Shown: piece by piece, positions 1 to 64,000 of the stretch | How positions within the stretch are numbered: position 1 is the stretch's first letter | How the letters are laid out: each line of letters starts with the position of its first letter | Assembly (NCBI GenBank): GCA_963674735.2 | Contig: CAXXQS010000001.1 | Location: forward strand, 1,568,001 to 1,632,000 | Direction: 5' to 3' | Length of the DNA: 64,000 bases | Source of the DNA: Myxococcota bacterium | GTDB lineage: Bacteria > Myxococcota_A > SURF-8 | Position numbers and translations under genes: made by a program | The notes under the pieces: generated by a model | What the model saw: only the letters and a program-made list of their open reading frames with translations | Database searches by the model: none | Told to the model about the DNA's origin: nothing

Positions 1-183
1 AACCAGCGGCGGCAGATGCCGATGAGCCGGATGCACGTCGCTCAGCGGCTGTCCCGCATAGGTATGACTGATCGCGTGCAGGTCGTTTACGTTCGGATGC
101 AGGCGCAGCCAGCGCAGCAACTCACCGCCCGCCATGCCGCCCGAACCGAGCACGCCCACGTTCAAGGATGCCGTCTGCTTCAT
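1..183 (-). CDS. argC: N-acetyl-gamma-glutamyl-phosphate reductase, N-terminal part (runs off the window edge)
   Basis: Not in the ORF track. Manual translation from the ATG at 183 gives MKQTASLNVGVLGSGGMAGGELLRWLRLHPNV...SHTYAGQPLSDVHP, matching the ArgC N-terminus (G.SG..GGELLR.L..HP ... S...AG.P..DVHP). It overlaps the upstream stop (ATGA). Confidence 0.8.
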   Translation of the reverse strand, partial: MKQTASLNVGVLGSGGMAGGELLRWLRLHPNVNDLHAISHTYAGQPLSDVHPAHRHLPPLV

Positions 184-1238
184 GATACCGCCCTCGCCAA
201 ATCGCCCTCAACCACATCCAGCAGCCGTTCGATGTCGTAGCGGGCATTGTGAGCCTTCAGCTTGAGCTGCCCGCGAATATAATCCTGTCCCACGCTGTTG
301 TCGGTGACCGGCCCCGCCACGGCGCTGATGGAAAGCTGGTAATCCTGCTCGAAAATCCGTTTCGCGCCGTAGATCGCCACCGGATCGGGGGCGCACATCA
401 CGTGCGAAACCGCCTTCGCCATAATCGCGCGGTCTTGCAGAATATCCTGTACGCCGTATTCTCCCAGAATACCGTCGCCGAGTTCCGCCACGATGAGATC
501 GGGTTTCAGACGCGACAGATGATTGAGAATTCCGCGCACGATGGGCAGAATCACGCCGCCGCGCGTCGAAACGGCTCCGGCATCGGTGAAGTCCGCCGCG
601 GCCATCGCTCCGGCATCGGTCATGGCCAGCGTGTCGCGCATGAGGCTGACGCCCGTGAGTTTGCAAGCGGCCACGCGCTTTCCGCGATTGCTGAGACCGC
701 GCACGATTTCGGCGGCGGCTACGGTTTTCCCGCTGTTCATACAGGTTCCCGCCACACACACGAGCGGCACGTCCAACTCCAGCTTTTCGGAGGGAATGAT
801 GGAGCGGCTGCGAATGCTGGCCGGACGGCCGATGCGGTCGCCGGTATCGGGAAACTCCAGCACCGCCCCCAGCACTTCGGCCTCGAAGGGCGAGCCCAAC
901 TCGGGGTTCTCGGCCGTGCACAGTCCCAACACACCACCCAGGTTGAGTACGTGCACACGGTCCCCGACCTTCAGCGATTCGGGCACGACCCCGGCATAGC
1001 CTTTCAGCGCGCGCCGGAAGCCAAGCACACCCGCCAAAGTGTCACCGGCATGCAGTTTGACCATACGTCCGGTGGTGTCTTCGATGGTATTGTATTGATA
1101 TTTGTTGTTCAGGATGCGCACGGCAACGATGCAGCCTTCCTGCGCGAGAATCTCTTCGCCGATGATGACTTCCTCGCTCAAGCCCGCATTGCGCGTGGCC
1201 GAAGCAACCCGATTGATCTGTATCCGTCTGACTGTCAT
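180..1238 (-). CDS. DUF1611-like P-loop protein
   Basis: Has AGTCMNSGKT (P-loop-like), CKLTG, DFTDAG and AELGDG motifs typical of the DUF1611 family. Likely start is the ATG at 1238; the ORF track extends to 1250. Confidence 0.65.
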   Translation of the reverse strand: MTVRRIQINRVASATRNAGLSEEVIIGEEILAQEGCIVAVRILNNKYQYNTIEDTTGRMVKLHAGDTLAGVLGFRRALKGYAGVVPESLKVGDRVHVLNLGGVLGLCTAENPELGSPFEAEVLGAVLEFPDTGDRIGRPASIRSRSIIPSEKLELDVPLVCVAGTCMNSGKTVAAAEIVRGLSNRGKRVAACKLTGVSLMRDTLAMTDAGAMAAADFTDAGAVSTRGGVILPIVRGILNHLSRLKPDLIVAELGDGILGEYGVQDILQDRAIMAKAVSHVMCAPDPVAIYGAKRIFEQDYQLSISAVAGPVTDNSVGQDYIRGQLKLKAHNARYDIERLLDVVEGDLARAVS

Positions 1239-1266
1239 GTTCGCTTCCACATCCGTTTATCTGATA

Positions 1267-1299
1267 TGCATTTTATGCACTACTACGCATGGTTATACG
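1267..1299. promoter_or_regulatory. Tandem ARG-box-like palindromes upstream of the DUF1611-argC operon
   Basis: TGCAT-TTT-ATGCA (1267-1279) and CGCAT-GGTT-ATACG (1286-1299) resemble TGMAT-N4-ATKCA. The first box is 1 nt short. Confidence 0.35.
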
Positions 1300-1751
1300 C
1301 CTAAGCGGTTGAATGTCAAGGTTTTTATTGAAAACCATCCCCCTTCTCGATCGACCGGAGTTCCGGCGGGGCGCATCACCCGATAGTCTCAGTCAATCAA
1401 GTCAGTTAAGATCGCCCATGAAATATAGTGTGTTTCGCTGCCCGGCCGATTCCGTGCAGCATCCGCTCCCCCCGTTGACACCTTATATATGCCGCCCACC
1501 ATACCGTGCTTCGTTCGGTTTTGTGAAGAAGATTTTGCGATTCATATTTATTCATTTCCTAACTTCACACTTCGGTCCGTTCCTGCTCATTACGGCAATT
1601 TTTCATTTTGACCCGGCTTCGATTACTCTCGCATCTTATGCTCCATGAACGTTTTGACCAAAACCCGGCTTCACTGGATCAAAATCCGATCCGGCTTCAC
1701 AAGCCGTTTTCAAATCGCACAGGATCCCGTTTTTCACCCCACCGCTACCAA

Positions 1752-1814
1752 ATGAAAAAGCCCGCCTGCCCGATAAACGTCGTATCGGGTCAAGCGGGCC
1801 GCTTTCATTTTTTC
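1752..1814. terminator. Intrinsic terminator (possibly bidirectional) downstream of the DUF1566 gene
   Basis: AAAAAGCCCGC..CCCGATA/TATCGGG..GCGGGC..TTTCATTTTTT inverted repeat with A/T tracts on both sides. Confidence 0.7.
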
Positions 1815-1864
1815 ATCTAGCTAATCTTGAAAACTCGTAAACCTAGAGCTCATGCCTCCGTTTA

Positions 1865-3514
1865 TTACTGAGGACCATTTTGCGGGACGCAGATGCCCTG
1901 CTGATCGCAAACGAGAACCTGATAGGGATTATCCGGGCAATCGCTATCCTGATTACAGGATGGAATGCAATATTTCCCTCCTTCCGGCGACTCACTGCAA
2001 ACACAGCCCAAAGCCGCGTCCGTTGGGCAGGCCTGCGCCGCCTCGCAATCCGATTGAGTGACGCAGGTGACGGGACCATCGGGCACGTCGCCATCAGGCG
2101 CATCGCCATCAGGCTCATCGCCATCGGGCACATCGCCATCAGGCATATCGCCATCAGGCGTGTCACCATCGGGCAAGTCGCCATCAGGCAAGTCGCCATT
2201 CGCGATTTGCAGGTCATCGCGGACGCAGCGAACGAAATTCAGAATGCGAATCGCATCGCCCTGCGGTCCGTTGCCTTGCGCATAATCATCGGGGTTGCCG
2301 GCTTTAGGATCACTGCGCTGCGCGCCCGCACCATGGACATCCATCCATTGCTCGTTCATGTAGCCCATCGCCCGACCAAACGCCACATAGGCCGCGTTGC
2401 CTCCCTCGCGTCCATCGACCGAGTTCGCATGCGTCGTCGCACTCCAGTAACACCCGAAATCGGCCTGTCCGGCTTCGTTGGTGATACCGGTGGTTTCGAA
2501 CAGCGGATCGATGGCAGCCGAATTCGTGGTACCGGGGCTGCGGCTGTAATCGACGAGGCTCTGCAACTCTTTCGCGTTGGGCAGTCGCCAATCGCTATTA
2601 TCGGCCAGCTCCAGCCCCTCGCAATAGATCAGTGCTTCCTCCCAATTCATGGTGGAAACGCTGTCCGCCTGCTGCCACATCAAGCCGGTCGCCGCGTCGC
2701 GGATCGTCCCATCGCCGTTGTCGCTGAAGTCGTTTTCGCCATACACCGCCTTGCCACGCACGAAAATCGCGTAGTACCCGCCGACCTGGCGAAACATGGT
2801 CGGATAACATTTAATTCGTCCATCCGCGAAATTGACCCCAAAGAAGCATTCCTCGCCGCCCATGACGGAATCGACGTAGATGCTGCTGGTCACCCACTGC
2901 GAATCGATCACCCGCTCGCCGTTGGCTGTATCCCCGTAGGAAAATGCGAAGGTTTCATCGTCGATAAACGGCGTCATATTGCCGCTTTCTTCGGCCATCG
3001 GATCGACATCGCGCCCCGAAAACAGAATCAGCGAGTAGAGTTCTTTAATGGTCGGCACGCGCCAATCGTCGTATCCGGCCAGGTTGAATTCTTCCACCGC
3101 CGCAATCGCATCGGCATACTGCATTTTGTCGCCCGGATCCTGCTGCCACATCAAGCCGGTCACGCGATCCGAAACCGTGCCGTCGCCGTTGTCTTGATAG
3201 CGCGGCGCAAAACCGGCATATTGGGCATCCTGCCCGAAAAAGGACTCGCCTTGCGCGGCGCAAACCATGGTAGAAGTAGTATTGAAGCATTTGCTTTGAC
3301 CCGTATCCACAACAGCGTAATCCAATTCCTCATAAAGCGCATCATCACCATCGGCCTCGTCCCCATCGGTCTCGTCCCCATCGGCGTTATCGCCATCCGG
3401 CGCATCCCCGTCGCTCGAATCGTCGTCGCGATCGTTGCACGCGACAAAAACAACGAACATTGCCATCAACAGTACAATCATCATCCAGTCAATTTTCCGT
3501 TCGGCACCTAGCAT
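1865..3514 (-). CDS. DUF1566 (Lcl C-terminal-like) domain lipoprotein with DGD repeats
   Basis: Lipobox-like VACND. Two copies of DNGDGT(V/I).D..TGLMWQQ...WR(V/L)P..KEL.SL. DGDxx repeats flank the core, and there is a Cys-rich C-terminal tail. Confidence 0.85.
   Translation of the reverse strand: MLGAERKIDWMMIVLLMAMFVVFVACNDRDDDSSDGDAPDGDNADGDETDGDEADGDDALYEELDYAVVDTGQSKCFNTTSTMVCAAQGESFFGQDAQYAGFAPRYQDNGDGTVSDRVTGLMWQQDPGDKMQYADAIAAVEEFNLAGYDDWRVPTIKELYSLILFSGRDVDPMAEESGNMTPFIDDETFAFSYGDTANGERVIDSQWVTSSIYVDSVMGGEECFFGVNFADGRIKCYPTMFRQVGGYYAIFVRGKAVYGENDFSDNGDGTIRDAATGLMWQQADSVSTMNWEEALIYCEGLELADNSDWRLPNAKELQSLVDYSRSPGTTNSAAIDPLFETTGITNEAGQADFGCYWSATTHANSVDGREGGNAAYVAFGRAMGYMNEQWMDVHGAGAQRSDPKAGNPDDYAQGNGPQGDAIRILNFVRCVRDDLQIANGDLPDGDLPDGDTPDGDMPDGDVPDGDEPDGDAPDGDVPDGPVTCVTQSDCEAAQACPTDAALGCVCSESPEGGKYCIPSCNQDSDCPDNPYQVLVCDQQGICVPQNGPQ
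2075..2200 (-). repeat. 15-bp coding tandem repeat (DGDxP, about 8 copies)
   Basis: Repeated TCGCCATC(A/G)GGC units encode NGDLP-DGDLP-DGDTP-DGDMP-DGDVP-DGDEP-DGDAP-DGDVP. Confidence 0.9.
3342..3413 (-). repeat. DGDxx coding repeat (about 5 copies)
   Basis: Encodes DGDAP-DGDNA-DGDET-DGDEA-DGDD just after the lipobox. Confidence 0.85.
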
Positions 3515-4255
3515 GTGTCTCCCCTTTCAAGTTGACAGCCACCTTAATCTAATCGTTCGAGCCGTCGTTCTTCACGAACAGACTTTCAACCCGATTTGTC
3601 TCAATCAAAGATCAAATATCCTCCTTCGCTTCTGCTCTTCTAATTTGAAGACGCTCCGCATACAAATTCATTACAAAGAAATACTTTTTTGGGTTCAGCT
3701 TGGGTCTTGCCCACTTACCATTCGGAAATATTCCGGCGCATACCCGCTGGTGCCGCTCCGCCTATGTAGCTGATATTTCTTATGTATTTCACCATTTTGC
3801 GTCCGTTTTCAGAGAGCAGGTACACGGCGACAGACTCAAACAGAAATATCATCTATTATTTCAGCAACTTACAAGCCAGTGACGACTGAGAAAATGTTTC
3901 TATTCATTATACTATTTTTAGTATTGCATTATTATCTTTCTATATGTTTTGTTTATTTTCTATTTGTCTTTACTCTGTGCAACATTTATTCAATTACATA
4001 TTGCCGTTATCTTATTGTTTTAATACAGGATTTACATTTTTTTCGGGCATTGAAGAATGAGCGATCTGTTATTTTGTCTTCTTATCTGATTATTACCAAT
4101 ACTGCACGTGTGACATAGTACGACCAATCGATATTCCCATCTGGTTACCGGGTATTAACCCCTGTTTTCCCCGCTTACGGCAAGGAATCGAACGCATTTC
4201 GCGTATTAACCGCCATAACGTCTTTCGAGCGCAGCGAGCGAAGAAAAAAGCACTT

Positions 4256-4285
4256 TTGACACTCGGGTGCTATATGACATTTAAT
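4256..4285 (+). promoter_or_regulatory. Putative sigma70 promoter
   Basis: TTGACA-N18-TTTAAT, with a GGAGG RBS before the ATG at 4344. Confidence 0.45.
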
Positions 4286-4343
4286 CTTAACATTTGCCCT
4301 CTCTCGCTATTTTTGATACGATTTACGCCACGGGAGGTGACAC

Positions 4344-6170
4344 ATGCGTTATCCGCACATTTCAATGTTGGGACTCGTTTTTTTATGCCTAGCCGGGTTG
4401 CTCCTGATTATAGGCTGCGACAGCGATGATGATATTGATAAAGGCCCCGACAGCAGCGACGACTGCGAGCGTGTCGAGGGATCGGCCGATAGCTGCGACC
4501 ACGCTTATTGTTCGTCCGACGGGCGTTCGGGCAGTCGCGATTCGATTGTCAGCTACGAGGGTGAACCTTGTGAAGGCGATAACACGTGCTGCTATGGGAC
4601 GTTCTGCGAGACGTTCTACTTCGACTGCGAGGACGACCAGATCTGCGTCAGCTCCGACGACGGCTTCAGCGCTCTCTGCCAACCGAAAGATTCCATTCTC
4701 GACGGCGACGACCCCGATGGCGATGATCCCGACGGCGACGCCCCGGACGGCGACGAGCCGGATGGCGATGAACCCGGCGCTTTGTTTCAAAATCCTCACG
4801 ACGGCCGCCTTTACGCCGCCGCCTATTCCTTTTACATCACTCCCGATGAAACAAATCACCCTTGTACGCAATTCTTAGGCGGCACGAGTTCCGACCGTCG
4901 CGCCGATGGCGTATTGGACGATCTCGAAGCGCGCGTTCTCGTTCTGGAACAAGACGGCGTACATGCCATTTTGGTGTCGCTGGATCTGGTGGGCTGGCTC
5001 ATATCCGATGTCGATAAAGTCTGGGACGCCTTGGAGGAACTCGGCGTCAACCGCAATGCGGTGATGATTTCCTCCACCCACACCCACGAAGCACCCGACA
5101 CCATCGGCGTGTGGGGTGAAAGCGAATTCAGCTCCGGCCGCTGCCCCGAATACGTCGACTATCTGGTCGAATCGCTGGTATTCATGGTTGAAATTCTATC
5201 ATCTCGAATGGTTCCCGTCACACTTTTGGCTGCCGAAGGCGTCATCGATGAGCCGAGCGCCAGCCACTCCAACCTGGTGGTCGATTCGCGTTATCCGCAC
5301 ATCACCAACGATCATCTGGCGGTCGCGAAACTGCTCACCGACGACGACGTCACGGTCGCAACAATCGTCAACTGGCATAACCATCCCGAAGCGTTTATCA
5401 ACTCAAGCGAATACACCGCCGATTTTCCGCGTTACACGCGCTGGAAAATGGAACACGAACTCGGCGGCACCTGCCTTTACTTCAGCGGCACGGTCGGCGG
5501 CCTGATGACGCCGCTGGGACTGACGATCCCCGCTCGCAATTACGGCGGTTATCCCGTTTGGGATGGCGTCGATGATCCGCATATGATCAGCGACACCGGC
5601 CCAGAGATGAGTGTCAGCCTGGGAATGCTTGTTGGGGAACACGCCCTGCGTATCCTCGAAAACGCCCAGCCGATAAGCGGTTCGCTACGCTTGGATTTCG
5701 AGCGCGTTCTTTTTCCCTTTGAAAATATTCTCTTCTCGATTGCCTTCGATATGGGCGTGATGGAAGCCTACGACGAATGGGTTTACGATGACGAGATCTG
5801 CGGATCGCTGGGCTGCATGCCGCAAAATCTCATGCATCTTCAACTGGGAACATTACACGTCGTAACCCTGCCGGGCGAAGTCTTCCCGGAAACCTCGGTC
5901 GGTCGCCCCGCCTCCAGCCACGATTTCGGCGGGGAATGGGGCGTCAAGGAATACGCCGCCATCGAAGGTTACCGCAGCCATCTTCCCGACGGCCACATCT
6001 TGTTTGAACTGGGCTTGGCCAACAACGAAATGGGTTATATCCTGCCGGAAGGCGACTACCAACCCAATGAACATCCCGGCTACTATGAAGAATATTTCTC
6101 GATTTCCAGTCAAACCGAAGCGCTCGTACGCGAGACTATCGGCGAGCTGCTCGACCGCTCCGAGCCGTAG
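4344..6170 (+). CDS. Lipoprotein with a neutral/alkaline ceramidase-like hydrolase domain
   Basis: Lipobox IIGCDS, Cys-rich N-terminus and DGD repeats, followed by LEARVLVL, STHTHEAPD, NWHNHPE, TLPGEVF and GYI motifs of the ceramidase-like family. Confidence 0.7.
   Translation: MRYPHISMLGLVFLCLAGLLLIIGCDSDDDIDKGPDSSDDCERVEGSADSCDHAYCSSDGRSGSRDSIVSYEGEPCEGDNTCCYGTFCETFYFDCEDDQICVSSDDGFSALCQPKDSILDGDDPDGDDPDGDAPDGDEPDGDEPGALFQNPHDGRLYAAAYSFYITPDETNHPCTQFLGGTSSDRRADGVLDDLEARVLVLEQDGVHAILVSLDLVGWLISDVDKVWDALEELGVNRNAVMISSTHTHEAPDTIGVWGESEFSSGRCPEYVDYLVESLVFMVEILSSRMVPVTLLAAEGVIDEPSASHSNLVVDSRYPHITNDHLAVAKLLTDDDVTVATIVNWHNHPEAFINSSEYTADFPRYTRWKMEHELGGTCLYFSGTVGGLMTPLGLTIPARNYGGYPVWDGVDDPHMISDTGPEMSVSLGMLVGEHALRILENAQPISGSLRLDFERVLFPFENILFSIAFDMGVMEAYDEWVYDDEICGSLGCMPQNLMHLQLGTLHVVTLPGEVFPETSVGRPASSHDFGGEWGVKEYAAIEGYRSHLPDGHILFELGLANNEMGYILPEGDYQPNEHPGYYEEYFSISSQTEALVRETIGELLDRSEP
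4701..4775 (+). repeat. 15-bp coding tandem repeat (DGDxP x5)
   Basis: GACGGCGACGACCCC-type units encode DGDDP-DGDDP-DGDAP-DGDEP-DGDEP. Confidence 0.9.
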
Positions 6171-6342
6171 CTAAACAAGGCGGACGCGCCAGCCGCCAAC
6201 CAGCGGTCGCGTCTCCTTGATTTTCGGCAATTCGTCCCACCCAAAACCAAGAACGTCTCCGCCAACGAATCCGCGTTCCTGGGCCACGGCGTTTCAATTC
6301 TAAGTTTTTGACCGTTTTCCACCTACTATAATTCGACTTACG

Positions 6343-6418
6343 GGGTGCCATGGGCCAAGCCTTTGGCTTGCCCATGCTGTTTTCACGGGCAAACCTGACG
6401 GTTTAGCCCGTGCCACCC
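6343..6418. repeat. REP-like double-hairpin intergenic element
   Basis: Outer arms GGGTGCCA...TGCCACCC enclose two similar hairpins, CATGGGC..GCCCATG and CACGGGC..GCCCGTG. Confidence 0.5.
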
Positions 6419-6577
6419 ATCATCAAGCGAAAATTATTCGAGGCTAAATCAAAATTGAAACACCCTAGTTCCTGGCCTGAACCATTTGATCGATCGAAAA
6501 TATTTATAACACTTGTAGACTTACCATTTGTTTTGATATAAAGTAGGCAAATTGGCAAGCATTGAAGGAATTTTTCC

Positions 6578-8929
6578 ATGAGCCCAGGTCGCTGCATCGT
6601 GGTTTTTACATGGAGCCTTCTGGTTTTTCTTTTGTTCACGCAAGAGAAAGCTTATGCGGAAGCTGTCATTCGTTTATCGGATACCGATACGAACGGGTTA
6701 CTTGTTTCCGATGTGGATTTCCTGCTCGATCCGGACAAAGCGCTCACCATCGCCGACGTCGTAACCTCGGCAGGTTCGTCTCGTTTTATTTCAACGGCTC
6801 CGATGTCGCCGAATCTCGGATTTCAACGCGGCAACACCTGGCTGCGCATGACGTTTGAAAATCAGTCGAAACAAAAGAAATGGGTATTTGGGTTGTCCAA
6901 CCCAAGTCTTGAACAGGTGGACTTTTTTACCCCCACACCCGACGGCCACTATCACGGCTTGATGAGCGGACTGTCTGTGCCGCTATCAAAGCGCCCGATG
7001 CACACGCGCGACCATTCCTTCCCTCTCACTCTCGACACCGGCGAGATAAAAACCGTTTACCTGCGCGTCTCGTCCTCCACCAGCCTGATCCTCGCGCCCT
7101 GGATCATGCCGCGCCCGTACTTCCGCGATTGGGAAAAAGGCATCATCGCCCTGCTGGCCATCATCGCGGGACTTCTCCTGGCGGTTGCGCTTTCCAATTT
7201 CATCTGGCTTTTGACTTTTCGGCAAGCGGGTTACATCCTGTTTGTGCTGTTCGATCTTTCGGTGGGCTTTTTCCTTGCCGCGAATTTCGGTTTGGCTCAT
7301 CTCTATCTTTGGCCGGAGTACCCGGCTCTCGCCATCGCGTCCTCTCCCTTTTTCGCTTCGATGGCTCTGTTAAGCGGAACCCTTTTCGCGCGTTCCTACA
7401 TCGACACCAAATCGCTTTTCCCCCGACTCGACCGTCTGTTTCCTCCTCTGGCCGCCCTATCCGGTTTTCTTGTTTTCTGGTCTCTCTTCCATCCGCCTAG
7501 CGCCAATATCCTTATCTCCGTTATCTCTCTTCTCATTATGACCGCCTCCATGGTTGGGTGCTATTTGCGCTTGCGCATGCCTCACGAAAAACGACGGATA
7601 TTTTGGGCCCTGATGTTGATCGGACTTTTGGGCGGACTATTGTTTGTCCTGATGACCTTCGGCCTGATTCCACTTAGTCCCATCACCCTAACCGTCGGAC
7701 CGCTCGGGTTTCTCCTGGCCACCCTCTTTCTGGTTTTTACCGTCGGCCATCGCTACATTTTCTATCAACGTCACTACTCGCAACTTTTCAACAGCGCCAA
7801 CGAAGCGATTTTCCTGCTCGACAGCCAGCTAGACGAGATTCTGGACGCAAACAAACAAGCCACCGATATGCTGGGTTATTCACATACGCAAATAATGCAA
7901 ACGGGCTTTCCGGATCTCGTCGATCAAGAAGACCCGAGCTGGCAGCGCTTCTACAAGCGGCGTCTGACAAATTCCTTTTGCGACGCTCAGCCGATCTTCC
8001 ATTCCTTCATATTCAAGACCCGAAAGGGTGCTTCATTTTTGGGTGAAGTCACGCTTCGCCGTCTCGGCAAGGATAGCCAATCGCCTCATCTGGTTGCCGT
8101 GCGGGACGTCACCGCCATGCGGGAGGCCGAAGACCGTCTGCGCCAGCAGCAGAAACTCGAATCCATCGGCACCCTGGCCAGCGGCGTCGCACACGAAATC
8201 AACAATCCGATCAACATCATCATGAATTACGGGCAACTCATTCTGGATACAAGCGAACCTAACTCCAACTCTTACGAATACGCTAATGAAGTGGTGAATG
8301 AATGCCACCGGGTGGCCAATATCGTGAAAAATCTACTGGCCTTTTCGAAGCCGGAGTATGAGGGCAGCCTGTCTCTGATCGATATGCGCGAGGTGGTGAC
8401 CAACACGCTGACCTTGATGCAGCGGTTGCTTAAAAAGGATCAGATCCTGATCAAGATCGAATGGCCCGCCGACCTGCCACGTGTGATGGGAAACGTTCAG
8501 CAGCTCAAGCAGGTGATCATGAATCTGCTCACCAATTCCCGCGATAGTCTCAATAGCCGTTACGCGAAATACGATCCCAACAAGCAGATCCGCATCTCAG
8601 CCGGTCTGCTCGACACCCAAGAACGGCCCGTTCTCAGATTGACGATCGAAGATTTCGGAATCGGCATCCCTCAACAGATGCAAAAGCGCGTTTTCGATCC
8701 GTTCTTTTCGACGAAAACTCCCAATCTGGGTACGGGGCTCGGCCTATCCATCAGCCATGGCATCATCACCGACCACGGAGGCGAGTTGCTGGTCGAAAGC
8801 GTGGCGGACCGATTCACACGATTCCATATTCAACTTCCGATCCCGATCGCCCACGATCAAGTCAGCGCCTTCGCTTCCGTTACGGCGGATGCCGATATGC
8901 AGCCGTCCCCGGCGCACGAAAGCGCCTGA
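6578..8929 (+). CDS. 7TM-DISM sensor, PAS-domain histidine kinase
   Basis: Signal peptide, extracellular DISMED2-like region (NLGF...WLR), about 7 TM helices, PAS, H-box GVAHEINNP, N-box QVIMNLLTN, and G boxes DFGIG / FDPFFSTK / GTGLGL. Confidence 0.9.
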   Translation: MSPGRCIVVFTWSLLVFLLFTQEKAYAEAVIRLSDTDTNGLLVSDVDFLLDPDKALTIADVVTSAGSSRFISTAPMSPNLGFQRGNTWLRMTFENQSKQKKWVFGLSNPSLEQVDFFTPTPDGHYHGLMSGLSVPLSKRPMHTRDHSFPLTLDTGEIKTVYLRVSSSTSLILAPWIMPRPYFRDWEKGIIALLAIIAGLLLAVALSNFIWLLTFRQAGYILFVLFDLSVGFFLAANFGLAHLYLWPEYPALAIASSPFFASMALLSGTLFARSYIDTKSLFPRLDRLFPPLAALSGFLVFWSLFHPPSANILISVISLLIMTASMVGCYLRLRMPHEKRRIFWALMLIGLLGGLLFVLMTFGLIPLSPITLTVGPLGFLLATLFLVFTVGHRYIFYQRHYSQLFNSANEAIFLLDSQLDEILDANKQATDMLGYSHTQIMQTGFPDLVDQEDPSWQRFYKRRLTNSFCDAQPIFHSFIFKTRKGASFLGEVTLRRLGKDSQSPHLVAVRDVTAMREAEDRLRQQQKLESIGTLASGVAHEINNPINIIMNYGQLILDTSEPNSNSYEYANEVVNECHRVANIVKNLLAFSKPEYEGSLSLIDMREVVTNTLTLMQRLLKKDQILIKIEWPADLPRVMGNVQQLKQVIMNLLTNSRDSLNSRYAKYDPNKQIRISAGLLDTQERPVLRLTIEDFGIGIPQQMQKRVFDPFFSTKTPNLGTGLGLSISHGIITDHGGELLVESVADRFTRFHIQLPIPIAHDQVSAFASVTADADMQPSPAHESA

Positions 8930-8937
8930 TTTCATTT

Positions 8938-10266
8938 TTATCGAGAAGATCGGCCGGTAGGAAAGAGCATTTCGCGGCGTCCCAGCGCATTGATCATGCG
9001 TTCCACAATCCCCAGTGTGCCCCGATAACCGTAACTGGGATGCGGCAGCAAGCGGTGCGTATAGATGGAGGCATATCCCCATTCGACGGCGGCGACCCCC
9101 AACCGCAAGGATTCGGACGCGATGGCGCTGTCGCCGAAACACAGATCCACACAACCCGGACCCGTCTGCTTTTCCACCACCCGGCGCAAGTGATCGAGGG
9201 TGGGATCGTGGATCAGCGGGCAGGCATACTCGTTGGCCCAGTCCCACTCGCCATGAATATCTTTCACGTTGCTGTACAGGCCTTCGATGCGAGCACCGAA
9301 GAAACGAAGCAGACCGGCCAGGGCTTCGAGTTCGTGGGGATCGGCCACCAGCATGACCCCGAGATCGACCAGCCAATGGGGCACGATCCATTTGAGCGGC
9401 GCCAGCATCTCGCGTTCACCTTGGCGGATGGCGGCCTGCGCCTGCGCCTCGCGCTTGGTGTGCGCAGCCAGCCGTTTCAGAAACGCGGCGGTCGGATCGG
9501 GACCGATGGGCAGTGGCAAATCGAGACAATCACGATTCAGCCGTCTGGCCAGCACCTTCGCCGCTTTGCGTCCATAAGGCAGCGACACGATCGTTTCGGC
9601 CCTTGCGACCCGCCCCAGTTCGTCCACCGATTCACCGGACGGCCAGACACTCGTCACCTGCAAACCCAGCGACTCGACCAGGGAGCGAAGCTCTGAAACA
9701 TTGGCGCGATCATCCGCTTCGTTGCGGGTGAAAAGCGGTCCGACGATGGCCACACTGTCGGGCTGCGGCTCGCACGTATCCAACGGCAAGCTTTTAGCCA
9801 GGGCCAGCAACGTTTCGCCATAACCGGCCAGCCAATCGCTGTAGAGATCGCGCGCACGCACCTCGATCAGGGGCACCGCCACCTGCTCGGCCAACTCGTC
9901 GAGAATCGCGCCGAGATCTCGTCCGGTAACCGTCACCAGCGACATGGCCGTCGCCAAAACGAGGCGGGTTCCGGGGCTTTCAGCCGCCGCCAGCAAGGTC
10001 TGGCGCAGAACACCTTCCTTCCCGGCCGCCAACTCGCTGAGATTCTGGTCGCTGTGAAAAACACGCCGCCGGTCGCTGTCGATCAGGGTCGACTGCCAAT
10101 CGTGATTGCCCTGCACGCGATCGACTTTGCCCGCCACGCAACTGGGGGCATCGACCACCAGCGCGGCATCGGGAATGGCATTGAGTGCCAGGTATACGCC
10201 GTCGAGATAGGGCTTGGCGATATGCGGAGCAAGATCCGGTTGAGCTGTGGAACGCAAACCCATCAT
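8938..10266 (-). CDS. Divergent nitrogenase component-1 family oxidoreductase subunit (NifK/BchB-like position)
   Basis: GVYLALNAIPDAALVVDAPSC, DWLAGY...L.AL, VAIVG, ANVSELRSLVESLGL.V, LPLPIG...TAAFL and YGYRG patterns of the oxidoreductase-nitrogenase fold. ATGA overlap with the upstream gene. Confidence 0.75.
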   Translation of the reverse strand: MMGLRSTAQPDLAPHIAKPYLDGVYLALNAIPDAALVVDAPSCVAGKVDRVQGNHDWQSTLIDSDRRRVFHSDQNLSELAAGKEGVLRQTLLAAAESPGTRLVLATAMSLVTVTGRDLGAILDELAEQVAVPLIEVRARDLYSDWLAGYGETLLALAKSLPLDTCEPQPDSVAIVGPLFTRNEADDRANVSELRSLVESLGLQVTSVWPSGESVDELGRVARAETIVSLPYGRKAAKVLARRLNRDCLDLPLPIGPDPTAAFLKRLAAHTKREAQAQAAIRQGEREMLAPLKWIVPHWLVDLGVMLVADPHELEALAGLLRFFGARIEGLYSNVKDIHGEWDWANEYACPLIHDPTLDHLRRVVEKQTGPGCVDLCFGDSAIASESLRLGVAAVEWGYASIYTHRLLPHPSYGYRGTLGIVERMINALGRREMLFPTGRSSR

Positions 10267-12407
10267 TTCGCTCCCTGTAAAGCATCCCGCAATCGAGCGG
10301 GGAAATCGTAGCGCGCCAGACGGATAAAGCGCCGCACTGACCGCAACGCGCCTTCAAAGCCTTTCTCGAAATCGCTCAAACCGATTCCGGCGCGACCCGC
10401 ACGCACCAGCCGTTCGTCGTAGGTGGTTTCACTAAACACCGGTCCCGGTGCTCCTGCGGATAACAAACGCTGCAAGTCCTCCGGCGTTTCGAACAACGCC
10501 GTTTCGAAACGTTCATGCGGAATACCCGCATCTTCCAGAATTTCAACCATCCGCCGCTTCAGACGATCCGCCGTAACGGTCAGGTCCGCAGACCGATAAA
10601 TCAGCACGCGGCAACCGATGCCGAACTCATGCAAGAAGGGCAAAGGCGACCAACCGAAGTTTCGTTCGGGTTGCCACAGACGCGAAACCTGTCCCAGATC
10701 GCACACGACATGCAAGGCGGTTCCCGCGGTTTCGGCCCGTAGGGCGTCCCGCCGTCGCTCCCAATCGCTGCGGCGTTCGTCCCAGACCCGTTCCCAGCCT
10801 TGGCTCAGGCCGAATGTTTCCGCCAGTTGCGCACACCAGGCGGCGCTGTTTTCGATACCGAACGGGGCCCCGATTTCGACGACCGGGATACCACTCGGAC
10901 GAAAAACCCCGTCATACAAGCGTCTCCAGCCTTTGTAGGAAAGCAGCACCTGTTTCCAGGCGGCACTGTAACCGCGCAGCTGTTTGAGATCCATGCGCGG
11001 CAACAGGTTGGCGCTCACTCGCACCCCCACAACGGCCAGCAGTTCGGCCAGCTCATCCAGATCCTGTCCGGGCGCATAACCGATCAACGCCAACGACGGA
11101 TCCTGCGACGGCGCGAGCGGTGGGCGGTAGGTCATCAGTTCGCTGAATTGCCGCGCAATCGCGTCTTCATGCGCATCGAAAGCGGCCTGAGGATAGGGAT
11201 TGATAAATGCCACCGAGCGTTTTTCGAGAAGGCGTGTTTTGACGGCACGGCTATCCTGCCCCAGCAATTTTGGGATGCAGGTCGGCAAAAAGAAGACCAG
11301 CCGATCCGGTTCGCCGCTTTCCACGCAGCGTTCCAACAGACCCGCCAGCCGCGCCTCGCCGCCGTCGTGAATCACATCCGCATCGCTGAGCTCCGTGGAC
11401 AGTATCCGTTGTTCCCGTCCCGCAGCCAGCCGCCAGGGAGGGCGAATCTGCCACGCCAGACGCCCACGCGCCATGGGACGCATGGCAATGCAGTTGCGGT
11501 CGCTGTGGCTGACGAAATCGATCTTGTCCGTGGCCTGACTGCACGCCGTACTGACGGCATATTCGTATTCATCCTCGGCCATGAACTGCCGCCAGGCGAT
11601 GTCGGGCGAAGCCTCCAGAGCCGACGGCAGCGGCGCATCCCCTTGCTGCAGAAGATCGATCCAGTCCTCGCGTGAGTCTTCCTCCGGCTCGTCAAGCTGC
11701 AACGCCTCGGGATGGACCCGCCGCGAGAGGGCGAAAGCCACCGCGCGTTCCACCTGATGCGCGTATCCGTTGCGCTGCACATCCGTGCGCTCGTCGCGCG
11801 TGCACCGCAAAATCAGCGCCCCGCGTTCGATGAGGTCTTCCTCCGAATCCGCATTTTCACGATCGTTTCGCGTTGCCGACCGATCGCGCAGTTCCAGATC
11901 GATACGCCGCCCTTCCCGCTCGAAGCGTAGATGCAAGGCGGTTCGTTGCGATTCCGCAAGCGTCACGCGCCATTCAAACCACCCCGCCTGCCCGGCCGCC
12001 AACCACCCCACAGCCAGGTCGTGAAAGCAAGCGGACGCCGTAAAAGAAGGGGCGTCCGGTCCCGGCGGCGCATAGTCGGCAAACGTTTCGCTCGCCACGG
12101 CCCGCGCCAGCGTTTGCACAAGCGCTTTGCCTACGGCATGCTCCAGCCCTTTGCAGGTCAATTCGACGATGGCGAAATCCGACTCCTCGACCTTGGCCTG
12201 CGTGGAACGACGATTGGTCCATAAATACGCGACGTTTCCTTCTTCGCTCGCAAATTCGAACCGCACCGTACCATCCAACTCGGCCCGCGCCCGTCCCCGC
12301 CATGTTTTTTGTGCGCTCGCAGACAGCCATTTGGCCGCCGCCAGCACCAGGCGTTCCAGCCCCAGATCGATACGCGATCGCGGGTTGGGGGGTAACGCGT
12401 CACTCAT
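10263..12407 (-). CDS. Divergent nitrogenase component-1-like subunit with a N-terminal extension of about 280 aa
   Basis: STELSDADVIHDGGEARL, PTCIPKLLGQD, LALIGY...ELAELL..VGVRV, APFGIE.S..W and GFEGA match NifD/NifE/BchN-type motifs. Likely start is the ATG at 12407, overlapping the NifH-like stop; the ORF track extends to 12458. Confidence 0.65.
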   Translation of the reverse strand: MSDALPPNPRSRIDLGLERLVLAAAKWLSASAQKTWRGRARAELDGTVRFEFASEEGNVAYLWTNRRSTQAKVEESDFAIVELTCKGLEHAVGKALVQTLARAVASETFADYAPPGPDAPSFTASACFHDLAVGWLAAGQAGWFEWRVTLAESQRTALHLRFEREGRRIDLELRDRSATRNDRENADSEEDLIERGALILRCTRDERTDVQRNGYAHQVERAVAFALSRRVHPEALQLDEPEEDSREDWIDLLQQGDAPLPSALEASPDIAWRQFMAEDEYEYAVSTACSQATDKIDFVSHSDRNCIAMRPMARGRLAWQIRPPWRLAAGREQRILSTELSDADVIHDGGEARLAGLLERCVESGEPDRLVFFLPTCIPKLLGQDSRAVKTRLLEKRSVAFINPYPQAAFDAHEDAIARQFSELMTYRPPLAPSQDPSLALIGYAPGQDLDELAELLAVVGVRVSANLLPRMDLKQLRGYSAAWKQVLLSYKGWRRLYDGVFRPSGIPVVEIGAPFGIENSAAWCAQLAETFGLSQGWERVWDERRSDWERRRDALRAETAGTALHVVCDLGQVSRLWQPERNFGWSPLPFLHEFGIGCRVLIYRSADLTVTADRLKRRMVEILEDAGIPHERFETALFETPEDLQRLLSAGAPGPVFSETTYDERLVRAGRAGIGLSDFEKGFEGALRSVRRFIRLARYDFPARLRDALQGAK

Positions 12408-13233
12408 CTTGAGCCCCTGTATCGGGGGTACGCGCAAAGGCGTAAAATTCTTTCTCATCCAGAGGAGTGGGAATCACGGCATCGACAAGCGGCAGACCCT
12501 CCACCCGCTCGGCAATCGCGCTCAAGATGCCTGCCACCTCGCTATCGGGAGCCTGTTCGACCACCGTTCGTCCGGCCAGCTCGGCTTTGCGAATCCGCGC
12601 ATCGCGCGGCACCACACCGACAATCGGCGCCCCGATCCGACGCGCAAACTCTTCAAGCTTGTCCAGCGGTTCGTTATTGTCGCGTCGGTTGACCAGCAGC
12701 CCGCCCAGGCGTGAACCGTTACGGGCCAGCCGCACGATCATGCGCGCCACGTTGTTGGCGGCGTAAAGCGACATCATCTCTTCACTGGTCACGATAAACA
12801 CCAATTCGGCGAAACCCTGACGCAGGGGGCCAGCGAAACCGCCGCACACCACATCGCCCAAGACATCGAAAACGGTCAGATCGTAGCCACGCTCCATGAC
12901 CTCGAAGTCGTCGAAGATATCCAGCATCCGGGCAATGCCGCGTCCGCCGCAGCCGATCCCCGGCTCCGGTCCGCCCGCTTCCACCAGGTCGATGCCGTTA
13001 CGCCCGGTGACCAGAATCTCTTCCAGCTTCGACACGCGGTCGTCGTTGCGCAGCAGAACTTCGACCACCGGAACGGGCGGATGACCATCGGCCAGCGTGT
13101 AGGTGGAGTCATGTTTGGGGTCGCACCCGACATGCAACACCCGTCGTCCCTTTAGGGCCGCACACATGCTCACCGCCGCCGCCAGGGTCGATTTGCCGAT
13201 TCCGCCTTTTCCATAGAGGGCGATTCGTTTCAT
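12400..13233 (-). CDS. nifH: NifH/BchL/CfbC-family Fe protein (nitrogenase reductase-like ATPase), probably not for N2 fixation
   Basis: IALYGKGGIGKST, GCDPKHDST, EAGGPEPGIGCGGRG, DVLGDVVCGGFA and E.MSLYAANN; both cluster-ligating Cys are kept. Start ATG at 13233 with GGAG upstream. Confidence 0.92.
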   Translation of the reverse strand: MKRIALYGKGGIGKSTLAAAVSMCAALKGRRVLHVGCDPKHDSTYTLADGHPPVPVVEVLLRNDDRVSKLEEILVTGRNGIDLVEAGGPEPGIGCGGRGIARMLDIFDDFEVMERGYDLTVFDVLGDVVCGGFAGPLRQGFAELVFIVTSEEMMSLYAANNVARMIVRLARNGSRLGGLLVNRRDNNEPLDKLEEFARRIGAPIVGVVPRDARIRKAELAGRTVVEQAPDSEVAGILSAIAERVEGLPLVDAVIPTPLDEKEFYAFARTPDTGAQDE

Positions 13234-13275
13234 GCCGCACTCAGTCTCCGTTGAAGGTCCGAAAAATGCTACCGC

Positions 13276-13304
13276 ATTATAGCCGAAGCGCCGGTCATAG
13301 CGAA
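13276..13304 (-). promoter_or_regulatory. Putative sigma70-type promoter of the nitrogenase-like operon
   Basis: Perfect TATAAT on the minus strand (13276-13281), with a weak -35 (TTCGCT) 17 bp upstream. Confidence 0.4.
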
Positions 13305-13461
13305 AGGCATTTGACCTGTCGTTCATCATTTCGCCTTGCCGGACAGAAACTCAGCACAATTGATTTCCTTGCTAGTCCCGTGATTTTCTGACATGATTAA
13401 AAAATGGGAGTTTCGATCAGTTATAAGGGAGGCACCCCTCCCCATCCTTCGTGGAAAAACC

Positions 13462-13506
13462 GCCCTTTTTCACAATGGGCGAGGTTGCGGTCAAGCCCTT
13501 TTTCAC
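13462..13506. promoter_or_regulatory. 12-bp direct repeat, candidate regulator site
   Basis: GCCCTTTTTCAC occurs at 13462-13473 and 13495-13506 (33-bp period) in the divergent intergenic region. Confidence 0.4.
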
Positions 13507-13598
13507 CCGGTGACTTCTACGACGGCCGAGAGGTGGGTTGACAAGTGCCGATGATTCTTTGTTTTCATCGGTCGAAGTTTTTAGAATGGGGTGGTGTC

Positions 13599-16541
13599 AT
13601 GGCACGAAATCAAACTCCGATCAAAGATGAACTCGCCGTCTTAAAACAGATTTGCGATGTTTCGCCGTGTTCGATCATGATCTTTCAAGATGAACGATAT
13701 ATTTTTGCCAACCCGACGGGAGCCCAAAGGCTTGGTTACGCATCCCCTGAAGAGATTGTCGGACTTAGCATCTGGGACACAATCCATCCATCCCAACACA
13801 AACTCATACGCGAACGCAAACAGATTCTGGATCGCGGTCAACGCAATCAGGTTATCCCGCTTTCAATCATTCAACCGGACGGCACCAACATCATCGTCGA
13901 ATCGACCTCCGTCGCGATCGTCGTCAACGATCGGCCCGCCGTTCTGGTGACGGGACTCTACTCCAAAGAACGCGAGGTTATCCTTTCGAATCTCAAGCAG
14001 GAAAAAGAACGCTCGCAGCGGTTTCTCGATTTTCTCGGAACGATTTTCATCGTGCTCAATACCGAACTTGAAGTCGAGTTCATCAACCGCGAAGGCCTGA
14101 GAGTGCTCGGTTGTAATCGGCAGGAAACAATCGGAAAGGTGTGGAATACGTTAGCCATACCCGCCGATCACCAAGAAATGATGCACGCGCGCTTGACAGA
14201 GATTCTCCCGCAACAGAAGCTTGAATTCCAATCTCCGATCGTCACTTGCTCGGGAGAAATCAGGCACGTTAGCTGGCATGCCACCTATCTCGACGCAAAT
14301 ACCGAGCATGCTGCCGCGATCCTTCTTAGCGGCGACGATATCACCGACAAGCTCATTACGGAGAATGCGCTACGCCAAAAAACTCAGTTACTCGACCGCA
14401 TGCTGGATGGCATGCCGGACATGGTTTCCATTCACGATGCCGATTACAACATTCTGTACAGCAACTGGAAAGGCTATGCCGATATTCCCAAAGAGAGCCG
14501 CCATCTCGGCAAGCCATGCCACAGCACCTATCGCGGTTTTCCCGAGCCATGCCCGGATTGTCAGGCCAAACTCGTATTCGAAACCAAAACCCCCATACAG
14601 CGTCAAGTACATCTACCCAACGAAAAATGGGTGGAGATTCGCGCGATCCCCATTTTGGATTCGGACAACAATGTCGAACTTGTCGTCGAAATGGTTCGGG
14701 ACATCAGTCAAATCAAAGAAGCCGAACAAGCTCTGTATTTCAGCGAGGAAAAATATCGGAATCTCATCAACACCACGAACACAGGCTTCGTCACGATTTC
14801 CGGGGCCGAAGGACGCGTGCTGGAAGCCAATCAGGTATTCGTCAAAATGACCGGGCATCAAAGCATCGCCGAAATCCTCGGCCGTTCGGTACTCGAGTTT
14901 ACGGCACCCTACGATATCGAACGCAGCCGACAGAAAATCCAGAAATGCTTGAACAGCGGACATATTTACAGCCTGACGGTCGACACATGCTCCCCGGACG
15001 GTCGAATCCTCCCAATCGAGATCAACGCGGGGACGCTGGAAACCTCCAACGGAGTGGTCATTCAGGCCATTATCCACGATATCTCCGAACGAAAAGACTT
15101 GGAAAAAGAACGAAAACGCCTGTTCAATCTCCCCATGGACCTGTTATGTATCACCAACATGAAAGGACATTTCAAGACAATCAATCCGGCCTGGGCGACG
15201 ACGACCGGCTGGTATGAAAACGAACTTATCGGGGCCTCGCTTTTCGACTTTATTCATCCCGATGACATAAAAGATGCAATCGATTCGACCCGCGTGTTCA
15301 AAGAAGGCAAAGCCGTCAGGCAGATGATACTTCGCTTCCGAACCAAAGCGGGCTCGTATATATGGCTTTCCTGGAATGCCGACCCAATACCGTCCGAAGA
15401 TTCCGTTTTTGCCATTGCCCGTGACGTGAGCAAGCAAATCGAAATGGAAGAATCCTTACGAAGTAGCGAAGCGAAGATGAAAAGCATCTTTCGCGCAGCG
15501 CCGATCGGAATCGGCGTCGTTATAAAACGCGTTTTCGTACAAATCAACGAACGATTCTGCGAAATGACCGGTTACTCGGAAAACGAGTTATTGGGTAAAA
15601 GCACTCGCATGGTTTACCGGGATGAGGAGGAATTCCTACGTGTCGGACGGGAAAATCGTCGACAACACCTCATCCAGAATACGGGATCCATCGAAACCCA
15701 ATGGGTTACCAAAACCGGTGACACCATCGATATTTTGTTGAATTCCACCCGTATCGACCCAGCCGATTTTGACAAAGGGATCACGTTTACGGCGCTTGAT
15801 ATCACACAAAAACGCCTTGAAGAAGCGGGCTTACGCCATCAGCAGAAACTCGAAGCGATCGGCACCTTGGCCGGTGGTGTCGCGCATGAAATCAACAATC
15901 CGATCAACATCATCCTGAATTACGGCAACCTGATTCATCTCGACGCCCCGCCGGACAGTCAGATTTCCCAAGATGCCATGGAAATCGTCAACGAAAGCCG
16001 CCGTATCGCCGGTATCGTCAAGAACCTGCTGGCCTTTTCGCGTCAGGACCAGGAAACCCAGTCGTCCGCCTCGATGACGACCATCATCCACGACACCCTG
16101 TCCCTGACGCACAAAATATTGGAAAAGGACCAAATCACCATCGAAACCGATGTTGCCGACGACCTGCCGGTATTCGATTGTCGCCCACAGCAACTGATGC
16201 AGGTGCTGATGAACCTCATCACCAACGCCCGAGATGCGCTAAACGACAAATATCACGCATTTTCACCCGAGAAACGCATCCTGATTTCAGCCACGTTGAT
16301 CGAGCAGGAAGGCAAGAAACAGATCCGCACCACGGTCGAGGATCGCGGCGACGGTATCCCCGACTCGATTCTTGCACGCATCTTCGATCCGTTTTTCACC
16401 AGCAAACAAAAAGATAAAGGAACGGGGCTCGGGCTTTCGGTCAGCCATGGAATCATTAAAGACCACGGCGGACGCCTGCACGTCGAGTCGAAAGTCGACC
16501 ATTACACTCGTTTTCATTTCGATCTGCCGCTTGAAGGATAG
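13599..16541 (+). CDS. Cytoplasmic multi-PAS (about 6 domains) histidine kinase
   Basis: Tandem PAS/PAC repeats, one with a C-x8-C-x2-C motif (PCHSTYRGFPEPCPDC). H-box GVAHEINNP and HATPase boxes are present; no TM segment or receiver domain. Confidence 0.92.
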   Translation: MARNQTPIKDELAVLKQICDVSPCSIMIFQDERYIFANPTGAQRLGYASPEEIVGLSIWDTIHPSQHKLIRERKQILDRGQRNQVIPLSIIQPDGTNIIVESTSVAIVVNDRPAVLVTGLYSKEREVILSNLKQEKERSQRFLDFLGTIFIVLNTELEVEFINREGLRVLGCNRQETIGKVWNTLAIPADHQEMMHARLTEILPQQKLEFQSPIVTCSGEIRHVSWHATYLDANTEHAAAILLSGDDITDKLITENALRQKTQLLDRMLDGMPDMVSIHDADYNILYSNWKGYADIPKESRHLGKPCHSTYRGFPEPCPDCQAKLVFETKTPIQRQVHLPNEKWVEIRAIPILDSDNNVELVVEMVRDISQIKEAEQALYFSEEKYRNLINTTNTGFVTISGAEGRVLEANQVFVKMTGHQSIAEILGRSVLEFTAPYDIERSRQKIQKCLNSGHIYSLTVDTCSPDGRILPIEINAGTLETSNGVVIQAIIHDISERKDLEKERKRLFNLPMDLLCITNMKGHFKTINPAWATTTGWYENELIGASLFDFIHPDDIKDAIDSTRVFKEGKAVRQMILRFRTKAGSYIWLSWNADPIPSEDSVFAIARDVSKQIEMEESLRSSEAKMKSIFRAAPIGIGVVIKRVFVQINERFCEMTGYSENELLGKSTRMVYRDEEEFLRVGRENRRQHLIQNTGSIETQWVTKTGDTIDILLNSTRIDPADFDKGITFTALDITQKRLEEAGLRHQQKLEAIGTLAGGVAHEINNPINIILNYGNLIHLDAPPDSQISQDAMEIVNESRRIAGIVKNLLAFSRQDQETQSSASMTTIIHDTLSLTHKILEKDQITIETDVADDLPVFDCRPQQLMQVLMNLITNARDALNDKYHAFSPEKRILISATLIEQEGKKQIRTTVEDRGDGIPDSILARIFDPFFTSKQKDKGTGLGLSVSHGIIKDHGGRLHVESKVDHYTRFHFDLPLEG

Positions 16542-16559
16542 CGCGATTGGCAAACTCGA

Positions 16560-17738
16560 TCAGCTCGGCAGGCGGATGCTCAGATCGCTGATCGGATAAC
16601 TGACGCACGGATGGATGTACCCGTTCAAGCGATCCGACTCGCGCACGCCGGTTTGCGGCGGCATAAATACCCGCCCGCTCAGCAATTTGGAACGGCAATA
16701 GCTGCATTCGCCCGATCGACAAAGCGCCGGAATCTGTCGACCCTGCCGCTCCAGCGCGTTTATCAGCGGCTCGCCCGCCAGAACGTCCATCGAACCGCCC
16801 CCTTCGATCTGCAAAGTAAAGCGCGAATCCGCCTTCACTTGCGCAGGCCATCCGGGCGTTTGCGTAATGTCTGCGGGCGGTCCGTAGGCTTCGCGGCGAA
16901 TGCGATGTTCCTCCACGTCCAGTTTCTGCAGTTCCGGAAGCACGAAATCATACAAGGCGTTCGGACCGCAGATAAATAGGGTTTTCCCCTTCAGCGGCCC
17001 GACATGCTTGCCGATGATGTGTTCAGTGATGAAACCGCGCACGCCACGGTAGTTTTCCTCGGGTTCGGATAACACCAGCGCGTAATTGAACTGCGGATTC
17101 TTGCGTGCGAGCCGATCGATAGCGGAACGAAAGATGGTTTCTTCCAGGTTCCGGCTGCCGTAAATCAAATGAATCTTCCGCGGCCAGCCTTTGTTGGCCT
17201 GATCGCGAAGCATACTCATAAACGGCGTAATCCCGCTGCCACCGGCGATAAAGACCCATTCGCCGCGCTCGATCAAGGGCTCGATATAAAAACGCCCGGC
17301 CGGTCCGCTGCTTTCGAAAGTCTGTCCCACCTGTGCATGGTCGAGCAGATAACCGCTCACGAAACCATCGGGTTTGACGCGCACGGTGAGATCCAAGGTG
17401 TCGTGCTGAGGCGGACTTGAGATGCTATACGGGCGGCTGGTGGCCACTCCGTTGACGCTCAGAAACAAATTGACGTATTGCCCGGCGCGAAAAGGCGGCA
17501 AGGGGCCGTCCACACGAGTGAAACGAAAGGTTTTCGTGCTGGGCGTTTCATCCACCGCTTCGACCAGCTTCAACTGCATTTTCTCAGGGTGCAGGCGCTC
17601 GACGGTTTCGCGCACCTGTTTGCGCCACTTGTCGGAGCTATAGTCCACCCCTTCGCCCTCATCCAGGCGTTTACGCTGCATGAGCTGGCGCGGTATTTCG
17701 AGCAAATCTTTCAACAGGGGAAACAGTTCGGCTGGCAT
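16560..17738 (-). CDS. FAD/NAD(P)H ferredoxin reductase with C-terminal 2Fe-2S domain (Hcr/PaaE-like)
   Basis: FRAGQY, RPYSISS, G.VSGYL, AGGSGITPF, ICGP, and CRSGECSYC...C. Confidence 0.9.
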   Translation of the reverse strand: MPAELFPLLKDLLEIPRQLMQRKRLDEGEGVDYSSDKWRKQVRETVERLHPEKMQLKLVEAVDETPSTKTFRFTRVDGPLPPFRAGQYVNLFLSVNGVATSRPYSISSPPQHDTLDLTVRVKPDGFVSGYLLDHAQVGQTFESSGPAGRFYIEPLIERGEWVFIAGGSGITPFMSMLRDQANKGWPRKIHLIYGSRNLEETIFRSAIDRLARKNPQFNYALVLSEPEENYRGVRGFITEHIIGKHVGPLKGKTLFICGPNALYDFVLPELQKLDVEEHRIRREAYGPPADITQTPGWPAQVKADSRFTLQIEGGGSMDVLAGEPLINALERQGRQIPALCRSGECSYCRSKLLSGRVFMPPQTGVRESDRLNGYIHPCVSYPISDLSIRLPS

Positions 17739-17741
17739 GGC

Positions 17742-19277
17742 TCACCCATCCTGTCGTGTTTTCAATTTGACATTGATCACTTCACCGGCAATCTGACCCG
17801 AGAACATGGCAGGCGAAAATCCGCCCCCCGGCTTGGTCCAGGCCCCGACCTGGTAGAGTCCCGCCAGTGCGCCCCCCGGTCCGGGACGCAGGATCGTATG
17901 GTTGAAGGGCGTGTTATCGAAGCCATAGATGCTGCCGCCCAAGGTGCCCGCGTAGCGCATGTTGGTCACCGGCGTCGCCACCTCCACCACCTCCGCCGCA
18001 TCGCGCAGTCCGGGCAGAACGCGTTCCGCCAGATCCAGCATGCTTTCGGCGATGGTGCTTTTGGTATCCACATAAGCTTCGGGCGCGAGACGCGTCCAGG
18101 GATCGCCATAGACGAGCGCCGTCACGACAACGATGGACGTGCCCGGTGGCGAAACATCGGGAGAAACCGTGTTGTAGGCCGTCATGGCCACTTCGCCCGG
18201 CTCGCCGATCATGCGCATCCGTTCGTAATGCTCATCCAGATCCGCGTCGCGGTTGATGAAGGTTTCATGGTCGGCATAACCGAAGTCGGACAAAGGCTTG
18301 GCCAATCCGAGATACACATTGAAACTGCTCCCGGCCACCTCGGAATGCCGCAGTCCCTTCAGGTAGGTCTGGGGGATATGTTCGAGCCCGATCAACTCCC
18401 GGCAGGTGGTGATGGGATCGGCGTTGGAAACCACCACCTTGGCCCGCACCTCTTCATCCGCCTCCGTTATCACACCGACTGCCCGACCCTTATCGACCAG
18501 AATGCGCTTGGCGCCGTTGCAGAACATCACCTCGCCGCCGTTTTCCTCGATCACCTCGACGAAAGCATTGGACAAGGCCTGTGAACGGCCTTTGATGAAG
18601 GAAGCGCCATAGGTGACATAGGAGGCCAGCGCCACCGCGAAGTAGAAAAACGAAACCTTGGCGGGTCCGATCCCGAAATAGCCCCAGAGTTGCGACAAGA
18701 CCGCTCGGGCGCGTTCGTCACGCACATCCCGGTTGAGCACATCTCCCCAGCGGGAGAAGAAATACCGGGGAGTTGCACGAAACGTGAACGGCAATTTGGC
18801 CAGCGCCACCGCCTTTTTACTGCCGCGTTTATAGGCGAGACCCGACAGAACGTCGATCTCATCGAACACGGTGAAAACCCGCGCCATGAAGCGGCGAATT
18901 CCATCGGCGTCACTCGGGAAGGCACGGCACAGCGTTTCCGTATAGTTCTCGCGTCCCATCGACAGCCGAATGTCGAAATCCGGCAGAACCGAGCGATAAA
19001 GATCGCGGATAGTCAGAAACTCAACCTTTTTGTCGATACCCAAACGCCGGAGATAACGCAGCAACGAGCCGGGATTGTCGTCCGTCCCGATGTCCGACAA
19101 TTCATGCAGCGCCACTTCAAACTCGAAGCGTCCCCGCACAAAACTGGTGGCATACCCTCCCGGAACGTTATGCCGCTCCAACAGGAGGACTTGATGCCCC
19201 TTTTTGGCCAGGAAGGCCGCCGCCGACAAACCACCCAAACCGGCTCCGATCACCACGGCGTCAACTTGTCGAGCCAT
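17742..19277 (-). CDS. Phytoene desaturase / retinol-saturase-family FAD oxidoreductase
   Basis: VIGAGLGGLSAA...LLERHNVPGGY Rossmann motif, ATPVT..RY, GSIYG and GLYQVG...PGGG. Likely start is the ATG at 19277. Confidence 0.85.
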   Translation of the reverse strand: MARQVDAVVIGAGLGGLSAAAFLAKKGHQVLLLERHNVPGGYATSFVRGRFEFEVALHELSDIGTDDNPGSLLRYLRRLGIDKKVEFLTIRDLYRSVLPDFDIRLSMGRENYTETLCRAFPSDADGIRRFMARVFTVFDEIDVLSGLAYKRGSKKAVALAKLPFTFRATPRYFFSRWGDVLNRDVRDERARAVLSQLWGYFGIGPAKVSFFYFAVALASYVTYGASFIKGRSQALSNAFVEVIEENGGEVMFCNGAKRILVDKGRAVGVITEADEEVRAKVVVSNADPITTCRELIGLEHIPQTYLKGLRHSEVAGSSFNVYLGLAKPLSDFGYADHETFINRDADLDEHYERMRMIGEPGEVAMTAYNTVSPDVSPPGTSIVVVTALVYGDPWTRLAPEAYVDTKSTIAESMLDLAERVLPGLRDAAEVVEVATPVTNMRYAGTLGGSIYGFDNTPFNHTILRPGPGGALAGLYQVGAWTKPGGGFSPAMFSGQIAGEVINVKLKTRQDG

Positions 19278-19437
19278 TTCAAACTCCCTCGCGTGTTTTT
19301 CTGATTGGGCAACCAATGTCGATGCACATCGTTTCGCCCCGTTCATGATAACTTGACGGGGAAATTTTGCAACAACTAAAGGCGGGCAAGCCCGCCGGAT
19401 GCGCTCCGACAGGCGGAAGGCAGACTTGCCAAGCCGA

Positions 19438-21084
19438 TCAATCGACGGCGAAGCGATTGATGGCGTTGAAATAACGGGTTAGAAAGTTATCCGTCAACCG
19501 TGTCGGCAGCGCATTGAGCACCTCGTTGACCACCGCCATACGCTCCGGGACATCCTGACCTTCGATGCCCGCCTCGTGCATCAGTTCCCAGAATGCTTCA
19601 TCGTCGATTTCTTCAGGCTCGCGATCGATCACCCGCTCGATCAACCGTTTGGCAACCGCACTCGGAGGGATGCGTTTCGCCGCCTCCACCGCCTCGCGCA
19701 AGTCGCTCAACATGGCGTCGAGTTTCGGGACATTGTTCGCCTGGATGCTGAAATGCACGTTTTCCCGGTGCTCGCGATGACCAAATTGCGGCTGGATGAA
19801 CCATCCGCGCTTCTTCATTTCGTCGGCCAGGTTGAAGACGCTGAGGGTATCGCTGCTTACCGCCACCAGGTTCATATGCGGGTTGCCCATCACGCTCAGG
19901 TCCGGGAAGCGCTCCATGGCCTCGATAAAGTGGCGGGTGCCATCCAGCATTTGCTTGGCCAAACGCAAATAGCCTGCCTGTCCGAGAAAATTCATCGTGG
20001 CCCAGGCCGCCGCTACCGGACCGCCCGAGCGCGAGCTTTGAACGGCCTGATTGACGACGCAATAGCCCGTCCAGCCGGAGCAAGCGAAATACTGGTAATG
20101 TCGCAGCGCCGCATCGCGATGCAGCACAATAGAGGCGCCTTTCGACGCAAATCCGTATTTGTGTATATCCATCGACATCGTGCTGACACCCGGCACGGAG
20201 AAATCGTAGTCGGGCACTTCCACTCCCAGCCGCCGGAAATAGTGCAGTGCAAACCCTCCCACACAGGCATCGACGTGGAACAGCAGATCGTGATCCACCG
20301 CGATTTCTCCGATTTCGCGAATGGGATCCACCACCCCATGTGCGTAGGACGGCGCGGAGGCGACCAGCAGGATGGTGTTGTCGCCGACGGCCTCGCGCAT
20401 GGCCTGCGGATCGGCGCGGAAAGTGGCCTTATCTACCGGGGTCTGGACTATTTTGATGCTCAGATAATCGGCGGCCTTGTAAAACGCGGCATGGGCGGTT
20501 TCGGGCAGAATCATCTCCGGTTCGGTGATGTGAGGACGGTTTTTTCGCGCCCAGTTGCGGGCGGTTTTGACGGCCAGCATGATGCTTTCGGTGCCGCCGC
20601 TGGTGAAGTTGCCCACCACATCCGGTCCGGCGTTGACATGGGCTTTCGACATCTCGACCAGCTCGTTTTCCATGGCCACCACGCTGGGGGTCACGGTGGG
20701 ATCGAGCGGGTTGGACTTCAGAAATTTGAGATAGGCCTTGTGCTGCACCTCGTTGACCGCACGGCCCGCGTCGTAGTAATAGGCAAACACATGGCCCGTA
20801 CCACTCGGCATATCGAAAGACTGGTAGAAGTCGAGCATACCGAAAAGCGTATCGGCCGATAGCCCCTTTTCGGGGACCGTGACCTTTCCGCCCTTGCGAT
20901 AGCGTGACAGCACCATCAGCGGACCCAGCAGACGCGGAGCCAACGGCAGGTGCGCAGCGGCTTTGACCGCCCACGGGGCGCGAGTTTGCAAGGCATCCAT
21001 CATCGCCCCGGCCTTATCGCTCAGGCCTTTGTCTTGAATAACCGACTTAACTGAATTCACGAGATTTTCGGCAACTTGTTTCAT
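19438..21084 (-). CDS. Sphingosine-1-phosphate lyase-like PLP-dependent enzyme (group II decarboxylase fold)
   Basis: NPLDP, TSGGTESIMLAVK, TAHAAF.KAA, SAPSYAHGVVDPI, HVDACVGG, SMDIHKYG (PLP lysine) and SR.GG..AAAWA. Confidence 0.8.
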   Translation of the reverse strand: MKQVAENLVNSVKSVIQDKGLSDKAGAMMDALQTRAPWAVKAAAHLPLAPRLLGPLMVLSRYRKGGKVTVPEKGLSADTLFGMLDFYQSFDMPSGTGHVFAYYYDAGRAVNEVQHKAYLKFLKSNPLDPTVTPSVVAMENELVEMSKAHVNAGPDVVGNFTSGGTESIMLAVKTARNWARKNRPHITEPEMILPETAHAAFYKAADYLSIKIVQTPVDKATFRADPQAMREAVGDNTILLVASAPSYAHGVVDPIREIGEIAVDHDLLFHVDACVGGFALHYFRRLGVEVPDYDFSVPGVSTMSMDIHKYGFASKGASIVLHRDAALRHYQYFACSGWTGYCVVNQAVQSSRSGGPVAAAWATMNFLGQAGYLRLAKQMLDGTRHFIEAMERFPDLSVMGNPHMNLVAVSSDTLSVFNLADEMKKRGWFIQPQFGHREHRENVHFSIQANNVPKLDAMLSDLREAVEAAKRIPPSAVAKRLIERVIDREPEEIDDEAFWELMHEAGIEGQDVPERMAVVNEVLNALPTRLTDNFLTRYFNAINRFAVD

Positions 21085-21707
21085 TCGAACGACCTGTCAT
21101 TTAATTGAGTGAAATCGGTACTTGCGAGTCCCACGCGTACCAATTCGATTCCATCGCGGCCCAACTGCACGAGATCCTGTTTGCACCCCTTGCTGAACCA
21201 CTCATACAACACCGCCTCGATCGCCCCGAAAATGATCCCGGCGGCCAAACGCGCCTCATAATCCTCTCTGGAGCTTTTCCCGCGACTGGCGGCCAGCCGC
21301 TCGGAAATCACCACTTCCCATACGGCGTCATACTCCAACTGACGAGCCAGGAGGTGCAAAGACTCGTGAATGATCTTGCGTTGATCGGCCAGTTCCTTCT
21401 TGATACTCATGAAGTAGGCCGCCATGTCGAGCAGGCCTAACCGTACGGAATCGAAAGGCGTCTGCTCGGTTTCGTATTGCCCGATCAGGTCGCGCAACAT
21501 CTGGATGCGTTCATCCTGGTAAGGAAACACAACCATTTCCTTGGCCTTGAAATAGCGGAAGAACGTACTGCGCGACACCTCGGCCTCGGCTGCAATTTCG
21601 TCGGCGGTCGTGCCGTCGTACCCTTTTTTTATAAACAAGCGCGTCGCCGCATCGATAATCGCCTGACGCGCTTTTATTTTTTTTCGTTCCCGTAGCGAAA
21701 GCTCCAT
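21081..21707 (-). CDS. TetR/AcrR-family transcriptional regulator
   Basis: LRERKK...AIIDAA..LF..KGY..TT..EIA.EAEVSRSTFFRYF..KE. Overlaps the lyase start. Confidence 0.95.
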   Translation of the reverse strand: MELSLRERKKIKARQAIIDAATRLFIKKGYDGTTADEIAAEAEVSRSTFFRYFKAKEMVVFPYQDERIQMLRDLIGQYETEQTPFDSVRLGLLDMAAYFMSIKKELADQRKIIHESLHLLARQLEYDAVWEVVISERLAASRGKSSREDYEARLAAGIIFGAIEAVLYEWFSKGCKQDLVQLGRDGIELVRVGLASTDFTQLNDRSFE

Positions 21708-21852
21708 GACAACCTCGTCGTTTGGTCGTTCCCGTGAAGAAAATCAGCCTGAAATTCGCCTCCAAGCGCCAGGCCATCGCGATTTGACATATCGCATCTA
21801 TTTGATTATTATCCGTTTAAGCGTTTCGTTTCAATTGAACGTCCGTCTCTTC

Positions 21853-21867
21853 TGAAACTCAGTGCCA
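21853..21867. promoter_or_regulatory. Possible TetR operator
   Basis: Imperfect palindrome TGAAAC-TCA-GTGCCA between the divergent TetR and START genes. Confidence 0.25.
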
Positions 21868-21890
21868 TATATAGCACAACCAAGCGGGGA

Positions 21891-22640
21891 ATGCCCATGA
21901 AAAGCGCGCATCTGTTTTTAGTCTTTGTTTTTTCGTTGGCGATTCTAGGCGCACCGGTTTTCGCAGAAGAAGAGGAACCGGCATATCGCAATCCCAATCC
22001 GCATTTCAAACCGCTTTCCAAGGATGTGGAACAATCGCTGATCAAACAGAAGCTGGGTAAACCGCCCGCGTTGGACCCCAAAAAACTGGCCGACCTGAAA
22101 AAGGGAAAAGTGCTGGTCCGCGAAATCCCCAGTGAAACGAAGACAAAACGCTACGAAGCCATCGGAATCGTCAATCATTCACCGGCTATGGTCATGGCCT
22201 TCATGAAAGATTACCCGGCCAAACTGGGGATCTTTCCCCATCTGGAACAGGTCACGGCTAGTTGGAATGAAAACATGGCGACGGTGCATATGGTGCTCAA
22301 AGTTGCATTCAAGACCATCCGCTACCGCCTCAATTTTTTGCATTACGGCGATTATTTCATCGAGTTTGAATATGTCGAAGGCGACCTGAAAAACACATCG
22401 GGCTCGTATAAATTCTTTCCGATGAGCCAGGGCACGAAAACCTTAGTGGTTTACAACGTCTCGTCCGATCCGGGCATCCCGCTGCCGGATTTCATCCTGA
22501 ATCTGCTGACCAAAAGTTCGCTGCCCGACGTCATCGAGGCCATCGGTAAAGGCGCCGCGATGAAACAGAAAGAAGCGGATCTGAAACAGACGGCCGAAAC
22601 GGCGAAAACAACGAATACAGCGAAAAGCGACACTCCCTAA
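21891..22640 (+). CDS. Exported SRPBCC/START-family (polyketide cyclase-like) ligand-binding protein
   Basis: Signal peptide, then DYP....IFPH, VEGDLKNTSGSY.F.P...GTKTLVVY and PG.PLPDF typical of the SRPBCC fold. Confidence 0.7.
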   Translation: MPMKSAHLFLVFVFSLAILGAPVFAEEEEPAYRNPNPHFKPLSKDVEQSLIKQKLGKPPALDPKKLADLKKGKVLVREIPSETKTKRYEAIGIVNHSPAMVMAFMKDYPAKLGIFPHLEQVTASWNENMATVHMVLKVAFKTIRYRLNFLHYGDYFIEFEYVEGDLKNTSGSYKFFPMSQGTKTLVVYNVSSDPGIPLPDFILNLLTKSSLPDVIEAIGKGAAMKQKEADLKQTAETAKTTNTAKSDTP

Positions 22641-22916
22641 ACCGCCCTTCCTAACCCGCCACACGTTCCAGGCGAAAGAAATGCGGACCGGAAGCTCGAT
22701 GTGCCTTTCGAATCGTTCCACCTTACCGGATTTTGCAATCCGCTTGACTTTGTTGTAGAATATCGGGGTCAGTCAACGAGCATCACTCTGACAACCGATC
22801 ATAATCGGATACCGTCCGAACGAACACGGCATCCATTTCGCATTATCACAGACAAACGTGGGGCCGATTGTCTTTTTAGGGGTACAAGCCGTCCATACGA
22901 AAGAAAGGATCCAGTC

Positions 22917-23387
22917 ATGAAAGCCTTGAAACTGGGAAGCCTGATCATCATGCTCACGACCATCCTCGCAGGTTCCGCCCTGGCTGCGGATGTTTTGTGC
23001 ACGACCTGCGGCGAGTATAAAAGCGAAAAGCAATGTGTCGATGCGACCGCAGCGGCCGAAGACGCCGCCAAGACCGCGGCCCAAGCCGCATTGATCGAGA
23101 AATTCGTCTCATCCAAAAAAACCGATTACGAATGCGGTAAAACCTACGAAACCTGCGAGAAAACGTGCCCCAAAAAACGGGCCCGGTCGGAAATCGTCAA
23201 CCGCGGCACGCAAACCCAGGTTCTGCAAAAGCCGGTTCTCGATCCACATCACAAACTCTGCCTGGACAACTGCAAGATTTCGCGCACCAAATGCTACCGC
23301 ATGCAAGAAGAAGGCGAGAAAAAATGGCGGGATCACATCACCGAAAAGATGAACGTCGAGTCCACCACCTGCAAACCCGCGCCGTAA
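22917..23387 (+). CDS. Small secreted Cys-rich hypothetical protein
   Basis: AAGGA RBS, signal peptide ending ALA-A, and 10 Cys in the mature part. Confidence 0.7.
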   Translation: MKALKLGSLIIMLTTILAGSALAADVLCTTCGEYKSEKQCVDATAAAEDAAKTAAQAALIEKFVSSKKTDYECGKTYETCEKTCPKKRARSEIVNRGTQTQVLQKPVLDPHHKLCLDNCKISRTKCYRMQEEGEKKWRDHITEKMNVESTTCKPAP

Positions 23388-23412
23388 ACCCTTCCCTGTT
23401 TTCAAACGTATC

Positions 23413-23440
23413 ACGCCCGGCCGCACAAGCCGGGCGTTTT
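23413..23440 (+). terminator. Intrinsic terminator
   Basis: ACGCCCGGC/GCCGGGCGT stem followed by T tract. Confidence 0.7.
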
Positions 23441-23600
23441 CCATTGGAAGACATCTTTTCAGGAACGATTAAGAATTTTTAACTCAAAGTCACAAGTATC
23501 CACTTTTTAATCGATCGATTCCATGATATATCGCCCAGACATATGGATCATGCAACAAGAACCGACGACTTTTCCAACTTATAAGGAAGAAAGCAATCAG

Positions 23601-25835
23601 ATGTCTGCAATACGTGTTCGCCCCTGGATATCCGTTGTCTTGATGTTTGTCCTGATGCTCGTCAGCCTGTCGACTTGGGCGCAAGAATCTTCCGAGCTTC
23701 CGACTTCCCCCGAAGCAAACGCCGCTCCCCCAGAGAAACCAGCAAACGATGCGGAGGCGAAGGATAACCGTGACGACGCGACCAGCCTGCCGGAGACCGT
23801 CGTCACCGCCAATCGCGTCGAAGAAGAGCCCTTTTTGTCTGGACGCAGCCTCGATATCGTCAGCAAAGACGAATTACGCGAACGTCAACCGAGGACGATC
23901 CCCGAAGCGCTCCGAGAATCTCCCGGCGTTTTCGTGCAATCGACCAACTATGGAGGCGGCTCTCCCATCATTCGCGGCATGGTCGGCCCCCAGGTGCTGA
24001 TTCTGATCGACGGCATTCGGCTCAACAACGCCGTCTTCCGCACCGGTCCGCTACAATATCTGAACTTGCTCGATCAATACGAAATCGAACAACTGGAAGT
24101 CGTACGCGGACCCGGCTCCATCCTTTATGGCTCCGATTCGCTCAGCGCCACCATCAACGCGCGTACCCACACCCCACGCGACCGTCGACAATCGGACCGA
24201 TTCGGCGCGAATTTCGAATTGGCGGGGCGTTACGGCAGCGCGGCACGGGATAAAACCGGCCACGGTCTCGTCGACATGGGGTATTCCTGGTTCGGGGCCA
24301 ATGCGTCCGTAACCTTCAAGGATTTCGATAACCTGGAAGGAGGCCGCGGAGTCGGAACACAGCCTTACACGTCCTATCAGCAGGTCAACGCCTCCGGCAA
24401 GCTGACCGCCCGCCTTTCCGAAGGATTTTTCGAGGATTGGACGGTGACACTGGGTTATCACCTCACCCGCATGACGGATGTCGGCCGTGCCGAACAACTT
24501 GAAAGCAAGCACAAATACAACTTGTACCAGAACGATCACGACCTTCTTTACGCCCGAACCAACATGATTTTCAGGCCGATTTCCACCAAACTCGAACTGA
24601 CGCTTTCCTATCAGCACTTTTTCGAAGACAAGCAGACCGACAACCTGGATGACGATCTGAACTACGTACAGAAAACATCGAACGACAAAATCACTGTCAA
24701 CACCATCGGCGTGGACGCTCAGTTTCACACCAACGTGCTCGATGATCGCCTGCGGCTGGTTTACGGCGCGGAATATCACAAAGATCTGATCGAGTCGTCC
24801 AATGAGTCGTTCGACCGCATCAGCGGGGCACGTTCACAAGGAGAAGCCGCCTACCCGGAAGGATCGGACTACGAACTGGGCGGCGCGTATGTGTCGGTGA
24901 ATGGCGAGGCCCTACCGACCGACTTGGATTTCGGGCTGCGCCTCACCGCCGGTTACCGTTTCCAGCATATGGGAGGAACCGCCGATGCCCGCGAGGATGC
25001 TCCGGCGGTCGACTACGGTAACCAGGCGCACATCTTCATGCTCGGCATCCAGGGTTCCTACAAACATCACTGGATGAGCGCCTTCACCTGGTCCCAGGGT
25101 TTCCGCGCCCCCAATATGGATGAGACGGTTTCCATCGGCGACCGTGGCGACTGGTATCAGGTTCAGAACGACGACCTGGGCCCCGAGCGCTCCGATACCT
25201 TCGAACTGCTCAACCGTTTCAACGTCTGGCGACTGAGCGGCAGTCTGGCCGGATATGTCACGTTGTTGTCCGATTTCATCCGCCGCGAACCGGCCACGCT
25301 CGATGGAGAAGAAACCTACAACGACCTGCCCGTCGTCAAAAACGCCAACGGCGGCCACGCCCGCCTGTACGGCTTTGAAGGCCAGCTTAACTTCAAGCTG
25401 TGGCAGGGTTTTTCTCTCGCCACCGCCCTCACGTACACCTATGGCGAAGAACTGCTAGACGACGACGCCCAGGCGGCGGATCCCCAGAACCGCAGCAGTC
25501 GTCCGCTTTCCAAGATTCCGCCGTTTTTCGGCAACGCCGGTTTGCGCTGGGACAAGCGTTTCAACAGCCATTACGCCTTCTTCGCCGAAACCTATCTGCT
25601 GTTCGCCTCCAAGCAAAGCCGTTTGTCCGACAACGACAAGCAGGATGTGCGCATCCCCGTAGGCGGTACCCCCGGCTGGGTGACCTGGAACGCCCGTTCC
25701 GGTCTGGACATGTACGACATGGCGAGCCTGGTTCTGAATATCGAGAACCTGACGAACACGAAGTACAAATACCATGCCTCCGGGGTCTATGGAGCCGGAA
25801 CCAACGCCATTCTCAGCGCGGAAATCCGCTACTGA
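23601..25835 (+). CDS. TonB-dependent outer-membrane receptor
   Basis: Signal peptide, TonB box ETVVTA, plug (PGV...IIRG...LILIDGIRLN...EVVRGPGSILYGSD), GFRAPN, ENLTN..Y and terminal aromatic residue. Confidence 0.93.
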   Translation: MSAIRVRPWISVVLMFVLMLVSLSTWAQESSELPTSPEANAAPPEKPANDAEAKDNRDDATSLPETVVTANRVEEEPFLSGRSLDIVSKDELRERQPRTIPEALRESPGVFVQSTNYGGGSPIIRGMVGPQVLILIDGIRLNNAVFRTGPLQYLNLLDQYEIEQLEVVRGPGSILYGSDSLSATINARTHTPRDRRQSDRFGANFELAGRYGSAARDKTGHGLVDMGYSWFGANASVTFKDFDNLEGGRGVGTQPYTSYQQVNASGKLTARLSEGFFEDWTVTLGYHLTRMTDVGRAEQLESKHKYNLYQNDHDLLYARTNMIFRPISTKLELTLSYQHFFEDKQTDNLDDDLNYVQKTSNDKITVNTIGVDAQFHTNVLDDRLRLVYGAEYHKDLIESSNESFDRISGARSQGEAAYPEGSDYELGGAYVSVNGEALPTDLDFGLRLTAGYRFQHMGGTADAREDAPAVDYGNQAHIFMLGIQGSYKHHWMSAFTWSQGFRAPNMDETVSIGDRGDWYQVQNDDLGPERSDTFELLNRFNVWRLSGSLAGYVTLLSDFIRREPATLDGEETYNDLPVVKNANGGHARLYGFEGQLNFKLWQGFSLATALTYTYGEELLDDDAQAADPQNRSSRPLSKIPPFFGNAGLRWDKRFNSHYAFFAETYLLFASKQSRLSDNDKQDVRIPVGGTPGWVTWNARSGLDMYDMASLVLNIENLTNTKYKYHASGVYGAGTNAILSAEIRY

Positions 25836-25884
25836 TTCGAGGGGCAACCGGCGATTTTAAGCGTAAGGATTGGTTGAAGGTTTC

Positions 25885-27252
25885 ATGAAAAAACAAAGCG
25901 GCAAACGCCTGATTGTCCTGCTGGCGATGATTGCGGCTATCGGTGCGTTCTCCCTTCTCTGGCGCGCGCACCTTCATTCCGAACCCTCTGCCTGCGCTTC
26001 CTGCCACATCATGCAAGAAGGAGTCGAAGGCTGGGCCTCCGGTGCGCATCGATCCGTCGATTGCCTGGAATGCCACGACCCTTCGCTCTGGTTGGAAATC
26101 ACCAATCTAGGCCGGACCCTTGCGGGGACCGTCACCCAACCGCAACCGATCACGTTTCAGCCGGAACAATGCCTCACCTGTCATCCGGCCAATCCGCGCT
26201 GGACGAACATCGCCGAAATTGTCGATGCCCGACCGCAAAGCGACACATCCGGCCGCGATCTCGCCGTCATCGCTCACGCGCATTTCGAACGAAGCGATTG
26301 CCAAAGCTGCCATAAAGACACGGCACATGGAACGGTGGAACTCCTTTCCCGCCGCCTTTCTACGGATGTCCCGCTCACCCTCGATGGGCGACTCGACGAG
26401 GGACTCTGGAAAACGGCCGCTCCCCTGCTCGTTCCGATCATGGGTGGAAACAGCATCGGACGCATCGCGGTCGAGCTGCGAGCGCTTCACTCGGACACCG
26501 ACATTTTCATCGCCGCCCGCTGGCCGGATCGGCGGGACGATGCTGAAAAAGCGATGTGGGAAATGGGATCTGATGGAAAGTGGCACAAGCTCGGTCGGAC
26601 TCGCGCCGGAGAGCCCGGAAACGAAGACCGCGTCCTTTTCCTCTGGGATGTTTCGATTCCCGACTTCAGCCAGCAAGGCTGCCTGGTCACCTGTCACCTG
26701 GACGTCAGTGCATCCAAATATCTGGAATCTCCGGGGTTGGGCGACATCTGGCACTGGAAAGCCGCCCGCAGCAATCCGGCGGGGTATTGCGACGACAAGC
26801 ATATCACCCACATTCGATCCGGAAGCGACGGCGGACGCCATGGCGACGCAACCGACCAAAAGCCGGGAACCGTCGAAAACGTCAACGACCGTGGGGATGG
26901 TCCGGCTTTCATGCACGATCCGGCGCACGAGCCGACCGACCCGCGTTTCCTGTTCGCCCAAACGGCACAACCCATTCCGGCGCAGGCTGTCTTCAAACCC
27001 GGCACGCGCATCCCCGGCTATCTGCTGTCGCGCCCGGATGGTAGCCGGGGTGACGTCGAAGCCGCCGGGTATTGGGAAAACGGGTTCTGGACGGTCGAAT
27101 TCAGACGGAAACGAGTGACCGGTCACGCCGATGATGTCGCCTTCGACGACCTCACGCGCCGTTACCCCTTCGCGCTGGCAGCGGTGGACAACGCCTCGGG
27201 CGCCGAACATTCTTTCTCGGGTGTTTTACAGCTACGCTTCATCGACAACTAG
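25885..27252 (+). CDS. Membrane-anchored multiheme cytochrome c fused to an ethylbenzene-dehydrogenase/DOMON-like heme domain
   Basis: N-terminal TM, four CXXCH (CASCH, CLECH, CLTCH, CQSCH), then LDG..DE..W, EDR....W, CLVTCH, DIWHWKA and W..G.WTVEFRR. Confidence 0.8.
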   Translation: MKKQSGKRLIVLLAMIAAIGAFSLLWRAHLHSEPSACASCHIMQEGVEGWASGAHRSVDCLECHDPSLWLEITNLGRTLAGTVTQPQPITFQPEQCLTCHPANPRWTNIAEIVDARPQSDTSGRDLAVIAHAHFERSDCQSCHKDTAHGTVELLSRRLSTDVPLTLDGRLDEGLWKTAAPLLVPIMGGNSIGRIAVELRALHSDTDIFIAARWPDRRDDAEKAMWEMGSDGKWHKLGRTRAGEPGNEDRVLFLWDVSIPDFSQQGCLVTCHLDVSASKYLESPGLGDIWHWKAARSNPAGYCDDKHITHIRSGSDGGRHGDATDQKPGTVENVNDRGDGPAFMHDPAHEPTDPRFLFAQTAQPIPAQAVFKPGTRIPGYLLSRPDGSRGDVEAAGYWENGFWTVEFRRKRVTGHADDVAFDDLTRRYPFALAAVDNASGAEHSFSGVLQLRFIDN

Positions 27253-27274
27253 AACGCACAACTTCGGATTTATC

Positions 27275-27308
27275 GAACGCAAAGAAGCTGCACGCGAGCT
27301 TTGCGTTC
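27275..27308. terminator. Hairpin between convergent genes
   Basis: GAACGCAAAG / CTTTGCGTTC 10-bp inverted repeat. Confidence 0.5.
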
Positions 27309-27311
27309 CGG

Positions 27312-27653
27312 CTAAATCGCCCCGCTTCCACGGTTGCCGGTGCGAATGCGGATGCAGTCTTCCAGCGGCAGGATAAAGATCTTGCCGTCCCCGGTTTCGC
27401 CTTCCTCGTGCCGGGCCGCTTCCATGATCGCATTGACGCAGATCTCTACAAATTCATCGTTACAGGCGATTTCGAGGCGCACCTTGGGATGCAAGGTCGG
27501 TGCGACCTGCTGCCCGCGATAATAGTAGGTTTGCGTGGCCCGTCCCCGCCCGGTGCAGCGACTGACCGTGATGCGGGTGATTTCCGCCCGGATCAGCGAT
27601 TCGCGAACTTTATTCAGCATGTCCGGTTCAATGATGGCGACGATCAGTTTCAT
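27312..27653 (-). CDS. glnK: P-II nitrogen regulatory protein
   Basis: MKLIVAII.P, YRG, PKVRLEI and GDGKIFILP..DCIRIRTG..G..AI. Adjacent to amtB. Confidence 0.93.
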   Translation of the reverse strand: MKLIVAIIEPDMLNKVRESLIRAEITRITVSRCTGRGRATQTYYYRGQQVAPTLHPKVRLEIACNDEFVEICVNAIMEAARHEEGETGDGKIFILPLEDCIRIRTGNRGSGAI

Positions 27654-27697
27654 CTTCTTTTCCCCGCGATGCAGGTTTGATGGTTCCAGGTTTGCGC

Positions 27698-29032
27698 TTA
27701 ATCGAGGTTCAACAGGCCATAAGCCTCTTCACCATGCAACGTGTGATCCATCCCGGCCATCTGTTCCGCTTCTTTCATCTTGAAACCAACCAGTTTATCG
27801 ACCAGAACGATCAGGACCAAGGTCATGATCCCCGAATAAACCAAGCTGACCAGAATCCCTTCGCCCTGGTAGAAGAGCTGATCCATGAAAGGCAGACGCC
27901 CTTCCATGGGACGCAAGAGGAAGGCCAGTCCGATGCCCCCCACAATCCCGGCAACGCCGTGAATGCCGAAAACATCCAGAGAGTCGTCATAACCGAGTCG
28001 GCTTTTCAACTGAATGCCGCCGTAGCAGATCAACGAAGCCAACGCCCCAAGTATGATCGCCCCATACGGCTGAACGTCCCCGGCCGCCGGCGTAATGGCC
28101 ACCAATCCGGCCAGAATACCCGACACCATCCCCAGGCTGGAGGCCTTTTTCACATGCAGGGATTCGATCAGAATCCAGGTCAACGCCCCCGAAGCGGCCG
28201 AAATCTGGGTAACGGTGAGTGCTTGGGCGGTTTGCAGACCGCTCGAAACCGCACTGCCTGCGTTGAAGCCGAACCACCCCACCCATAGCAACCCAGCCCC
28301 GATCATGGTCATCACCAAGTTGCTGGGATGCATGGCTGTGGTGGGATATCCGCGTCGGGATCCTAGATAGAGCGCCGTAACCAGTCCGGCAACGCCGGAG
28401 GAAATATGGATCACCGTTCCACCGGCGAAATCGATGGCTTTTCCCGCCAGAAAGCCGTCCCCCGCCCAGATCCAGTGGCAAAGCGGGTTATAAACCAACA
28501 GGCTCCACAAGGCGATGAACAGACAAAAACCACCGAAGCGAACACGTTCCGCAAAGGCCCCGGCAATCAGAGCGGGCGTGATGATAGCGAACTTGCCCTG
28601 GAACATGGCGTAAACCAAGGTCGGGATCGCCATTTCAACGCCATTGACGTCGATCGGATACAAGGAATTGTCGATCCCGCTCAACAGAACCAGATCCCAA
28701 TCCCAGCCCACCCAGCCGCTACCGGGTCCAAAGGCCATCGCATAGCCGCAAACCGTCCACAAAACGCCGATAATGGCCATGGCGGCAAAGCTGTGCATCA
28801 TCGTGCCCAGCACGTTCTTGGTACGCACCAAGCCGCCGTAGAACATGGCAAGGCCGGGAACCATGAGTAAAACCAAGGTTGTGGAGACCAGCATCCAGGC
28901 CGTCGTGCCGGTATCGATGGTCAAGTTCTGCGGATCCTGCGCTTGGGCGAGGACGGGGAGAAAAAGGCTGAATAGCAAAATACCGATCGCCGTTAAACGA
29001 TCTTTCCTGCGTCTGCGTAAATCGGTTCCCAT
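27698..29032 (-). CDS. amtB: Ammonium transporter
   Basis: PGLAMFYGG, FQGKFAIITPALIAGAFAER, DFAGGTVIH, WVGWFGFNAGS and DDSLDVFGIHG (both pore His retained). Confidence 0.97.
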   Translation of the reverse strand: MGTDLRRRRKDRLTAIGILLFSLFLPVLAQAQDPQNLTIDTGTTAWMLVSTTLVLLMVPGLAMFYGGLVRTKNVLGTMMHSFAAMAIIGVLWTVCGYAMAFGPGSGWVGWDWDLVLLSGIDNSLYPIDVNGVEMAIPTLVYAMFQGKFAIITPALIAGAFAERVRFGGFCLFIALWSLLVYNPLCHWIWAGDGFLAGKAIDFAGGTVIHISSGVAGLVTALYLGSRRGYPTTAMHPSNLVMTMIGAGLLWVGWFGFNAGSAVSSGLQTAQALTVTQISAASGALTWILIESLHVKKASSLGMVSGILAGLVAITPAAGDVQPYGAIILGALASLICYGGIQLKSRLGYDDSLDVFGIHGVAGIVGGIGLAFLLRPMEGRLPFMDQLFYQGEGILVSLVYSGIMTLVLIVLVDKLVGFKMKEAEQMAGMDHTLHGEEAYGLLNLD

Positions 29033-29111
29033 CAGCCCATCTCCTTTGAAATCGTCGTTAGGGAAAACCTACGCCCCTCGCACAATACTGTCAACCATAT
29101 TTTGCGTTTTC

Positions 29112-29198
29112 TGCATTTTTCTACATTCACGATTCGTCAATATTCACACTTATTTCAACTAGCGACGTCTCGTTCTCGATTATTTTGCATTTTTCTAC
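29112..29198. promoter_or_regulatory. 13-bp direct repeat upstream of amtB
   Basis: TGCATTTTTCTAC occurs at 29112-29124 and 29186-29198. Confidence 0.4.
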
Positions 29199-29217
29199 GT
29201 GCATTGCGGCGCATAAA

Positions 29218-29250
29218 CAAAAAAACGGAGCGAGAAATCTCACTCCGTTG
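29218..29250 (-). terminator. Intrinsic terminator after the MFS gene
   Basis: AACGGAG..GAG/CTC.CTCCGTT hairpin, with an A tract that reads as U tract on the minus strand. Confidence 0.55.
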
Positions 29251-29272
29251 CAAACTCATGGATATTCGACGA

Positions 29273-30712
29273 TCAGGTGGCTTCAGCCTGCGGTTGCGAT
29301 TCGCCGCTGGTTTGAATCCACTTCTTGAACAAGAGCACTAGAATCGGCGATGAGAGCGCCGTCAGGCCGATCACTCCCCAGAACATCACCGGGTCGAACG
29401 GCCCTCCCTCGGGCGCGTAAGCCGGTAAAATCCAGGCCTGCAGACCCGCGACAACCGGCTTGGAAGCAAACCAGGGGAGAATCGACAAACTCATGTAGGA
29501 ACCTTCCCGTCCCTTGGGCGCAATCGAGGCCGTATATTCGAACAAACGTGGCGACCAGATTCCCTCGCCAATGGTGAACACGATGGTGAAAAGGATCAAG
29601 GGGAAGTACCAGGGATGCAAATCCCCTTCCACCGCCAACAGGGTGGCCGTTACGCTCCCCAGCCAGCTATCCGCCAACGGCTGGAACACCTCGCCCGGAA
29701 TACACAGAATGAACGTTGCAAAGGCCGAAATGAACGAACCCAACACAATCATCTTGAATGAGGAAATTTTCTGCGTCAGGGCTCCGATAAAGGGCACAAA
29801 CACCACGATAATAAAGGGGTTGAGGAAGCCCCAGGCCGTGCCGAACTTGGCCCCTTCACCGATGTAACGCTCCGCGAAAGGCGGCAAAGTATAGTGCATG
29901 TGATAGAAAACGCTTTTGACTCCGACAAGGAACAGCAGAAATAGAATAAACAACCAGAAAGGCTTCTCGCGCACGACCTCGATGAATATTTTAGCCGGGT
30001 TCTCGGTTTTGGTGGCTTGTACGGAAGTGGTGATTTCGCCGCTATCCTCATCCACTGCGACACCGCGACGCAAGAAGAATTGAATGATCAACAACCCCGC
30101 GACCGTCAACACGCCGGAAAGAAAGAAGAGGAACTGGAATTCCGTCATGGCGTAGCCCAGCATCGACACGCTGCCGCCCCAGTTCTTGACCATCGCGCGG
30201 ATCACGTCGAAACCCCAGCCGCCCACCGCATAGCCCACGTTCATCAGAACATAGAACATGGAAAACGCCATGGAACGCTGGTTTTTATCGGTATAACGCC
30301 GGATCGCCGCCGCCACCACCGGCGACATGAGCGACATACCCACCGCAATCGGTCCCAGGCCGATGATCAGTGCCGCCCAGTAATGCATATCGAATGCGAT
30401 AAACAGACGCCCCAGCACGCAAAAGGCGTAACCCAACCAGAAACTGCGCTTGATACCCAGACCATCGGTGATCATACCCGCCACGACCATCATGGCCGAC
30501 AGGATCATCCCCCATACCATCAAGACATAAGCGGCGTGCTCGTCCGACTGATTGAGATCCTTCATCAACCACAGCATCAACGAGAACTGCATCAGGGTGT
30601 AGGCAATGTATTCAATGATATTGATGACATACACCACCCACAACTCGCGTGGAGCACTTTTCAATATCGTGAACTTTTCAATGAAGTCCTTCCATTTATC
30701 CCGCATTCCCAT
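29273..30712 (-). CDS. MFS transporter (POT/peptide-transporter-like)
   Basis: About 12 TM helices, motif-A-like G.ITDGLGIKR, AFSMFY..MNVG, and GEGIWSPR..EY..SIAPKGREGSY. Confidence 0.85.
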   Translation of the reverse strand: MGMRDKWKDFIEKFTILKSAPRELWVVYVINIIEYIAYTLMQFSLMLWLMKDLNQSDEHAAYVLMVWGMILSAMMVVAGMITDGLGIKRSFWLGYAFCVLGRLFIAFDMHYWAALIIGLGPIAVGMSLMSPVVAAAIRRYTDKNQRSMAFSMFYVLMNVGYAVGGWGFDVIRAMVKNWGGSVSMLGYAMTEFQFLFFLSGVLTVAGLLIIQFFLRRGVAVDEDSGEITTSVQATKTENPAKIFIEVVREKPFWLFILFLLFLVGVKSVFYHMHYTLPPFAERYIGEGAKFGTAWGFLNPFIIVVFVPFIGALTQKISSFKMIVLGSFISAFATFILCIPGEVFQPLADSWLGSVTATLLAVEGDLHPWYFPLILFTIVFTIGEGIWSPRLFEYTASIAPKGREGSYMSLSILPWFASKPVVAGLQAWILPAYAPEGGPFDPVMFWGVIGLTALSSPILVLLFKKWIQTSGESQPQAEAT

Positions 30713-30964
30713 GCGTCGCTCCTTGTTGCGAGGCGATTTCCCGCCAATTTTAAAAAAAAGGGGCGGTTCCCCTGTCCAGTGGAACCCTCTCGATAAGTCG
30801 GCGTTTTTCTATAACATAATACTGGGTTGATTGACAATACTCCAAAGTCGAAACCATCGGTCCGTCTTCGGCTCGGGTAAAACAAATTACGGTTGGCAGG
30901 AAACGAACAAAAGGATATAATGAGTGGAGCGCGCGACGTCTACCCAAATAAACGGAGATGCCGA

Positions 30965-32323
30965 ATGTCACTCACTTCGACTAAAGACCCTGCAACGTCA
31001 GAAGCTACCCGACTGTTCGTCTTGGATACCAACGTCCTGCTGCACGATCACCAGGCGATTTACAAGTTTGAAGAACACGATGTCGTCTTACCCATCGTAG
31101 TTTTGGAGGAACTGGATCAATTCAAAAAAGGAAGTGATTCCATCCACTTCCAGGCTCGCGAATTTATCCGTGAACTCGACCGGCTTTCCGGAGACGAGTT
31201 GATCAGCGACGGACTGGCGTTAGGAGAAGGACTCGGACGCCTTTACGTTGAAGTAGGCGCGCCTAAATCGGACCTCGTAACCAGTGCCTTTTCGATGTCC
31301 AAGGCCGATCATCGCATCCTGGCCGTAGCCGATCAACTCGCGAAAACGAACCCCGGCCGACAGGTTATCGTCGTCAGCAAAGATATCAATCTGCGCATGA
31401 AAGCGAAATCACTTGGCATTATTGCACAGGACTACCGCTCGGATAAAGTGCGCAACATCGAAGAGCTCTACACCGGGATTCGTCTGCAAGAAGGGATGGA
31501 CCCCAATCTGATCGCTCAGTTCTACCAAGGTGACGGAAAAATCGATGTTTCCGAGTTCGATCTACCGGATCCGCCGCTGGCCAACCAGTATTTCATTTTG
31601 CGCAACGGTAGCACCAGCGCCTTGGCTCGCTACAATACCGACGAAAAAATGATGGAACGGGTTACGCGTCGCGTTTCCTATAGTATCGAGCCGCGTAATG
31701 CCGAACAGACCTTCGCCATGGATGCGCTATTGAACCGCGACATCCCACTGGTTACCATCACCGGCAAAGCCGGTACCGGAAAAACGCTTCTAGCCCTGGC
31801 CGCCGCCCTGGAACAGCGCCGCCACTACCGCCAAATCTACTTGGCTCGTCCGGTGGTGCCGCTGGGCAACCGCGATATCGGTTATCTTCCCGGCGACATC
31901 CAATCGAAACTCGATCCCTACATGCAGCCGCTGTTCGACAACCTGGGGGTTATTCGACATCGGTTCTCGACCGGTAGCGAAGAATCGAACCGTATCAACG
32001 ACATGCTGGAGAAAGAAAAACTCTACATCGCCCCGTTGGCGTTTATCCGCGGCCGCAGCCTGGACAAGGTTTTCTTCATCGTGGACGAGGCGCAAAACCT
32101 TACCCCGCATGAGATGAAAACCATCATCACCCGAGCGGGCTCCGACAGCAAAATCGTGCTTACCGGCGATATTTTCCAAATCGACACGCCCTATCTCGAC
32201 ACCCAGTCGAACGGGCTGACGTACCTGGTCGATCGGATGCGCGGCCAACGCCTGCACGCCCATATCAACCTGGTCAAAGGAGAGCGCAGCGAACTGGCCG
32301 ACATGGCCAGCAACCTGCTCTAA
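30965..32323 (+). CDS. PIN-PhoH (PhoH2/YlaK-type) protein
   Basis: PIN motifs FVLDTNVLLHD, EELD, D.RIL, SKDINLR; PhoH motifs EQ.FA, GKAGTGKT, IRGRS, DEAQN and GD..QID. Confidence 0.93.
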   Translation: MSLTSTKDPATSEATRLFVLDTNVLLHDHQAIYKFEEHDVVLPIVVLEELDQFKKGSDSIHFQAREFIRELDRLSGDELISDGLALGEGLGRLYVEVGAPKSDLVTSAFSMSKADHRILAVADQLAKTNPGRQVIVVSKDINLRMKAKSLGIIAQDYRSDKVRNIEELYTGIRLQEGMDPNLIAQFYQGDGKIDVSEFDLPDPPLANQYFILRNGSTSALARYNTDEKMMERVTRRVSYSIEPRNAEQTFAMDALLNRDIPLVTITGKAGTGKTLLALAAALEQRRHYRQIYLARPVVPLGNRDIGYLPGDIQSKLDPYMQPLFDNLGVIRHRFSTGSEESNRINDMLEKEKLYIAPLAFIRGRSLDKVFFIVDEAQNLTPHEMKTIITRAGSDSKIVLTGDIFQIDTPYLDTQSNGLTYLVDRMRGQRLHAHINLVKGERSELADMASNLL

Positions 32324-32354
32324 TTCGTAACGGCGACGGCCCGGAAGGTTCTTC

Positions 32355-33557
32355 ATGTTGATCAAAGCCGCTCCCGACATCGACCGCAAGCTGGATATTC
32401 TCGGGGGAGCGGCTAAGTTCGACCTGGCCTGCGGCACCTGCGGCGAAGGACGCAAACGCGACCTGAAACTGGACAAGTGGATCTACCCTTCCGTCATGCC
32501 CGACGGACGCGTGCAGTTGATGCTGAAAGTGCTGATGTCCAACGCCTGCCGCTACAACTGCCTCTATTGCGCCCAGAGAGCCAATCGATCATCGGAGCGG
32601 ACCACCTTCAAACCCGACCAACTGGCCGGTTTATTCGGCGACCTGTGGCATCGAAAGAAAGCGCATGGGCTTTTCCTTTCGTCTTCCATTTATGCCGACA
32701 CCACGACGGTGATGGATGCTATGCTGAAAACGGCGGAACTAGTCCGCAGCCGCTACCATTTCACAGGCTACTTGCATCTGAAACTGCTACCGGGAATCGA
32801 GGACGCGCAAATCGAACGCGCCATTCACCTGGCCGACCGGGTCTCGGTAAATTTTGAAACCACCTGCGATCAGCGACTCGCCCGCATTGCGCCGGAAAAA
32901 CGCTTGAGCGACAGCTTGGAAAAGGTGATGAACACGGCCCACCACCTTTTGAAACGCAAAACTCGTCACGACCGCTGCAAAGGGCTGACCACCCAATTCG
33001 TGGTCGGTCCGGCCGGTGAAAGCGACCGAGAACTCGTGGAAGCCAGTGGCCGCATTTACCGGCAACTCAACCTGAAGCGAATATATTTCAGCGCCCACAA
33101 TCCGGTTCCCGACACGCCTTTGGCCGAAGTCAAGCCCACCCCTCTATGGCGCGAAAACCGTCTTTACCAAGCCGATTTCCTGCTGCGCGAATACGGTTTC
33201 GCTCCCAAAGAGTTTGTGTTCGATGAAAATGAAGGCTTCGATCCGCGCAGCGACCCCAAAACATCCTGGGCGCACGCCCACCCCGAATATTTTCCGCTTG
33301 AAATCAATACGGCGGCGCGTGAACAGCTCCTACGCATCCCCGGAATTGGCCCCATCGGGTCCAAACGCATTCTGGCCGCACGCAAAGAAACGCGCCTTCA
33401 CTATCCCGAGCAGCTCAAAGCCATGGGTGTCCGCGAGCGCCAAGCCGCGCCCTTTTTGCTGTTCGATGGCCGCCGTCGGGCACCGGGCGCTACCCTGGAT
33501 CTGTTTTACGACCAGCCGGCGCTGTCGAATTCTGAAGAAACAGGCCGCACACGGTAA
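32355..33557 (+). CDS. Putative DNA modification/repair radical SAM protein with HhH domain (TIGR03916-like)
   Basis: AKFDLAC, LLMS-type N.CRYNCLYC radical SAM motif, GLFLSS, YLHLK, RE.RLYQADFLLR.YGF and LLRIPGIG. Confidence 0.88.
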   Translation: MLIKAAPDIDRKLDILGGAAKFDLACGTCGEGRKRDLKLDKWIYPSVMPDGRVQLMLKVLMSNACRYNCLYCAQRANRSSERTTFKPDQLAGLFGDLWHRKKAHGLFLSSSIYADTTTVMDAMLKTAELVRSRYHFTGYLHLKLLPGIEDAQIERAIHLADRVSVNFETTCDQRLARIAPEKRLSDSLEKVMNTAHHLLKRKTRHDRCKGLTTQFVVGPAGESDRELVEASGRIYRQLNLKRIYFSAHNPVPDTPLAEVKPTPLWRENRLYQADFLLREYGFAPKEFVFDENEGFDPRSDPKTSWAHAHPEYFPLEINTAAREQLLRIPGIGPIGSKRILAARKETRLHYPEQLKAMGVRERQAAPFLLFDGRRRAPGATLDLFYDQPALSNSEETGRTR

Positions 33558-33585
33558 CACCGATCGATGCAATTACCCATTTTGC

Positions 33586-33614
33586 TTGACTTTTTAGCCC
33601 GGGTTCTCTAGCAT
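33586..33614 (+). promoter_or_regulatory. Putative sigma70 promoter
   Basis: TTGACT-N17-TAGCAT. Confidence 0.5.
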
Positions 33615-33694
33615 TCCGCACGATATACGAACATGTATCGATCAATCTCGGCAACCAGCGAGACGCCCTGTCTCCAACAGAAAGAAAGGTGAAC

Positions 33695-34918
33695 ATGTCT
33701 GCGCACACCAACAAGCTCGTGTTTTTATGGGTCATTCTTCTTACGGTGTTTTGTGTGGGTCTCATTTCGTCCTGCAACACCTCCGACGATCCCCTCGACA
33801 CCGGTGGTAGCGACGGCGACGATCCCGACGGCGACGACCCTGACGGCGACGATCCCGACGGCGACGATCCCGACGGCGACGATCCCGACGGCGACGACCC
33901 CGACGGCGACGATCCCGACGGCGACGATCCCACCTGTGAAGACTATGAAGACGGCTGCTGCATAACCGACGCCGATTGCCTCGAAGGCAAGTGTTTCGAT
34001 GGCGTGTGTGCCGTTTTTCCCACGGAAGAAGCCACAGTCTGGTGGGAAAATTCTCACTATGACGACGAAGAAGGCGATAAAGTCGGCGATTACGAGCAGT
34101 TGTTTGACGGCAGCGATCCCCGCCCGTTGGACCTGAGCTGCACCGGCGGTTTTGAAAACATCGACGACGCCGGAACCATCGATGTTCGCGGCGCGGTGGT
34201 CGTGTTCGGAGTGGAAGCTCCTTGCACGGGCATTCAAGTTGAAGTGTTCGAAGCCATGGATTCCGCCGGAAACCTGCGCACCGATTTCAGCACCGAGAAC
34301 GCCGTCACCACCGGTGCGGTCACCGAAGCTCCCGACGAAAACTTCGAGTGCCACCTGACGATTCCGGATGTGCCCAAAGGCCGTTGGTTGACCATCAAAT
34401 CCTTCGATAATAACAACATCAACTTCCGCGACACCTATATGTGGAACGTTTACATCAAGCCGGAAGAAGACAGCAACGAAGAATTCGAGATGGAAGTTCA
34501 TGCCATCAGCAACACCTCCTGGCAGCTCGTGCCGATCACGGCCGGTGTTTCCAACGGCATCCAGAGCGACCGCGGCGCGGCGGCCGGTACGGTGAAAGAC
34601 TGCAGCGGCCAGCTCGTCAAAGGCGCCACGATCGGCGTCAGCGTGCGCCCCACGAAAATCGCTTATTTCAATGCCACCGTCGAAGACTTGCTGCCGCAAC
34701 AGGGGCTGACCGCCACCAACCTGGATTCGACCTTCTCGCTGGTCAATCAGCCCGCGTGGGAACTGCGCGTGATTGCCTTGGCCCTGATCGACGGCGAAGT
34801 CACCAAAATCGGCGACGTCAGCTATGTTCAGGTCAAACAATCGGTCGCCATTCCGTCTTTCCACGGCATGGGTCCGATCAACTACGGCTACTTCGATCGA
34901 GATACGGACGTGAAATAA
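33695..34918 (+). CDS. Hypothetical lipoprotein with DGDDP repeats, a Cys-rich module and beta-sandwich domains
   Basis: Lipobox ISSCNT, (DGDDP)8, C..D.DC..G.C..G.C module, then carboxypeptidase-regulatory-like G.VKDCSG..V.GA.I. Confidence 0.8.
   Translation: MSAHTNKLVFLWVILLTVFCVGLISSCNTSDDPLDTGGSDGDDPDGDDPDGDDPDGDDPDGDDPDGDDPDGDDPDGDDPTCEDYEDGCCITDADCLEGKCFDGVCAVFPTEEATVWWENSHYDDEEGDKVGDYEQLFDGSDPRPLDLSCTGGFENIDDAGTIDVRGAVVVFGVEAPCTGIQVEVFEAMDSAGNLRTDFSTENAVTTGAVTEAPDENFECHLTIPDVPKGRWLTIKSFDNNNINFRDTYMWNVYIKPEEDSNEEFEMEVHAISNTSWQLVPITAGVSNGIQSDRGAAAGTVKDCSGQLVKGATIGVSVRPTKIAYFNATVEDLLPQQGLTATNLDSTFSLVNQPAWELRVIALALIDGEVTKIGDVSYVQVKQSVAIPSFHGMGPINYGYFDRDTDVK
33812..33931 (+). repeat. Near-perfect 15-bp tandem repeat x8 (DGDDP)
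   Basis: GACGGCGACGA(T/C)CC(C/T) repeated over 120 bp. Confidence 0.95.
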
Positions 34919-34940
34919 GCCCCACTCTTTTCGGTCTTTC

Positions 34941-34970
34941 ATGCCCACCCGGCTTCGGGTGGGCATTTTT
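34941..34970 (+). terminator. Intrinsic terminator
   Basis: ATGCCCACCCG-GCTT-CGGGTGGGCAT followed by TTTT. Confidence 0.85.
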
Positions 34971-35057
34971 CGTTTATCGCGCAACCCGTGTCTTTTGCAC
35001 GCGATTACCAAATGTGCTAAACGTAATCAGGTTCTCAATATTTCAGCGGAGAAGACC

Positions 35058-35516
35058 ATGGCACTGGTAGGAAACATCTTGTGGTTCATTTTCGGTTTCG
35101 GCTGGCTGAGCGGGCTTCTGTGGCTGTTGGCGGGCATCATCAGCTTTCTGACCATTATCGGCATTCCTTTTTCCATTGCCTGTTTCCGCCTCTCGCGTTT
35201 CGTCTTCTTTCCCTTCGGCAAGCAACTGGTGGACGCCCAGGATGTGGGCGAGGAACGCATCGTCGGCACCACTGTCGCCAATGTCATCTGGTTTATCACT
35301 TGTGGAGTATGGTTATTCGTCGCACATATCTTCGCAGGTGTGGCGGAATGTCTGACGATTCTAGGCATTCCCTTGGGACTGGCGCATTTCAAACTGGCCT
35401 TGGTCACCCCCTTCCCTCTCGGAAAGCGTATCGTTTCCAACGAAGTGGCTGAAGCCATCCGGATACGACAGGCGCAGCAGTACGCCGCCGATCACCCCGC
35501 CCTTCCATATAAATAG
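35058..35516 (+). CDS. yccF: YccF-domain inner membrane protein
   Basis: Duplicated GN(I)LWFI.G.W ... TIIGIPF...CF / NVIWFI..G.W ... TILGIPLG.AHFKL. Confidence 0.85.
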   Translation: MALVGNILWFIFGFGWLSGLLWLLAGIISFLTIIGIPFSIACFRLSRFVFFPFGKQLVDAQDVGEERIVGTTVANVIWFITCGVWLFVAHIFAGVAECLTILGIPLGLAHFKLALVTPFPLGKRIVSNEVAEAIRIRQAQQYAADHPALPYK

Positions 35517-35545
35517 TCGGATTTCGCGCTTTCGAAGATACGAGC

Positions 35546-36316
35546 TTACTCGTCCCACTCACCTGTTAATATGGATTTCGCATCGGAGGTCGGTCTGCCA
35601 TCGCCGTTTTCCAAGATGAGCGGAGCTTCGACCACAAGAGACGTGTTGCCCGGTCGCGGTTGCGCCTCGACCAGCACAAGCTTGGCCGCCTGTCCCGGCT
35701 TGCCATGCACCAGCCGCATTCGCGTCGCACTCATTCGTTCTTCGGCCAAAACCGTGAAAAATTCGAAAAGCCGCTCCGCCGGATAAACAACACACAAGCG
35801 TCCCGATGAAATCAACGCGCGCTTGGCACACACCAGTATGTCACGCATATTGGCCGCGAGTTCCTGACGCGCCAGCGCCTCTTGCGGGTTGGGACAGGCT
35901 TTGCCGCTTCCGACCGGGTAAAAGGGAGGATTGGCCGTCATCAGGTGCATGGATTGCGCCGGGATGTGTTCCAGTATTTGCTTGAGATCGGCGGTCATGA
36001 CATCAAAATGCGCCGCCCAATCGTTCATCCGCGCATTGCGTCGGGCCAGTTCCGCCAGTTCGGGCTGCAACTCGATTCCCACCGCCTTTGCAATGCGTTT
36101 CTGGTGCAACAGAATCAACGGAATCACGCCGCAGCCGGTCCCGACATCCAGCAACGTCTCCGTTTCTTTCAGCGGCGGAGCAAAATGAGCCAGCAAAACG
36201 GCATCCACCGAATATCGATAGCCGACTTTCGCTTGGATAAGCGTAATCTGCCCTTCCAGCGCGCCATCGAGCGATTCCGTTCGATAATCGAAAACGGGAA
36301 CGGCTTGGGTGGTCAT
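35546..36316 (-). CDS. yfiC: tRNA1(Val) A37 N6-methyltransferase-like SAM methyltransferase
   Basis: Q...GYRYSVDAVLLA.F, LDVGTGCG, GIELQ, NPPFY and AR.E. Confidence 0.8.
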   Translation of the reverse strand: MTTQAVPVFDYRTESLDGALEGQITLIQAKVGYRYSVDAVLLAHFAPPLKETETLLDVGTGCGVIPLILLHQKRIAKAVGIELQPELAELARRNARMNDWAAHFDVMTADLKQILEHIPAQSMHLMTANPPFYPVGSGKACPNPQEALARQELAANMRDILVCAKRALISSGRLCVVYPAERLFEFFTVLAEERMSATRMRLVHGKPGQAAKLVLVEAQPRPGNTSLVVEAPLILENGDGRPTSDAKSILTGEWDE

Positions 36317-36942
36317 CGGCCTCTACTCCTTAACCCGGCCAAAACATCTTCGAGTCGATCGGCTGGGAGCGCACCTTCACGATAAATTTTGAGTCGCCCG
36401 TCCTCGATTGCCGCAACGGTCGAGCCGCTTGCCACGGCGGACGGGGCGGGATCGGGCAGAACCAGCACGTCTTCGTCTTTGAACACCCGCTCCACCGCCA
36501 ATGGATCGACCAGGGACGATTCGCCGCTCCTGTTCGCACTGGTGGAGGTCAGCGGTTCACCGAACGCCTCAACCAAGCCCTGCGCCACCGGGTGGCTGGA
36601 ACAACGCAGCCCGAGTCGCGGCATGGCTAAGGACGAGCAGGGGCCGTTCTCGACCGGTTTCAGCAAGAGTGTCAAAGGCCCCGGCCAGAAGGCACGGATC
36701 AACGCCCATTCCTGCGCAGAAGGCGGTAAGACGAGATCGTCCAGCCAATCAGGGGACGCAATCAAGATGGAAATGGGACGTTGCCCATCGCGACCCTTCA
36801 GGCGTCGCAGCCGGTTTACGGCACGTTCATTACCGGCGTTGACAGCCAAGCCGTAACAGGTTTCGGTGGGATAGGCCACCACACCGCCTTGTTTCAAATA
36901 CGCGAGCGCTTCGCCCCATTGCGCCAAACCGGGGGAAGTCAT
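36313..36942 (-). CDS. tsaC: L-threonylcarbamoyladenylate synthase
   Basis: VAYPTETCYGL, LKGR, FWPGPLT and TSANRSG. Confidence 0.9.
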   Translation of the reverse strand: MTSPGLAQWGEALAYLKQGGVVAYPTETCYGLAVNAGNERAVNRLRRLKGRDGQRPISILIASPDWLDDLVLPPSAQEWALIRAFWPGPLTLLLKPVENGPCSSLAMPRLGLRCSSHPVAQGLVEAFGEPLTSTSANRSGESSLVDPLAVERVFKDEDVLVLPDPAPSAVASGSTVAAIEDGRLKIYREGALPADRLEDVLAGLRSRGR

Positions 36943-37445
36943 AGATTAGCCAGCTTCTTCTGCAACTTCCGATCCTTCTCGGCCACTCCTTTAGCAAGAG
37001 CGGCTTTGTAATCGGTGTAGGCCTGAGCCAACTTGGCATCCGACAAAGCCAGCATCTGCACCGCCAGCAACCCGGCATTGGTCGCGCCCGATTTGCCGAG
37101 CCCCATGCAAGCCACCGGAACTCCGGGAGGCATCTGGGCGGTGGCGAGAAGAGAATCAATGCCGTTCAAAGAACTGGAATCGATGGGAACGCCGATCACC
37201 GGTAAAATCGTTTCAGACGCAAGCACGCCGGCCAGATGCGCCGCCATACCCGCCCCCGCAATAATGCACGCCACATTCGACTTGGCGGCCGAGCGGGCCA
37301 ACTTGATCGTTCGTGCCGGGGAACGATGCGCCGAACTGACCATCATTTTGCAAGGAATACCGAACTTTTCCAGCACCTTGTAAGCGCCCATCATGATGTC
37401 GGTATCGGAATCGGATCCCATGATGATCCAAACTTGTTTACTCAT
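36939..37445 (-). CDS. purE: N5-CAIR mutase
   Basis: IMGSDSD, SAHRSP, AGAGMAAHLAG, PVIGVP and QMPPGVPVA. Confidence 0.97.
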   Translation of the reverse strand: MSKQVWIIMGSDSDTDIMMGAYKVLEKFGIPCKMMVSSAHRSPARTIKLARSAAKSNVACIIAGAGMAAHLAGVLASETILPVIGVPIDSSSLNGIDSLLATAQMPPGVPVACMGLGKSGATNAGLLAVQMLALSDAKLAQAYTDYKAALAKGVAEKDRKLQKKLANL

Positions 37446-37466
37446 GCTGTTTTTCTCCCTTGCCGA

Positions 37467-38744
37467 TTACATACGGCCAAGCGCCCGCTTGGCGATATCT
37501 TTTCGATAATGCACGTCTTTCCAGTCGATCAGACCCACGGCCTCATAACAACGCGCAAGCGTAGTCTCGATCGTGTCGCCGAGTGCCGTAACGCCCAACA
37601 CCCGTCCACCGCTGCTCTCCCAACCGCGCTCGCCGCGCCGGGTTCCGGCGTGAAACACCACCACATCATCCATGGCGTCCGCCGACTCGATCCCCGAAAT
37701 CGGCAGATTCTTCTCGTAAGAAGCCGGGTAACCACCCGAGGCCATCACGACGCAAACGGCCGGACGCGGATCCCACTGCGCCTCGACATCTTGCAATCGA
37801 CCTTCCGCCGTAGCCATGAGCAGTTCGGCGAAATCGGACGTCAATCGAGCCATAATGGGCTGTGTTTCAGGATCGCCGAAACGGCAATTGAATTCCAAAA
37901 CTTTCGGAACGCCATCGGAAGCGATCATCACCCCGGCATAAAGCACGCCGGAAAACGGACAGCCTTCCGCCGCCATGGCTTCGATGGTCGGAATCATGAC
38001 CTCGTTCATGATGCGTTTATGCATCTCGTCATCCACGACCGGCGCGGGAGAATACGCCCCCATTCCGCCTGTGTTCAACCCTTCATCGTTTTCGAAGACG
38101 CGCTTGTGATCCTGCGAACTGGCCATCGGCAAAACGGTCTTCCCATCCGTGAGCGCGATGAATGACGCTTCTTCACCCATCAGCATCTCTTCCACGACCA
38201 CCCGCTCACCCGCAGCGCCGAAAGCACGCTCGGTCATGATCGCCGCAATGGCATCACGGGCTTCCTGTTCGGTGTGGCAAATAAGAACGCCCTTACCCGC
38301 CGCCAGACCGTCCGCTTTCACCACCACCGGCAATCCGACACGTCCCACGGCGGCCAAAGCCCCCTCGGGAGTCGTACAGGTTTCGAATTTAGCCGTTGGA
38401 ATCGCATATTTTTGCATGAGATCCTTGGCAAAGGCTTTGCTACCCTCAAGTTGCGCCGCCAAAGCCGTCGGTCCGACGATCTTGAGCCCGCGCGCCTTAA
38501 ACGCATCCACCACACCCAACGCCAACGGATCTTCCGGTCCCACCATGGTGAGATCGATTCCTTCTTTCTCGGCAAAGTCGGTCAACGACTCGATATCGCT
38601 ACCTTTAATTGGAACGCAAGTCGCCAGCAACGCAATGGCATCGCTGCCCGGCGCGGCATAAAGCTTCGTCACCTGCGGGCTCTTCGACAAACGCCACGCC
38701 AATGCATGCTCGCGTCCACCACCGCCAATCACCAATACTTTCAT
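37467..38744 (-). CDS. purD: Phosphoribosylamine-glycine ligase
   Basis: MKVLVIGGGGREHALA, LEGSKAFAK, KADGLAAGKGV, QDHKR, NTGGMGAYSP and EFNCRFGDPETQ. Confidence 0.98.
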   Translation of the reverse strand: MKVLVIGGGGREHALAWRLSKSPQVTKLYAAPGSDAIALLATCVPIKGSDIESLTDFAEKEGIDLTMVGPEDPLALGVVDAFKARGLKIVGPTALAAQLEGSKAFAKDLMQKYAIPTAKFETCTTPEGALAAVGRVGLPVVVKADGLAAGKGVLICHTEQEARDAIAAIMTERAFGAAGERVVVEEMLMGEEASFIALTDGKTVLPMASSQDHKRVFENDEGLNTGGMGAYSPAPVVDDEMHKRIMNEVMIPTIEAMAAEGCPFSGVLYAGVMIASDGVPKVLEFNCRFGDPETQPIMARLTSDFAELLMATAEGRLQDVEAQWDPRPAVCVVMASGGYPASYEKNLPISGIESADAMDDVVVFHAGTRRGERGWESSGGRVLGVTALGDTIETTLARCYEAVGLIDWKDVHYRKDIAKRALGRM

Positions 38745-38789
38745 CAACGTCTCCTGTTATGCTTCCTTGATCCGATTCACGACGACTGC

Positions 38790-41309
38790 TTAAATGCGCG
38801 CCAGATAGCGAGCGTAGCGTACCTGTTGGGAATCGGGGTCCAATCGATAGGCCATGCGAGCCGCAACCCGCGCTTGTTCGATATCGCCTTCACGGGCGGA
38901 CAAAATAGCCAGCAAGGCTTGAATTCCGGCGTCCCCACCATGTACCTTGAGAATCAAAGTCAACCGGTCGATCGCTTCCCCCGGACGGTTTTGCAGGGCC
39001 AATACTTTGGAAAACAATCGATTTCCCAAGGCGTTATGGCGATCGCTCCCCAATATCTGCGAAAGATAATGCCGTGCGTCTCGAAGCTTGCCCTGTTTCA
39101 CCTGGACCAGCCCCATAATTGCATTCGCTGTGGCATCGCTTCCAATATTATCGAGAACCGCTCGCGCGCCATTTTCAGCCTCATTCGGGAGATTTAGCAG
39201 ATAGGCCGCCAAGGCCACGGCCCGGTTACGACGATCCAGGTCGACTTTGACCGCATCGACTTTCTTCAGCTTTTCCAAGAAAGCTTCTTCGTAGTCAAAA
39301 GTATCGGCCAGTAATCCGTGGCCGAGATGATCGTCCCAATAATCGACCGGATACCGATTGAGATGTTCGATGGCAGCGAAAGCGGAATTCACATTCAACG
39401 CATCGAGAAACAATTCCGCCAGAAGGAAATGAGCGTGGTAATAATCAGGAGCGACGGAAATGGCTTTTTTAAAGTGATCCGTAGCCGTTCGCAAATTACC
39501 CACATTCCGTTCAAACAGACCGGCCAACACCCAGGCCTCCGGTTTACCGGCGAAATCCAAGGTCAAACGCTCGATATCTCGGCGAATGTCGTCGCTATCC
39601 TCAACCCCTTCCGCCTGAGTGACGAGAGTCAACAGGTTCAAGTATAAAGCCGTGGGATCTTCCGGATCGAGCGAATGCGCCCGTTTTGCCATCAAAGCGC
39701 CTGTATCTCGATCATGATCGTGGAGCGCGAAAAAGGCCTGCGCAGCATACAAACGCACCTGCTGCGAGTTCGACCATTCCTCAACGCGCGCTGCGGGTAT
39801 CCCCGACAATTTGCTTCTCACAACATCCAGCGCCTGCTTTTGCCTGTAGGCCACAAAACCTTGACCGATCAAGCCTTCCGCGGAATCCGGCTGCCGAGCG
39901 GCCACCTGCTCGTAAACCGATCCGGCCCGCTCGTATTCACCGATCGAGAGATACATATCCGCCAGTTCAAGGCACAGCAGGCACTTCGACGAGTCGAGTT
40001 TACCGGCGATTTCCAGTGTTTCTTCCATCTTCGAAAAATTACCGATCCGATCGTATGCTTCCGCCAACGGTTTCAAGGCCGGGATAAATGACCGGCTTCT
40101 ATCAACCAGCTCAGAAAGACGCTCGATGGCCCGTTCGGGTTTTTCCGCCAATTCGGTTTGGGCCAGGACCACCATGTTTTCAGGATCCTGGTTGTTTAGA
40201 CGGTAAGCTTTCAAAGCCGACTCGTAAGCGCGGCTGTTCTGATTGATCAACAGATACAAACGCGCTTTTGCGCGATGCAGACCGGCGAGTTCTTCCGTGA
40301 CGGTAAGACCGTAATCGGCAATGTCGATCAGTTTGCGGACTTCATGCATGTTGCGGGGATTGGGATGAGTCAGCGCCCAGGTTTCGACATAACGTAAAAT
40401 GTTTCCAGGGTTTCGCGGATCCAAAACCAACGCCTGCCTGAAAATGTCGTGAGCCTTTTGATAAGCGCGGCTGTCATACGTTTTGTACAGGGTTTCCGCT
40501 TTTTTCATCATCTGCAAAGGATCGCCCGTCACTTCCGGATATTTTTTCACCATATCCAGCAGCGCTCTTTCGCCGGGATGTATCTGGTAAGACTTGGCGA
40601 CGTGGCTGCCCGACTCGACCAATCCGAAACGCTCGGGCATCAGAAATACGACTATCCCGATCAAACCCGCCAGCACGATGATCCACGTCACGAGCGATAC
40701 GCCGCTTCCTTTTGCCTGTGCGACCGTTTGGGGGACAAGAAGAGGATTTTGCAGTTTGGCGCTCTCTCTTGGATCCCGCACCGAATCGTCACGTAAATTC
40801 AACGTGCCTCCCAGACTCGGCATATTCGCTTTCAGATATTCACTGGCCGCTTCGGCGTTTGCGCTTAAAGGATCGACTTCCGGTTCCGATTCACGCTTGC
40901 GACCGGAACTCGGCGGAAGCGTTTGCGGACGCACGATTCGGCTTTTCATATCGAAAGGCAACCCACCTTTCGTTGCGGATTTGCGCATACTTTCGAGATG
41001 ATCCGAAATCGATCCCGTGTCATCACCCGTTTCCGTTTTGCCGTTTCTGAGCTTCGTCAGTTCGGCCATACCGGGCATGGAAGGCATTTCCGCCTTTTCC
41101 GGCTCGCTTGCGTATGTTTGATTTTGTGGGGAAGAGGAATCAGGGCCGGCGGGTTCAGGGGTTACGAAAAAGCGGGGATCCGCTGAATTCGGGTCCATTT
41201 CAAGTAGCATCCCAACCTTGCAATTGGGACAGCGTACACGCGCTTTACGGTGAATTTTCGCCTCATCAAAACGCAGAGTACTCCCGCATTTCCAACATTT
41301 GACTTTCAT
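38790..41309 (-). CDS. Zinc-ribbon (MJ0042-type) / single-TM / TPR protein
   Basis: N-terminal CWKC...VRCPNC, low-complexity linker, one TM helix, then many TPR-like repeats (AL.LDP.N). Confidence 0.8.
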
Positions 41310-41463
41310 ACCGCTTCCTCACCCTTGCGATGGAGCCAAGCCGGAGACACATCCATCACCGGCGCTTTCGAATCTTCGCCGGGTGCATGTTGTGCACATG
41401 GTTGGCTCTTTTACCACCTTTGGGCAAAAGCGTCAATCCCCCCTTACTGAGAAATAGTAATGA

Positions 41464-41962
41464 TCAGGCGATGAAATCTTTGAGGTTATTCTTGCGGGTC
41501 TGGTGCCGCAATTTAGTCAACCCTTTCACCTCGACCTGGCGGATGCGTTCACGGGTAAGATTGAGTATTTCACCCACTTCTTCCAGGGTAATACCTCCAC
41601 GGTCGGCCACGTCCAGAGCACAGGTCTCCTTCATTTCCCACACTTCTTTGTCGGGAAAATTGAACTTGATCGAACCGGTATCCTGATTGACATCAAGATA
41701 GAGGTGATGCTTGCAAGAAACGAACAGACAAGGACGCTGCGCGCTCTGGCAATCGCAACGCGAATGCGGACGAATCGCGTCGGCATAGCGAATCCACTCG
41801 CAAACCGTGGGATCTTCGTTTTCCTTCAACAAGACTTCCAGCTCAGACCGCGTCAGATTCGCTTTGCGCTTCAACGATGCGATCGAAACATCGCGTTTAC
41901 GCCCGCTGCTTGTCTTTTTTAGACGGGGGTTGTTCCCATTCAACTTTTCGCAAACTTCCATC
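41464..41962 (-). CDS. Cys-rich protein with a C-terminal sigma70 region-4 HTH
   Basis: C-terminal [20 protein letters not shown] is nearly the RpoD region 4.2 sequence. It is preceded by CDC...[11 protein letters not shown]...TCALD. Start uncertain (ORF track 42021; ATG at about 41962 has GAGGAG upstream). Confidence 0.75.
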
Positions 41963-42040
41963 GGCAACTCTCCTCGGTTTTCAGTCAGATTCCTAATGCC
42001 TTTTTCCGACTGGATTGTCAATACCCAAATTTGGGTTTTT

Positions 42041-42535
42041 TTACTCGCCGAGGAACGACGTTTCCAATTTTTCGAGAGTCAGAACCACTTTAGTGATATT
42101 TTTGCCCAGTCCTTCAAGGTCTCGCGCGAGCTGAACGTCGTGGCGATCCTTCTTTCCTTTGGCCTCTTCCTGGACCCGCAGGTCCGTTTCTACATCTTGC
42201 AAAATCCGAGCGGCTTCTTCGACTTTCTGGCGCATCGAGAAATAAGATCCGCGCAGTTGTTCGAGCGTCAAATCACCGGAGATCATTCTCTTAATGGAAT
42301 TAATCCGTTCGACCGTCGAGGCCGGATACAAACCGCGGGATCCCCGATGTTTCCCCTTTTGACCGACCCGGCGGCAACGCTCAACCAGTCCCATCTGGAC
42401 ATATTTTCTGAAAGTCGCCTCGGAAAACTTCACGCCGCGGCTTTGAAAAATCTTCACGATATCGCGAGAAGGAATACCTTCCGGATATTTTTCATAAACT
42501 TTTTTCAGCTCCGCCTTCGTCAGCAACATGCCCAT
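42041..42535 (-). CDS. MerR-like HTH DNA-binding protein with C-terminal coiled coil
   Basis: [14 protein letters not shown]....RV..KG...GS.GLY....VERI..IK......TLEQL. AAGGAG RBS. Confidence 0.7.
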
Positions 42536-42597
42536 GATTGGCTCCTTTATCCCGTATTGTTATTGATTATCAGTTTATATTCTTAAACTATACACTA

Positions 42598-42626
42598 ATT
42601 GTATTCCATAGCCTGTACAGAGTCAA
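42598..42626 (-). promoter_or_regulatory. sigma70 promoter for the MerR-like/sigma4 gene pair
   Basis: Minus strand TTGACT-N17-TACAAT within an AT-rich region. Confidence 0.65.
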
Positions 42627-42805
42627 GTAATTTGTTTTAACTATTTTCTACTATGTGTAATTATACTAAATTTTATATAGTTAAGGATAATAATATTTCC
42701 CGAGTGCCTGCCCCTTTTCAAATTCTCTCTGATTCTCGATTTGTTGGCAGCAACGAACAGGGAAGACAAAACCCAGACTGGGAAAGAATTTCGGGGATAA
42801 ACCGG

Positions 42806-43954
<1,149 letters not shown>

Positions 43955-45034
43955 CTACAGAATCAGCATGGCATCGCCATAACTGTAGAAGCGGTATTTC
44001 TCTTCAATGGCGATCTCATAGGCTCGGTCCATCAGGCCCTTGCCCATAAACGTCGCCACCAGCATCAGAAGAGACGACTTGGGCAGGTGGAAATTCGTAA
44101 TCATCGCGTCCACCAGATGGAAGCTGTCCCCGGGACGAATGAACAGGTCGGTATCGGCTTCGTGAGCCCGCCAGCGATTGCGACGCGCGGCGGTTTCCAG
44201 TGCCCGGACGGTGGTCGTGCCCACGGCAATCACCCGGGAACCGCGCGCCTTGGCGGCATCGATCGCTTCGATGGTCTCGCTGGGAAGGCGGTAACGCTCG
44301 GAATGCAGGCTGACCATGCTTAGATCTTCCTCACGGATCGGCTGAAACGTGCCGAGCCCGACATGCAAGGTGACCTTGGCCACCGATACCCCGCGTGCCT
44401 TGAGCGTTTTAAACAGCTCGTCGGTAAAATGCAGTCCGGCCGTCGGGGCCGCCACCGCACCGCGGTTGGATGCATAGACGGTTTGGTAGCGTTCGCGGTC
44501 TTCTTCGCGTTGATCTTCGGTGGACTGCCGGGAGATGTAAGGAGGCAAGGGAATCCCGCCCACACGCTCGACCAGCGCCATCGGGTCGCCGTCGCAGAGA
44601 ATGCGGACTTGCCACAGACCGTCGTCGAGGTCTTCCTCCAGTTCCACCTCACCCCCGCCGATATCGATCCGTTGGCCCATCCGGGCGCGCCCACTCATCT
44701 TGATCAGCGCTTCCCAGCGTCCATCGGACAACGGCTTGGATAAAAAGACTTCGACACGACCGCCGGTGGGTTTCTTTCCCTCCAAGCGTGCCGGAATCAC
44801 ACGTGTATCGTTCACGACCAGCAGGTCACCCTCTTCCAAAAAGCTGGGCAAGTCGGAAAAGCGCCGATGCAAAACCCGGCCCAACGATCGATTGACGGCC
44901 ATCAGACGGCTCTGATCACGACGGTCCATCGGTTGCTGTGCAATCAATTCCGGCGGAAGATCGTAATTGTAACTGCGTAGACGATCCGTCCGTTGTTTGA
45001 GATGGGACGGTTTAATCGTTGGAATATCGCTCAT
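43955..45034 (-). CDS. queA: S-adenosylmethionine:tRNA ribosyltransferase-isomerase
   Basis: LP.ELIAQ.P, NDTRVIPARL, PLPPYI, AAPTAGLHFT, TLHVG.GTF, TNFHLP.S and YRFYSYGDAMLI. Confidence 0.98.
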   Translation of the reverse strand: MSDIPTIKPSHLKQRTDRLRSYNYDLPPELIAQQPMDRRDQSRLMAVNRSLGRVLHRRFSDLPSFLEEGDLLVVNDTRVIPARLEGKKPTGGRVEVFLSKPLSDGRWEALIKMSGRARMGQRIDIGGGEVELEEDLDDGLWQVRILCDGDPMALVERVGGIPLPPYISRQSTEDQREEDRERYQTVYASNRGAVAAPTAGLHFTDELFKTLKARGVSVAKVTLHVGLGTFQPIREEDLSMVSLHSERYRLPSETIEAIDAAKARGSRVIAVGTTTVRALETAARRNRWRAHEADTDLFIRPGDSFHLVDAMITNFHLPKSSLLMLVATFMGKGLMDRAYEIAIEEKYRFYSYGDAMLIL

Positions 45035-45063
45035 GGTGGATTGTCGTTCTATGTGCGTCGCAT

Positions 45064-45678
45064 TCAGAACTGGGTGATAAACGAAATGTCGCCCTTCCCC
45101 TCACGCAAGATCACGGGGGGTTCGACACTGAGATCGATGATGCTGGAGGGAAACGGGAGAATGATTCCCGCATCGATGACGAGATCGACCAAGTGGCCTA
45201 GCCGGTCTTCGATTTCCCAGGATTCGCTCATGATTTCTTCATCCGGCAACCCTACCGAAGTGGTAATGATGGGATGCCCGAGTTCTTCCACGATCGCGGT
45301 GGCAACCGGATTCTCCGGCATACGAACGCCGATGGTCTTCTGTTTCGTCATCATGATGCGTGGAACCAGCTGGGTCGCTTTCAAAATGAAGGTATACGGA
45401 CCGGGCAGACACCGTTTCATCAGTTTGTAAGACTGATTGGTAACATGCCCGTATTGGCTGAACGTTTGCAGATCCGAACAAATCAGAGACAGAAGCTTGT
45501 CTTTGGGCATCCGTTTGATCGCCAGAATCTTCTCCATGGCGCGCTTATTGAAGAGGTCGCAACCGAAGCCATAGGTGGTATCGGTCGGATAAACGATAAT
45601 GCCCCCGCGTTTGATCACATCCACCACTTGCCGGATCTTGCGCGGCTGGGGATGTTCGGTGCTGATCGGCAACAGCAT
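45064..45678 (-). CDS. yciO: YciO-like Sua5/YrdC-family paralog
   Basis: HPQPR.I, YPTDTTYG.GC, LPGPYTFIL.AT..VP and IGVRMP; lacks the KxR and SxN motifs of TsaC. Confidence 0.8.
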   Translation of the reverse strand: MLLPISTEHPQPRKIRQVVDVIKRGGIIVYPTDTTYGFGCDLFNKRAMEKILAIKRMPKDKLLSLICSDLQTFSQYGHVTNQSYKLMKRCLPGPYTFILKATQLVPRIMMTKQKTIGVRMPENPVATAIVEELGHPIITTSVGLPDEEIMSESWEIEDRLGHLVDLVIDAGIILPFPSSIIDLSVEPPVILREGKGDISFITQF

Positions 45679-45768
45679 ACCGGCTCCTTTATCAGTTCTC
45701 TGGTCAATTTGCGGCACCGTCCCGTAACGCGAATAGGTAACCTCGAAACGGGAAAAAGGCAAGCGAAA

Positions 45769-46665
45769 TTACGGGTCGGTCAATTTCCAGCGGCGATGCA
45801 ACCACAACCAAAGCCCCGGACGACGGCGGATGGCCGCTTCCAAAGCCTGATTATAGGCCTGAGTGGTGAGTTGAAGTTGCGTATCGAAATCGTTGGCCGA
45901 AACAGGGTCAATCGCGTTCCCCACCTCCATCACATGCCGGAGCCCGCCGCCTCGATAAAGGAACACCGGCACAACCGGTGCGCCGGTTTCGATGGACAAC
46001 CGGGCCAATCCCGAAGACGTTGCGGCGGGACGTCCGAAAAACTCGACGGCCAATCCGCGCGGTCCGGGCATATGTTGATCGAGAACAAAGCCCACCACGC
46101 CGCCCTGCCGCAGATGATCGGTCAGGTCATTCCAACAATCCCGCTCCGGTAAAATCGTGATTCCGCAGGCACGACGGCTTTCCATCCAATAGCGGTTCAA
46201 CCAGTCGGGCTTGATCGTCTTTGAAAGAATGGCCAGATTGTGTCCGAAAAGCGCCTGAGAGCACGCCAGAAGGTCCCAATTGCCGAAATGAGCCGTCAGC
46301 ACCAGAACTCCCCGGCCTTTGGCTTCAGCGACGGAAAAACGGCTATAGTGCCGCCGGTCGATCCGTTCCAACACTCGCTCGGGGCGTTTGGGGTCGAGGT
46401 ACAGGAATTCCACCAGATTGAGCCCGAGGTTTTCGAAAACCTCGCGAGCGGCACGGCGTCGCTCCGCGCGGCTGCAATCGGCGCCCAGGGCCTCATCGAG
46501 TTGACGGAGAACCAGGCGACGCCGGATCGGGATGAGATAATACCAGATCCAGCCCAACGCGCGGCCGATTGCCGACAGGACCGGTTTGGGAAGGAAACGA
46601 ATCAAGACCGCCAAGCCGCTCAAACAAACCAGGGCGGCCCGGCTAACCCACATGCAACACCTCAC
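45769..46665 (-). CDS. lpxL: Lipid A late acyltransferase (LpxL/HtrB family)
   Basis: TAHFGNWD, DQ...G..V.FFG.PA.T and WLWLHRRWK. Confidence 0.85.
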   Translation of the reverse strand: MRCCMWVSRAALVCLSGLAVLIRFLPKPVLSAIGRALGWIWYYLIPIRRRLVLRQLDEALGADCSRAERRRAAREVFENLGLNLVEFLYLDPKRPERVLERIDRRHYSRFSVAEAKGRGVLVLTAHFGNWDLLACSQALFGHNLAILSKTIKPDWLNRYWMESRRACGITILPERDCWNDLTDHLRQGGVVGFVLDQHMPGPRGLAVEFFGRPAATSSGLARLSIETGAPVVPVFLYRGGGLRHVMEVGNAIDPVSANDFDTQLQLTTQAYNQALEAAIRRRPGLWLWLHRRWKLTDP

Positions 46666-47704
46666 CGATCCGTTCCCATATCGCTTCTTCCCCGCTCAGC
46701 AGCTTCATCCGAATACGTGGGTAGTAAACCGGCAACCCACGCAATTTAGCGATACGGATACGCACCGAGTCTTTCTCGGTTGTAATCAGACCGTCGGCAC
46801 CGGCGTTTAAGGCCTCTTCTTTGACATCGTGCAGTTGACGGCCTGTAAAGTAGTGATGGTCGGCAAAGAAACGATGCCCGCTGATTTTAAGATCATATTC
46901 AGCCAGCGTATCCAACAACCGTTCCGGATGGGCGATTCCGCTGAAAGCATACAAGGGGTGGTGGCGCAATTCTTCGCGGTCGATTTCGACCCCCCCCGTA
47001 CAGTCGATAAATGCATCGACCTCATAACGCGCCGTAGCCAACACCGCCGTCGGATTCACACGCCGCAACCAATCGAGATCCACCCGATGACCGCCATCCG
47101 CTTCACAATATGTAATAACAACAATATCCGCACGCGAGATCGTCTCGGCGGGCTCACGAAGCGGTCCGCTCGGTAACACTTGCAAATCCGGGGGGTTGTC
47201 CCTGCCATCAAGCAACACGATATCCACATCCCGATGCAGTTCCACATGCTGGAAACCGTCGTCCATCAGAAAAAGGTCTACCGGATCGCTGTTGAGTGCA
47301 TTCAAACCGGCACGGTAGCGGTTGGGTCCGACGTTGATCGCGACTTTCTTCAAACGCCGCGCCATCATCACCGGTTCATCACCGAAAAACAGGGCGGCTC
47401 TATCATCCAATTGGTTGGCCTTCGGCAAACGCAGATAGGTGCGTGCATTCTTTCGGCCATACCCACGACTTAGAATCGCCACGTGGCACCACTCGGAAAG
47501 CTTGTCGCACAGGTACAGAACCATCGGCGTCTTGCCGGTCCCCCCGACAACGAGATTCCCCACCGACACCACCGGTCGGGGGAGCTTTCGGAGAGGACGC
47601 CGACCTTCTTCGTAGGCCTGTCGCCGCGCTGCCGCCGCGCCACGGTACAATTCCGCCACCGGGCCCAGCCAGCGGCTATACCACTTATCCGAGTTCGCCG
47701 CCAA
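46643..47704 (-). CDS. lpxK: Tetraacyldisaccharide 4'-kinase
   Basis: VSVGNLVVGGTGKTP, LSRGY, GDEP, DDGFQH, LP.GPLRE, F.DHH and TTEKD. Confidence 0.95.
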   Translation of the reverse strand: MAANSDKWYSRWLGPVAELYRGAAAARRQAYEEGRRPLRKLPRPVVSVGNLVVGGTGKTPMVLYLCDKLSEWCHVAILSRGYGRKNARTYLRLPKANQLDDRAALFFGDEPVMMARRLKKVAINVGPNRYRAGLNALNSDPVDLFLMDDGFQHVELHRDVDIVLLDGRDNPPDLQVLPSGPLREPAETISRADIVVITYCEADGGHRVDLDWLRRVNPTAVLATARYEVDAFIDCTGGVEIDREELRHHPLYAFSGIAHPERLLDTLAEYDLKISGHRFFADHHYFTGRQLHDVKEEALNAGADGLITTEKDSVRIRIAKLRGLPVYYPRIRMKLLSGEEAIWERIGEVLHVG

Positions 47705-48953
47705 AAGGGTCGCCTCCGTTCAAAATCTCACGTACAATCGCCACATTACGTCGGGTCGTGCCCACATGTTGAATCAGGTGGTTTTTCGCCAGCCTGACAT
47801 TTTCCTCCACCTTGTCCCACTCGTCCAACACAATGGCCGCCACACGAGCGATGTCGTCGGCATCGGTGACGACACTCAAGGCACCCAATTCGTCCAACAG
47901 CGTCACCCAGGGAGCCCAATTCGCATGATACCGTCCGGTCAAGACCGGTGTCATCTGTAAAATCGGCTCCAAGATATTATGACCGCCGCGATCGACCAGG
48001 CTCCCGCCGACGAAGGCCACAGCCGCCCGCTCATACCACCGTTCCATGCGGCCGAACCCATCCTCCACGATCACGTCCACGGATAGATCCGTTTCAGCCT
48101 TCTGCGAGGCCAACCCCACCCTGAATCCGCGCTCGGCGACCAACTCGGCCACCCCTTTCGCCCGTCTACCGTGACGGGGCGCTAAAATCAATTGTAACCC
48201 AGGAACAAAGTCGCGCAATTGCACGAAAGCGTCAAGTAGAATTTCATCTTCCCCGCTGTGAGTACTCACCGCCAGCAGGGCCTGCCCGCGAACTTTGGTC
48301 TGACGTTTGCGCACCGCAGCCGTCGCGACCCGATCAATTTTCATTTCTCCGGTTACCAGCATTCGCTCGATGGGGATCCCCAAGTCCTCTAAATTCTTGA
48401 GGTCGTCATCGATCCGCGTACAGTAATAGACTTGCTGCAGATAGCCTCCCAGCACCCGATTCAACTGCCGATAAGGATCGATGGAAGCGGGCGCGAGACG
48501 GGCATTGATCACCAGAACAGGTACTCCCCGACGCCTCGCCAGATCGAATAAGCCGGGCCACAGCTCCATCTCGATTGTCACAATGGCTTGCGGTTTGAAC
48601 TCGCGAAACAGCTTGTCGAGCGCCGGGTAGGTATCGAAGGGATAACGACGCACGAAGGCCCATGGTCCGCCGCTGGAAGCCTGCATGCCGCTTTCGGTAT
48701 TGGTGGTGAGCAGCAGACGCGCCCCCGTCTCGGCGGCCAGAAAGTCGGCGGCAAACTTATTGGCCAGTTGCACTTCACCGGCGCTGGCTGCGTGCACCCA
48801 CAAACGCGGACCGGCCCCGCCCGATTCGTCAAGTCGGATCGTTTCGGGCCAGAATCGTCGCAAGAGTCCCGGACGCAAGTCGGAGCGCCAAAGACCTAGC
48901 CCTAAAAGCGGAGCGATCGCCGCCGTTGACAACCAAGGATACCAGCGTTTCAT
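47685..48953 (-). CDS. waaA: 3-deoxy-D-manno-octulosonate (Kdo) transferase
   Basis: WVHAASAGE, PFD, E.ELWP, INAR, STH.GE, LAPRH and FVGGSL...GGHNILEP. Confidence 0.93.
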   Translation of the reverse strand: MKRWYPWLSTAAIAPLLGLGLWRSDLRPGLLRRFWPETIRLDESGGAGPRLWVHAASAGEVQLANKFAADFLAAETGARLLLTTNTESGMQASSGGPWAFVRRYPFDTYPALDKLFREFKPQAIVTIEMELWPGLFDLARRRGVPVLVINARLAPASIDPYRQLNRVLGGYLQQVYYCTRIDDDLKNLEDLGIPIERMLVTGEMKIDRVATAAVRKRQTKVRGQALLAVSTHSGEDEILLDAFVQLRDFVPGLQLILAPRHGRRAKGVAELVAERGFRVGLASQKAETDLSVDVIVEDGFGRMERWYERAAVAFVGGSLVDRGGHNILEPILQMTPVLTGRYHANWAPWVTLLDELGALSVVTDADDIARVAAIVLDEWDKVEENVRLAKNHLIQHVGTTRRNVAIVREILNGGDPFGGELG

Positions 48954-49690
48954 ACACCCTCGTTATCTTCATCATCCGAAAGGATATCCGCACCGGGGTT
49001 TTCCTCCGGTCGGACCATGCTTTCGGCGTAATGGGTCAGTTCCTTCAATCGTCTTTCCAATTCGGCGCGCATCCGCTCGAATCCATCGGGATCGATGTCC
49101 ACGTCTACCGTCATCGGTTCGCCCTCAACGATCACCACTTTCGAAAAAGGCCAGGGAATTTCATACTGATCCCAGCTTTTACCTAATACACTCCGATAAG
49201 CGGACGAAGCGGCCAGGGGTATGATCACGCCCCCGGAATCGCGCGCCAGGCTCAAAATACCCGGTTTCACCACATGATAGGGGCCGCGCGAGCCATCCAC
49301 CGCCAAAGCGGCATGACAGCCCTTCAGAACGAACTCCGTCATTTCAAACAGCGCCTCACGACCCCGACGTCCCGGAGAACCGCGCACCACCGAAAACCCC
49401 ATCAAGCGGAGAAATTCGGCCTGCCACTCGCCATCCTTCGATAGTGACGCCATCTGCACAAGCGGCCTCGGGGCGGAATAACCGAACAAAGCCAGTTGCT
49501 GGCCGTGAAAAAACGCATACAAAACCGGCTGCCCGCGCTCGATCGCCAATAGACTGTGCTGACGGTCCACCATCCGAATACGCAAAAGACGTATCCAGAT
49601 GCGGATCACAATAAAAGCCAGAAAAGCCAATAAACGTCGAATCATGGGGGTCGTCCACTTCCCTCCGCCCAATTTGCAGAAGCGACTCAT
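48950..49690 (-). CDS. DUF374-family lysophospholipid acyltransferase (LpxJ-like)
   Basis: FFHG, S.SKDGE, RGS, DGSRGP...KPG...LA and SWD...IPWPFS. Start may be the ATG at about 49645. Confidence 0.8.
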   Translation of the reverse strand: MSRFCKLGGGKWTTPMIRRLLAFLAFIVIRIWIRLLRIRMVDRQHSLLAIERGQPVLYAFFHGQQLALFGYSAPRPLVQMASLSKDGEWQAEFLRLMGFSVVRGSPGRRGREALFEMTEFVLKGCHAALAVDGSRGPYHVVKPGILSLARDSGGVIIPLAASSAYRSVLGKSWDQYEIPWPFSKVVIVEGEPMTVDVDIDPDGFERMRAELERRLKELTHYAESMVRPEENPGADILSDDEDNEGV

Positions 49691-49744
49691 GTTACCCGAT
49701 CCGGTGGGTTTTGCAAGAAAAGCAGTTAAATCGCCGGCTTCACC

Positions 49745-49772
49745 TTGACGGGACAGGCGCGGTACGTATAAT
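49745..49772 (+). promoter_or_regulatory. sigma70 promoter of aspS
   Basis: TTGACG-N16-TATAAT, with an AGGAGG RBS before the ATG at 49818. Confidence 0.65.
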
Positions 49773-49817
49773 CAGGGCCTCATTTCAGGCGCGCACGCGC
49801 GGATCAGGAGGACGAAC

Positions 49818-51602
49818 ATGGCGACTTTGGCACAATCGACTCGCAGCCATACCTGCGGCGAACTACGACGAACCCACGCAGGACAGACGGTCATCTTGAA
49901 AGGCTGGGTCAAAGCCTGGCGCGACCACGGCGGTTGCCTGTTCATCGATTTACGTGACCGCTACGGCTTCACCCAGGTCGTCTTCGACTACGCCAAAGCC
50001 GGTCAAACCCTCAACGAGGCGACGTCCATCCGTGACGAATACGTGCTGGCGGTGGAAGGTCACGTGGTGGATCGCGGCGACAACGCCAATCAAAACATCC
50101 CCACCGGCGAAATCGAGATTGCGGTCACCCGCTTTGAAATTCTATCGAAAGCCGCGCCACTACCCGTCCAAATCAGCGATAAAAGCGACGCCAACGAAAC
50201 CACGCGTCTCAAACACCGCTACCTGGATTTGCGGAGAAAACCCCTGCAAGATATCCTGATCATGCGTCATCAGGTCAACCAGATCGTGCGGCGGCACTTA
50301 AGCGACAACGGATTCCTCGAAATCGAGACGCCCGTCCTGACGAAAAGCACCCCTGAAGGTGCGCGCGATTTTCTCGTTCCTTCGCGTATGCATGGCGGTC
50401 AGTTCTACGCCCTGCCCCAATCGCCGCAGCTGTTCAAACAAATTCTGATGGTATCGGGCTTCGACCGCTACTTCCAGATCGTCCGCTGCTTCCGCGATGA
50501 AGACCTGCGCAACGACCGTCAGCCGGAATTCACCCAGATCGACTGCGAACTGTCGTTCCCCACGGAGGAAATGATTTTCGAAATCTTCGAAGATCTGGTG
50601 GTCACGCTCTGGAAGGAAATCAAGGGCATCGACGTTCCCCGGCCCTTCCCGCGCATGAGCTACGACCACGCCATGGACAAATACGGAGTCGACGCCCCCG
50701 ACACCCGCTTCGAGCTTCTTCTGGAAGACGTGGGCGACTTGGTTTCCGACTGCGGATTCAAGGTGTTCGCCGGCACCATCCAAAACGGGGGAATGGTCAA
50801 AGCCATCGCCGTGCCCGACCCCGAACAGAAACTCTCGCGCTCCTATATCGACAAAAACCTCGTTCCTTTGGCCGGAACTTACGGAGCCAAGGGGCTGGCC
50901 TGGGCGCGGATTACGGCCGACGGCTGGAAGTCGCCCATCGCCAAGTTCTTCGATGCGGATCTGCAAAGTTCCATCAATGAGCGCCTCGGCGCAAGCGAGA
51001 ACCACGTCCTGCTGTTCGTCGCCGATAAAAAGACGGTCGTCAACGCCGCCCTCGGTAACCTGCGCAAACGGCTTGCGACCGAAATGGGACTCATCGCGGA
51101 GAACACGTATAATTTCGTGTGGGTCCACACCTTCCCGGTCTTCGACTGGAGCGAGGAAGAAAGCCGCTGGGTATCGACGCATCACCCCTTCACCAGCCCG
51201 CGCCCCGAAGATATCGACAAACTGGAAAACGATCCCGGCAACGCCTATGCCGAAGCCTACGATATGGTGCTAAACGGCAACGAAATCGGCGGTGGCTCGA
51301 TTCGTATCCACCGGCCCGAGATTCAGGAACGCGTGTTCCGCGCCCTGGGTATCAGCGACGAGGAAGCCCGCCTCAAATTCGGCTTCCTTCTCGACGCCCT
51401 CAAATACGGCGCACCGCCCCACGGAGGTATCGCCTTCGGTGTGGACCGCATCATCATGCTTTTAGCCGGGACCAACTCCATTCGCGACGTCATCGCCTTC
51501 CCCAAAACCACCCAAGGCAATTGTCTCATGACCGAAGCGCCGTCTCCGGTGGACGATGCGCAGTTGTCCGAACTGCATGTGAAGGTACGCGAAAAAGAGT
51601 AG
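49818..51602 (+). CDS. aspS: Aspartate-tRNA ligase
   Basis: RSHTCGEL, RDHGG..FIDLRD, RYLDLR, PEGARDF, ALPQSPQ, FRDEDLR..RQPEFTQID and PPHGGIAFG.DR. Confidence 0.98.
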   Translation: MATLAQSTRSHTCGELRRTHAGQTVILKGWVKAWRDHGGCLFIDLRDRYGFTQVVFDYAKAGQTLNEATSIRDEYVLAVEGHVVDRGDNANQNIPTGEIEIAVTRFEILSKAAPLPVQISDKSDANETTRLKHRYLDLRRKPLQDILIMRHQVNQIVRRHLSDNGFLEIETPVLTKSTPEGARDFLVPSRMHGGQFYALPQSPQLFKQILMVSGFDRYFQIVRCFRDEDLRNDRQPEFTQIDCELSFPTEEMIFEIFEDLVVTLWKEIKGIDVPRPFPRMSYDHAMDKYGVDAPDTRFELLLEDVGDLVSDCGFKVFAGTIQNGGMVKAIAVPDPEQKLSRSYIDKNLVPLAGTYGAKGLAWARITADGWKSPIAKFFDADLQSSINERLGASENHVLLFVADKKTVVNAALGNLRKRLATEMGLIAENTYNFVWVHTFPVFDWSEEESRWVSTHHPFTSPRPEDIDKLENDPGNAYAEAYDMVLNGNEIGGGSIRIHRPEIQERVFRALGISDEEARLKFGFLLDALKYGAPPHGGIAFGVDRIIMLLAGTNSIRDVIAFPKTTQGNCLMTEAPSPVDDAQLSELHVKVREKE

Positions 51603-51626
51603 GTAACGCCGAGTGTGAGATCATAC

Positions 51627-51653
51627 GGGCGGTCCGAGCGGGCCGCCTGTTTT
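51627..51653 (+). terminator. Intrinsic terminator after aspS
   Basis: GGGCGGTCC/GGGCCGCCT hairpin followed by GTTTT. Confidence 0.55.
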
Positions 51654-51655
51654 CG

Positions 51656-53461
51656 TTAGAACATGCCGCGTACGCGGGCGGCCAGATCAAACAGGGTGTC
51701 TTCTCCCTCCCGAATTTCGAGTATGAACGGAAGTTTGCCGGGCGACCCCGTGCGCGAAACATCCATCCACCAGTTTATTTCGCCTGTCGCGCCGGATGCG
51801 TCGGGCAAAAGCGTCCAAGCTTGCTCACCTCCGGTCGGCTTTTCGACCGGAACGCCGTCGATGGCGACGATTTCCGCCGGAGCATCTTTATTGAAGGGGT
51901 GAAGCCTGACCCTTCCTTTATTTGGCGCACGGACTTGGGTTCGCAGATGCAGGTAGCGACGCCCATCCGAATCCTGCATCACGCGCGGACGCCCCTCGGC
52001 TATCCCGTTCCAGCGTAAAGCAACGGACCGAAAACCGCTGGAGGGAATCTCGCGGCTATCGGTATAGGCATAATCGAATCGTGACAGGTCGACCTGCTCG
52101 GGACGCGAAACGATCAGCAGCCAGGAGTGCAAACTTGTAAATACAGACCAATCCGCGGGGAGTGATGCCGGAGGCTCGGAATCACGATTGATGAGAGCCA
52201 TCAATTCCGGTGCATCGAGCGATTTCGGCGCATCGAGCGCATCGGCGTCGTTTAGCGGCAAATAGATCTGCAAGCCGTTCATGATATCGGTCCATTGCGG
52301 CGAACGGATGCGGCGGAAGGCGTCATGGTAGGTGTGAACTCCGTGCTGCCGAAGTTCCTGCGCCAGGACTTGGATGTCGTCAAAGCATATCCGCGCTTCA
52401 GGCTGAGCAAACGGAACGCGTATAAGCAGAACACCTGCCACGGCGGCTTGCATCCACAGACGCCGGTCCTTCAGCAGCCGAGCAAGCAACCAGGCCGCCA
52501 CAACGATAAACGGCGGGAGAAACGGCAGCAGGTGCCGCCAGGTCGGTTCGTAGCGAAACGCCAGCGGAGCAAACAAGATTGCGGCCATCGGCAAGCTGGC
52601 CGAAAGCGCCAGCCCCTTCCAAGCCCACGCCCCGACACGCTTCTCCCGTCGCCGTAAAACGGGAAGCGCCGTCACGGCGACAAGTAAAAGCCCCGCAATG
52701 ACCGAGAAACCCGCCGAGCCGCCCGATCCGACTCGCCGCAGTTGGTCGGCCCGCTCCCAGGTCAACCTTAAGGCGTCGGCGGAACAAAGCCACGTGACCG
52801 CAGCCAGAATGACGAGCCCACACAGGAGTGTTGGAAACAGAGATGAGCGCCGGGGAGTCCGTCGCCACAATAGCGCCGCAATCCAAACCGGCACCAGCAG
52901 AATCAAGATGAGATGGAGTTGTATACCTACTGCCAGCGCCAGCATGGCGATTAGCCAGAAGGCCATTCGGCGAGTTTCAAACGCACGGAAAAAAGCCCAG
53001 TAAAACCAGACACTCACAAGCGGAACAAAAGTCGGGTTCCAGAGAACCGCCACGTCATCGGCTGTCGCGAGTAAAACCCAGAAAAGCACCCCGGCCCAAA
53101 ACGCGGCCGCTCGTCCGATCGTGCTTGCCGCGCATCGCATCAACAGCCAGGCGGCCGCCAGCTTACCGATCAACGCGACGACGAAAACCGGAAACAGACC
53201 GAGTCCCGGTTTCTGTACGGCCGCCAACATCAACACCCACAAGCCACCCTGGCGCACCTCCCAGAAAGACGACGGCGGTCCGGCCCGCAAACATTCCGCA
53301 TCTTCCAGACAAGCGCGCGCCATCAACCAGTCGCGAACCGTATCGGGTTCGAGCCGCAGCCCCTTGAACGCGATAAAGACTAACCCCAGCAACGCAAAGG
53401 CAAGAAATCCTTTTTCCAGGTATTTCACGTTACGCGATTCGGGCACGGCGGACGGCAACAA
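51656..53461 (-). CDS. Polytopic membrane protein, possibly a GT-C (ArnT/PMT-like) glycosyltransferase
   Basis: About 11 TM helices, an acidic D..RD in the first loop, GPPSS, WNP and QLH, then a soluble C-terminal domain. Confidence 0.5.
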   Translation of the reverse strand: MLPSAVPESRNVKYLEKGFLAFALLGLVFIAFKGLRLEPDTVRDWLMARACLEDAECLRAGPPSSFWEVRQGGLWVLMLAAVQKPGLGLFPVFVVALIGKLAAAWLLMRCAASTIGRAAAFWAGVLFWVLLATADDVAVLWNPTFVPLVSVWFYWAFFRAFETRRMAFWLIAMLALAVGIQLHLILILLVPVWIAALLWRRTPRRSSLFPTLLCGLVILAAVTWLCSADALRLTWERADQLRRVGSGGSAGFSVIAGLLLVAVTALPVLRRREKRVGAWAWKGLALSASLPMAAILFAPLAFRYEPTWRHLLPFLPPFIVVAAWLLARLLKDRRLWMQAAVAGVLLIRVPFAQPEARICFDDIQVLAQELRQHGVHTYHDAFRRIRSPQWTDIMNGLQIYLPLNDADALDAPKSLDAPELMALINRDSEPPASLPADWSVFTSLHSWLLIVSRPEQVDLSRFDYAYTDSREIPSSGFRSVALRWNGIAEGRPRVMQDSDGRRYLHLRTQVRAPNKGRVRLHPFNKDAPAEIVAIDGVPVEKPTGGEQAWTLLPDASGATGEINWWMDVSRTGSPGKLPFILEIREGEDTLFDLAARVRGMF

Positions 53462-53560
53462 ACTCTCCTGAAGTTAGGTGGCGATGGAAGTCAGCATAGC
53501 AGAATTTCGGAGAAAGTCATGCGTCTCCCGTGATTTGTGATGTCCCTAGTTGCGGTTACG

Positions 53561-53600
53561 AAACGAAAAACAGCCGCGATCAACACCGCGGCCGTCTCGT
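53561..53600 (-). terminator. Intrinsic terminator after leuS
   Basis: Minus strand ACGGCCGCGG-TGTTG-ATCGCGGCTG followed by TTTTT. Confidence 0.65.
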
Positions 53601-53618
53601 TGAATGTCGCCATCGCCC

Positions 53619-56027
53619 CTACTTGGCGACGATGTTCACCAGCTTGTTCGGGATCACGATCACCTTGCGCACCTCGCCGACGATATGCTTCTGCACCCGC
53701 TCGTCGGCCAGCGCCAGTTTCTCCACCTCGGCGCGATCCATGTCGCGCGGCGTTTGCAATTCGCCACGGAGCTTGCCATTGACCTGAATCACCACCGTGA
53801 CGGTGTTCTCGACCAGCATGGACTCGTCATAAGACGGCCAGCCGGCGGCGAACACGGAATGCTTGTGCCCCAGTTTTTCCCAGAGCTCCTCCGCAACGAA
53901 AGGAATAAAGGGCGCGGCCAGCTTCACCAGAGTTTCCAGGCATTCGCGGTGGCGGCAATCGGCGGCCCGCAAGTCGTTGATGTAGGTCATGAGTTGGGCA
54001 ATGGCCGTATTGTAAGACAACGTGGGGATATCCTCCCCCACCTTTTTGATCGTGCGATGCATGGAACGCACGCAATCTTCGGGGCGCGTTTTGTTCTCGC
54101 CCTTGTTCACCCAGTCGAAAACACGCTCCACAAAGCGCCGACAACCCACGATCCCCTGATCGTCATAATCCCCGCCCAACATGAACGGTCCGATAAACAT
54201 CAGGTACAAGCGGAAGGTGTCGGCTCCGTAGCGATCGATGATGGCATCGGGATTGACCACGTTTCCCTTGCTCTTGGACATCTTTCCGCCGTCCTTGGTG
54301 ATGATGCCGTGGGCGCGAAAGCTCTTGACGGGTTCTTCGAAGTCCAGATATCCCAGATCGTGCAGCACCATGGTGATGAAGCGGATATAGAGAAGATGGC
54401 CGAAGCTGTGTTCCTTGCCGCCGATATACATGTCCGCCGGGCACCACTTCTTCGTGATGGACGGGTCGATGAAACGCTCGTCCATGCCGACGGAAGGATA
54501 ACGTAGATAATACCAGGCGGAATCGAGGAAGTTATCCGAAACGTCCGTTTCGCGCCGGGCCGGGCCTCCGCATTTCGGACAGGTGCAGCGGGTCCATTCT
54601 TCGTTACGCGCCAGCGGACTCTTGCCCGATCCATCTGGGATGTAGTCGTCCGATTCGGGAAGGAGCACCGGCAGATCTTCCTCGGGCACGGGCACCGTCC
54701 CGCATTTGTCGCAATGAATGATGGGAATGGGCGGCCCCCAGTAACGTTGGCGGGACACGCACCAGTCACGCAGACGATAGTTGATGGATCCCCTCCCGAA
54801 ACCTTGCGTTTCGAGCCAGGCAGTCACCTTCCCTACCCCTTCACCTTCGGGCGTGCCGTTGAAGGGACCGGAGTTGATCATCAGACCGGGACCGCTGTAG
54901 GCTTCGCCCAGATCGCCCTGCGCCACACCATCGGGGGCGATGACTTCGGTGATCTCCAGATTCATCACCTTGGCGAATTCGTAATCGCGCGAATCGTGGG
55001 CGGGCACGGCCATAATGGCCCCCGTCCCATAATCCATCAAAACATAATCGGCAATGTAGATGGGCACGCGCGCGCCGTTGACTGGATTGACGGCGTACCC
55101 GCCGGTGAAGACACCCGTCTTCTCCTTGATCATTTCCTGGCGCTCGAACTGGGATTTCTTGCGCGCCTCGTCCTGGTAATCCGCCACGGCCTGCTTGCGC
55201 GACGGCGTGGTCACGCGCTCCACCAGCGGATGCTCGGGCGCGAACACCATATACGTCACGCCCCAGAGCGTATCGGGACGCGTAGTGAAGATTTCGAACA
55301 GTTCGCCGTCCTCCAACCGGAACGTGACCATCGCGCCGGTGGAGCGCCCGATTTTGGAACGTTGCACGCTCGTGACGGCCTCGGGCCAGTCGATCGTTTC
55401 CAAATTGTTCAGGAGTCGCTCGGCGTAATTCGTGATTTTAAAGAACCACTGTTTGAGCGTGCGCTGTTCCACTTTGACGTCGCCGTGGCGCTCGCAATAA
55501 CCGTCTTCCACCTGGCTGTCGGCCAAAACGGTTTTGCAAGCCGGACACCAGTTGACGGCCGATTCCCGCTGCTCGGCGAGTCCGTTTTTGTAAAGCTGCA
55601 AGAAAATCCACTGCGTCCACTTGTAGTAAGCCGGGTCGGTTGTATCGAGCGAATGGGACCAATCGAACATATTGCCCAATCGTTTGAGTTGGTTTTCGCG
55701 GAAGTTGCGCACGTTCTCCGCCGTCAGTTTGGCGGGGTGCTTTTTCACTTTCAGAGCGAAATTTTCCGAGTGAATCCCGAAAGCGTCGAAGCCCATGGGC
55801 TCGAAAACGCTGTGACCCTGCATCTTCTGATAACGTCCATAAATATCCGAGCCGATGAAGGCGAAACAATTGCCCACATGCAGGCCCTCGGCCGAAGGAT
55901 AGGGAAACATCATCAGGTTGTAGAAAGGCTTGTCGGCCTTGTTCATATCGATCGTGTAATCGCCGCGCGACTCCCAGATCTTCCGTTGTTTCGCCTCTAC
56001 CACCGCCGGATCGTACGCCTTGCTCAT
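53619..56027 (-). CDS. leuS: Leucine-tRNA ligase
   Basis: MFPYPS..GLHVGN, PMGFDAFG, FTTRPDT, YGTGAIMAVPAHD, SRQRYWG.PIP, KMSKSKGN and QVNGKLR. Confidence 0.98.
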   Translation of the reverse strand: MSKAYDPAVVEAKQRKIWESRGDYTIDMNKADKPFYNLMMFPYPSAEGLHVGNCFAFIGSDIYGRYQKMQGHSVFEPMGFDAFGIHSENFALKVKKHPAKLTAENVRNFRENQLKRLGNMFDWSHSLDTTDPAYYKWTQWIFLQLYKNGLAEQRESAVNWCPACKTVLADSQVEDGYCERHGDVKVEQRTLKQWFFKITNYAERLLNNLETIDWPEAVTSVQRSKIGRSTGAMVTFRLEDGELFEIFTTRPDTLWGVTYMVFAPEHPLVERVTTPSRKQAVADYQDEARKKSQFERQEMIKEKTGVFTGGYAVNPVNGARVPIYIADYVLMDYGTGAIMAVPAHDSRDYEFAKVMNLEITEVIAPDGVAQGDLGEAYSGPGLMINSGPFNGTPEGEGVGKVTAWLETQGFGRGSINYRLRDWCVSRQRYWGPPIPIIHCDKCGTVPVPEEDLPVLLPESDDYIPDGSGKSPLARNEEWTRCTCPKCGGPARRETDVSDNFLDSAWYYLRYPSVGMDERFIDPSITKKWCPADMYIGGKEHSFGHLLYIRFITMVLHDLGYLDFEEPVKSFRAHGIITKDGGKMSKSKGNVVNPDAIIDRYGADTFRLYLMFIGPFMLGGDYDDQGIVGCRRFVERVFDWVNKGENKTRPEDCVRSMHRTIKKVGEDIPTLSYNTAIAQLMTYINDLRAADCRHRECLETLVKLAAPFIPFVAEELWEKLGHKHSVFAAGWPSYDESMLVENTVTVVIQVNGKLRGELQTPRDMDRAEVEKLALADERVQKHIVGEVRKVIVIPNKLVNIVAK

Positions 56028-56150
56028 CGTGATTATCCCTTGATATAACTCAGTAATTGCGGTCCCTTTATCGAGCCAGAGAGCATACCCCAAGCATGCG
56101 TGCCTCGCAAGTGAAAATCCCCCCACTCATACGCTTTCAGGCCGGATGCT

Positions 56151-59100
56151 CTACTGCAACTCCATACAACCGAGATAGACCCATTGGATGTGAGGGAAAA
56201 CCGTACCGAAGCCGGTGGAAAGATTCACCGAGTATTCACCCGGCAGCATCGGCACCAACCCGTTTACTCCGCCTTCCTCCAGCAGGTCGTAACTGACGAC
56301 CACCCGATAATCGTCGCTCTTGCGGAAGACGATGTCTCCCCGCGAATAGCCACTGGTGGAATCGGGAAGCGGCAGACCGTCTTTGAAGACCTGCAGATTG
56401 TAGGAAACCAGATTCAGGTCGTAGGTCAGATTGACGTCCGAGTCGATTTCGATCTCCTTGAAGATCGGATACTCGGCATAGGTGTCTCCAGACGTGAGAC
56501 GGATCAGAATCGAGTAGGTGCCGCTGGGGCGTTCCATGGTGAAGCGGCTTTGTTCGTTCAAGTTGGTTGCGCCAACGGTTCGATTCCGAATCACTTCATC
56601 ATAAACCTGCAACTCGGCGGCATCGAATTGTCCATCGTTGATGAGGTCGGTCAGCAGACGGGTTTTGTCGTCGGCCGTGATTTCCACTTCGATGATATGG
56701 GACGAAAGATTGATGGCCTGACTTGTACCGTTGGCTCCGACCGTGAAATCCTGGGTCAGATAGAATTCCTGGAAGCCGTTGAACAAGTACGACCCGGAAT
56801 AGCGCATCTCATAGGTGGAGGGGAAAAGCCAGGTTTGGAAGGTCGTGGGATAGCTCGATTCTTCGAATTGGCCGAAGTGAACCATCACGACATCGCGGCT
56901 GTCGTTTTCCCGCCGCACTTTGAGGTAATCTCCGTTGTTGGTCAACACCACGGGAGAACCGTTTTTCGTGAAATCCAGTTCGACGGATTCCACCGGAAGC
57001 TCGATATCCCGGTTCGTATCGGCGGTGATCGAAACGCCGGTTTCAAAGGTGATCCAGTGTTCCGAATAGGGGTAGCTACGATTGATGAAATACGGATCGT
57101 CGATCAGGGCGCCTTCGAAACGATAGGAGTAGGTTCCGGGACCGATTTCGCGATCGAACGCCACCGATCCCGAAAGTCCCAGATCGGCCAACAGGAAACG
57201 CTCGTTGGTGCTCTCGTTGATCATGTAGACCTCGCCCCGACTCAGATTCTCATGGTCGTAGAGCGGGTCTTCGCCGCGACGCACTTCGCCTTGAAAACGC
57301 ACGCGTGGGATATCGACAATCAGATCGTCCAACTCCTCGGTGAAGCTGCGGACGGTCTCGTTGCGCCACAGATAGCTATCGCCGTTTTCTCCTGGTCCGG
57401 CAAAGGCGACGAAATACAGGTCGCTGATCACTTCTCGGTCGAAAGTGACCGTACCGGTCGTTCCCATGGGCCAAAACGGGAAACGGCTCCCGCTCAAAGA
57501 ATTGATCAACCAAACCTCGCCCCGGCCTTCGGCATCGGCCGGCGGAGTCTCACCATTGATCATGACGGCACCCTGAAGACGCACGGTTTCCAGATTGAAG
57601 GTGTATTCCTTATCCTGCGTCACCGGGTCGTTGCTTAGCAGCTTCGCGCGCTGTCTGGCATTATCGTCGGCAGCCAGGTAGCCATCGAACAGAATATCGT
57701 AACTGGCGTCGAACACCTCAACCGAGAAATCGTTCAGCCCGCCCCCCACTTCGGCGATGACGTGGTTCATGCGGGTACTGCGGTCGTAAAGCGTAAGGCT
57801 GCCGCGATATCCCGCCGACAACAAGGGGAAAGGTTGTCCGTTTTTCCGGAGATGAAGGGTGATGGTATGGCTCGCCACACTCAGAACGACACCGCGATTG
57901 CTGGTTAAATCAACACGGGATAAAACGGTTTTTCGCTGGCTGTAGCGATTGACGACACTGATATCGTACACACCGGCCAAAACTTCCACATCGGGCAACT
58001 GGCCGCCGTCGCTGAAGTTTTCGTGAATCCTAAACATGCTTCCCGTTTGCGTATCCCGCAAATAAACCGAGCTTTTACCGGATGGATCGAAATACGGCGC
58101 ACTTCCGTCTTTGACTTCGATCCCGACCGTGACGGAAGGAATGTCCAGAGTGTAGATGGATCCCTGCCGGAGTTGATCGCAGGTCGGAATGACATCATCG
58201 ATCTCGGGGTCGGGGTCGAGATCCACGTCCAGATCTCCGTCTTCATCGCCATCCACATCGCCATCGACGATGCCGGGAACGCAGCGCATTTCGGCATTGC
58301 AGCCGGTGCCGGGAGAAATGGTGTTACAGAATGCGGAGTTGGTACAAGCGGCGGCACAAAGCCCGATGTCGCTTGCCTCCTCATGACAAACCTGTTCCCA
58401 CCGGCAATCATCGTCCTCATCGCAGCCGTAATCCTGATTCGGCACGGCACAGCGTCCGGAAGCATTGCAGTAAACGCCCGGCGCTTCACCTTCTTCGGGA
58501 CACTCCGTATCGACAATGCACATTGCCTGGCAAAGCCCGTCGCCGCTTTCCATATCGGGATGACAGACGGTCTGAATCAGGCACTCTTCGTCGTCGACGC
58601 ATCCGGAATCTTCTTCGATGGGATAACATTTCCCGAGACTGTTACAGCGCAAACCGCCATCCGGGGCGGCATTGGTGCATTGGTAGTCGGCGAAGCAGAC
58701 TTCCATGCACGTTCCGTTTAAAAGTTCCTGGTGGCAAACCTGATTGAGGGGACATTGTTCGTCGAGCGAACAAGGATCGTCGTTCATAGGCAGACAGCGA
58801 CCTTGACTGTTGCAGAAATAGAAAATCTCACTGGTATCGTAAGGGCTGCAATCGTCGTTGGAACCACAAGGCGTCAGACAGACACCGCTCGCCACTTCGC
58901 TATGACAGAGCTTTCCATACGCACATTCCGAATCGTTGCTGCAAAAACTCGGCTGGTCGCCGGGTAGGCAGCGCTGATCGGCGTTGCAATAACTGTCGCC
59001 GATGTAGGTCTCACATTCCCAGTCTTTCGTGCACTTCAGCAAGCACATGCCCTGATCGCCGACCGGACTGCACAGCGTGCCGAAAGGACAATCGCCGTCG

Positions 59101-59471
59101 TCGAGGCAAGGAGGCGGTTGATTGCTTGCGGCATCGCCGTCCACACGGTCTCGATCGCCGTCCTGGGGAATCGTGTCGCCATCGGAAGGCACATCGCCAT
59201 CGCTGGGAATGAGGCCGTCATCGCCATCCACCAACTGGACGCAATATCCGGCGGCATTCATCCCCCAGCCGGGAGGACAGGGATTGAGGAGCGGATCATC
59301 GCCATCGGCAGGATCGAGGTTGGCGGGATCGATGCAGTCGCCGGTAGCATTCATCAACCAGCCGGACGGGCAATCGTCCCCCACCATACAACCGGAAATC
59401 CCGGAAACGATACAGATTGTCAAAATCACAGGCCAGACGAAACATGCCCATAGTACTCGCGGCATGACCAC
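56151..59471 (-). CDS. Large Cys-rich lipoprotein with DGD linkers and repeated C-terminal beta-sandwich domains
   Basis: Lipobox ISGCMV, CP.GW.MNA.G.C x2, DGD tracts, about 5 tandem C..D..C....C.....G.C...C.....C....C.P units, then about 6-7 repeated modules (NG.....RG.V.L...G.Y). Confidence 0.8.
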   Translation of the reverse strand: MVMPRVLWACFVWPVILTICIVSGISGCMVGDDCPSGWLMNATGDCIDPANLDPADGDDPLLNPCPPGWGMNAAGYCVQLVDGDDGLIPSDGDVPSDGDTIPQDGDRDRVDGDAASNQPPPCLDDGDCPFGTLCSPVGDQGMCLLKCTKDWECETYIGDSYCNADQRCLPGDQPSFCSNDSECAYGKLCHSEVASGVCLTPCGSNDDCSPYDTSEIFYFCNSQGRCLPMNDDPCSLDEQCPLNQVCHQELLNGTCMEVCFADYQCTNAAPDGGLRCNSLGKCYPIEEDSGCVDDEECLIQTVCHPDMESGDGLCQAMCIVDTECPEEGEAPGVYCNASGRCAVPNQDYGCDEDDDCRWEQVCHEEASDIGLCAAACTNSAFCNTISPGTGCNAEMRCVPGIVDGDVDGDEDGDLDVDLDPDPEIDDVIPTCDQLRQGSIYTLDIPSVTVGIEVKDGSAPYFDPSGKSSVYLRDTQTGSMFRIHENFSDGGQLPDVEVLAGVYDISVVNRYSQRKTVLSRVDLTSNRGVVLSVASHTITLHLRKNGQPFPLLSAGYRGSLTLYDRSTRMNHVIAEVGGGLNDFSVEVFDASYDILFDGYLAADDNARQRAKLLSNDPVTQDKEYTFNLETVRLQGAVMINGETPPADAEGRGEVWLINSLSGSRFPFWPMGTTGTVTFDREVISDLYFVAFAGPGENGDSYLWRNETVRSFTEELDDLIVDIPRVRFQGEVRRGEDPLYDHENLSRGEVYMINESTNERFLLADLGLSGSVAFDREIGPGTYSYRFEGALIDDPYFINRSYPYSEHWITFETGVSITADTNRDIELPVESVELDFTKNGSPVVLTNNGDYLKVRRENDSRDVVMVHFGQFEESSYPTTFQTWLFPSTYEMRYSGSYLFNGFQEFYLTQDFTVGANGTSQAINLSSHIIEVEITADDKTRLLTDLINDGQFDAAELQVYDEVIRNRTVGATNLNEQSRFTMERPSGTYSILIRLTSGDTYAEYPIFKEIEIDSDVNLTYDLNLVSYNLQVFKDGLPLPDSTSGYSRGDIVFRKSDDYRVVVSYDLLEEGGVNGLVPMLPGEYSVNLSTGFGTVFPHIQWVYLGCMELQ

Positions 59472-59477
59472 CTCCTA

Positions 59478-60092
59478 TTAGAGTCCTTCCGCACTGGCCG
59501 GCACTCGGAAAATACGCAGATCGGCACGGCTTCGCACCCGCCCTTCAGGGCCGGAACCCATTTCCATCATGCGGACAAGTCCGACATTCGGTGCGTAAGT
59601 AAACCTTAACACAGCGCTTTCTTTAGGATACTCTTCTTCGATCAAGAGGCAATGATTAAATAGCCCCGCTTTAACAATCACCTTCTCGTCAACCGACAAC
59701 ACCCGGCCCGTTCCACTTACGCCCCCGATATTCACCGGCCAGTTCGCCCCCGGAACGATCGGGGTCGGAATGATGGCATGCTCCCCCTTGTACAGTCCAT
59801 CGCGGCGAAAGGTATAGGTCAAGGTGGTTTCACCGGAGGCAATGATCACCCGATCGCCGATGCGCTCCTGAACACGCGTGATATGAGCGCTTTCAAGCTC
59901 GGGTTTTCCGGCATCGTCATAGAACACGACATCATACGTCCAGGCGGCACCGGGGCTTGCAGGAAAATAGGTTTCACTGGAAACATCGGGAGAATAGCGG
60001 AACTCATCCGATTTTACAGACGTTCTCGTACAACCCGTGGCGAAGATGAGAACAATCGCGGCGATCCAAACGGCATAATTCGGAAAAGTCAT
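59478..60092 (-). CDS. Hypothetical lipoprotein
   Basis: Lipobox ATGCTR, YFP...G..WTY, V.V.AG.F..C and YAP.VGLV. GGAAGG RBS. Confidence 0.75.
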   Translation of the reverse strand: MTFPNYAVWIAAIVLIFATGCTRTSVKSDEFRYSPDVSSETYFPASPGAAWTYDVVFYDDAGKPELESAHITRVQERIGDRVIIASGETTLTYTFRRDGLYKGEHAIIPTPIVPGANWPVNIGGVSGTGRVLSVDEKVIVKAGLFNHCLLIEEEYPKESAVLRFTYAPNVGLVRMMEMGSGPEGRVRSRADLRIFRVPASAEGL

Positions 60093-60119
60093 GCGCCCAC
60101 CTTCCGTTGGTCTAATCAA

Positions 60120-60242
60120 TTTTTTAGAGGGGAGGTGCTCCTACCCTTTGTTGGGCCGTCAATGTAACAAAGGGTAGGAGCCTTAGTCAAGCTTAAGAGC
60201 TTGATGGAGAGGCGTCTGTTGGGTGAGCTCAGCGCTCACAGA
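60120..60242 (-). ncRNA. Candidate sigma54-dependent structured RNA (sRNA or 5' leader)
   Basis: Three hairpins start at the predicted +1 (about 60242): 60223-60239, 60187-60204, and a perfect 16-bp stem at 60137-60181. Confidence 0.4.
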
Positions 60243-60252
60243 CACTCAATCT

Positions 60253-60269
60253 AGCAACAACAATGCCAA
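60253..60269 (-). promoter_or_regulatory. sigma54 (-24/-12) promoter
   Basis: Minus strand TTGGCAT-TGTTG-TTGCT has exact GG-N10-GC spacing. An IHF-like site (TTTCAA-TAGC-TTA) lies upstream at 60332-60344. Confidence 0.7.
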
Positions 60270-60673
60270 TTTTTTCGAGCACGGGAAGCACACTTGCACC
60301 CGCTTCGGCTGTTTCTTATATCTTATAGTGATTTCAATAGCTTAGAAAGATGGAAGCCCGTTTTGCATCCATTTCACAGGTCGTGAACAAACCAAGCCTT
60401 CGAACGTCTCGCATATTGGGGTGGCATCCAAAAAACAACCGATCGGCGATTGATTGACGGAAAACAAGCGAAATTGAATAGATTTTGGCTGCATTATTCA
60501 ACAGTTATGTTTGTTACACCTGCATTCCGCGATTAAGGAGCTCTCAAAGCGTCTTGAAGAAGCAGGTCACAGCCGCAGATTACGACTATGAAGTTTTTGC
60601 GGACAAACATGAAAAGAAGTGCCACTTCCTATGTAATAATGGCCTTGAAAAGAAATCTGCAGGCTCCCAACCG

Positions 60674-62023
60674 CTACTCCGGTTTCTCATCCTTTTTCCC
60701 ACGAGTACGACAGAAAAACTTCAGGGGCGTCCCTTCGAATCCATACGTTTCACGCAATTGATTGGATAAGTAGCGTTGGTAGCTGAAATGCAGACGTTTG
60801 GGATCGTTGACCGACAGCATGAACGTCGGTGGCGCGGTGGCGACCTGGGAGATGTAGTAGATTTTGAGAATTTTCCCTTTTCGGGTGGAGGGTCGGTTGC
60901 GGGTGGTAACCTTTTCAAACCAGCGGTTCAATTCGCCGGTCGAAATCCGCCGCCCATGCTGTTCCTTGGCGTCGTCGATAAATTGCAGAATCTTTTCCAC
61001 ACGCTGCCCGGTCAGGGCGGAGATGAAGATAATCGGCGCATACGGAATGAACTTCAGCCTGTCGCGGATATCCTTGGCCATCGCTCCGGCGGTGTCGGTA
61101 TCCTTTTCCACCAGATCCCATTTGTTGACCAAAACAATGGAAGCCAGCCCCTTGTCATGGGCGAAACCGGCGATTTTCGTATCCTGTTCGGTCACGCCCT
61201 CCCGCGCATCGAGCATGATCAGCGCCACGTTGGCCCGATCCATGGCTTTGAGCGACTTGACGATCGTGCGCTTCTCCATCACCTTGTCCACACGATTCTG
61301 CCGACGAATACCGGCCGTGTCGATAAAGCGGTAGTTTCGCTCGTTGCGCGTGATGACGGAATCGATGGCATCGCGCGTGGTTCCGGGGATGTCGGTCACG
61401 ATATGACGATCCACTCGCAGGAATTTGTTGACCAACGTGCTTTTCCCGACATTCGGTTTGCCGATCACGGCAATGCGGGTTTCGTCCTCGATCGGGACCT
61501 CATCGATACGCAGGCTCGGGTGATTGTTCTCCACATCCTCCAAAACATCCCCGACATTTTCGCCGTGCTCCGCCGAGATCGCGAAAACCGGATCAATTCC
61601 AAGGCTATAGAAATCGGCCGTCAACGGCTCGTGACGCGGGCCGTCGATCTTGTTGATCAGGTAATAAACCGGTTTCTTCGAAAAGCGCAGGATGCGGACA
61701 ATTTCCTCGTCGGCATGTACCATCCCCGCCCGTCCGTCGAACAGGGCGAAGATGATATCGGCTTCTTCGATGGCCAACAAACTCTGCTCACGCATATTGA
61801 TCAGCAAGTCGTTGGAAGTCTCCGGCTCGAAGCCGCCGGTATCGATCACCGTATATTCATAGCGCGAAATCTTGGCCCGCCCGTAATGACGATCGACCGT
61901 CATGCCGGGTGTGGAATCGACAATCGCCTGTTTGCGGCCCACCAGACGATTGAACAGAGTGGATTTGCCGACATTCGGTCGGCCGACTAAGGCGATAACC
62001 AAGTGTCGTTCAAAGGTTTGCAT
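60674..62023 (-). CDS. der: Ribosome biogenesis GTPase Der (EngA)
   Basis: Two G domains (GRPNVGKSTLFN/DTGG/NKID and GKPNVGKS/GTTRD/DTAG/NKWD) plus a KH-like tail. Confidence 0.98.
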   Translation of the reverse strand: MQTFERHLVIALVGRPNVGKSTLFNRLVGRKQAIVDSTPGMTVDRHYGRAKISRYEYTVIDTGGFEPETSNDLLINMREQSLLAIEEADIIFALFDGRAGMVHADEEIVRILRFSKKPVYYLINKIDGPRHEPLTADFYSLGIDPVFAISAEHGENVGDVLEDVENNHPSLRIDEVPIEDETRIAVIGKPNVGKSTLVNKFLRVDRHIVTDIPGTTRDAIDSVITRNERNYRFIDTAGIRRQNRVDKVMEKRTIVKSLKAMDRANVALIMLDAREGVTEQDTKIAGFAHDKGLASIVLVNKWDLVEKDTDTAGAMAKDIRDRLKFIPYAPIIFISALTGQRVEKILQFIDDAKEQHGRRISTGELNRWFEKVTTRNRPSTRKGKILKIYYISQVATAPPTFMLSVNDPKRLHFSYQRYLSNQLRETYGFEGTPLKFFCRTRGKKDEKPE

Positions 62024-62032
62024 GATCGATCC

Positions 62033-62956
62033 TTACTTGTAGCCCAACCGCTTCAGCATGCGGGGGTCGGTCGTCCAGTCTTTCTTGACACGTACCAGAA
62101 GTTTCAGGCCTACCGGACGTTCCAGGTTGGCTTCCAAGTCAATCCGCGCCTGTTCGCCGATCCGGCGCAAGGTTTGCCCGCCCTTGCCGATAACGATACC
62201 CTTTTGCGAATCGCGCTCCACGATCAGCAAGGCATCGATGTGAATGCGCCGTCCCTCGTCCAGTTCCCGGAACGTTTCCACCTCGACGGCCAGAGAGTAC
62301 GGCACTTCTTCACGCAAAATCATCAAGGTTTTCTCCCGAATGATTTCGGCGGCGATGAAGCGTAAGTTGCGGTCGGTGAACATGTCGTCCGGGAAATAAG
62401 CCGGGCCTTCCGGCATCAGGTCGCGGGTCAGTTCCAATAAGCGGTCGACGCCGTCGTTTTCAAGCGCGGAGATGGGCACGATCTCATCGAAATCGGCCAA
62501 CTCCCTGATGCGCCCCATGAAAGCCAGAAGATCGCCTTTGTCGGCCAGATCCACTTTGTTGATCACCAGGAACAAAGGTTTGTGCTGCTTGTGGATGGCA
62601 TCGATGATGTGGCGATTGCCCTCGCCCAGATCTTTGCGACCGATAAACTCGGGTCCCGCTTCCACCATCAGGTAAACCACGTCTGCCTCGGAGATCGTAC
62701 CGAGAGCCGTTTCCACCATCCATTTATTCAGCCCCTCTTTGGCCTTGTGAATGCCGGGGGTATCGAGAAAGATCACTTGCCCATCGTCGAAATGGCGCAC
62801 GCCGAGAATACGGTCGCGCGTGGTTTGCGGTTTGGGGGTCGTAATAGCCAAACGCTCTTCTAAAATCGCGTTTAATAATGTCGATTTACCGACGTTCGGG
62901 CGTCCGACGATCGCCACATAACCCGAACGGTAAGTCTTCTCTTCCGGCGAATTCAT
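62033..62956 (-). CDS. era: GTPase Era
   Basis: SGYVAIVGRPNVGKSTL, KPQTTR, DTPG, NKVD, EIIREK and SQKGIVIGKGG. Confidence 0.98.
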   Translation of the reverse strand: MNSPEEKTYRSGYVAIVGRPNVGKSTLLNAILEERLAITTPKPQTTRDRILGVRHFDDGQVIFLDTPGIHKAKEGLNKWMVETALGTISEADVVYLMVEAGPEFIGRKDLGEGNRHIIDAIHKQHKPLFLVINKVDLADKGDLLAFMGRIRELADFDEIVPISALENDGVDRLLELTRDLMPEGPAYFPDDMFTDRNLRFIAAEIIREKTLMILREEVPYSLAVEVETFRELDEGRRIHIDALLIVERDSQKGIVIGKGGQTLRRIGEQARIDLEANLERPVGLKLLVRVKKDWTTDPRMLKRLGYK

Positions 62957-63264
62957 ACTGTTTCTCCTCGGCCTTTACCTATGGCCGTCAATCTTCGCCT
63001 CTGATTTAGCCATTTCGCACACGAAATGCAAGTCTTTCCGTCGAAGTTTCTCCTTTATTTTTCATGACTTTTCGTGGAGCCAAGCCTTAAACAGCTGAAA
63101 GGTTCGCCGTTTCAACGAGCTTGCTGAGAACGGGGAACAAAGCAGCGTCTTCTCCTGCACCCGCCGATTTCAATCGAAATCGTTCCAATCTGGCGAGTTT
63201 CGGGAATCTTTTGACGTTATCCGAGTTCTTGGATAAGGTAAGGAATCTTGTCAAAGGAGGATCG

Positions 63265-64000
63265 ATGCCCGATACGCCCGCCCCCACACAGCCGAACGTG
63301 CAAAACGGCATAACCGCTATATTTCGAAACATCACCAGCGTGATTCGCGGGAAAGACGACGTCGTGGAGCTTGCGCTGATCACGCTTCTAGCGCGTGGTC
63401 ACCTGCTTTTGGAAGACATCCCCGGCGTCGGTAAAACCATGTTGGGTCTGGCTTTGTCGCGCTCGATCAAATGCCCCTTCCGACGCATCCAGTTCACCAA
63501 CGACACCGTCCCGGCCGACATCTTGGGGATGATGGTCTATTCGCGAAAAGAAGAGAAATTCCGCTTCGTTGCCGGACCGATCTTCGCCGGTGTCGTGCTG
63601 GCCGATGAAATCAACCGCACCTCGCCCAAAACCCAATCGGCTCTTCTGGAAGCGATGACCGAACGCAAGGTGTCCATCGAGAACCGAGCCTACCGTCTGC
63701 CCGATCCATTCATGGTGATCGCCACCCAGAATCCCCTGGAATTTCACGGGACTTTCCCGCTACCGGAATCGCAACTCGACCGTTTCATGCTGCGCACCCG
63801 CCTCGGCTATCCCGACAACGAAGCGGAACGAGAAATTCTTTCCCAGGATATCGGTCCCGATAAAATCCGGGAATTACCGGCGGTTGTCGATTGCAAAGGT
63901 ATCGCCGAAGCGCGCAAGATGGTCGAAACGGTCAAGATCGAAAGTAGTGTTCTGGATTATCTGCTATCCTTGATCGATGCGACCCGCCGTGAACCGCGCC
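63265..64000 (+). CDS. moxR: MoxR-family AAA+ ATPase (partial, runs off the window edge)
   Basis: Not in the ORF track. After AAAGGAGG, the ATG at 63265 gives ...GHLLLEDIPGVGKT...RRIQFT.D..PADILG...LADEINRTSPKTQSALLEAM...ATQNP...GTFPLPESQLDRF. Confidence 0.93.
   Translation, partial: MPDTPAPTQPNVQNGITAIFRNITSVIRGKDDVVELALITLLARGHLLLEDIPGVGKTMLGLALSRSIKCPFRRIQFTNDTVPADILGMMVYSRKEEKFRFVAGPIFAGVVLADEINRTSPKTQSALLEAMTERKVSIENRAYRLPDPFMVIATQNPLEFHGTFPLPESQLDRFMLRTRLGYPDNEAEREILSQDIGPDKIRELPAVVDCKGIAEARKMVETVKIESSVLDYLLSLIDATRREPR

What the first reader, a model, noticed from the sequence alone, without database searches (positions are those of the whole stretch)
8938..13233. Stand-alone, highly divergent nitrogenase-like (H-D-K type) reductase operon of unknown substrate
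Seen: three overlapping genes, a well-conserved NifH-type Fe protein followed by two barely recognisable component-1 subunits. No nifB/E/N/U/S, bch/chl, cfb or radical SAM gene is adjacent. Established: this superfamily includes nitrogenase, DPOR/COR, CfbCD and methylthio-alkane reductase, and divergent paralogs with radical SAM clusters have been reported in Elusimicrobia, Gracilibacteria and Myxococcales with no demonstrated function. Inference: this is an ATP-driven low-potential reductase for an unknown substrate, probably related to that group but here separated from radical SAM genes. It is the best candidate for an uncharacterised system in the window.
Basis: partly seen in the sequence, partly recalled or inferred. 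Interest (0 to 1): 0.85.

Follow-up and report, generated by a model that had tools for sequence, protein, structure and literature searches.

The report
Orphan nitrogenase-like reductase operon
A Myxococcota genome carries a self-contained three-gene relative of nitrogenase that cannot fix nitrogen, belongs to a large enzyme family whose substrate nobody knows, and has a previously undiscussed extra domain on one subunit.

Summary
On the minus strand, 8938-13233 encodes three translationally coupled genes. They are a canonical NifH-type Fe protein (H, 277 aa), a long D-like subunit (D*, 714-731 aa) and a K-like subunit (442 aa). No nif, bch, cfb or radical SAM gene is adjacent, and the genome has no NifB.

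All three proteins score far below every NCBIfam equivalog cut-off. In a tree, D* and K lie outside NifD/K/E/N and BchN/B/Y/Z.

The host family is Myxococcota. The genome holds three paralogous D*K sets and two H genes. D* belongs to a large family: 335 clusters at 50% identity score E<=1e-30. Relatives in other Myxococcota families sit beside B12/SPASM radical SAM clusters or are fused to H or to radical SAM domains. This matches published 'Group VI' nitrogenase-like systems, which have no characterised member. I could not test placement against Group VI reference sequences.

Only three cluster-ligand cysteines are conserved: D* C323 and C394, and K C43. That fits a simple [4Fe-4S]-type inter-subunit cluster, not a P-cluster or FeMo-co.

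A ~300-aa N-terminal domain on D* has no Pfam or PDB match. It is a family hallmark that I did not find discussed in print. The substrate remains unknown.

The parts
12400..13233 (-). H: NifH-type Fe protein, 277 aa. It has the P-loop GKGGIGKS, switch I CDPKHDS and switch II DVLGDVVCGGFA. The [4Fe-4S] ligands are Cys95 (codon 12951-12949) and Cys130 (codon 12846-12844).
   Evidence: Pfam Fer4_NifH 266 bits. The sequence was read. Both Cys and the P-loop are invariant in 16 of 16 H proteins of related loci. Identity is 40-43% to plasmid NifH, 36% to BchL and 34.5% to BchX.
11559..12407 (-). N-terminal extension of D* (ORF residues 18 to about 300), a domain of no known family.
   Evidence: No Pfam family in 49 of 49 full-length homologues. 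No PDB match to profile positions 1 to about 266. No Atlas hit. A profile of this part finds it only in the three D* genes of the genome. It is present in 63 of the 150 best relatives. A shorter form, seen in about 48 others, is homologous to its second half (hhalign 92%, E 6e-7).
10263..11558 (-). D* core: a nitrogenase component-1 domain. Conserved Cys323 (codon 11492-11490, H-x4-C motif) and Cys394 (codon 11279-11277, TC-x5-GxD motif).
   Evidence: Pfam Oxidored_nitro. C323 and C394 are the only Cys conserved, in 49 of 49 and 27 of 27 sequences. They align with the HxxxxC and xC-x5-GDD motifs of MarD and NifE.
8938..10266 (-). K: second component-1 subunit, 442 aa. It has a single conserved Cys43 (codon 10140-10138) plus conserved D56, R68, R181, D185 and H404.
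   Evidence: Pfam Oxidored_nitro 141 bits. Conservation in 11 and 21 homologues. Cys43 aligns with the HGPxxC cysteine of NifE, in a weak alignment. There is no Cys at the position of the third P-cluster ligand.
13234..13544 (.). Intergenic region between H and the divergent PAS histidine kinase. It is presumed to hold the promoter.
   Evidence: Read. No sigma-70-like site and no exact sigma-54 consensus were found. Its function is not shown.
13545..16541 (+). Divergent multi-PAS histidine kinase. This is context only and a possible regulator.
   Evidence: Pfam. The genome has 64 HATPase_c matches. Two flank this operon and one lies 5 kb from paralog set 2. A regulatory link is inferred, not shown.
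6578..8929 (+). Convergent 7TMR-DISM/PAS histidine kinase ending 8 bp from the K stop. This is context only.
   Evidence: Pfam; coordinates.

Best explanation
This is a complete, self-sufficient nitrogenase-like (NFL) two-component reductase of the radical-SAM-associated, Group VI-type family, in a Myxococcota bacterium.

Mechanism, shown or read from sequence:
- H has every motif of an ATP-hydrolysing Fe protein, including the two cysteines that bridge a [4Fe-4S] cluster in the H2 dimer.
- D* and K are both component-1 folds by profile and are translationally coupled.
- Only three of the six P-cluster positions keep cysteine: D* C323 and C394, and K C43.
- No FeMo-co or L-cluster ligand is conserved, and the genome has no NifB or NifEN.

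Mechanism, inferred:
- H2 docks on a D*2K2 (or D*K) core. It delivers single low-potential electrons, at the cost of ATP, to one inter-subunit [4Fe-4S]-type cluster.
- That cluster is held by three Cys plus one non-Cys or variable ligand, as in DPOR.
- The cluster reduces an organic substrate bound in the D*/K cavity.
- The family-specific N-terminal domain of D* contributes to substrate binding or gating. In natural H-D* fusions it is joined to H by a linker of about 15 residues (P0056).

The enzyme does not fix N2. The substrate is unknown. I judge it most likely a hard-to-reduce unsaturated small molecule or lipid-like metabolite. In some relatives the substrate is probably made or tailored by adjacent B12/SPASM radical SAM enzymes. 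The subclade of the window's copy shows no such link, so it probably acts on a substrate available without them.
For: Domains and motifs.

Below all equivalog cut-offs.

Conserved Cys census. Motif alignment to MarD, NifE and NifEN.

No NifB. The only component-1 genes in the genome are the three D*K sets.

Family size: 1460, 667 and 335 representatives at E<=1e-3, 1e-10 and 1e-30.

Host family is Myxococcota. D* scores E<=1e-50 in 46 of 401 sampled Myxococcota genomes, including 5 of 5 in the host family, 16 of 19 in f19 and 5 of 5 in f26.

Radical SAM neighbours: 9 of 23 loci of other families, with up to 7 per 20 kb, against about 0.27 expected from the host genome's own density. B12-binding and SPASM types are confirmed by Pfam.

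Fusions among the 150 best relatives: 6 H-D and 2 radical SAM-D. Pfam confirmed 4 of the H-D fusions and both radical SAM-D fusions. The other two H-D fusions rest on my own H profile.

Tree.

Published description of Group VI fits point by point: H about 40% identical to NifH with Cys97/132; D and K about 22-25% identical to NifD/K; at most 4 of 6 P-cluster Cys; no FeMo-co ligands; no NifB; several copies per genome; 0-13 radical SAM neighbours; found also in 14 aquatic Myxococcales genomes. Sources: passages of bioRxiv 10.1101/765248 and sections 2.4 and 7 of PMC13474568.
Against: Placement with Group VI reference sequences was not tested. No Elusimicrobia, CfbD, Mar, Isr or Nfa sequences could be put in the tree.

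The H tree is unresolved.

No structure model could be made. The fold of D*/K, the cluster site, the fourth ligand and the role of the N-terminal domain are therefore all inferred from sequence.

No expression data exist. No listed run is on record as RNA.

Neighbourhoods in the host's own order are heterogeneous and give no substrate hint.

The one radical SAM cluster that is syntenic with a relative's NFL locus is unlinked in this genome. It is missing, at >=47% identity for its B12 enzyme, from 34 of 45 other D*-bearing genomes, including G001, G002, G003 and G005 of the host family. Any radical SAM partnership is therefore not general.
Confidence: 0.65

Rival explanations
1. It reduces a tetrapyrrole ring to make a novel cofactor. 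This is the function proposed for Group VI by its discoverers.
For: All NFL enzymes with simple [4Fe-4S] clusters of known function (DPOR, COR, CfbCD) reduce tetrapyrroles (PMC13474568 sections 2.4 and 7). The three-Cys-plus-one pattern resembles DPOR. Relatives sit beside B12-binding radical SAM genes. The published proposal rests on B12-binding and HemN_C domains near Elusimicrobia loci.
Against: No tetrapyrrole gene lies next to any of the 14 loci of the host order that I annotated, in part, with Pfam, nor in L038 or L044. The B12-radical SAM of the syntenic cluster scores below every equivalog: HpnJ 134 of 578, BzaD 132 of 450, BchE 127 of 481. K and D* are no closer to Bch subunits than to Nif or Mar subunits. 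I did not survey tetrapyrrole pathways in the genome.
Confidence: 0.15
2. It acts on a membrane lipid or cell-envelope precursor, for example by saturating or reductively modifying an isoprenoid or acyl chain or a glycolipid head group.
For: Several neighbours of D* loci are envelope-flavoured.
- A PF03706 (LPG_synthase_TM) membrane protein lies in the radical SAM cluster of L038 and in the syntenic unlinked cluster of the host genome, where it sits with a DegT aminotransferase.
- A PlsB-type glycerol-3-phosphate acyltransferase lies directly upstream of and co-directional with H in L015. L015 is the orthologue of the window's operon in G003.
- An SGNH/AlgX-like protein lies upstream in L013.
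- A MatE exporter is in L038.
- The nearest, sub-threshold NCBIfam names of the B12 enzyme include HpnJ and a lipid-biosynthesis B12 radical SAM.
Against: Each item is a single occurrence. No neighbour family recurs across loci apart from histidine kinases and response regulators. None of these genes is beside the window's operon. All NCBIfam matches are far below cut-off.
Confidence: 0.12
3. It is a sulfur-acquisition C-S bond reductase like methylthio-alkane reductase (MAR) or isethionate reductase (ISR).
For: MarD (PDB 9FMG, identified in PMC12552129) is the top profile hit of D*, at 110.7 bits. ISR is reported in Myxococcota (passage of PMC11423573). A standard-size NFL type is sister to D* in the tree.
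Against: MAR needs P-cluster and [Fe8S9C] ligands (Cys270 and His429 of MarD) and a NifB-type maturase. D* has neither ligand and the genome has no NifB. The published ISR pattern is D Cys88 plus K Cys70, Cys95 and Cys153, with an adjacent isrB. Here the pattern is D Cys62- and Cys154-equivalents plus a K first-position Cys, and there is no adjacent radical SAM gene. NifEN scores as high as MarD. No sulfur-metabolism gene is adjacent.
Confidence: 0.06
4. It is a regulatory or sensing module rather than a metabolic enzyme. It would work as a redox- or ATP-gated device wired to the flanking PAS histidine kinases.
For: Of 64 HATPase_c matches in 5.26 Mb, two flank this 4.4-kb operon directly. A kinase plus three receiver/HD-type regulators precede paralog set 2. 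A PAS kinase plus a receiver follow the D*-K-H operon of L014 co-directionally.
Against: Most related loci have no kinase neighbour. Kinase adjacency is equally explained by transcriptional control of an oxygen-sensitive enzyme. The catalytic motifs of H and the cluster cysteines are strictly conserved. No NFL protein is known to act as a sensor; that last point rests on my own knowledge.
Confidence: 0.04
5. It is a cryptic or minimal nitrogenase.
For: H-D-K gene order and a canonical Fe protein.
Against: Only 3 of 6 P-cluster Cys are present, with no Cys275/His442 equivalents. There is no NifB, NifE or NifN. The scores are 24 bits on the nitrogenase alpha model against a cut-off of 486, and 13 bits on AnfK.
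Confidence: 0.01

Closest known systems
Group VI nitrogenase-like (NflHDK) systems of groundwater Elusimicrobia, Gracilibacteria and aquatic Myxococcales (Meheust et al. 2020; reviewed by North and Shafaat 2026)
   Same: - A canonical H with both cluster Cys, about 42% identical to NifH.
- Very divergent D and K with at most 4 of 6 P-cluster Cys (3 here).
- No FeMo-co ligands and no NifB in the genome.
- Several copies per genome.
- Relatives flanked by radical SAM genes with B12-binding domains.
- Myxococcota host.
- No characterised member.
   Different: - This locus, and all 14 loci of its order that I fetched, have no radical SAM neighbour.
- The window's subclade (with G003 and G004) shows no radical SAM link at all.
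- The texts I read do not mention the N-terminal domain of D*, the H-D and radical SAM-D fusions, or the fixed three-Cys pattern.
- Membership by phylogeny with the published sequences was not tested.
DPOR (BchL/ChlL with BchNB/ChlNB)
   Same: An ATP-driven Fe protein plus a heteromeric component 1. That component carries one inter-subunit [4Fe-4S] cluster with three Cys and one other ligand, and no complex cofactor.
   Different: - In DPOR all three Cys come from N and the Asp from B. Here two come from D* and one from K.
- Scores are 25-48 bits against cut-offs of 324-512.
- No bch/chl genes are adjacent.
- DPOR's capping extension is C-terminal on BchB (my own knowledge). Here the extension is N-terminal on D*.
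Methylthio-alkane reductase MarHDK (PDB 9FMG)
   Same: It is the best structural-database profile match of D* (110.7 bits). The H-x4-C and C-x5-GDD motifs align.
   Different: MAR has a P-cluster and an [Fe8S9C] cluster and needs a NifB-type maturase. D*/K lack those ligands and the genome lacks NifB. NifEN scores equally well.
Isethionate reductase IsrBHDK (Group IV-F)
   Same: A divergent NFL predicted to hold a simple [4Fe-4S] cluster. It occurs in Myxococcota.
   Different: The Cys pattern differs: Isr has D Cys88 plus K Cys70, Cys95 and Cys153. No isrB-type radical SAM gene is adjacent. D* carries the N-terminal domain.

Membership tests
Nitrogenase proper (Nif/Vnf/Anf DK) | Three P-cluster Cys in D and three in K | tested here: not met
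   D* keeps two (C323, C394) and K keeps one (C43). No other Cys column reaches 40% in 49 D* or 21 K sequences. The feature is defined in PMC13474568 section 2.4.
Nitrogenase proper (Nif/Vnf/Anf DK) | FeMo-co ligands Cys275 and His442, and the maturases NifB and NifEN | tested here: not met
   No further conserved Cys or His in D*. Best NifB match 22.6 bits against 343.65. The only component-1 genes are the three D*K sets.
Nitrogenase proper (Nif/Vnf/Anf DK) | NCBIfam equivalog scores | tested here: not met
   H 279 of 394. D* 24 of 486 on N2-ase-Ialpha. K 13 of 854 on anfK.
DPOR/COR (Group V) | Equivalog scores for BchL/N/B and BchX/Y/Z; placement with Bch subunits | tested here: not met
   H 214 of 345 (BchL) and 175 of 331 (BchX). 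K 48 of 490 (BchB). D* 25 of 490. D* lies apart from BchN/B/Y/Z. BchY and BchN join next to the K-like clan only at SH-aLRT 83, with a long-branch warning.
CfbCD (Group IV-B) | CfbC equivalog score; homomeric CfbD without a K subunit | tested here: not met
   H 276 of 402. Two different component-1 genes are present. No CfbD sequence was available for the tree.
MAR (Group IV-C) | P-cluster ligands, MarD Cys270 and His429 for the [Fe8S9C] cluster, and a NifB-type maturase | tested here: not met
   The profile alignment to 9FMG chain A shows no Cys at the Cys270 position. Cys census. No NifB. Features taken from PMC12552129 passages.
ISR (Group IV-F) | Cys at D Cys88 and K Cys70, Cys95 and Cys153; adjacent isrB radical SAM gene | tested here: not met
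   The pattern here is D first and third positions plus K first position. No radical SAM gene is adjacent. Feature from PMC13474568 sections 9.3 and 9.4. Mapping to A. vinelandii numbers rests on motif alignment plus recalled numbering.
Group VI NFL | H with Cys97/Cys132, Walker and switch motifs, about 40% identity to NifH | tested here: met
   Identity of 40-43% to plasmid NifH.
Group VI NFL | D/K highly divergent, at most 4 of 6 P-cluster Cys, no FeMo-co ligands, no NifB in the genome | tested here: met
   3 of 6 Cys..
Group VI NFL | Co-occurrence with radical SAM genes, some with B12-binding domains (0 to 13 per locus) | tested here: inconclusive
   Not at this locus, nor in any of the 14 loci of its order. 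Present in 9 of 23 loci of other Myxococcota families, with Pfam-confirmed B12 and SPASM types. The published range includes zero.
Group VI NFL | Monophyly with the published Elusimicrobia Group VI H, D and K sequences | not testable with these tools
   No way to fetch those sequences. The H tree with the four references I had is unresolved.

The most novel reading that the evidence does not exclude
The H-D*-K module is an autonomous ATP-driven reductase in which the family-specific N-terminal domain of D* is a new substrate-recruiting or gating domain. The enzyme would then act on a class of substrate not yet known for the superfamily, neither N2, nor a tetrapyrrole, nor an organosulfur compound. 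One possibility is a membrane lipid or envelope precursor. The three paralogous D*K sets, sharing two H proteins, would serve different substrates under control of the flanking PAS kinases.
Probability: 0.2. Interest if true: 0.85.

Novelty: new member of a known kind. Interest (0 to 1): 0.6.

Why it matters
Group VI is the only major branch of the nitrogenase superfamily without a single characterised member (PMC13474568, Conclusions passage). Its proposed tetrapyrrole role rests on gene context alone.

This locus offers a minimal three-gene version with no accessory genes, in a nearly closed genome of three contigs. That makes it a clean candidate for heterologous reconstitution. The fixed three-Cys pattern and the N-terminal domain give concrete targets for mutagenesis and structure work.

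In the host's order the operon is always free of radical SAM neighbours. A syntenic radical SAM cluster sits elsewhere in the genome and tracks another paralog. Together these suggest that the family has diversified in function. The radical SAM link may therefore not be essential to the chemistry.

Tried and rejected
Word-index homologue search with D* found only a 99%-identical 498-aa fragment. I replaced it with the exhaustive profile search.

Atlas searches: no usable hit for the N-terminal 300 aa. Only generic 'nitrogenase component 1' clusters below 0.9 for the whole protein.

No fold and no fold search could be made.

Complex prediction with H (2 copies) plus D* residues 1-300: no verdict, score 0.01. 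This is no evidence either way.

The look-up of sequencing runs: 4 holders, no RNA holder listed.

Promoter and terminator scan of 8500-14000: 0 promoter-like sites, and terminator-like sites at chance level. No exact sigma-54 consensus in the window.

H phylogeny with 4 references: backbone unresolved.

All-against-all BLAST of neighbours in the first 21 loci found no recurrent neighbour family except kinases and receivers.

My first gene caller (longest ORF) and my second (GC3) each failed on some loci. Counts of radical SAM neighbours therefore come from six-frame HMM hits. The HMM was built from 50 of the 70 radical SAM matches of the host genome.

Co-occurrence of the B12-radical SAM orthologue with D* is partial: 11 of 15 orthologue-bearing genomes have D*, but 34 of 45 other D* genomes lack the orthologue. 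It is also confounded by relatedness, so I rejected 'obligate partner cluster'.

The tree used 27 D*, 21 K, 5 other Myxococcota and 11 reference rows. I left out D* or K of L018, L020, L023, L025, L027, L031, L033, L037 (D), L042 and L043 (D), because my gene calls there were fragmentary, fused or duplicates of close kin.

Literature searches for a characterised Group VI member, or a description of the N-terminal domain, found none ('N-terminal extension' and 'fusion' occur 0 times in PMC13474568). Supplements of bioRxiv 10.1101/765248 (Figs S5 and S6, Dataset 2) are closed. They may show the D lengths and list the 14 Myxococcales genomes.

Full report
**What is there.** The minus strand of 8938-13329 holds three co-directional ORFs.
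- The first encodes a 277-aa NifH-type protein from the ATG at 13233, with GGAG 11-14 nt upstream.
- The second ORF (10263-12458, 731 aa) most likely starts at M18 (12407). That ATG overlaps the H stop as ATGAGTGA, and the closest homologues begin there.
- The third (8938-10266, 442 aa) starts on the stop codon of the second.
- Pfam gives Fer4_NifH 266 bits for H. It gives Oxidored_nitro 79.7 bits for the second protein, over residues 351-629 only, and 141 bits for the third.

**Surroundings.** The operon is wedged between two histidine kinase genes. One is convergent, ending 8 bp from the K stop. The other is divergent, 215 bp from the top of the H reading frame (13329) and 311 bp from the H start codon at 13233. 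Further out lie an FNR-like reductase, an amine oxidase, a PLP decarboxylase and a TetR regulator. No nif, bch, cfb or radical SAM gene is adjacent. The genome has about 70 radical SAM matches, and the nearest listed is a weak one about 19 kb away. It has no NifB.

**Not a characterised enzyme.**
- Against NCBIfam, H reaches 279 bits on nifH (cut-off 394) and 276 on CfbC (cut-off 402). D* reaches at most 32 bits (nifE, cut-off 505). K reaches at most 48 bits (BchB, cut-off 490).
- As single sequences they barely touch solved structures, at E 4e-4 and 4e-5.
- As profiles they match MarD (PDB 9FMG; identified in PMC12552129), NifEN, NifD/K and BchB about equally. D* scores 110.7, 110.3, at most 69 and 61 bits. 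K scores 113, 119, 102 and 76 bits.
- I built a quick IQ-TREE tree of 64 rows. References came from annotated plasmids: NifD/K/E/N of Mesorhizobium, NifD/K/E of Clostridium, BchN/B of Novosphingobium and BchY/Z of Roseobacter.
- In that tree the 27 D* cores form one group (SH-aLRT 99). That group is sister (98) to three standard-size D-like proteins of other Myxococcota.
- The 21 K-like proteins, with two other Myxococcota K, form another group (96). Both groups lie apart from all references.
- CfbD, Mar, Isr, Nfa and Elusimicrobia sequences could not be included.

**Metal sites.**
- H keeps the P-loop, both switch regions and both cluster cysteines. These are invariant in 16 of 16 relatives.
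- In D* only C323 (H-x4-C) and C394 (TC-x5-GxD) are conserved, in 49 of 49 sequences. No other Cys column reaches 40%.
- These two align with the first and third P-cluster positions of MarD and NifE. The A. vinelandii numbers Cys62 and Cys154 are recalled, not computed.
- K keeps one Cys, C43 (20 of 21). It aligns, weakly, with the first-position Cys of NifE. K has none at the third position.
- So 3 of the 6 P-cluster positions are Cys, and no FeMo-co or L-cluster ligand is conserved. This excludes a P-cluster and a complex cofactor. It fits a single [4Fe-4S]-type cluster with one non-Cys ligand.
- The pattern differs from the published N2ase, DPOR, MAR and ISR patterns.

**A family, and an extra domain.**
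- The host genome (5.26 Mb, 3 contigs) has three D*K sets, only 21-30% identical to each other, and two H genes. The third set has no H of its own.
- A profile of the three D* found 1460 representatives at E<=1e-3 and 335 at E<=1e-30 among 1.84 billion proteins.
- The first ~300 residues of D* match no Pfam family in 49 of 49 full-length homologues. They match no solved structure and no Atlas cluster. In the host genome they occur only fused to D*.
- Of the 150 best relatives, 63 carry this long form. About 48 carry a 150-250-aa form that is homologous to its second half (hhalign 92%, E 6e-7).
- Six of the 150 are H-D fusions and two are radical SAM-D fusions. One of the latter has a B12-binding domain.
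- I did not find this domain or these fusions mentioned in the texts I searched or read.

**Who has it, and with what.**
- The one named relative is a Myxococcota MAG of the host's own family.
- In 401 sampled Myxococcota genomes D* scores E<=1e-50 in 46. These are concentrated in a few families: host family 5 of 5, f19 16 of 19, f26 5 of 5. A weaker, standard-size type appears in 21 more. Only the two best candidates per genome were scored in that search.
- I fetched 37 loci and searched all six frames with a radical SAM profile made from the host's own genes.
- 0 of 14 loci of the host's order have a radical SAM gene within the fetched stretch.
- 9 of 23 loci of other families do, with up to 7 per 20 kb. 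About 0.27 would be expected from the host genome's density.
- Pfam confirmed B12-binding and SPASM radical SAM genes, a PF03706 membrane protein, a methyltransferase and a MatE exporter beside two such loci.

**Match to Group VI.** The published description gives H about 40% identical to NifH, very divergent D and K with at most four of six Cys, no NifB, several copies per genome, and 0-13 radical SAM neighbours, some with B12 domains. It also reports the group in 14 aquatic Myxococcales genomes (passages of 10.1101/765248; sections 2.4 and 7 of PMC13474568). The family found here fits that description. Group VI has no characterised member.

**The partner-cluster question.**
- The host genome holds, unlinked at C2:1560431-1569074, a cluster syntenic with the radical SAM cluster next to the NFL operon of G048. 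It comprises an unknown 760-aa protein, a radical SAM, a B12-radical SAM (64% identical), a PF03706 protein and another radical SAM, plus a DegT aminotransferase. All are below every NCBIfam cut-off.
- In the trees the G048 operon groups with the host's paralog sets 2 and 3, not with the window's set. The window's set groups with G003 and G004.
- The B12 enzyme has orthologues (>=47% identity) in 15 other genomes, and 11 of them have D*. But 34 of 45 other D* genomes lack it, G003 among them.
- So the window's subclade shows no radical SAM link, and the partnership is not general.

**Neighbour hints.**
- Neighbours of the host-order loci are heterogeneous. They include a PlsB-type acyltransferase directly upstream in the G003 orthologue, an SGNH/AlgX-like gene in G004, and a PAS kinase plus receiver after the D*-K-H operon of L014.
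- Two of the genome's 64 HATPase_c genes flank the window's operon and one lies near set 2. This is more than chance in this genome. It is explained most simply by regulation.

**Verdict.** This is a real, complete NFL reductase operon of the Group VI-type family. It is not a nitrogenase, DPOR/COR, CfbCD, MAR or ISR. Its chemistry is inferred to be ATP-driven electron delivery to a three-Cys [4Fe-4S]-type cluster. Its substrate is unknown. It is a new member of a known but uncharacterised kind. Its useful new details are the D* N-terminal domain, the fixed Cys pattern, the fusions in relatives, the triple paralogy, and the loss of radical SAM linkage in this order.

Noticed in passing
G000 C2:1560431-1569074 (L047:7431-16074): A cluster unlinked to any NFL operon. 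It comprises an unknown 760-aa protein, a radical SAM (328 aa), a B12-binding radical SAM (472 aa), a DegT aminotransferase, a PF03706 membrane protein and a radical SAM (464 aa). It is syntenic with the genes beside the NFL operon of G048 (L038). All are below every NCBIfam cut-off.
   Followed up: partly
L001:2158-8768 (G000 C2): A Cache/PAS histidine kinase followed by three receiver proteins with HDOD or HD-GYP-type domains. They lie on the same strand, just upstream of paralog set 2 (H-D*-K at L001:9828-14054).
   Followed up: no
L002:8999-12381 (G000 C2): The third D*K pair has no H gene beside it. The genome has only two H genes, so one H must serve two component-1 pairs if this pair is active.
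   Followed up: partly
L020 and L036 (G028, G083; family f19): Two complete H-D*-K operons arranged head to head, one with the long and one with the short N-terminal form of D*.
   Followed up: no
L043:9499-12147 (G343): A single 882-aa open frame fuses H (residues 3-258) to a D* core (497-880). This is a natural Fe protein-component 1 fusion. Similar fusions are P0044, P0056, P0099, P0101, P0121 and P0129.
   Followed up: partly
L019, L029, L030 (G023, G033, G017): A second, standard-size NFL type in Myxococcota, with D and K of about 440-560 aa and no N-terminal domain. It is sister to D* and lies within the K-like group in the tree. It may be the ISR-like type reported for this phylum, but I did not examine it.
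   Followed up: no
window 16560-21707 (-): A co-directional run of TetR regulator, PLP-dependent decarboxylase, flavin amine oxidase and an FNR-like FAD/NAD/2Fe-2S reductase. It could be an amine or amino-acid catabolic or tailoring operon.
   Followed up: no
window 1865-3514 (-): A 549-aa protein with two Lcl C-terminal domains (Pfam PF07603, 142 bits).
   Followed up: no
G000, whole genome: About 70 radical SAM domain matches in 5.26 Mb, including a run of at least five at C1:1874064-1879075. This is unusually many and suggests an anaerobic lifestyle.
   Followed up: no
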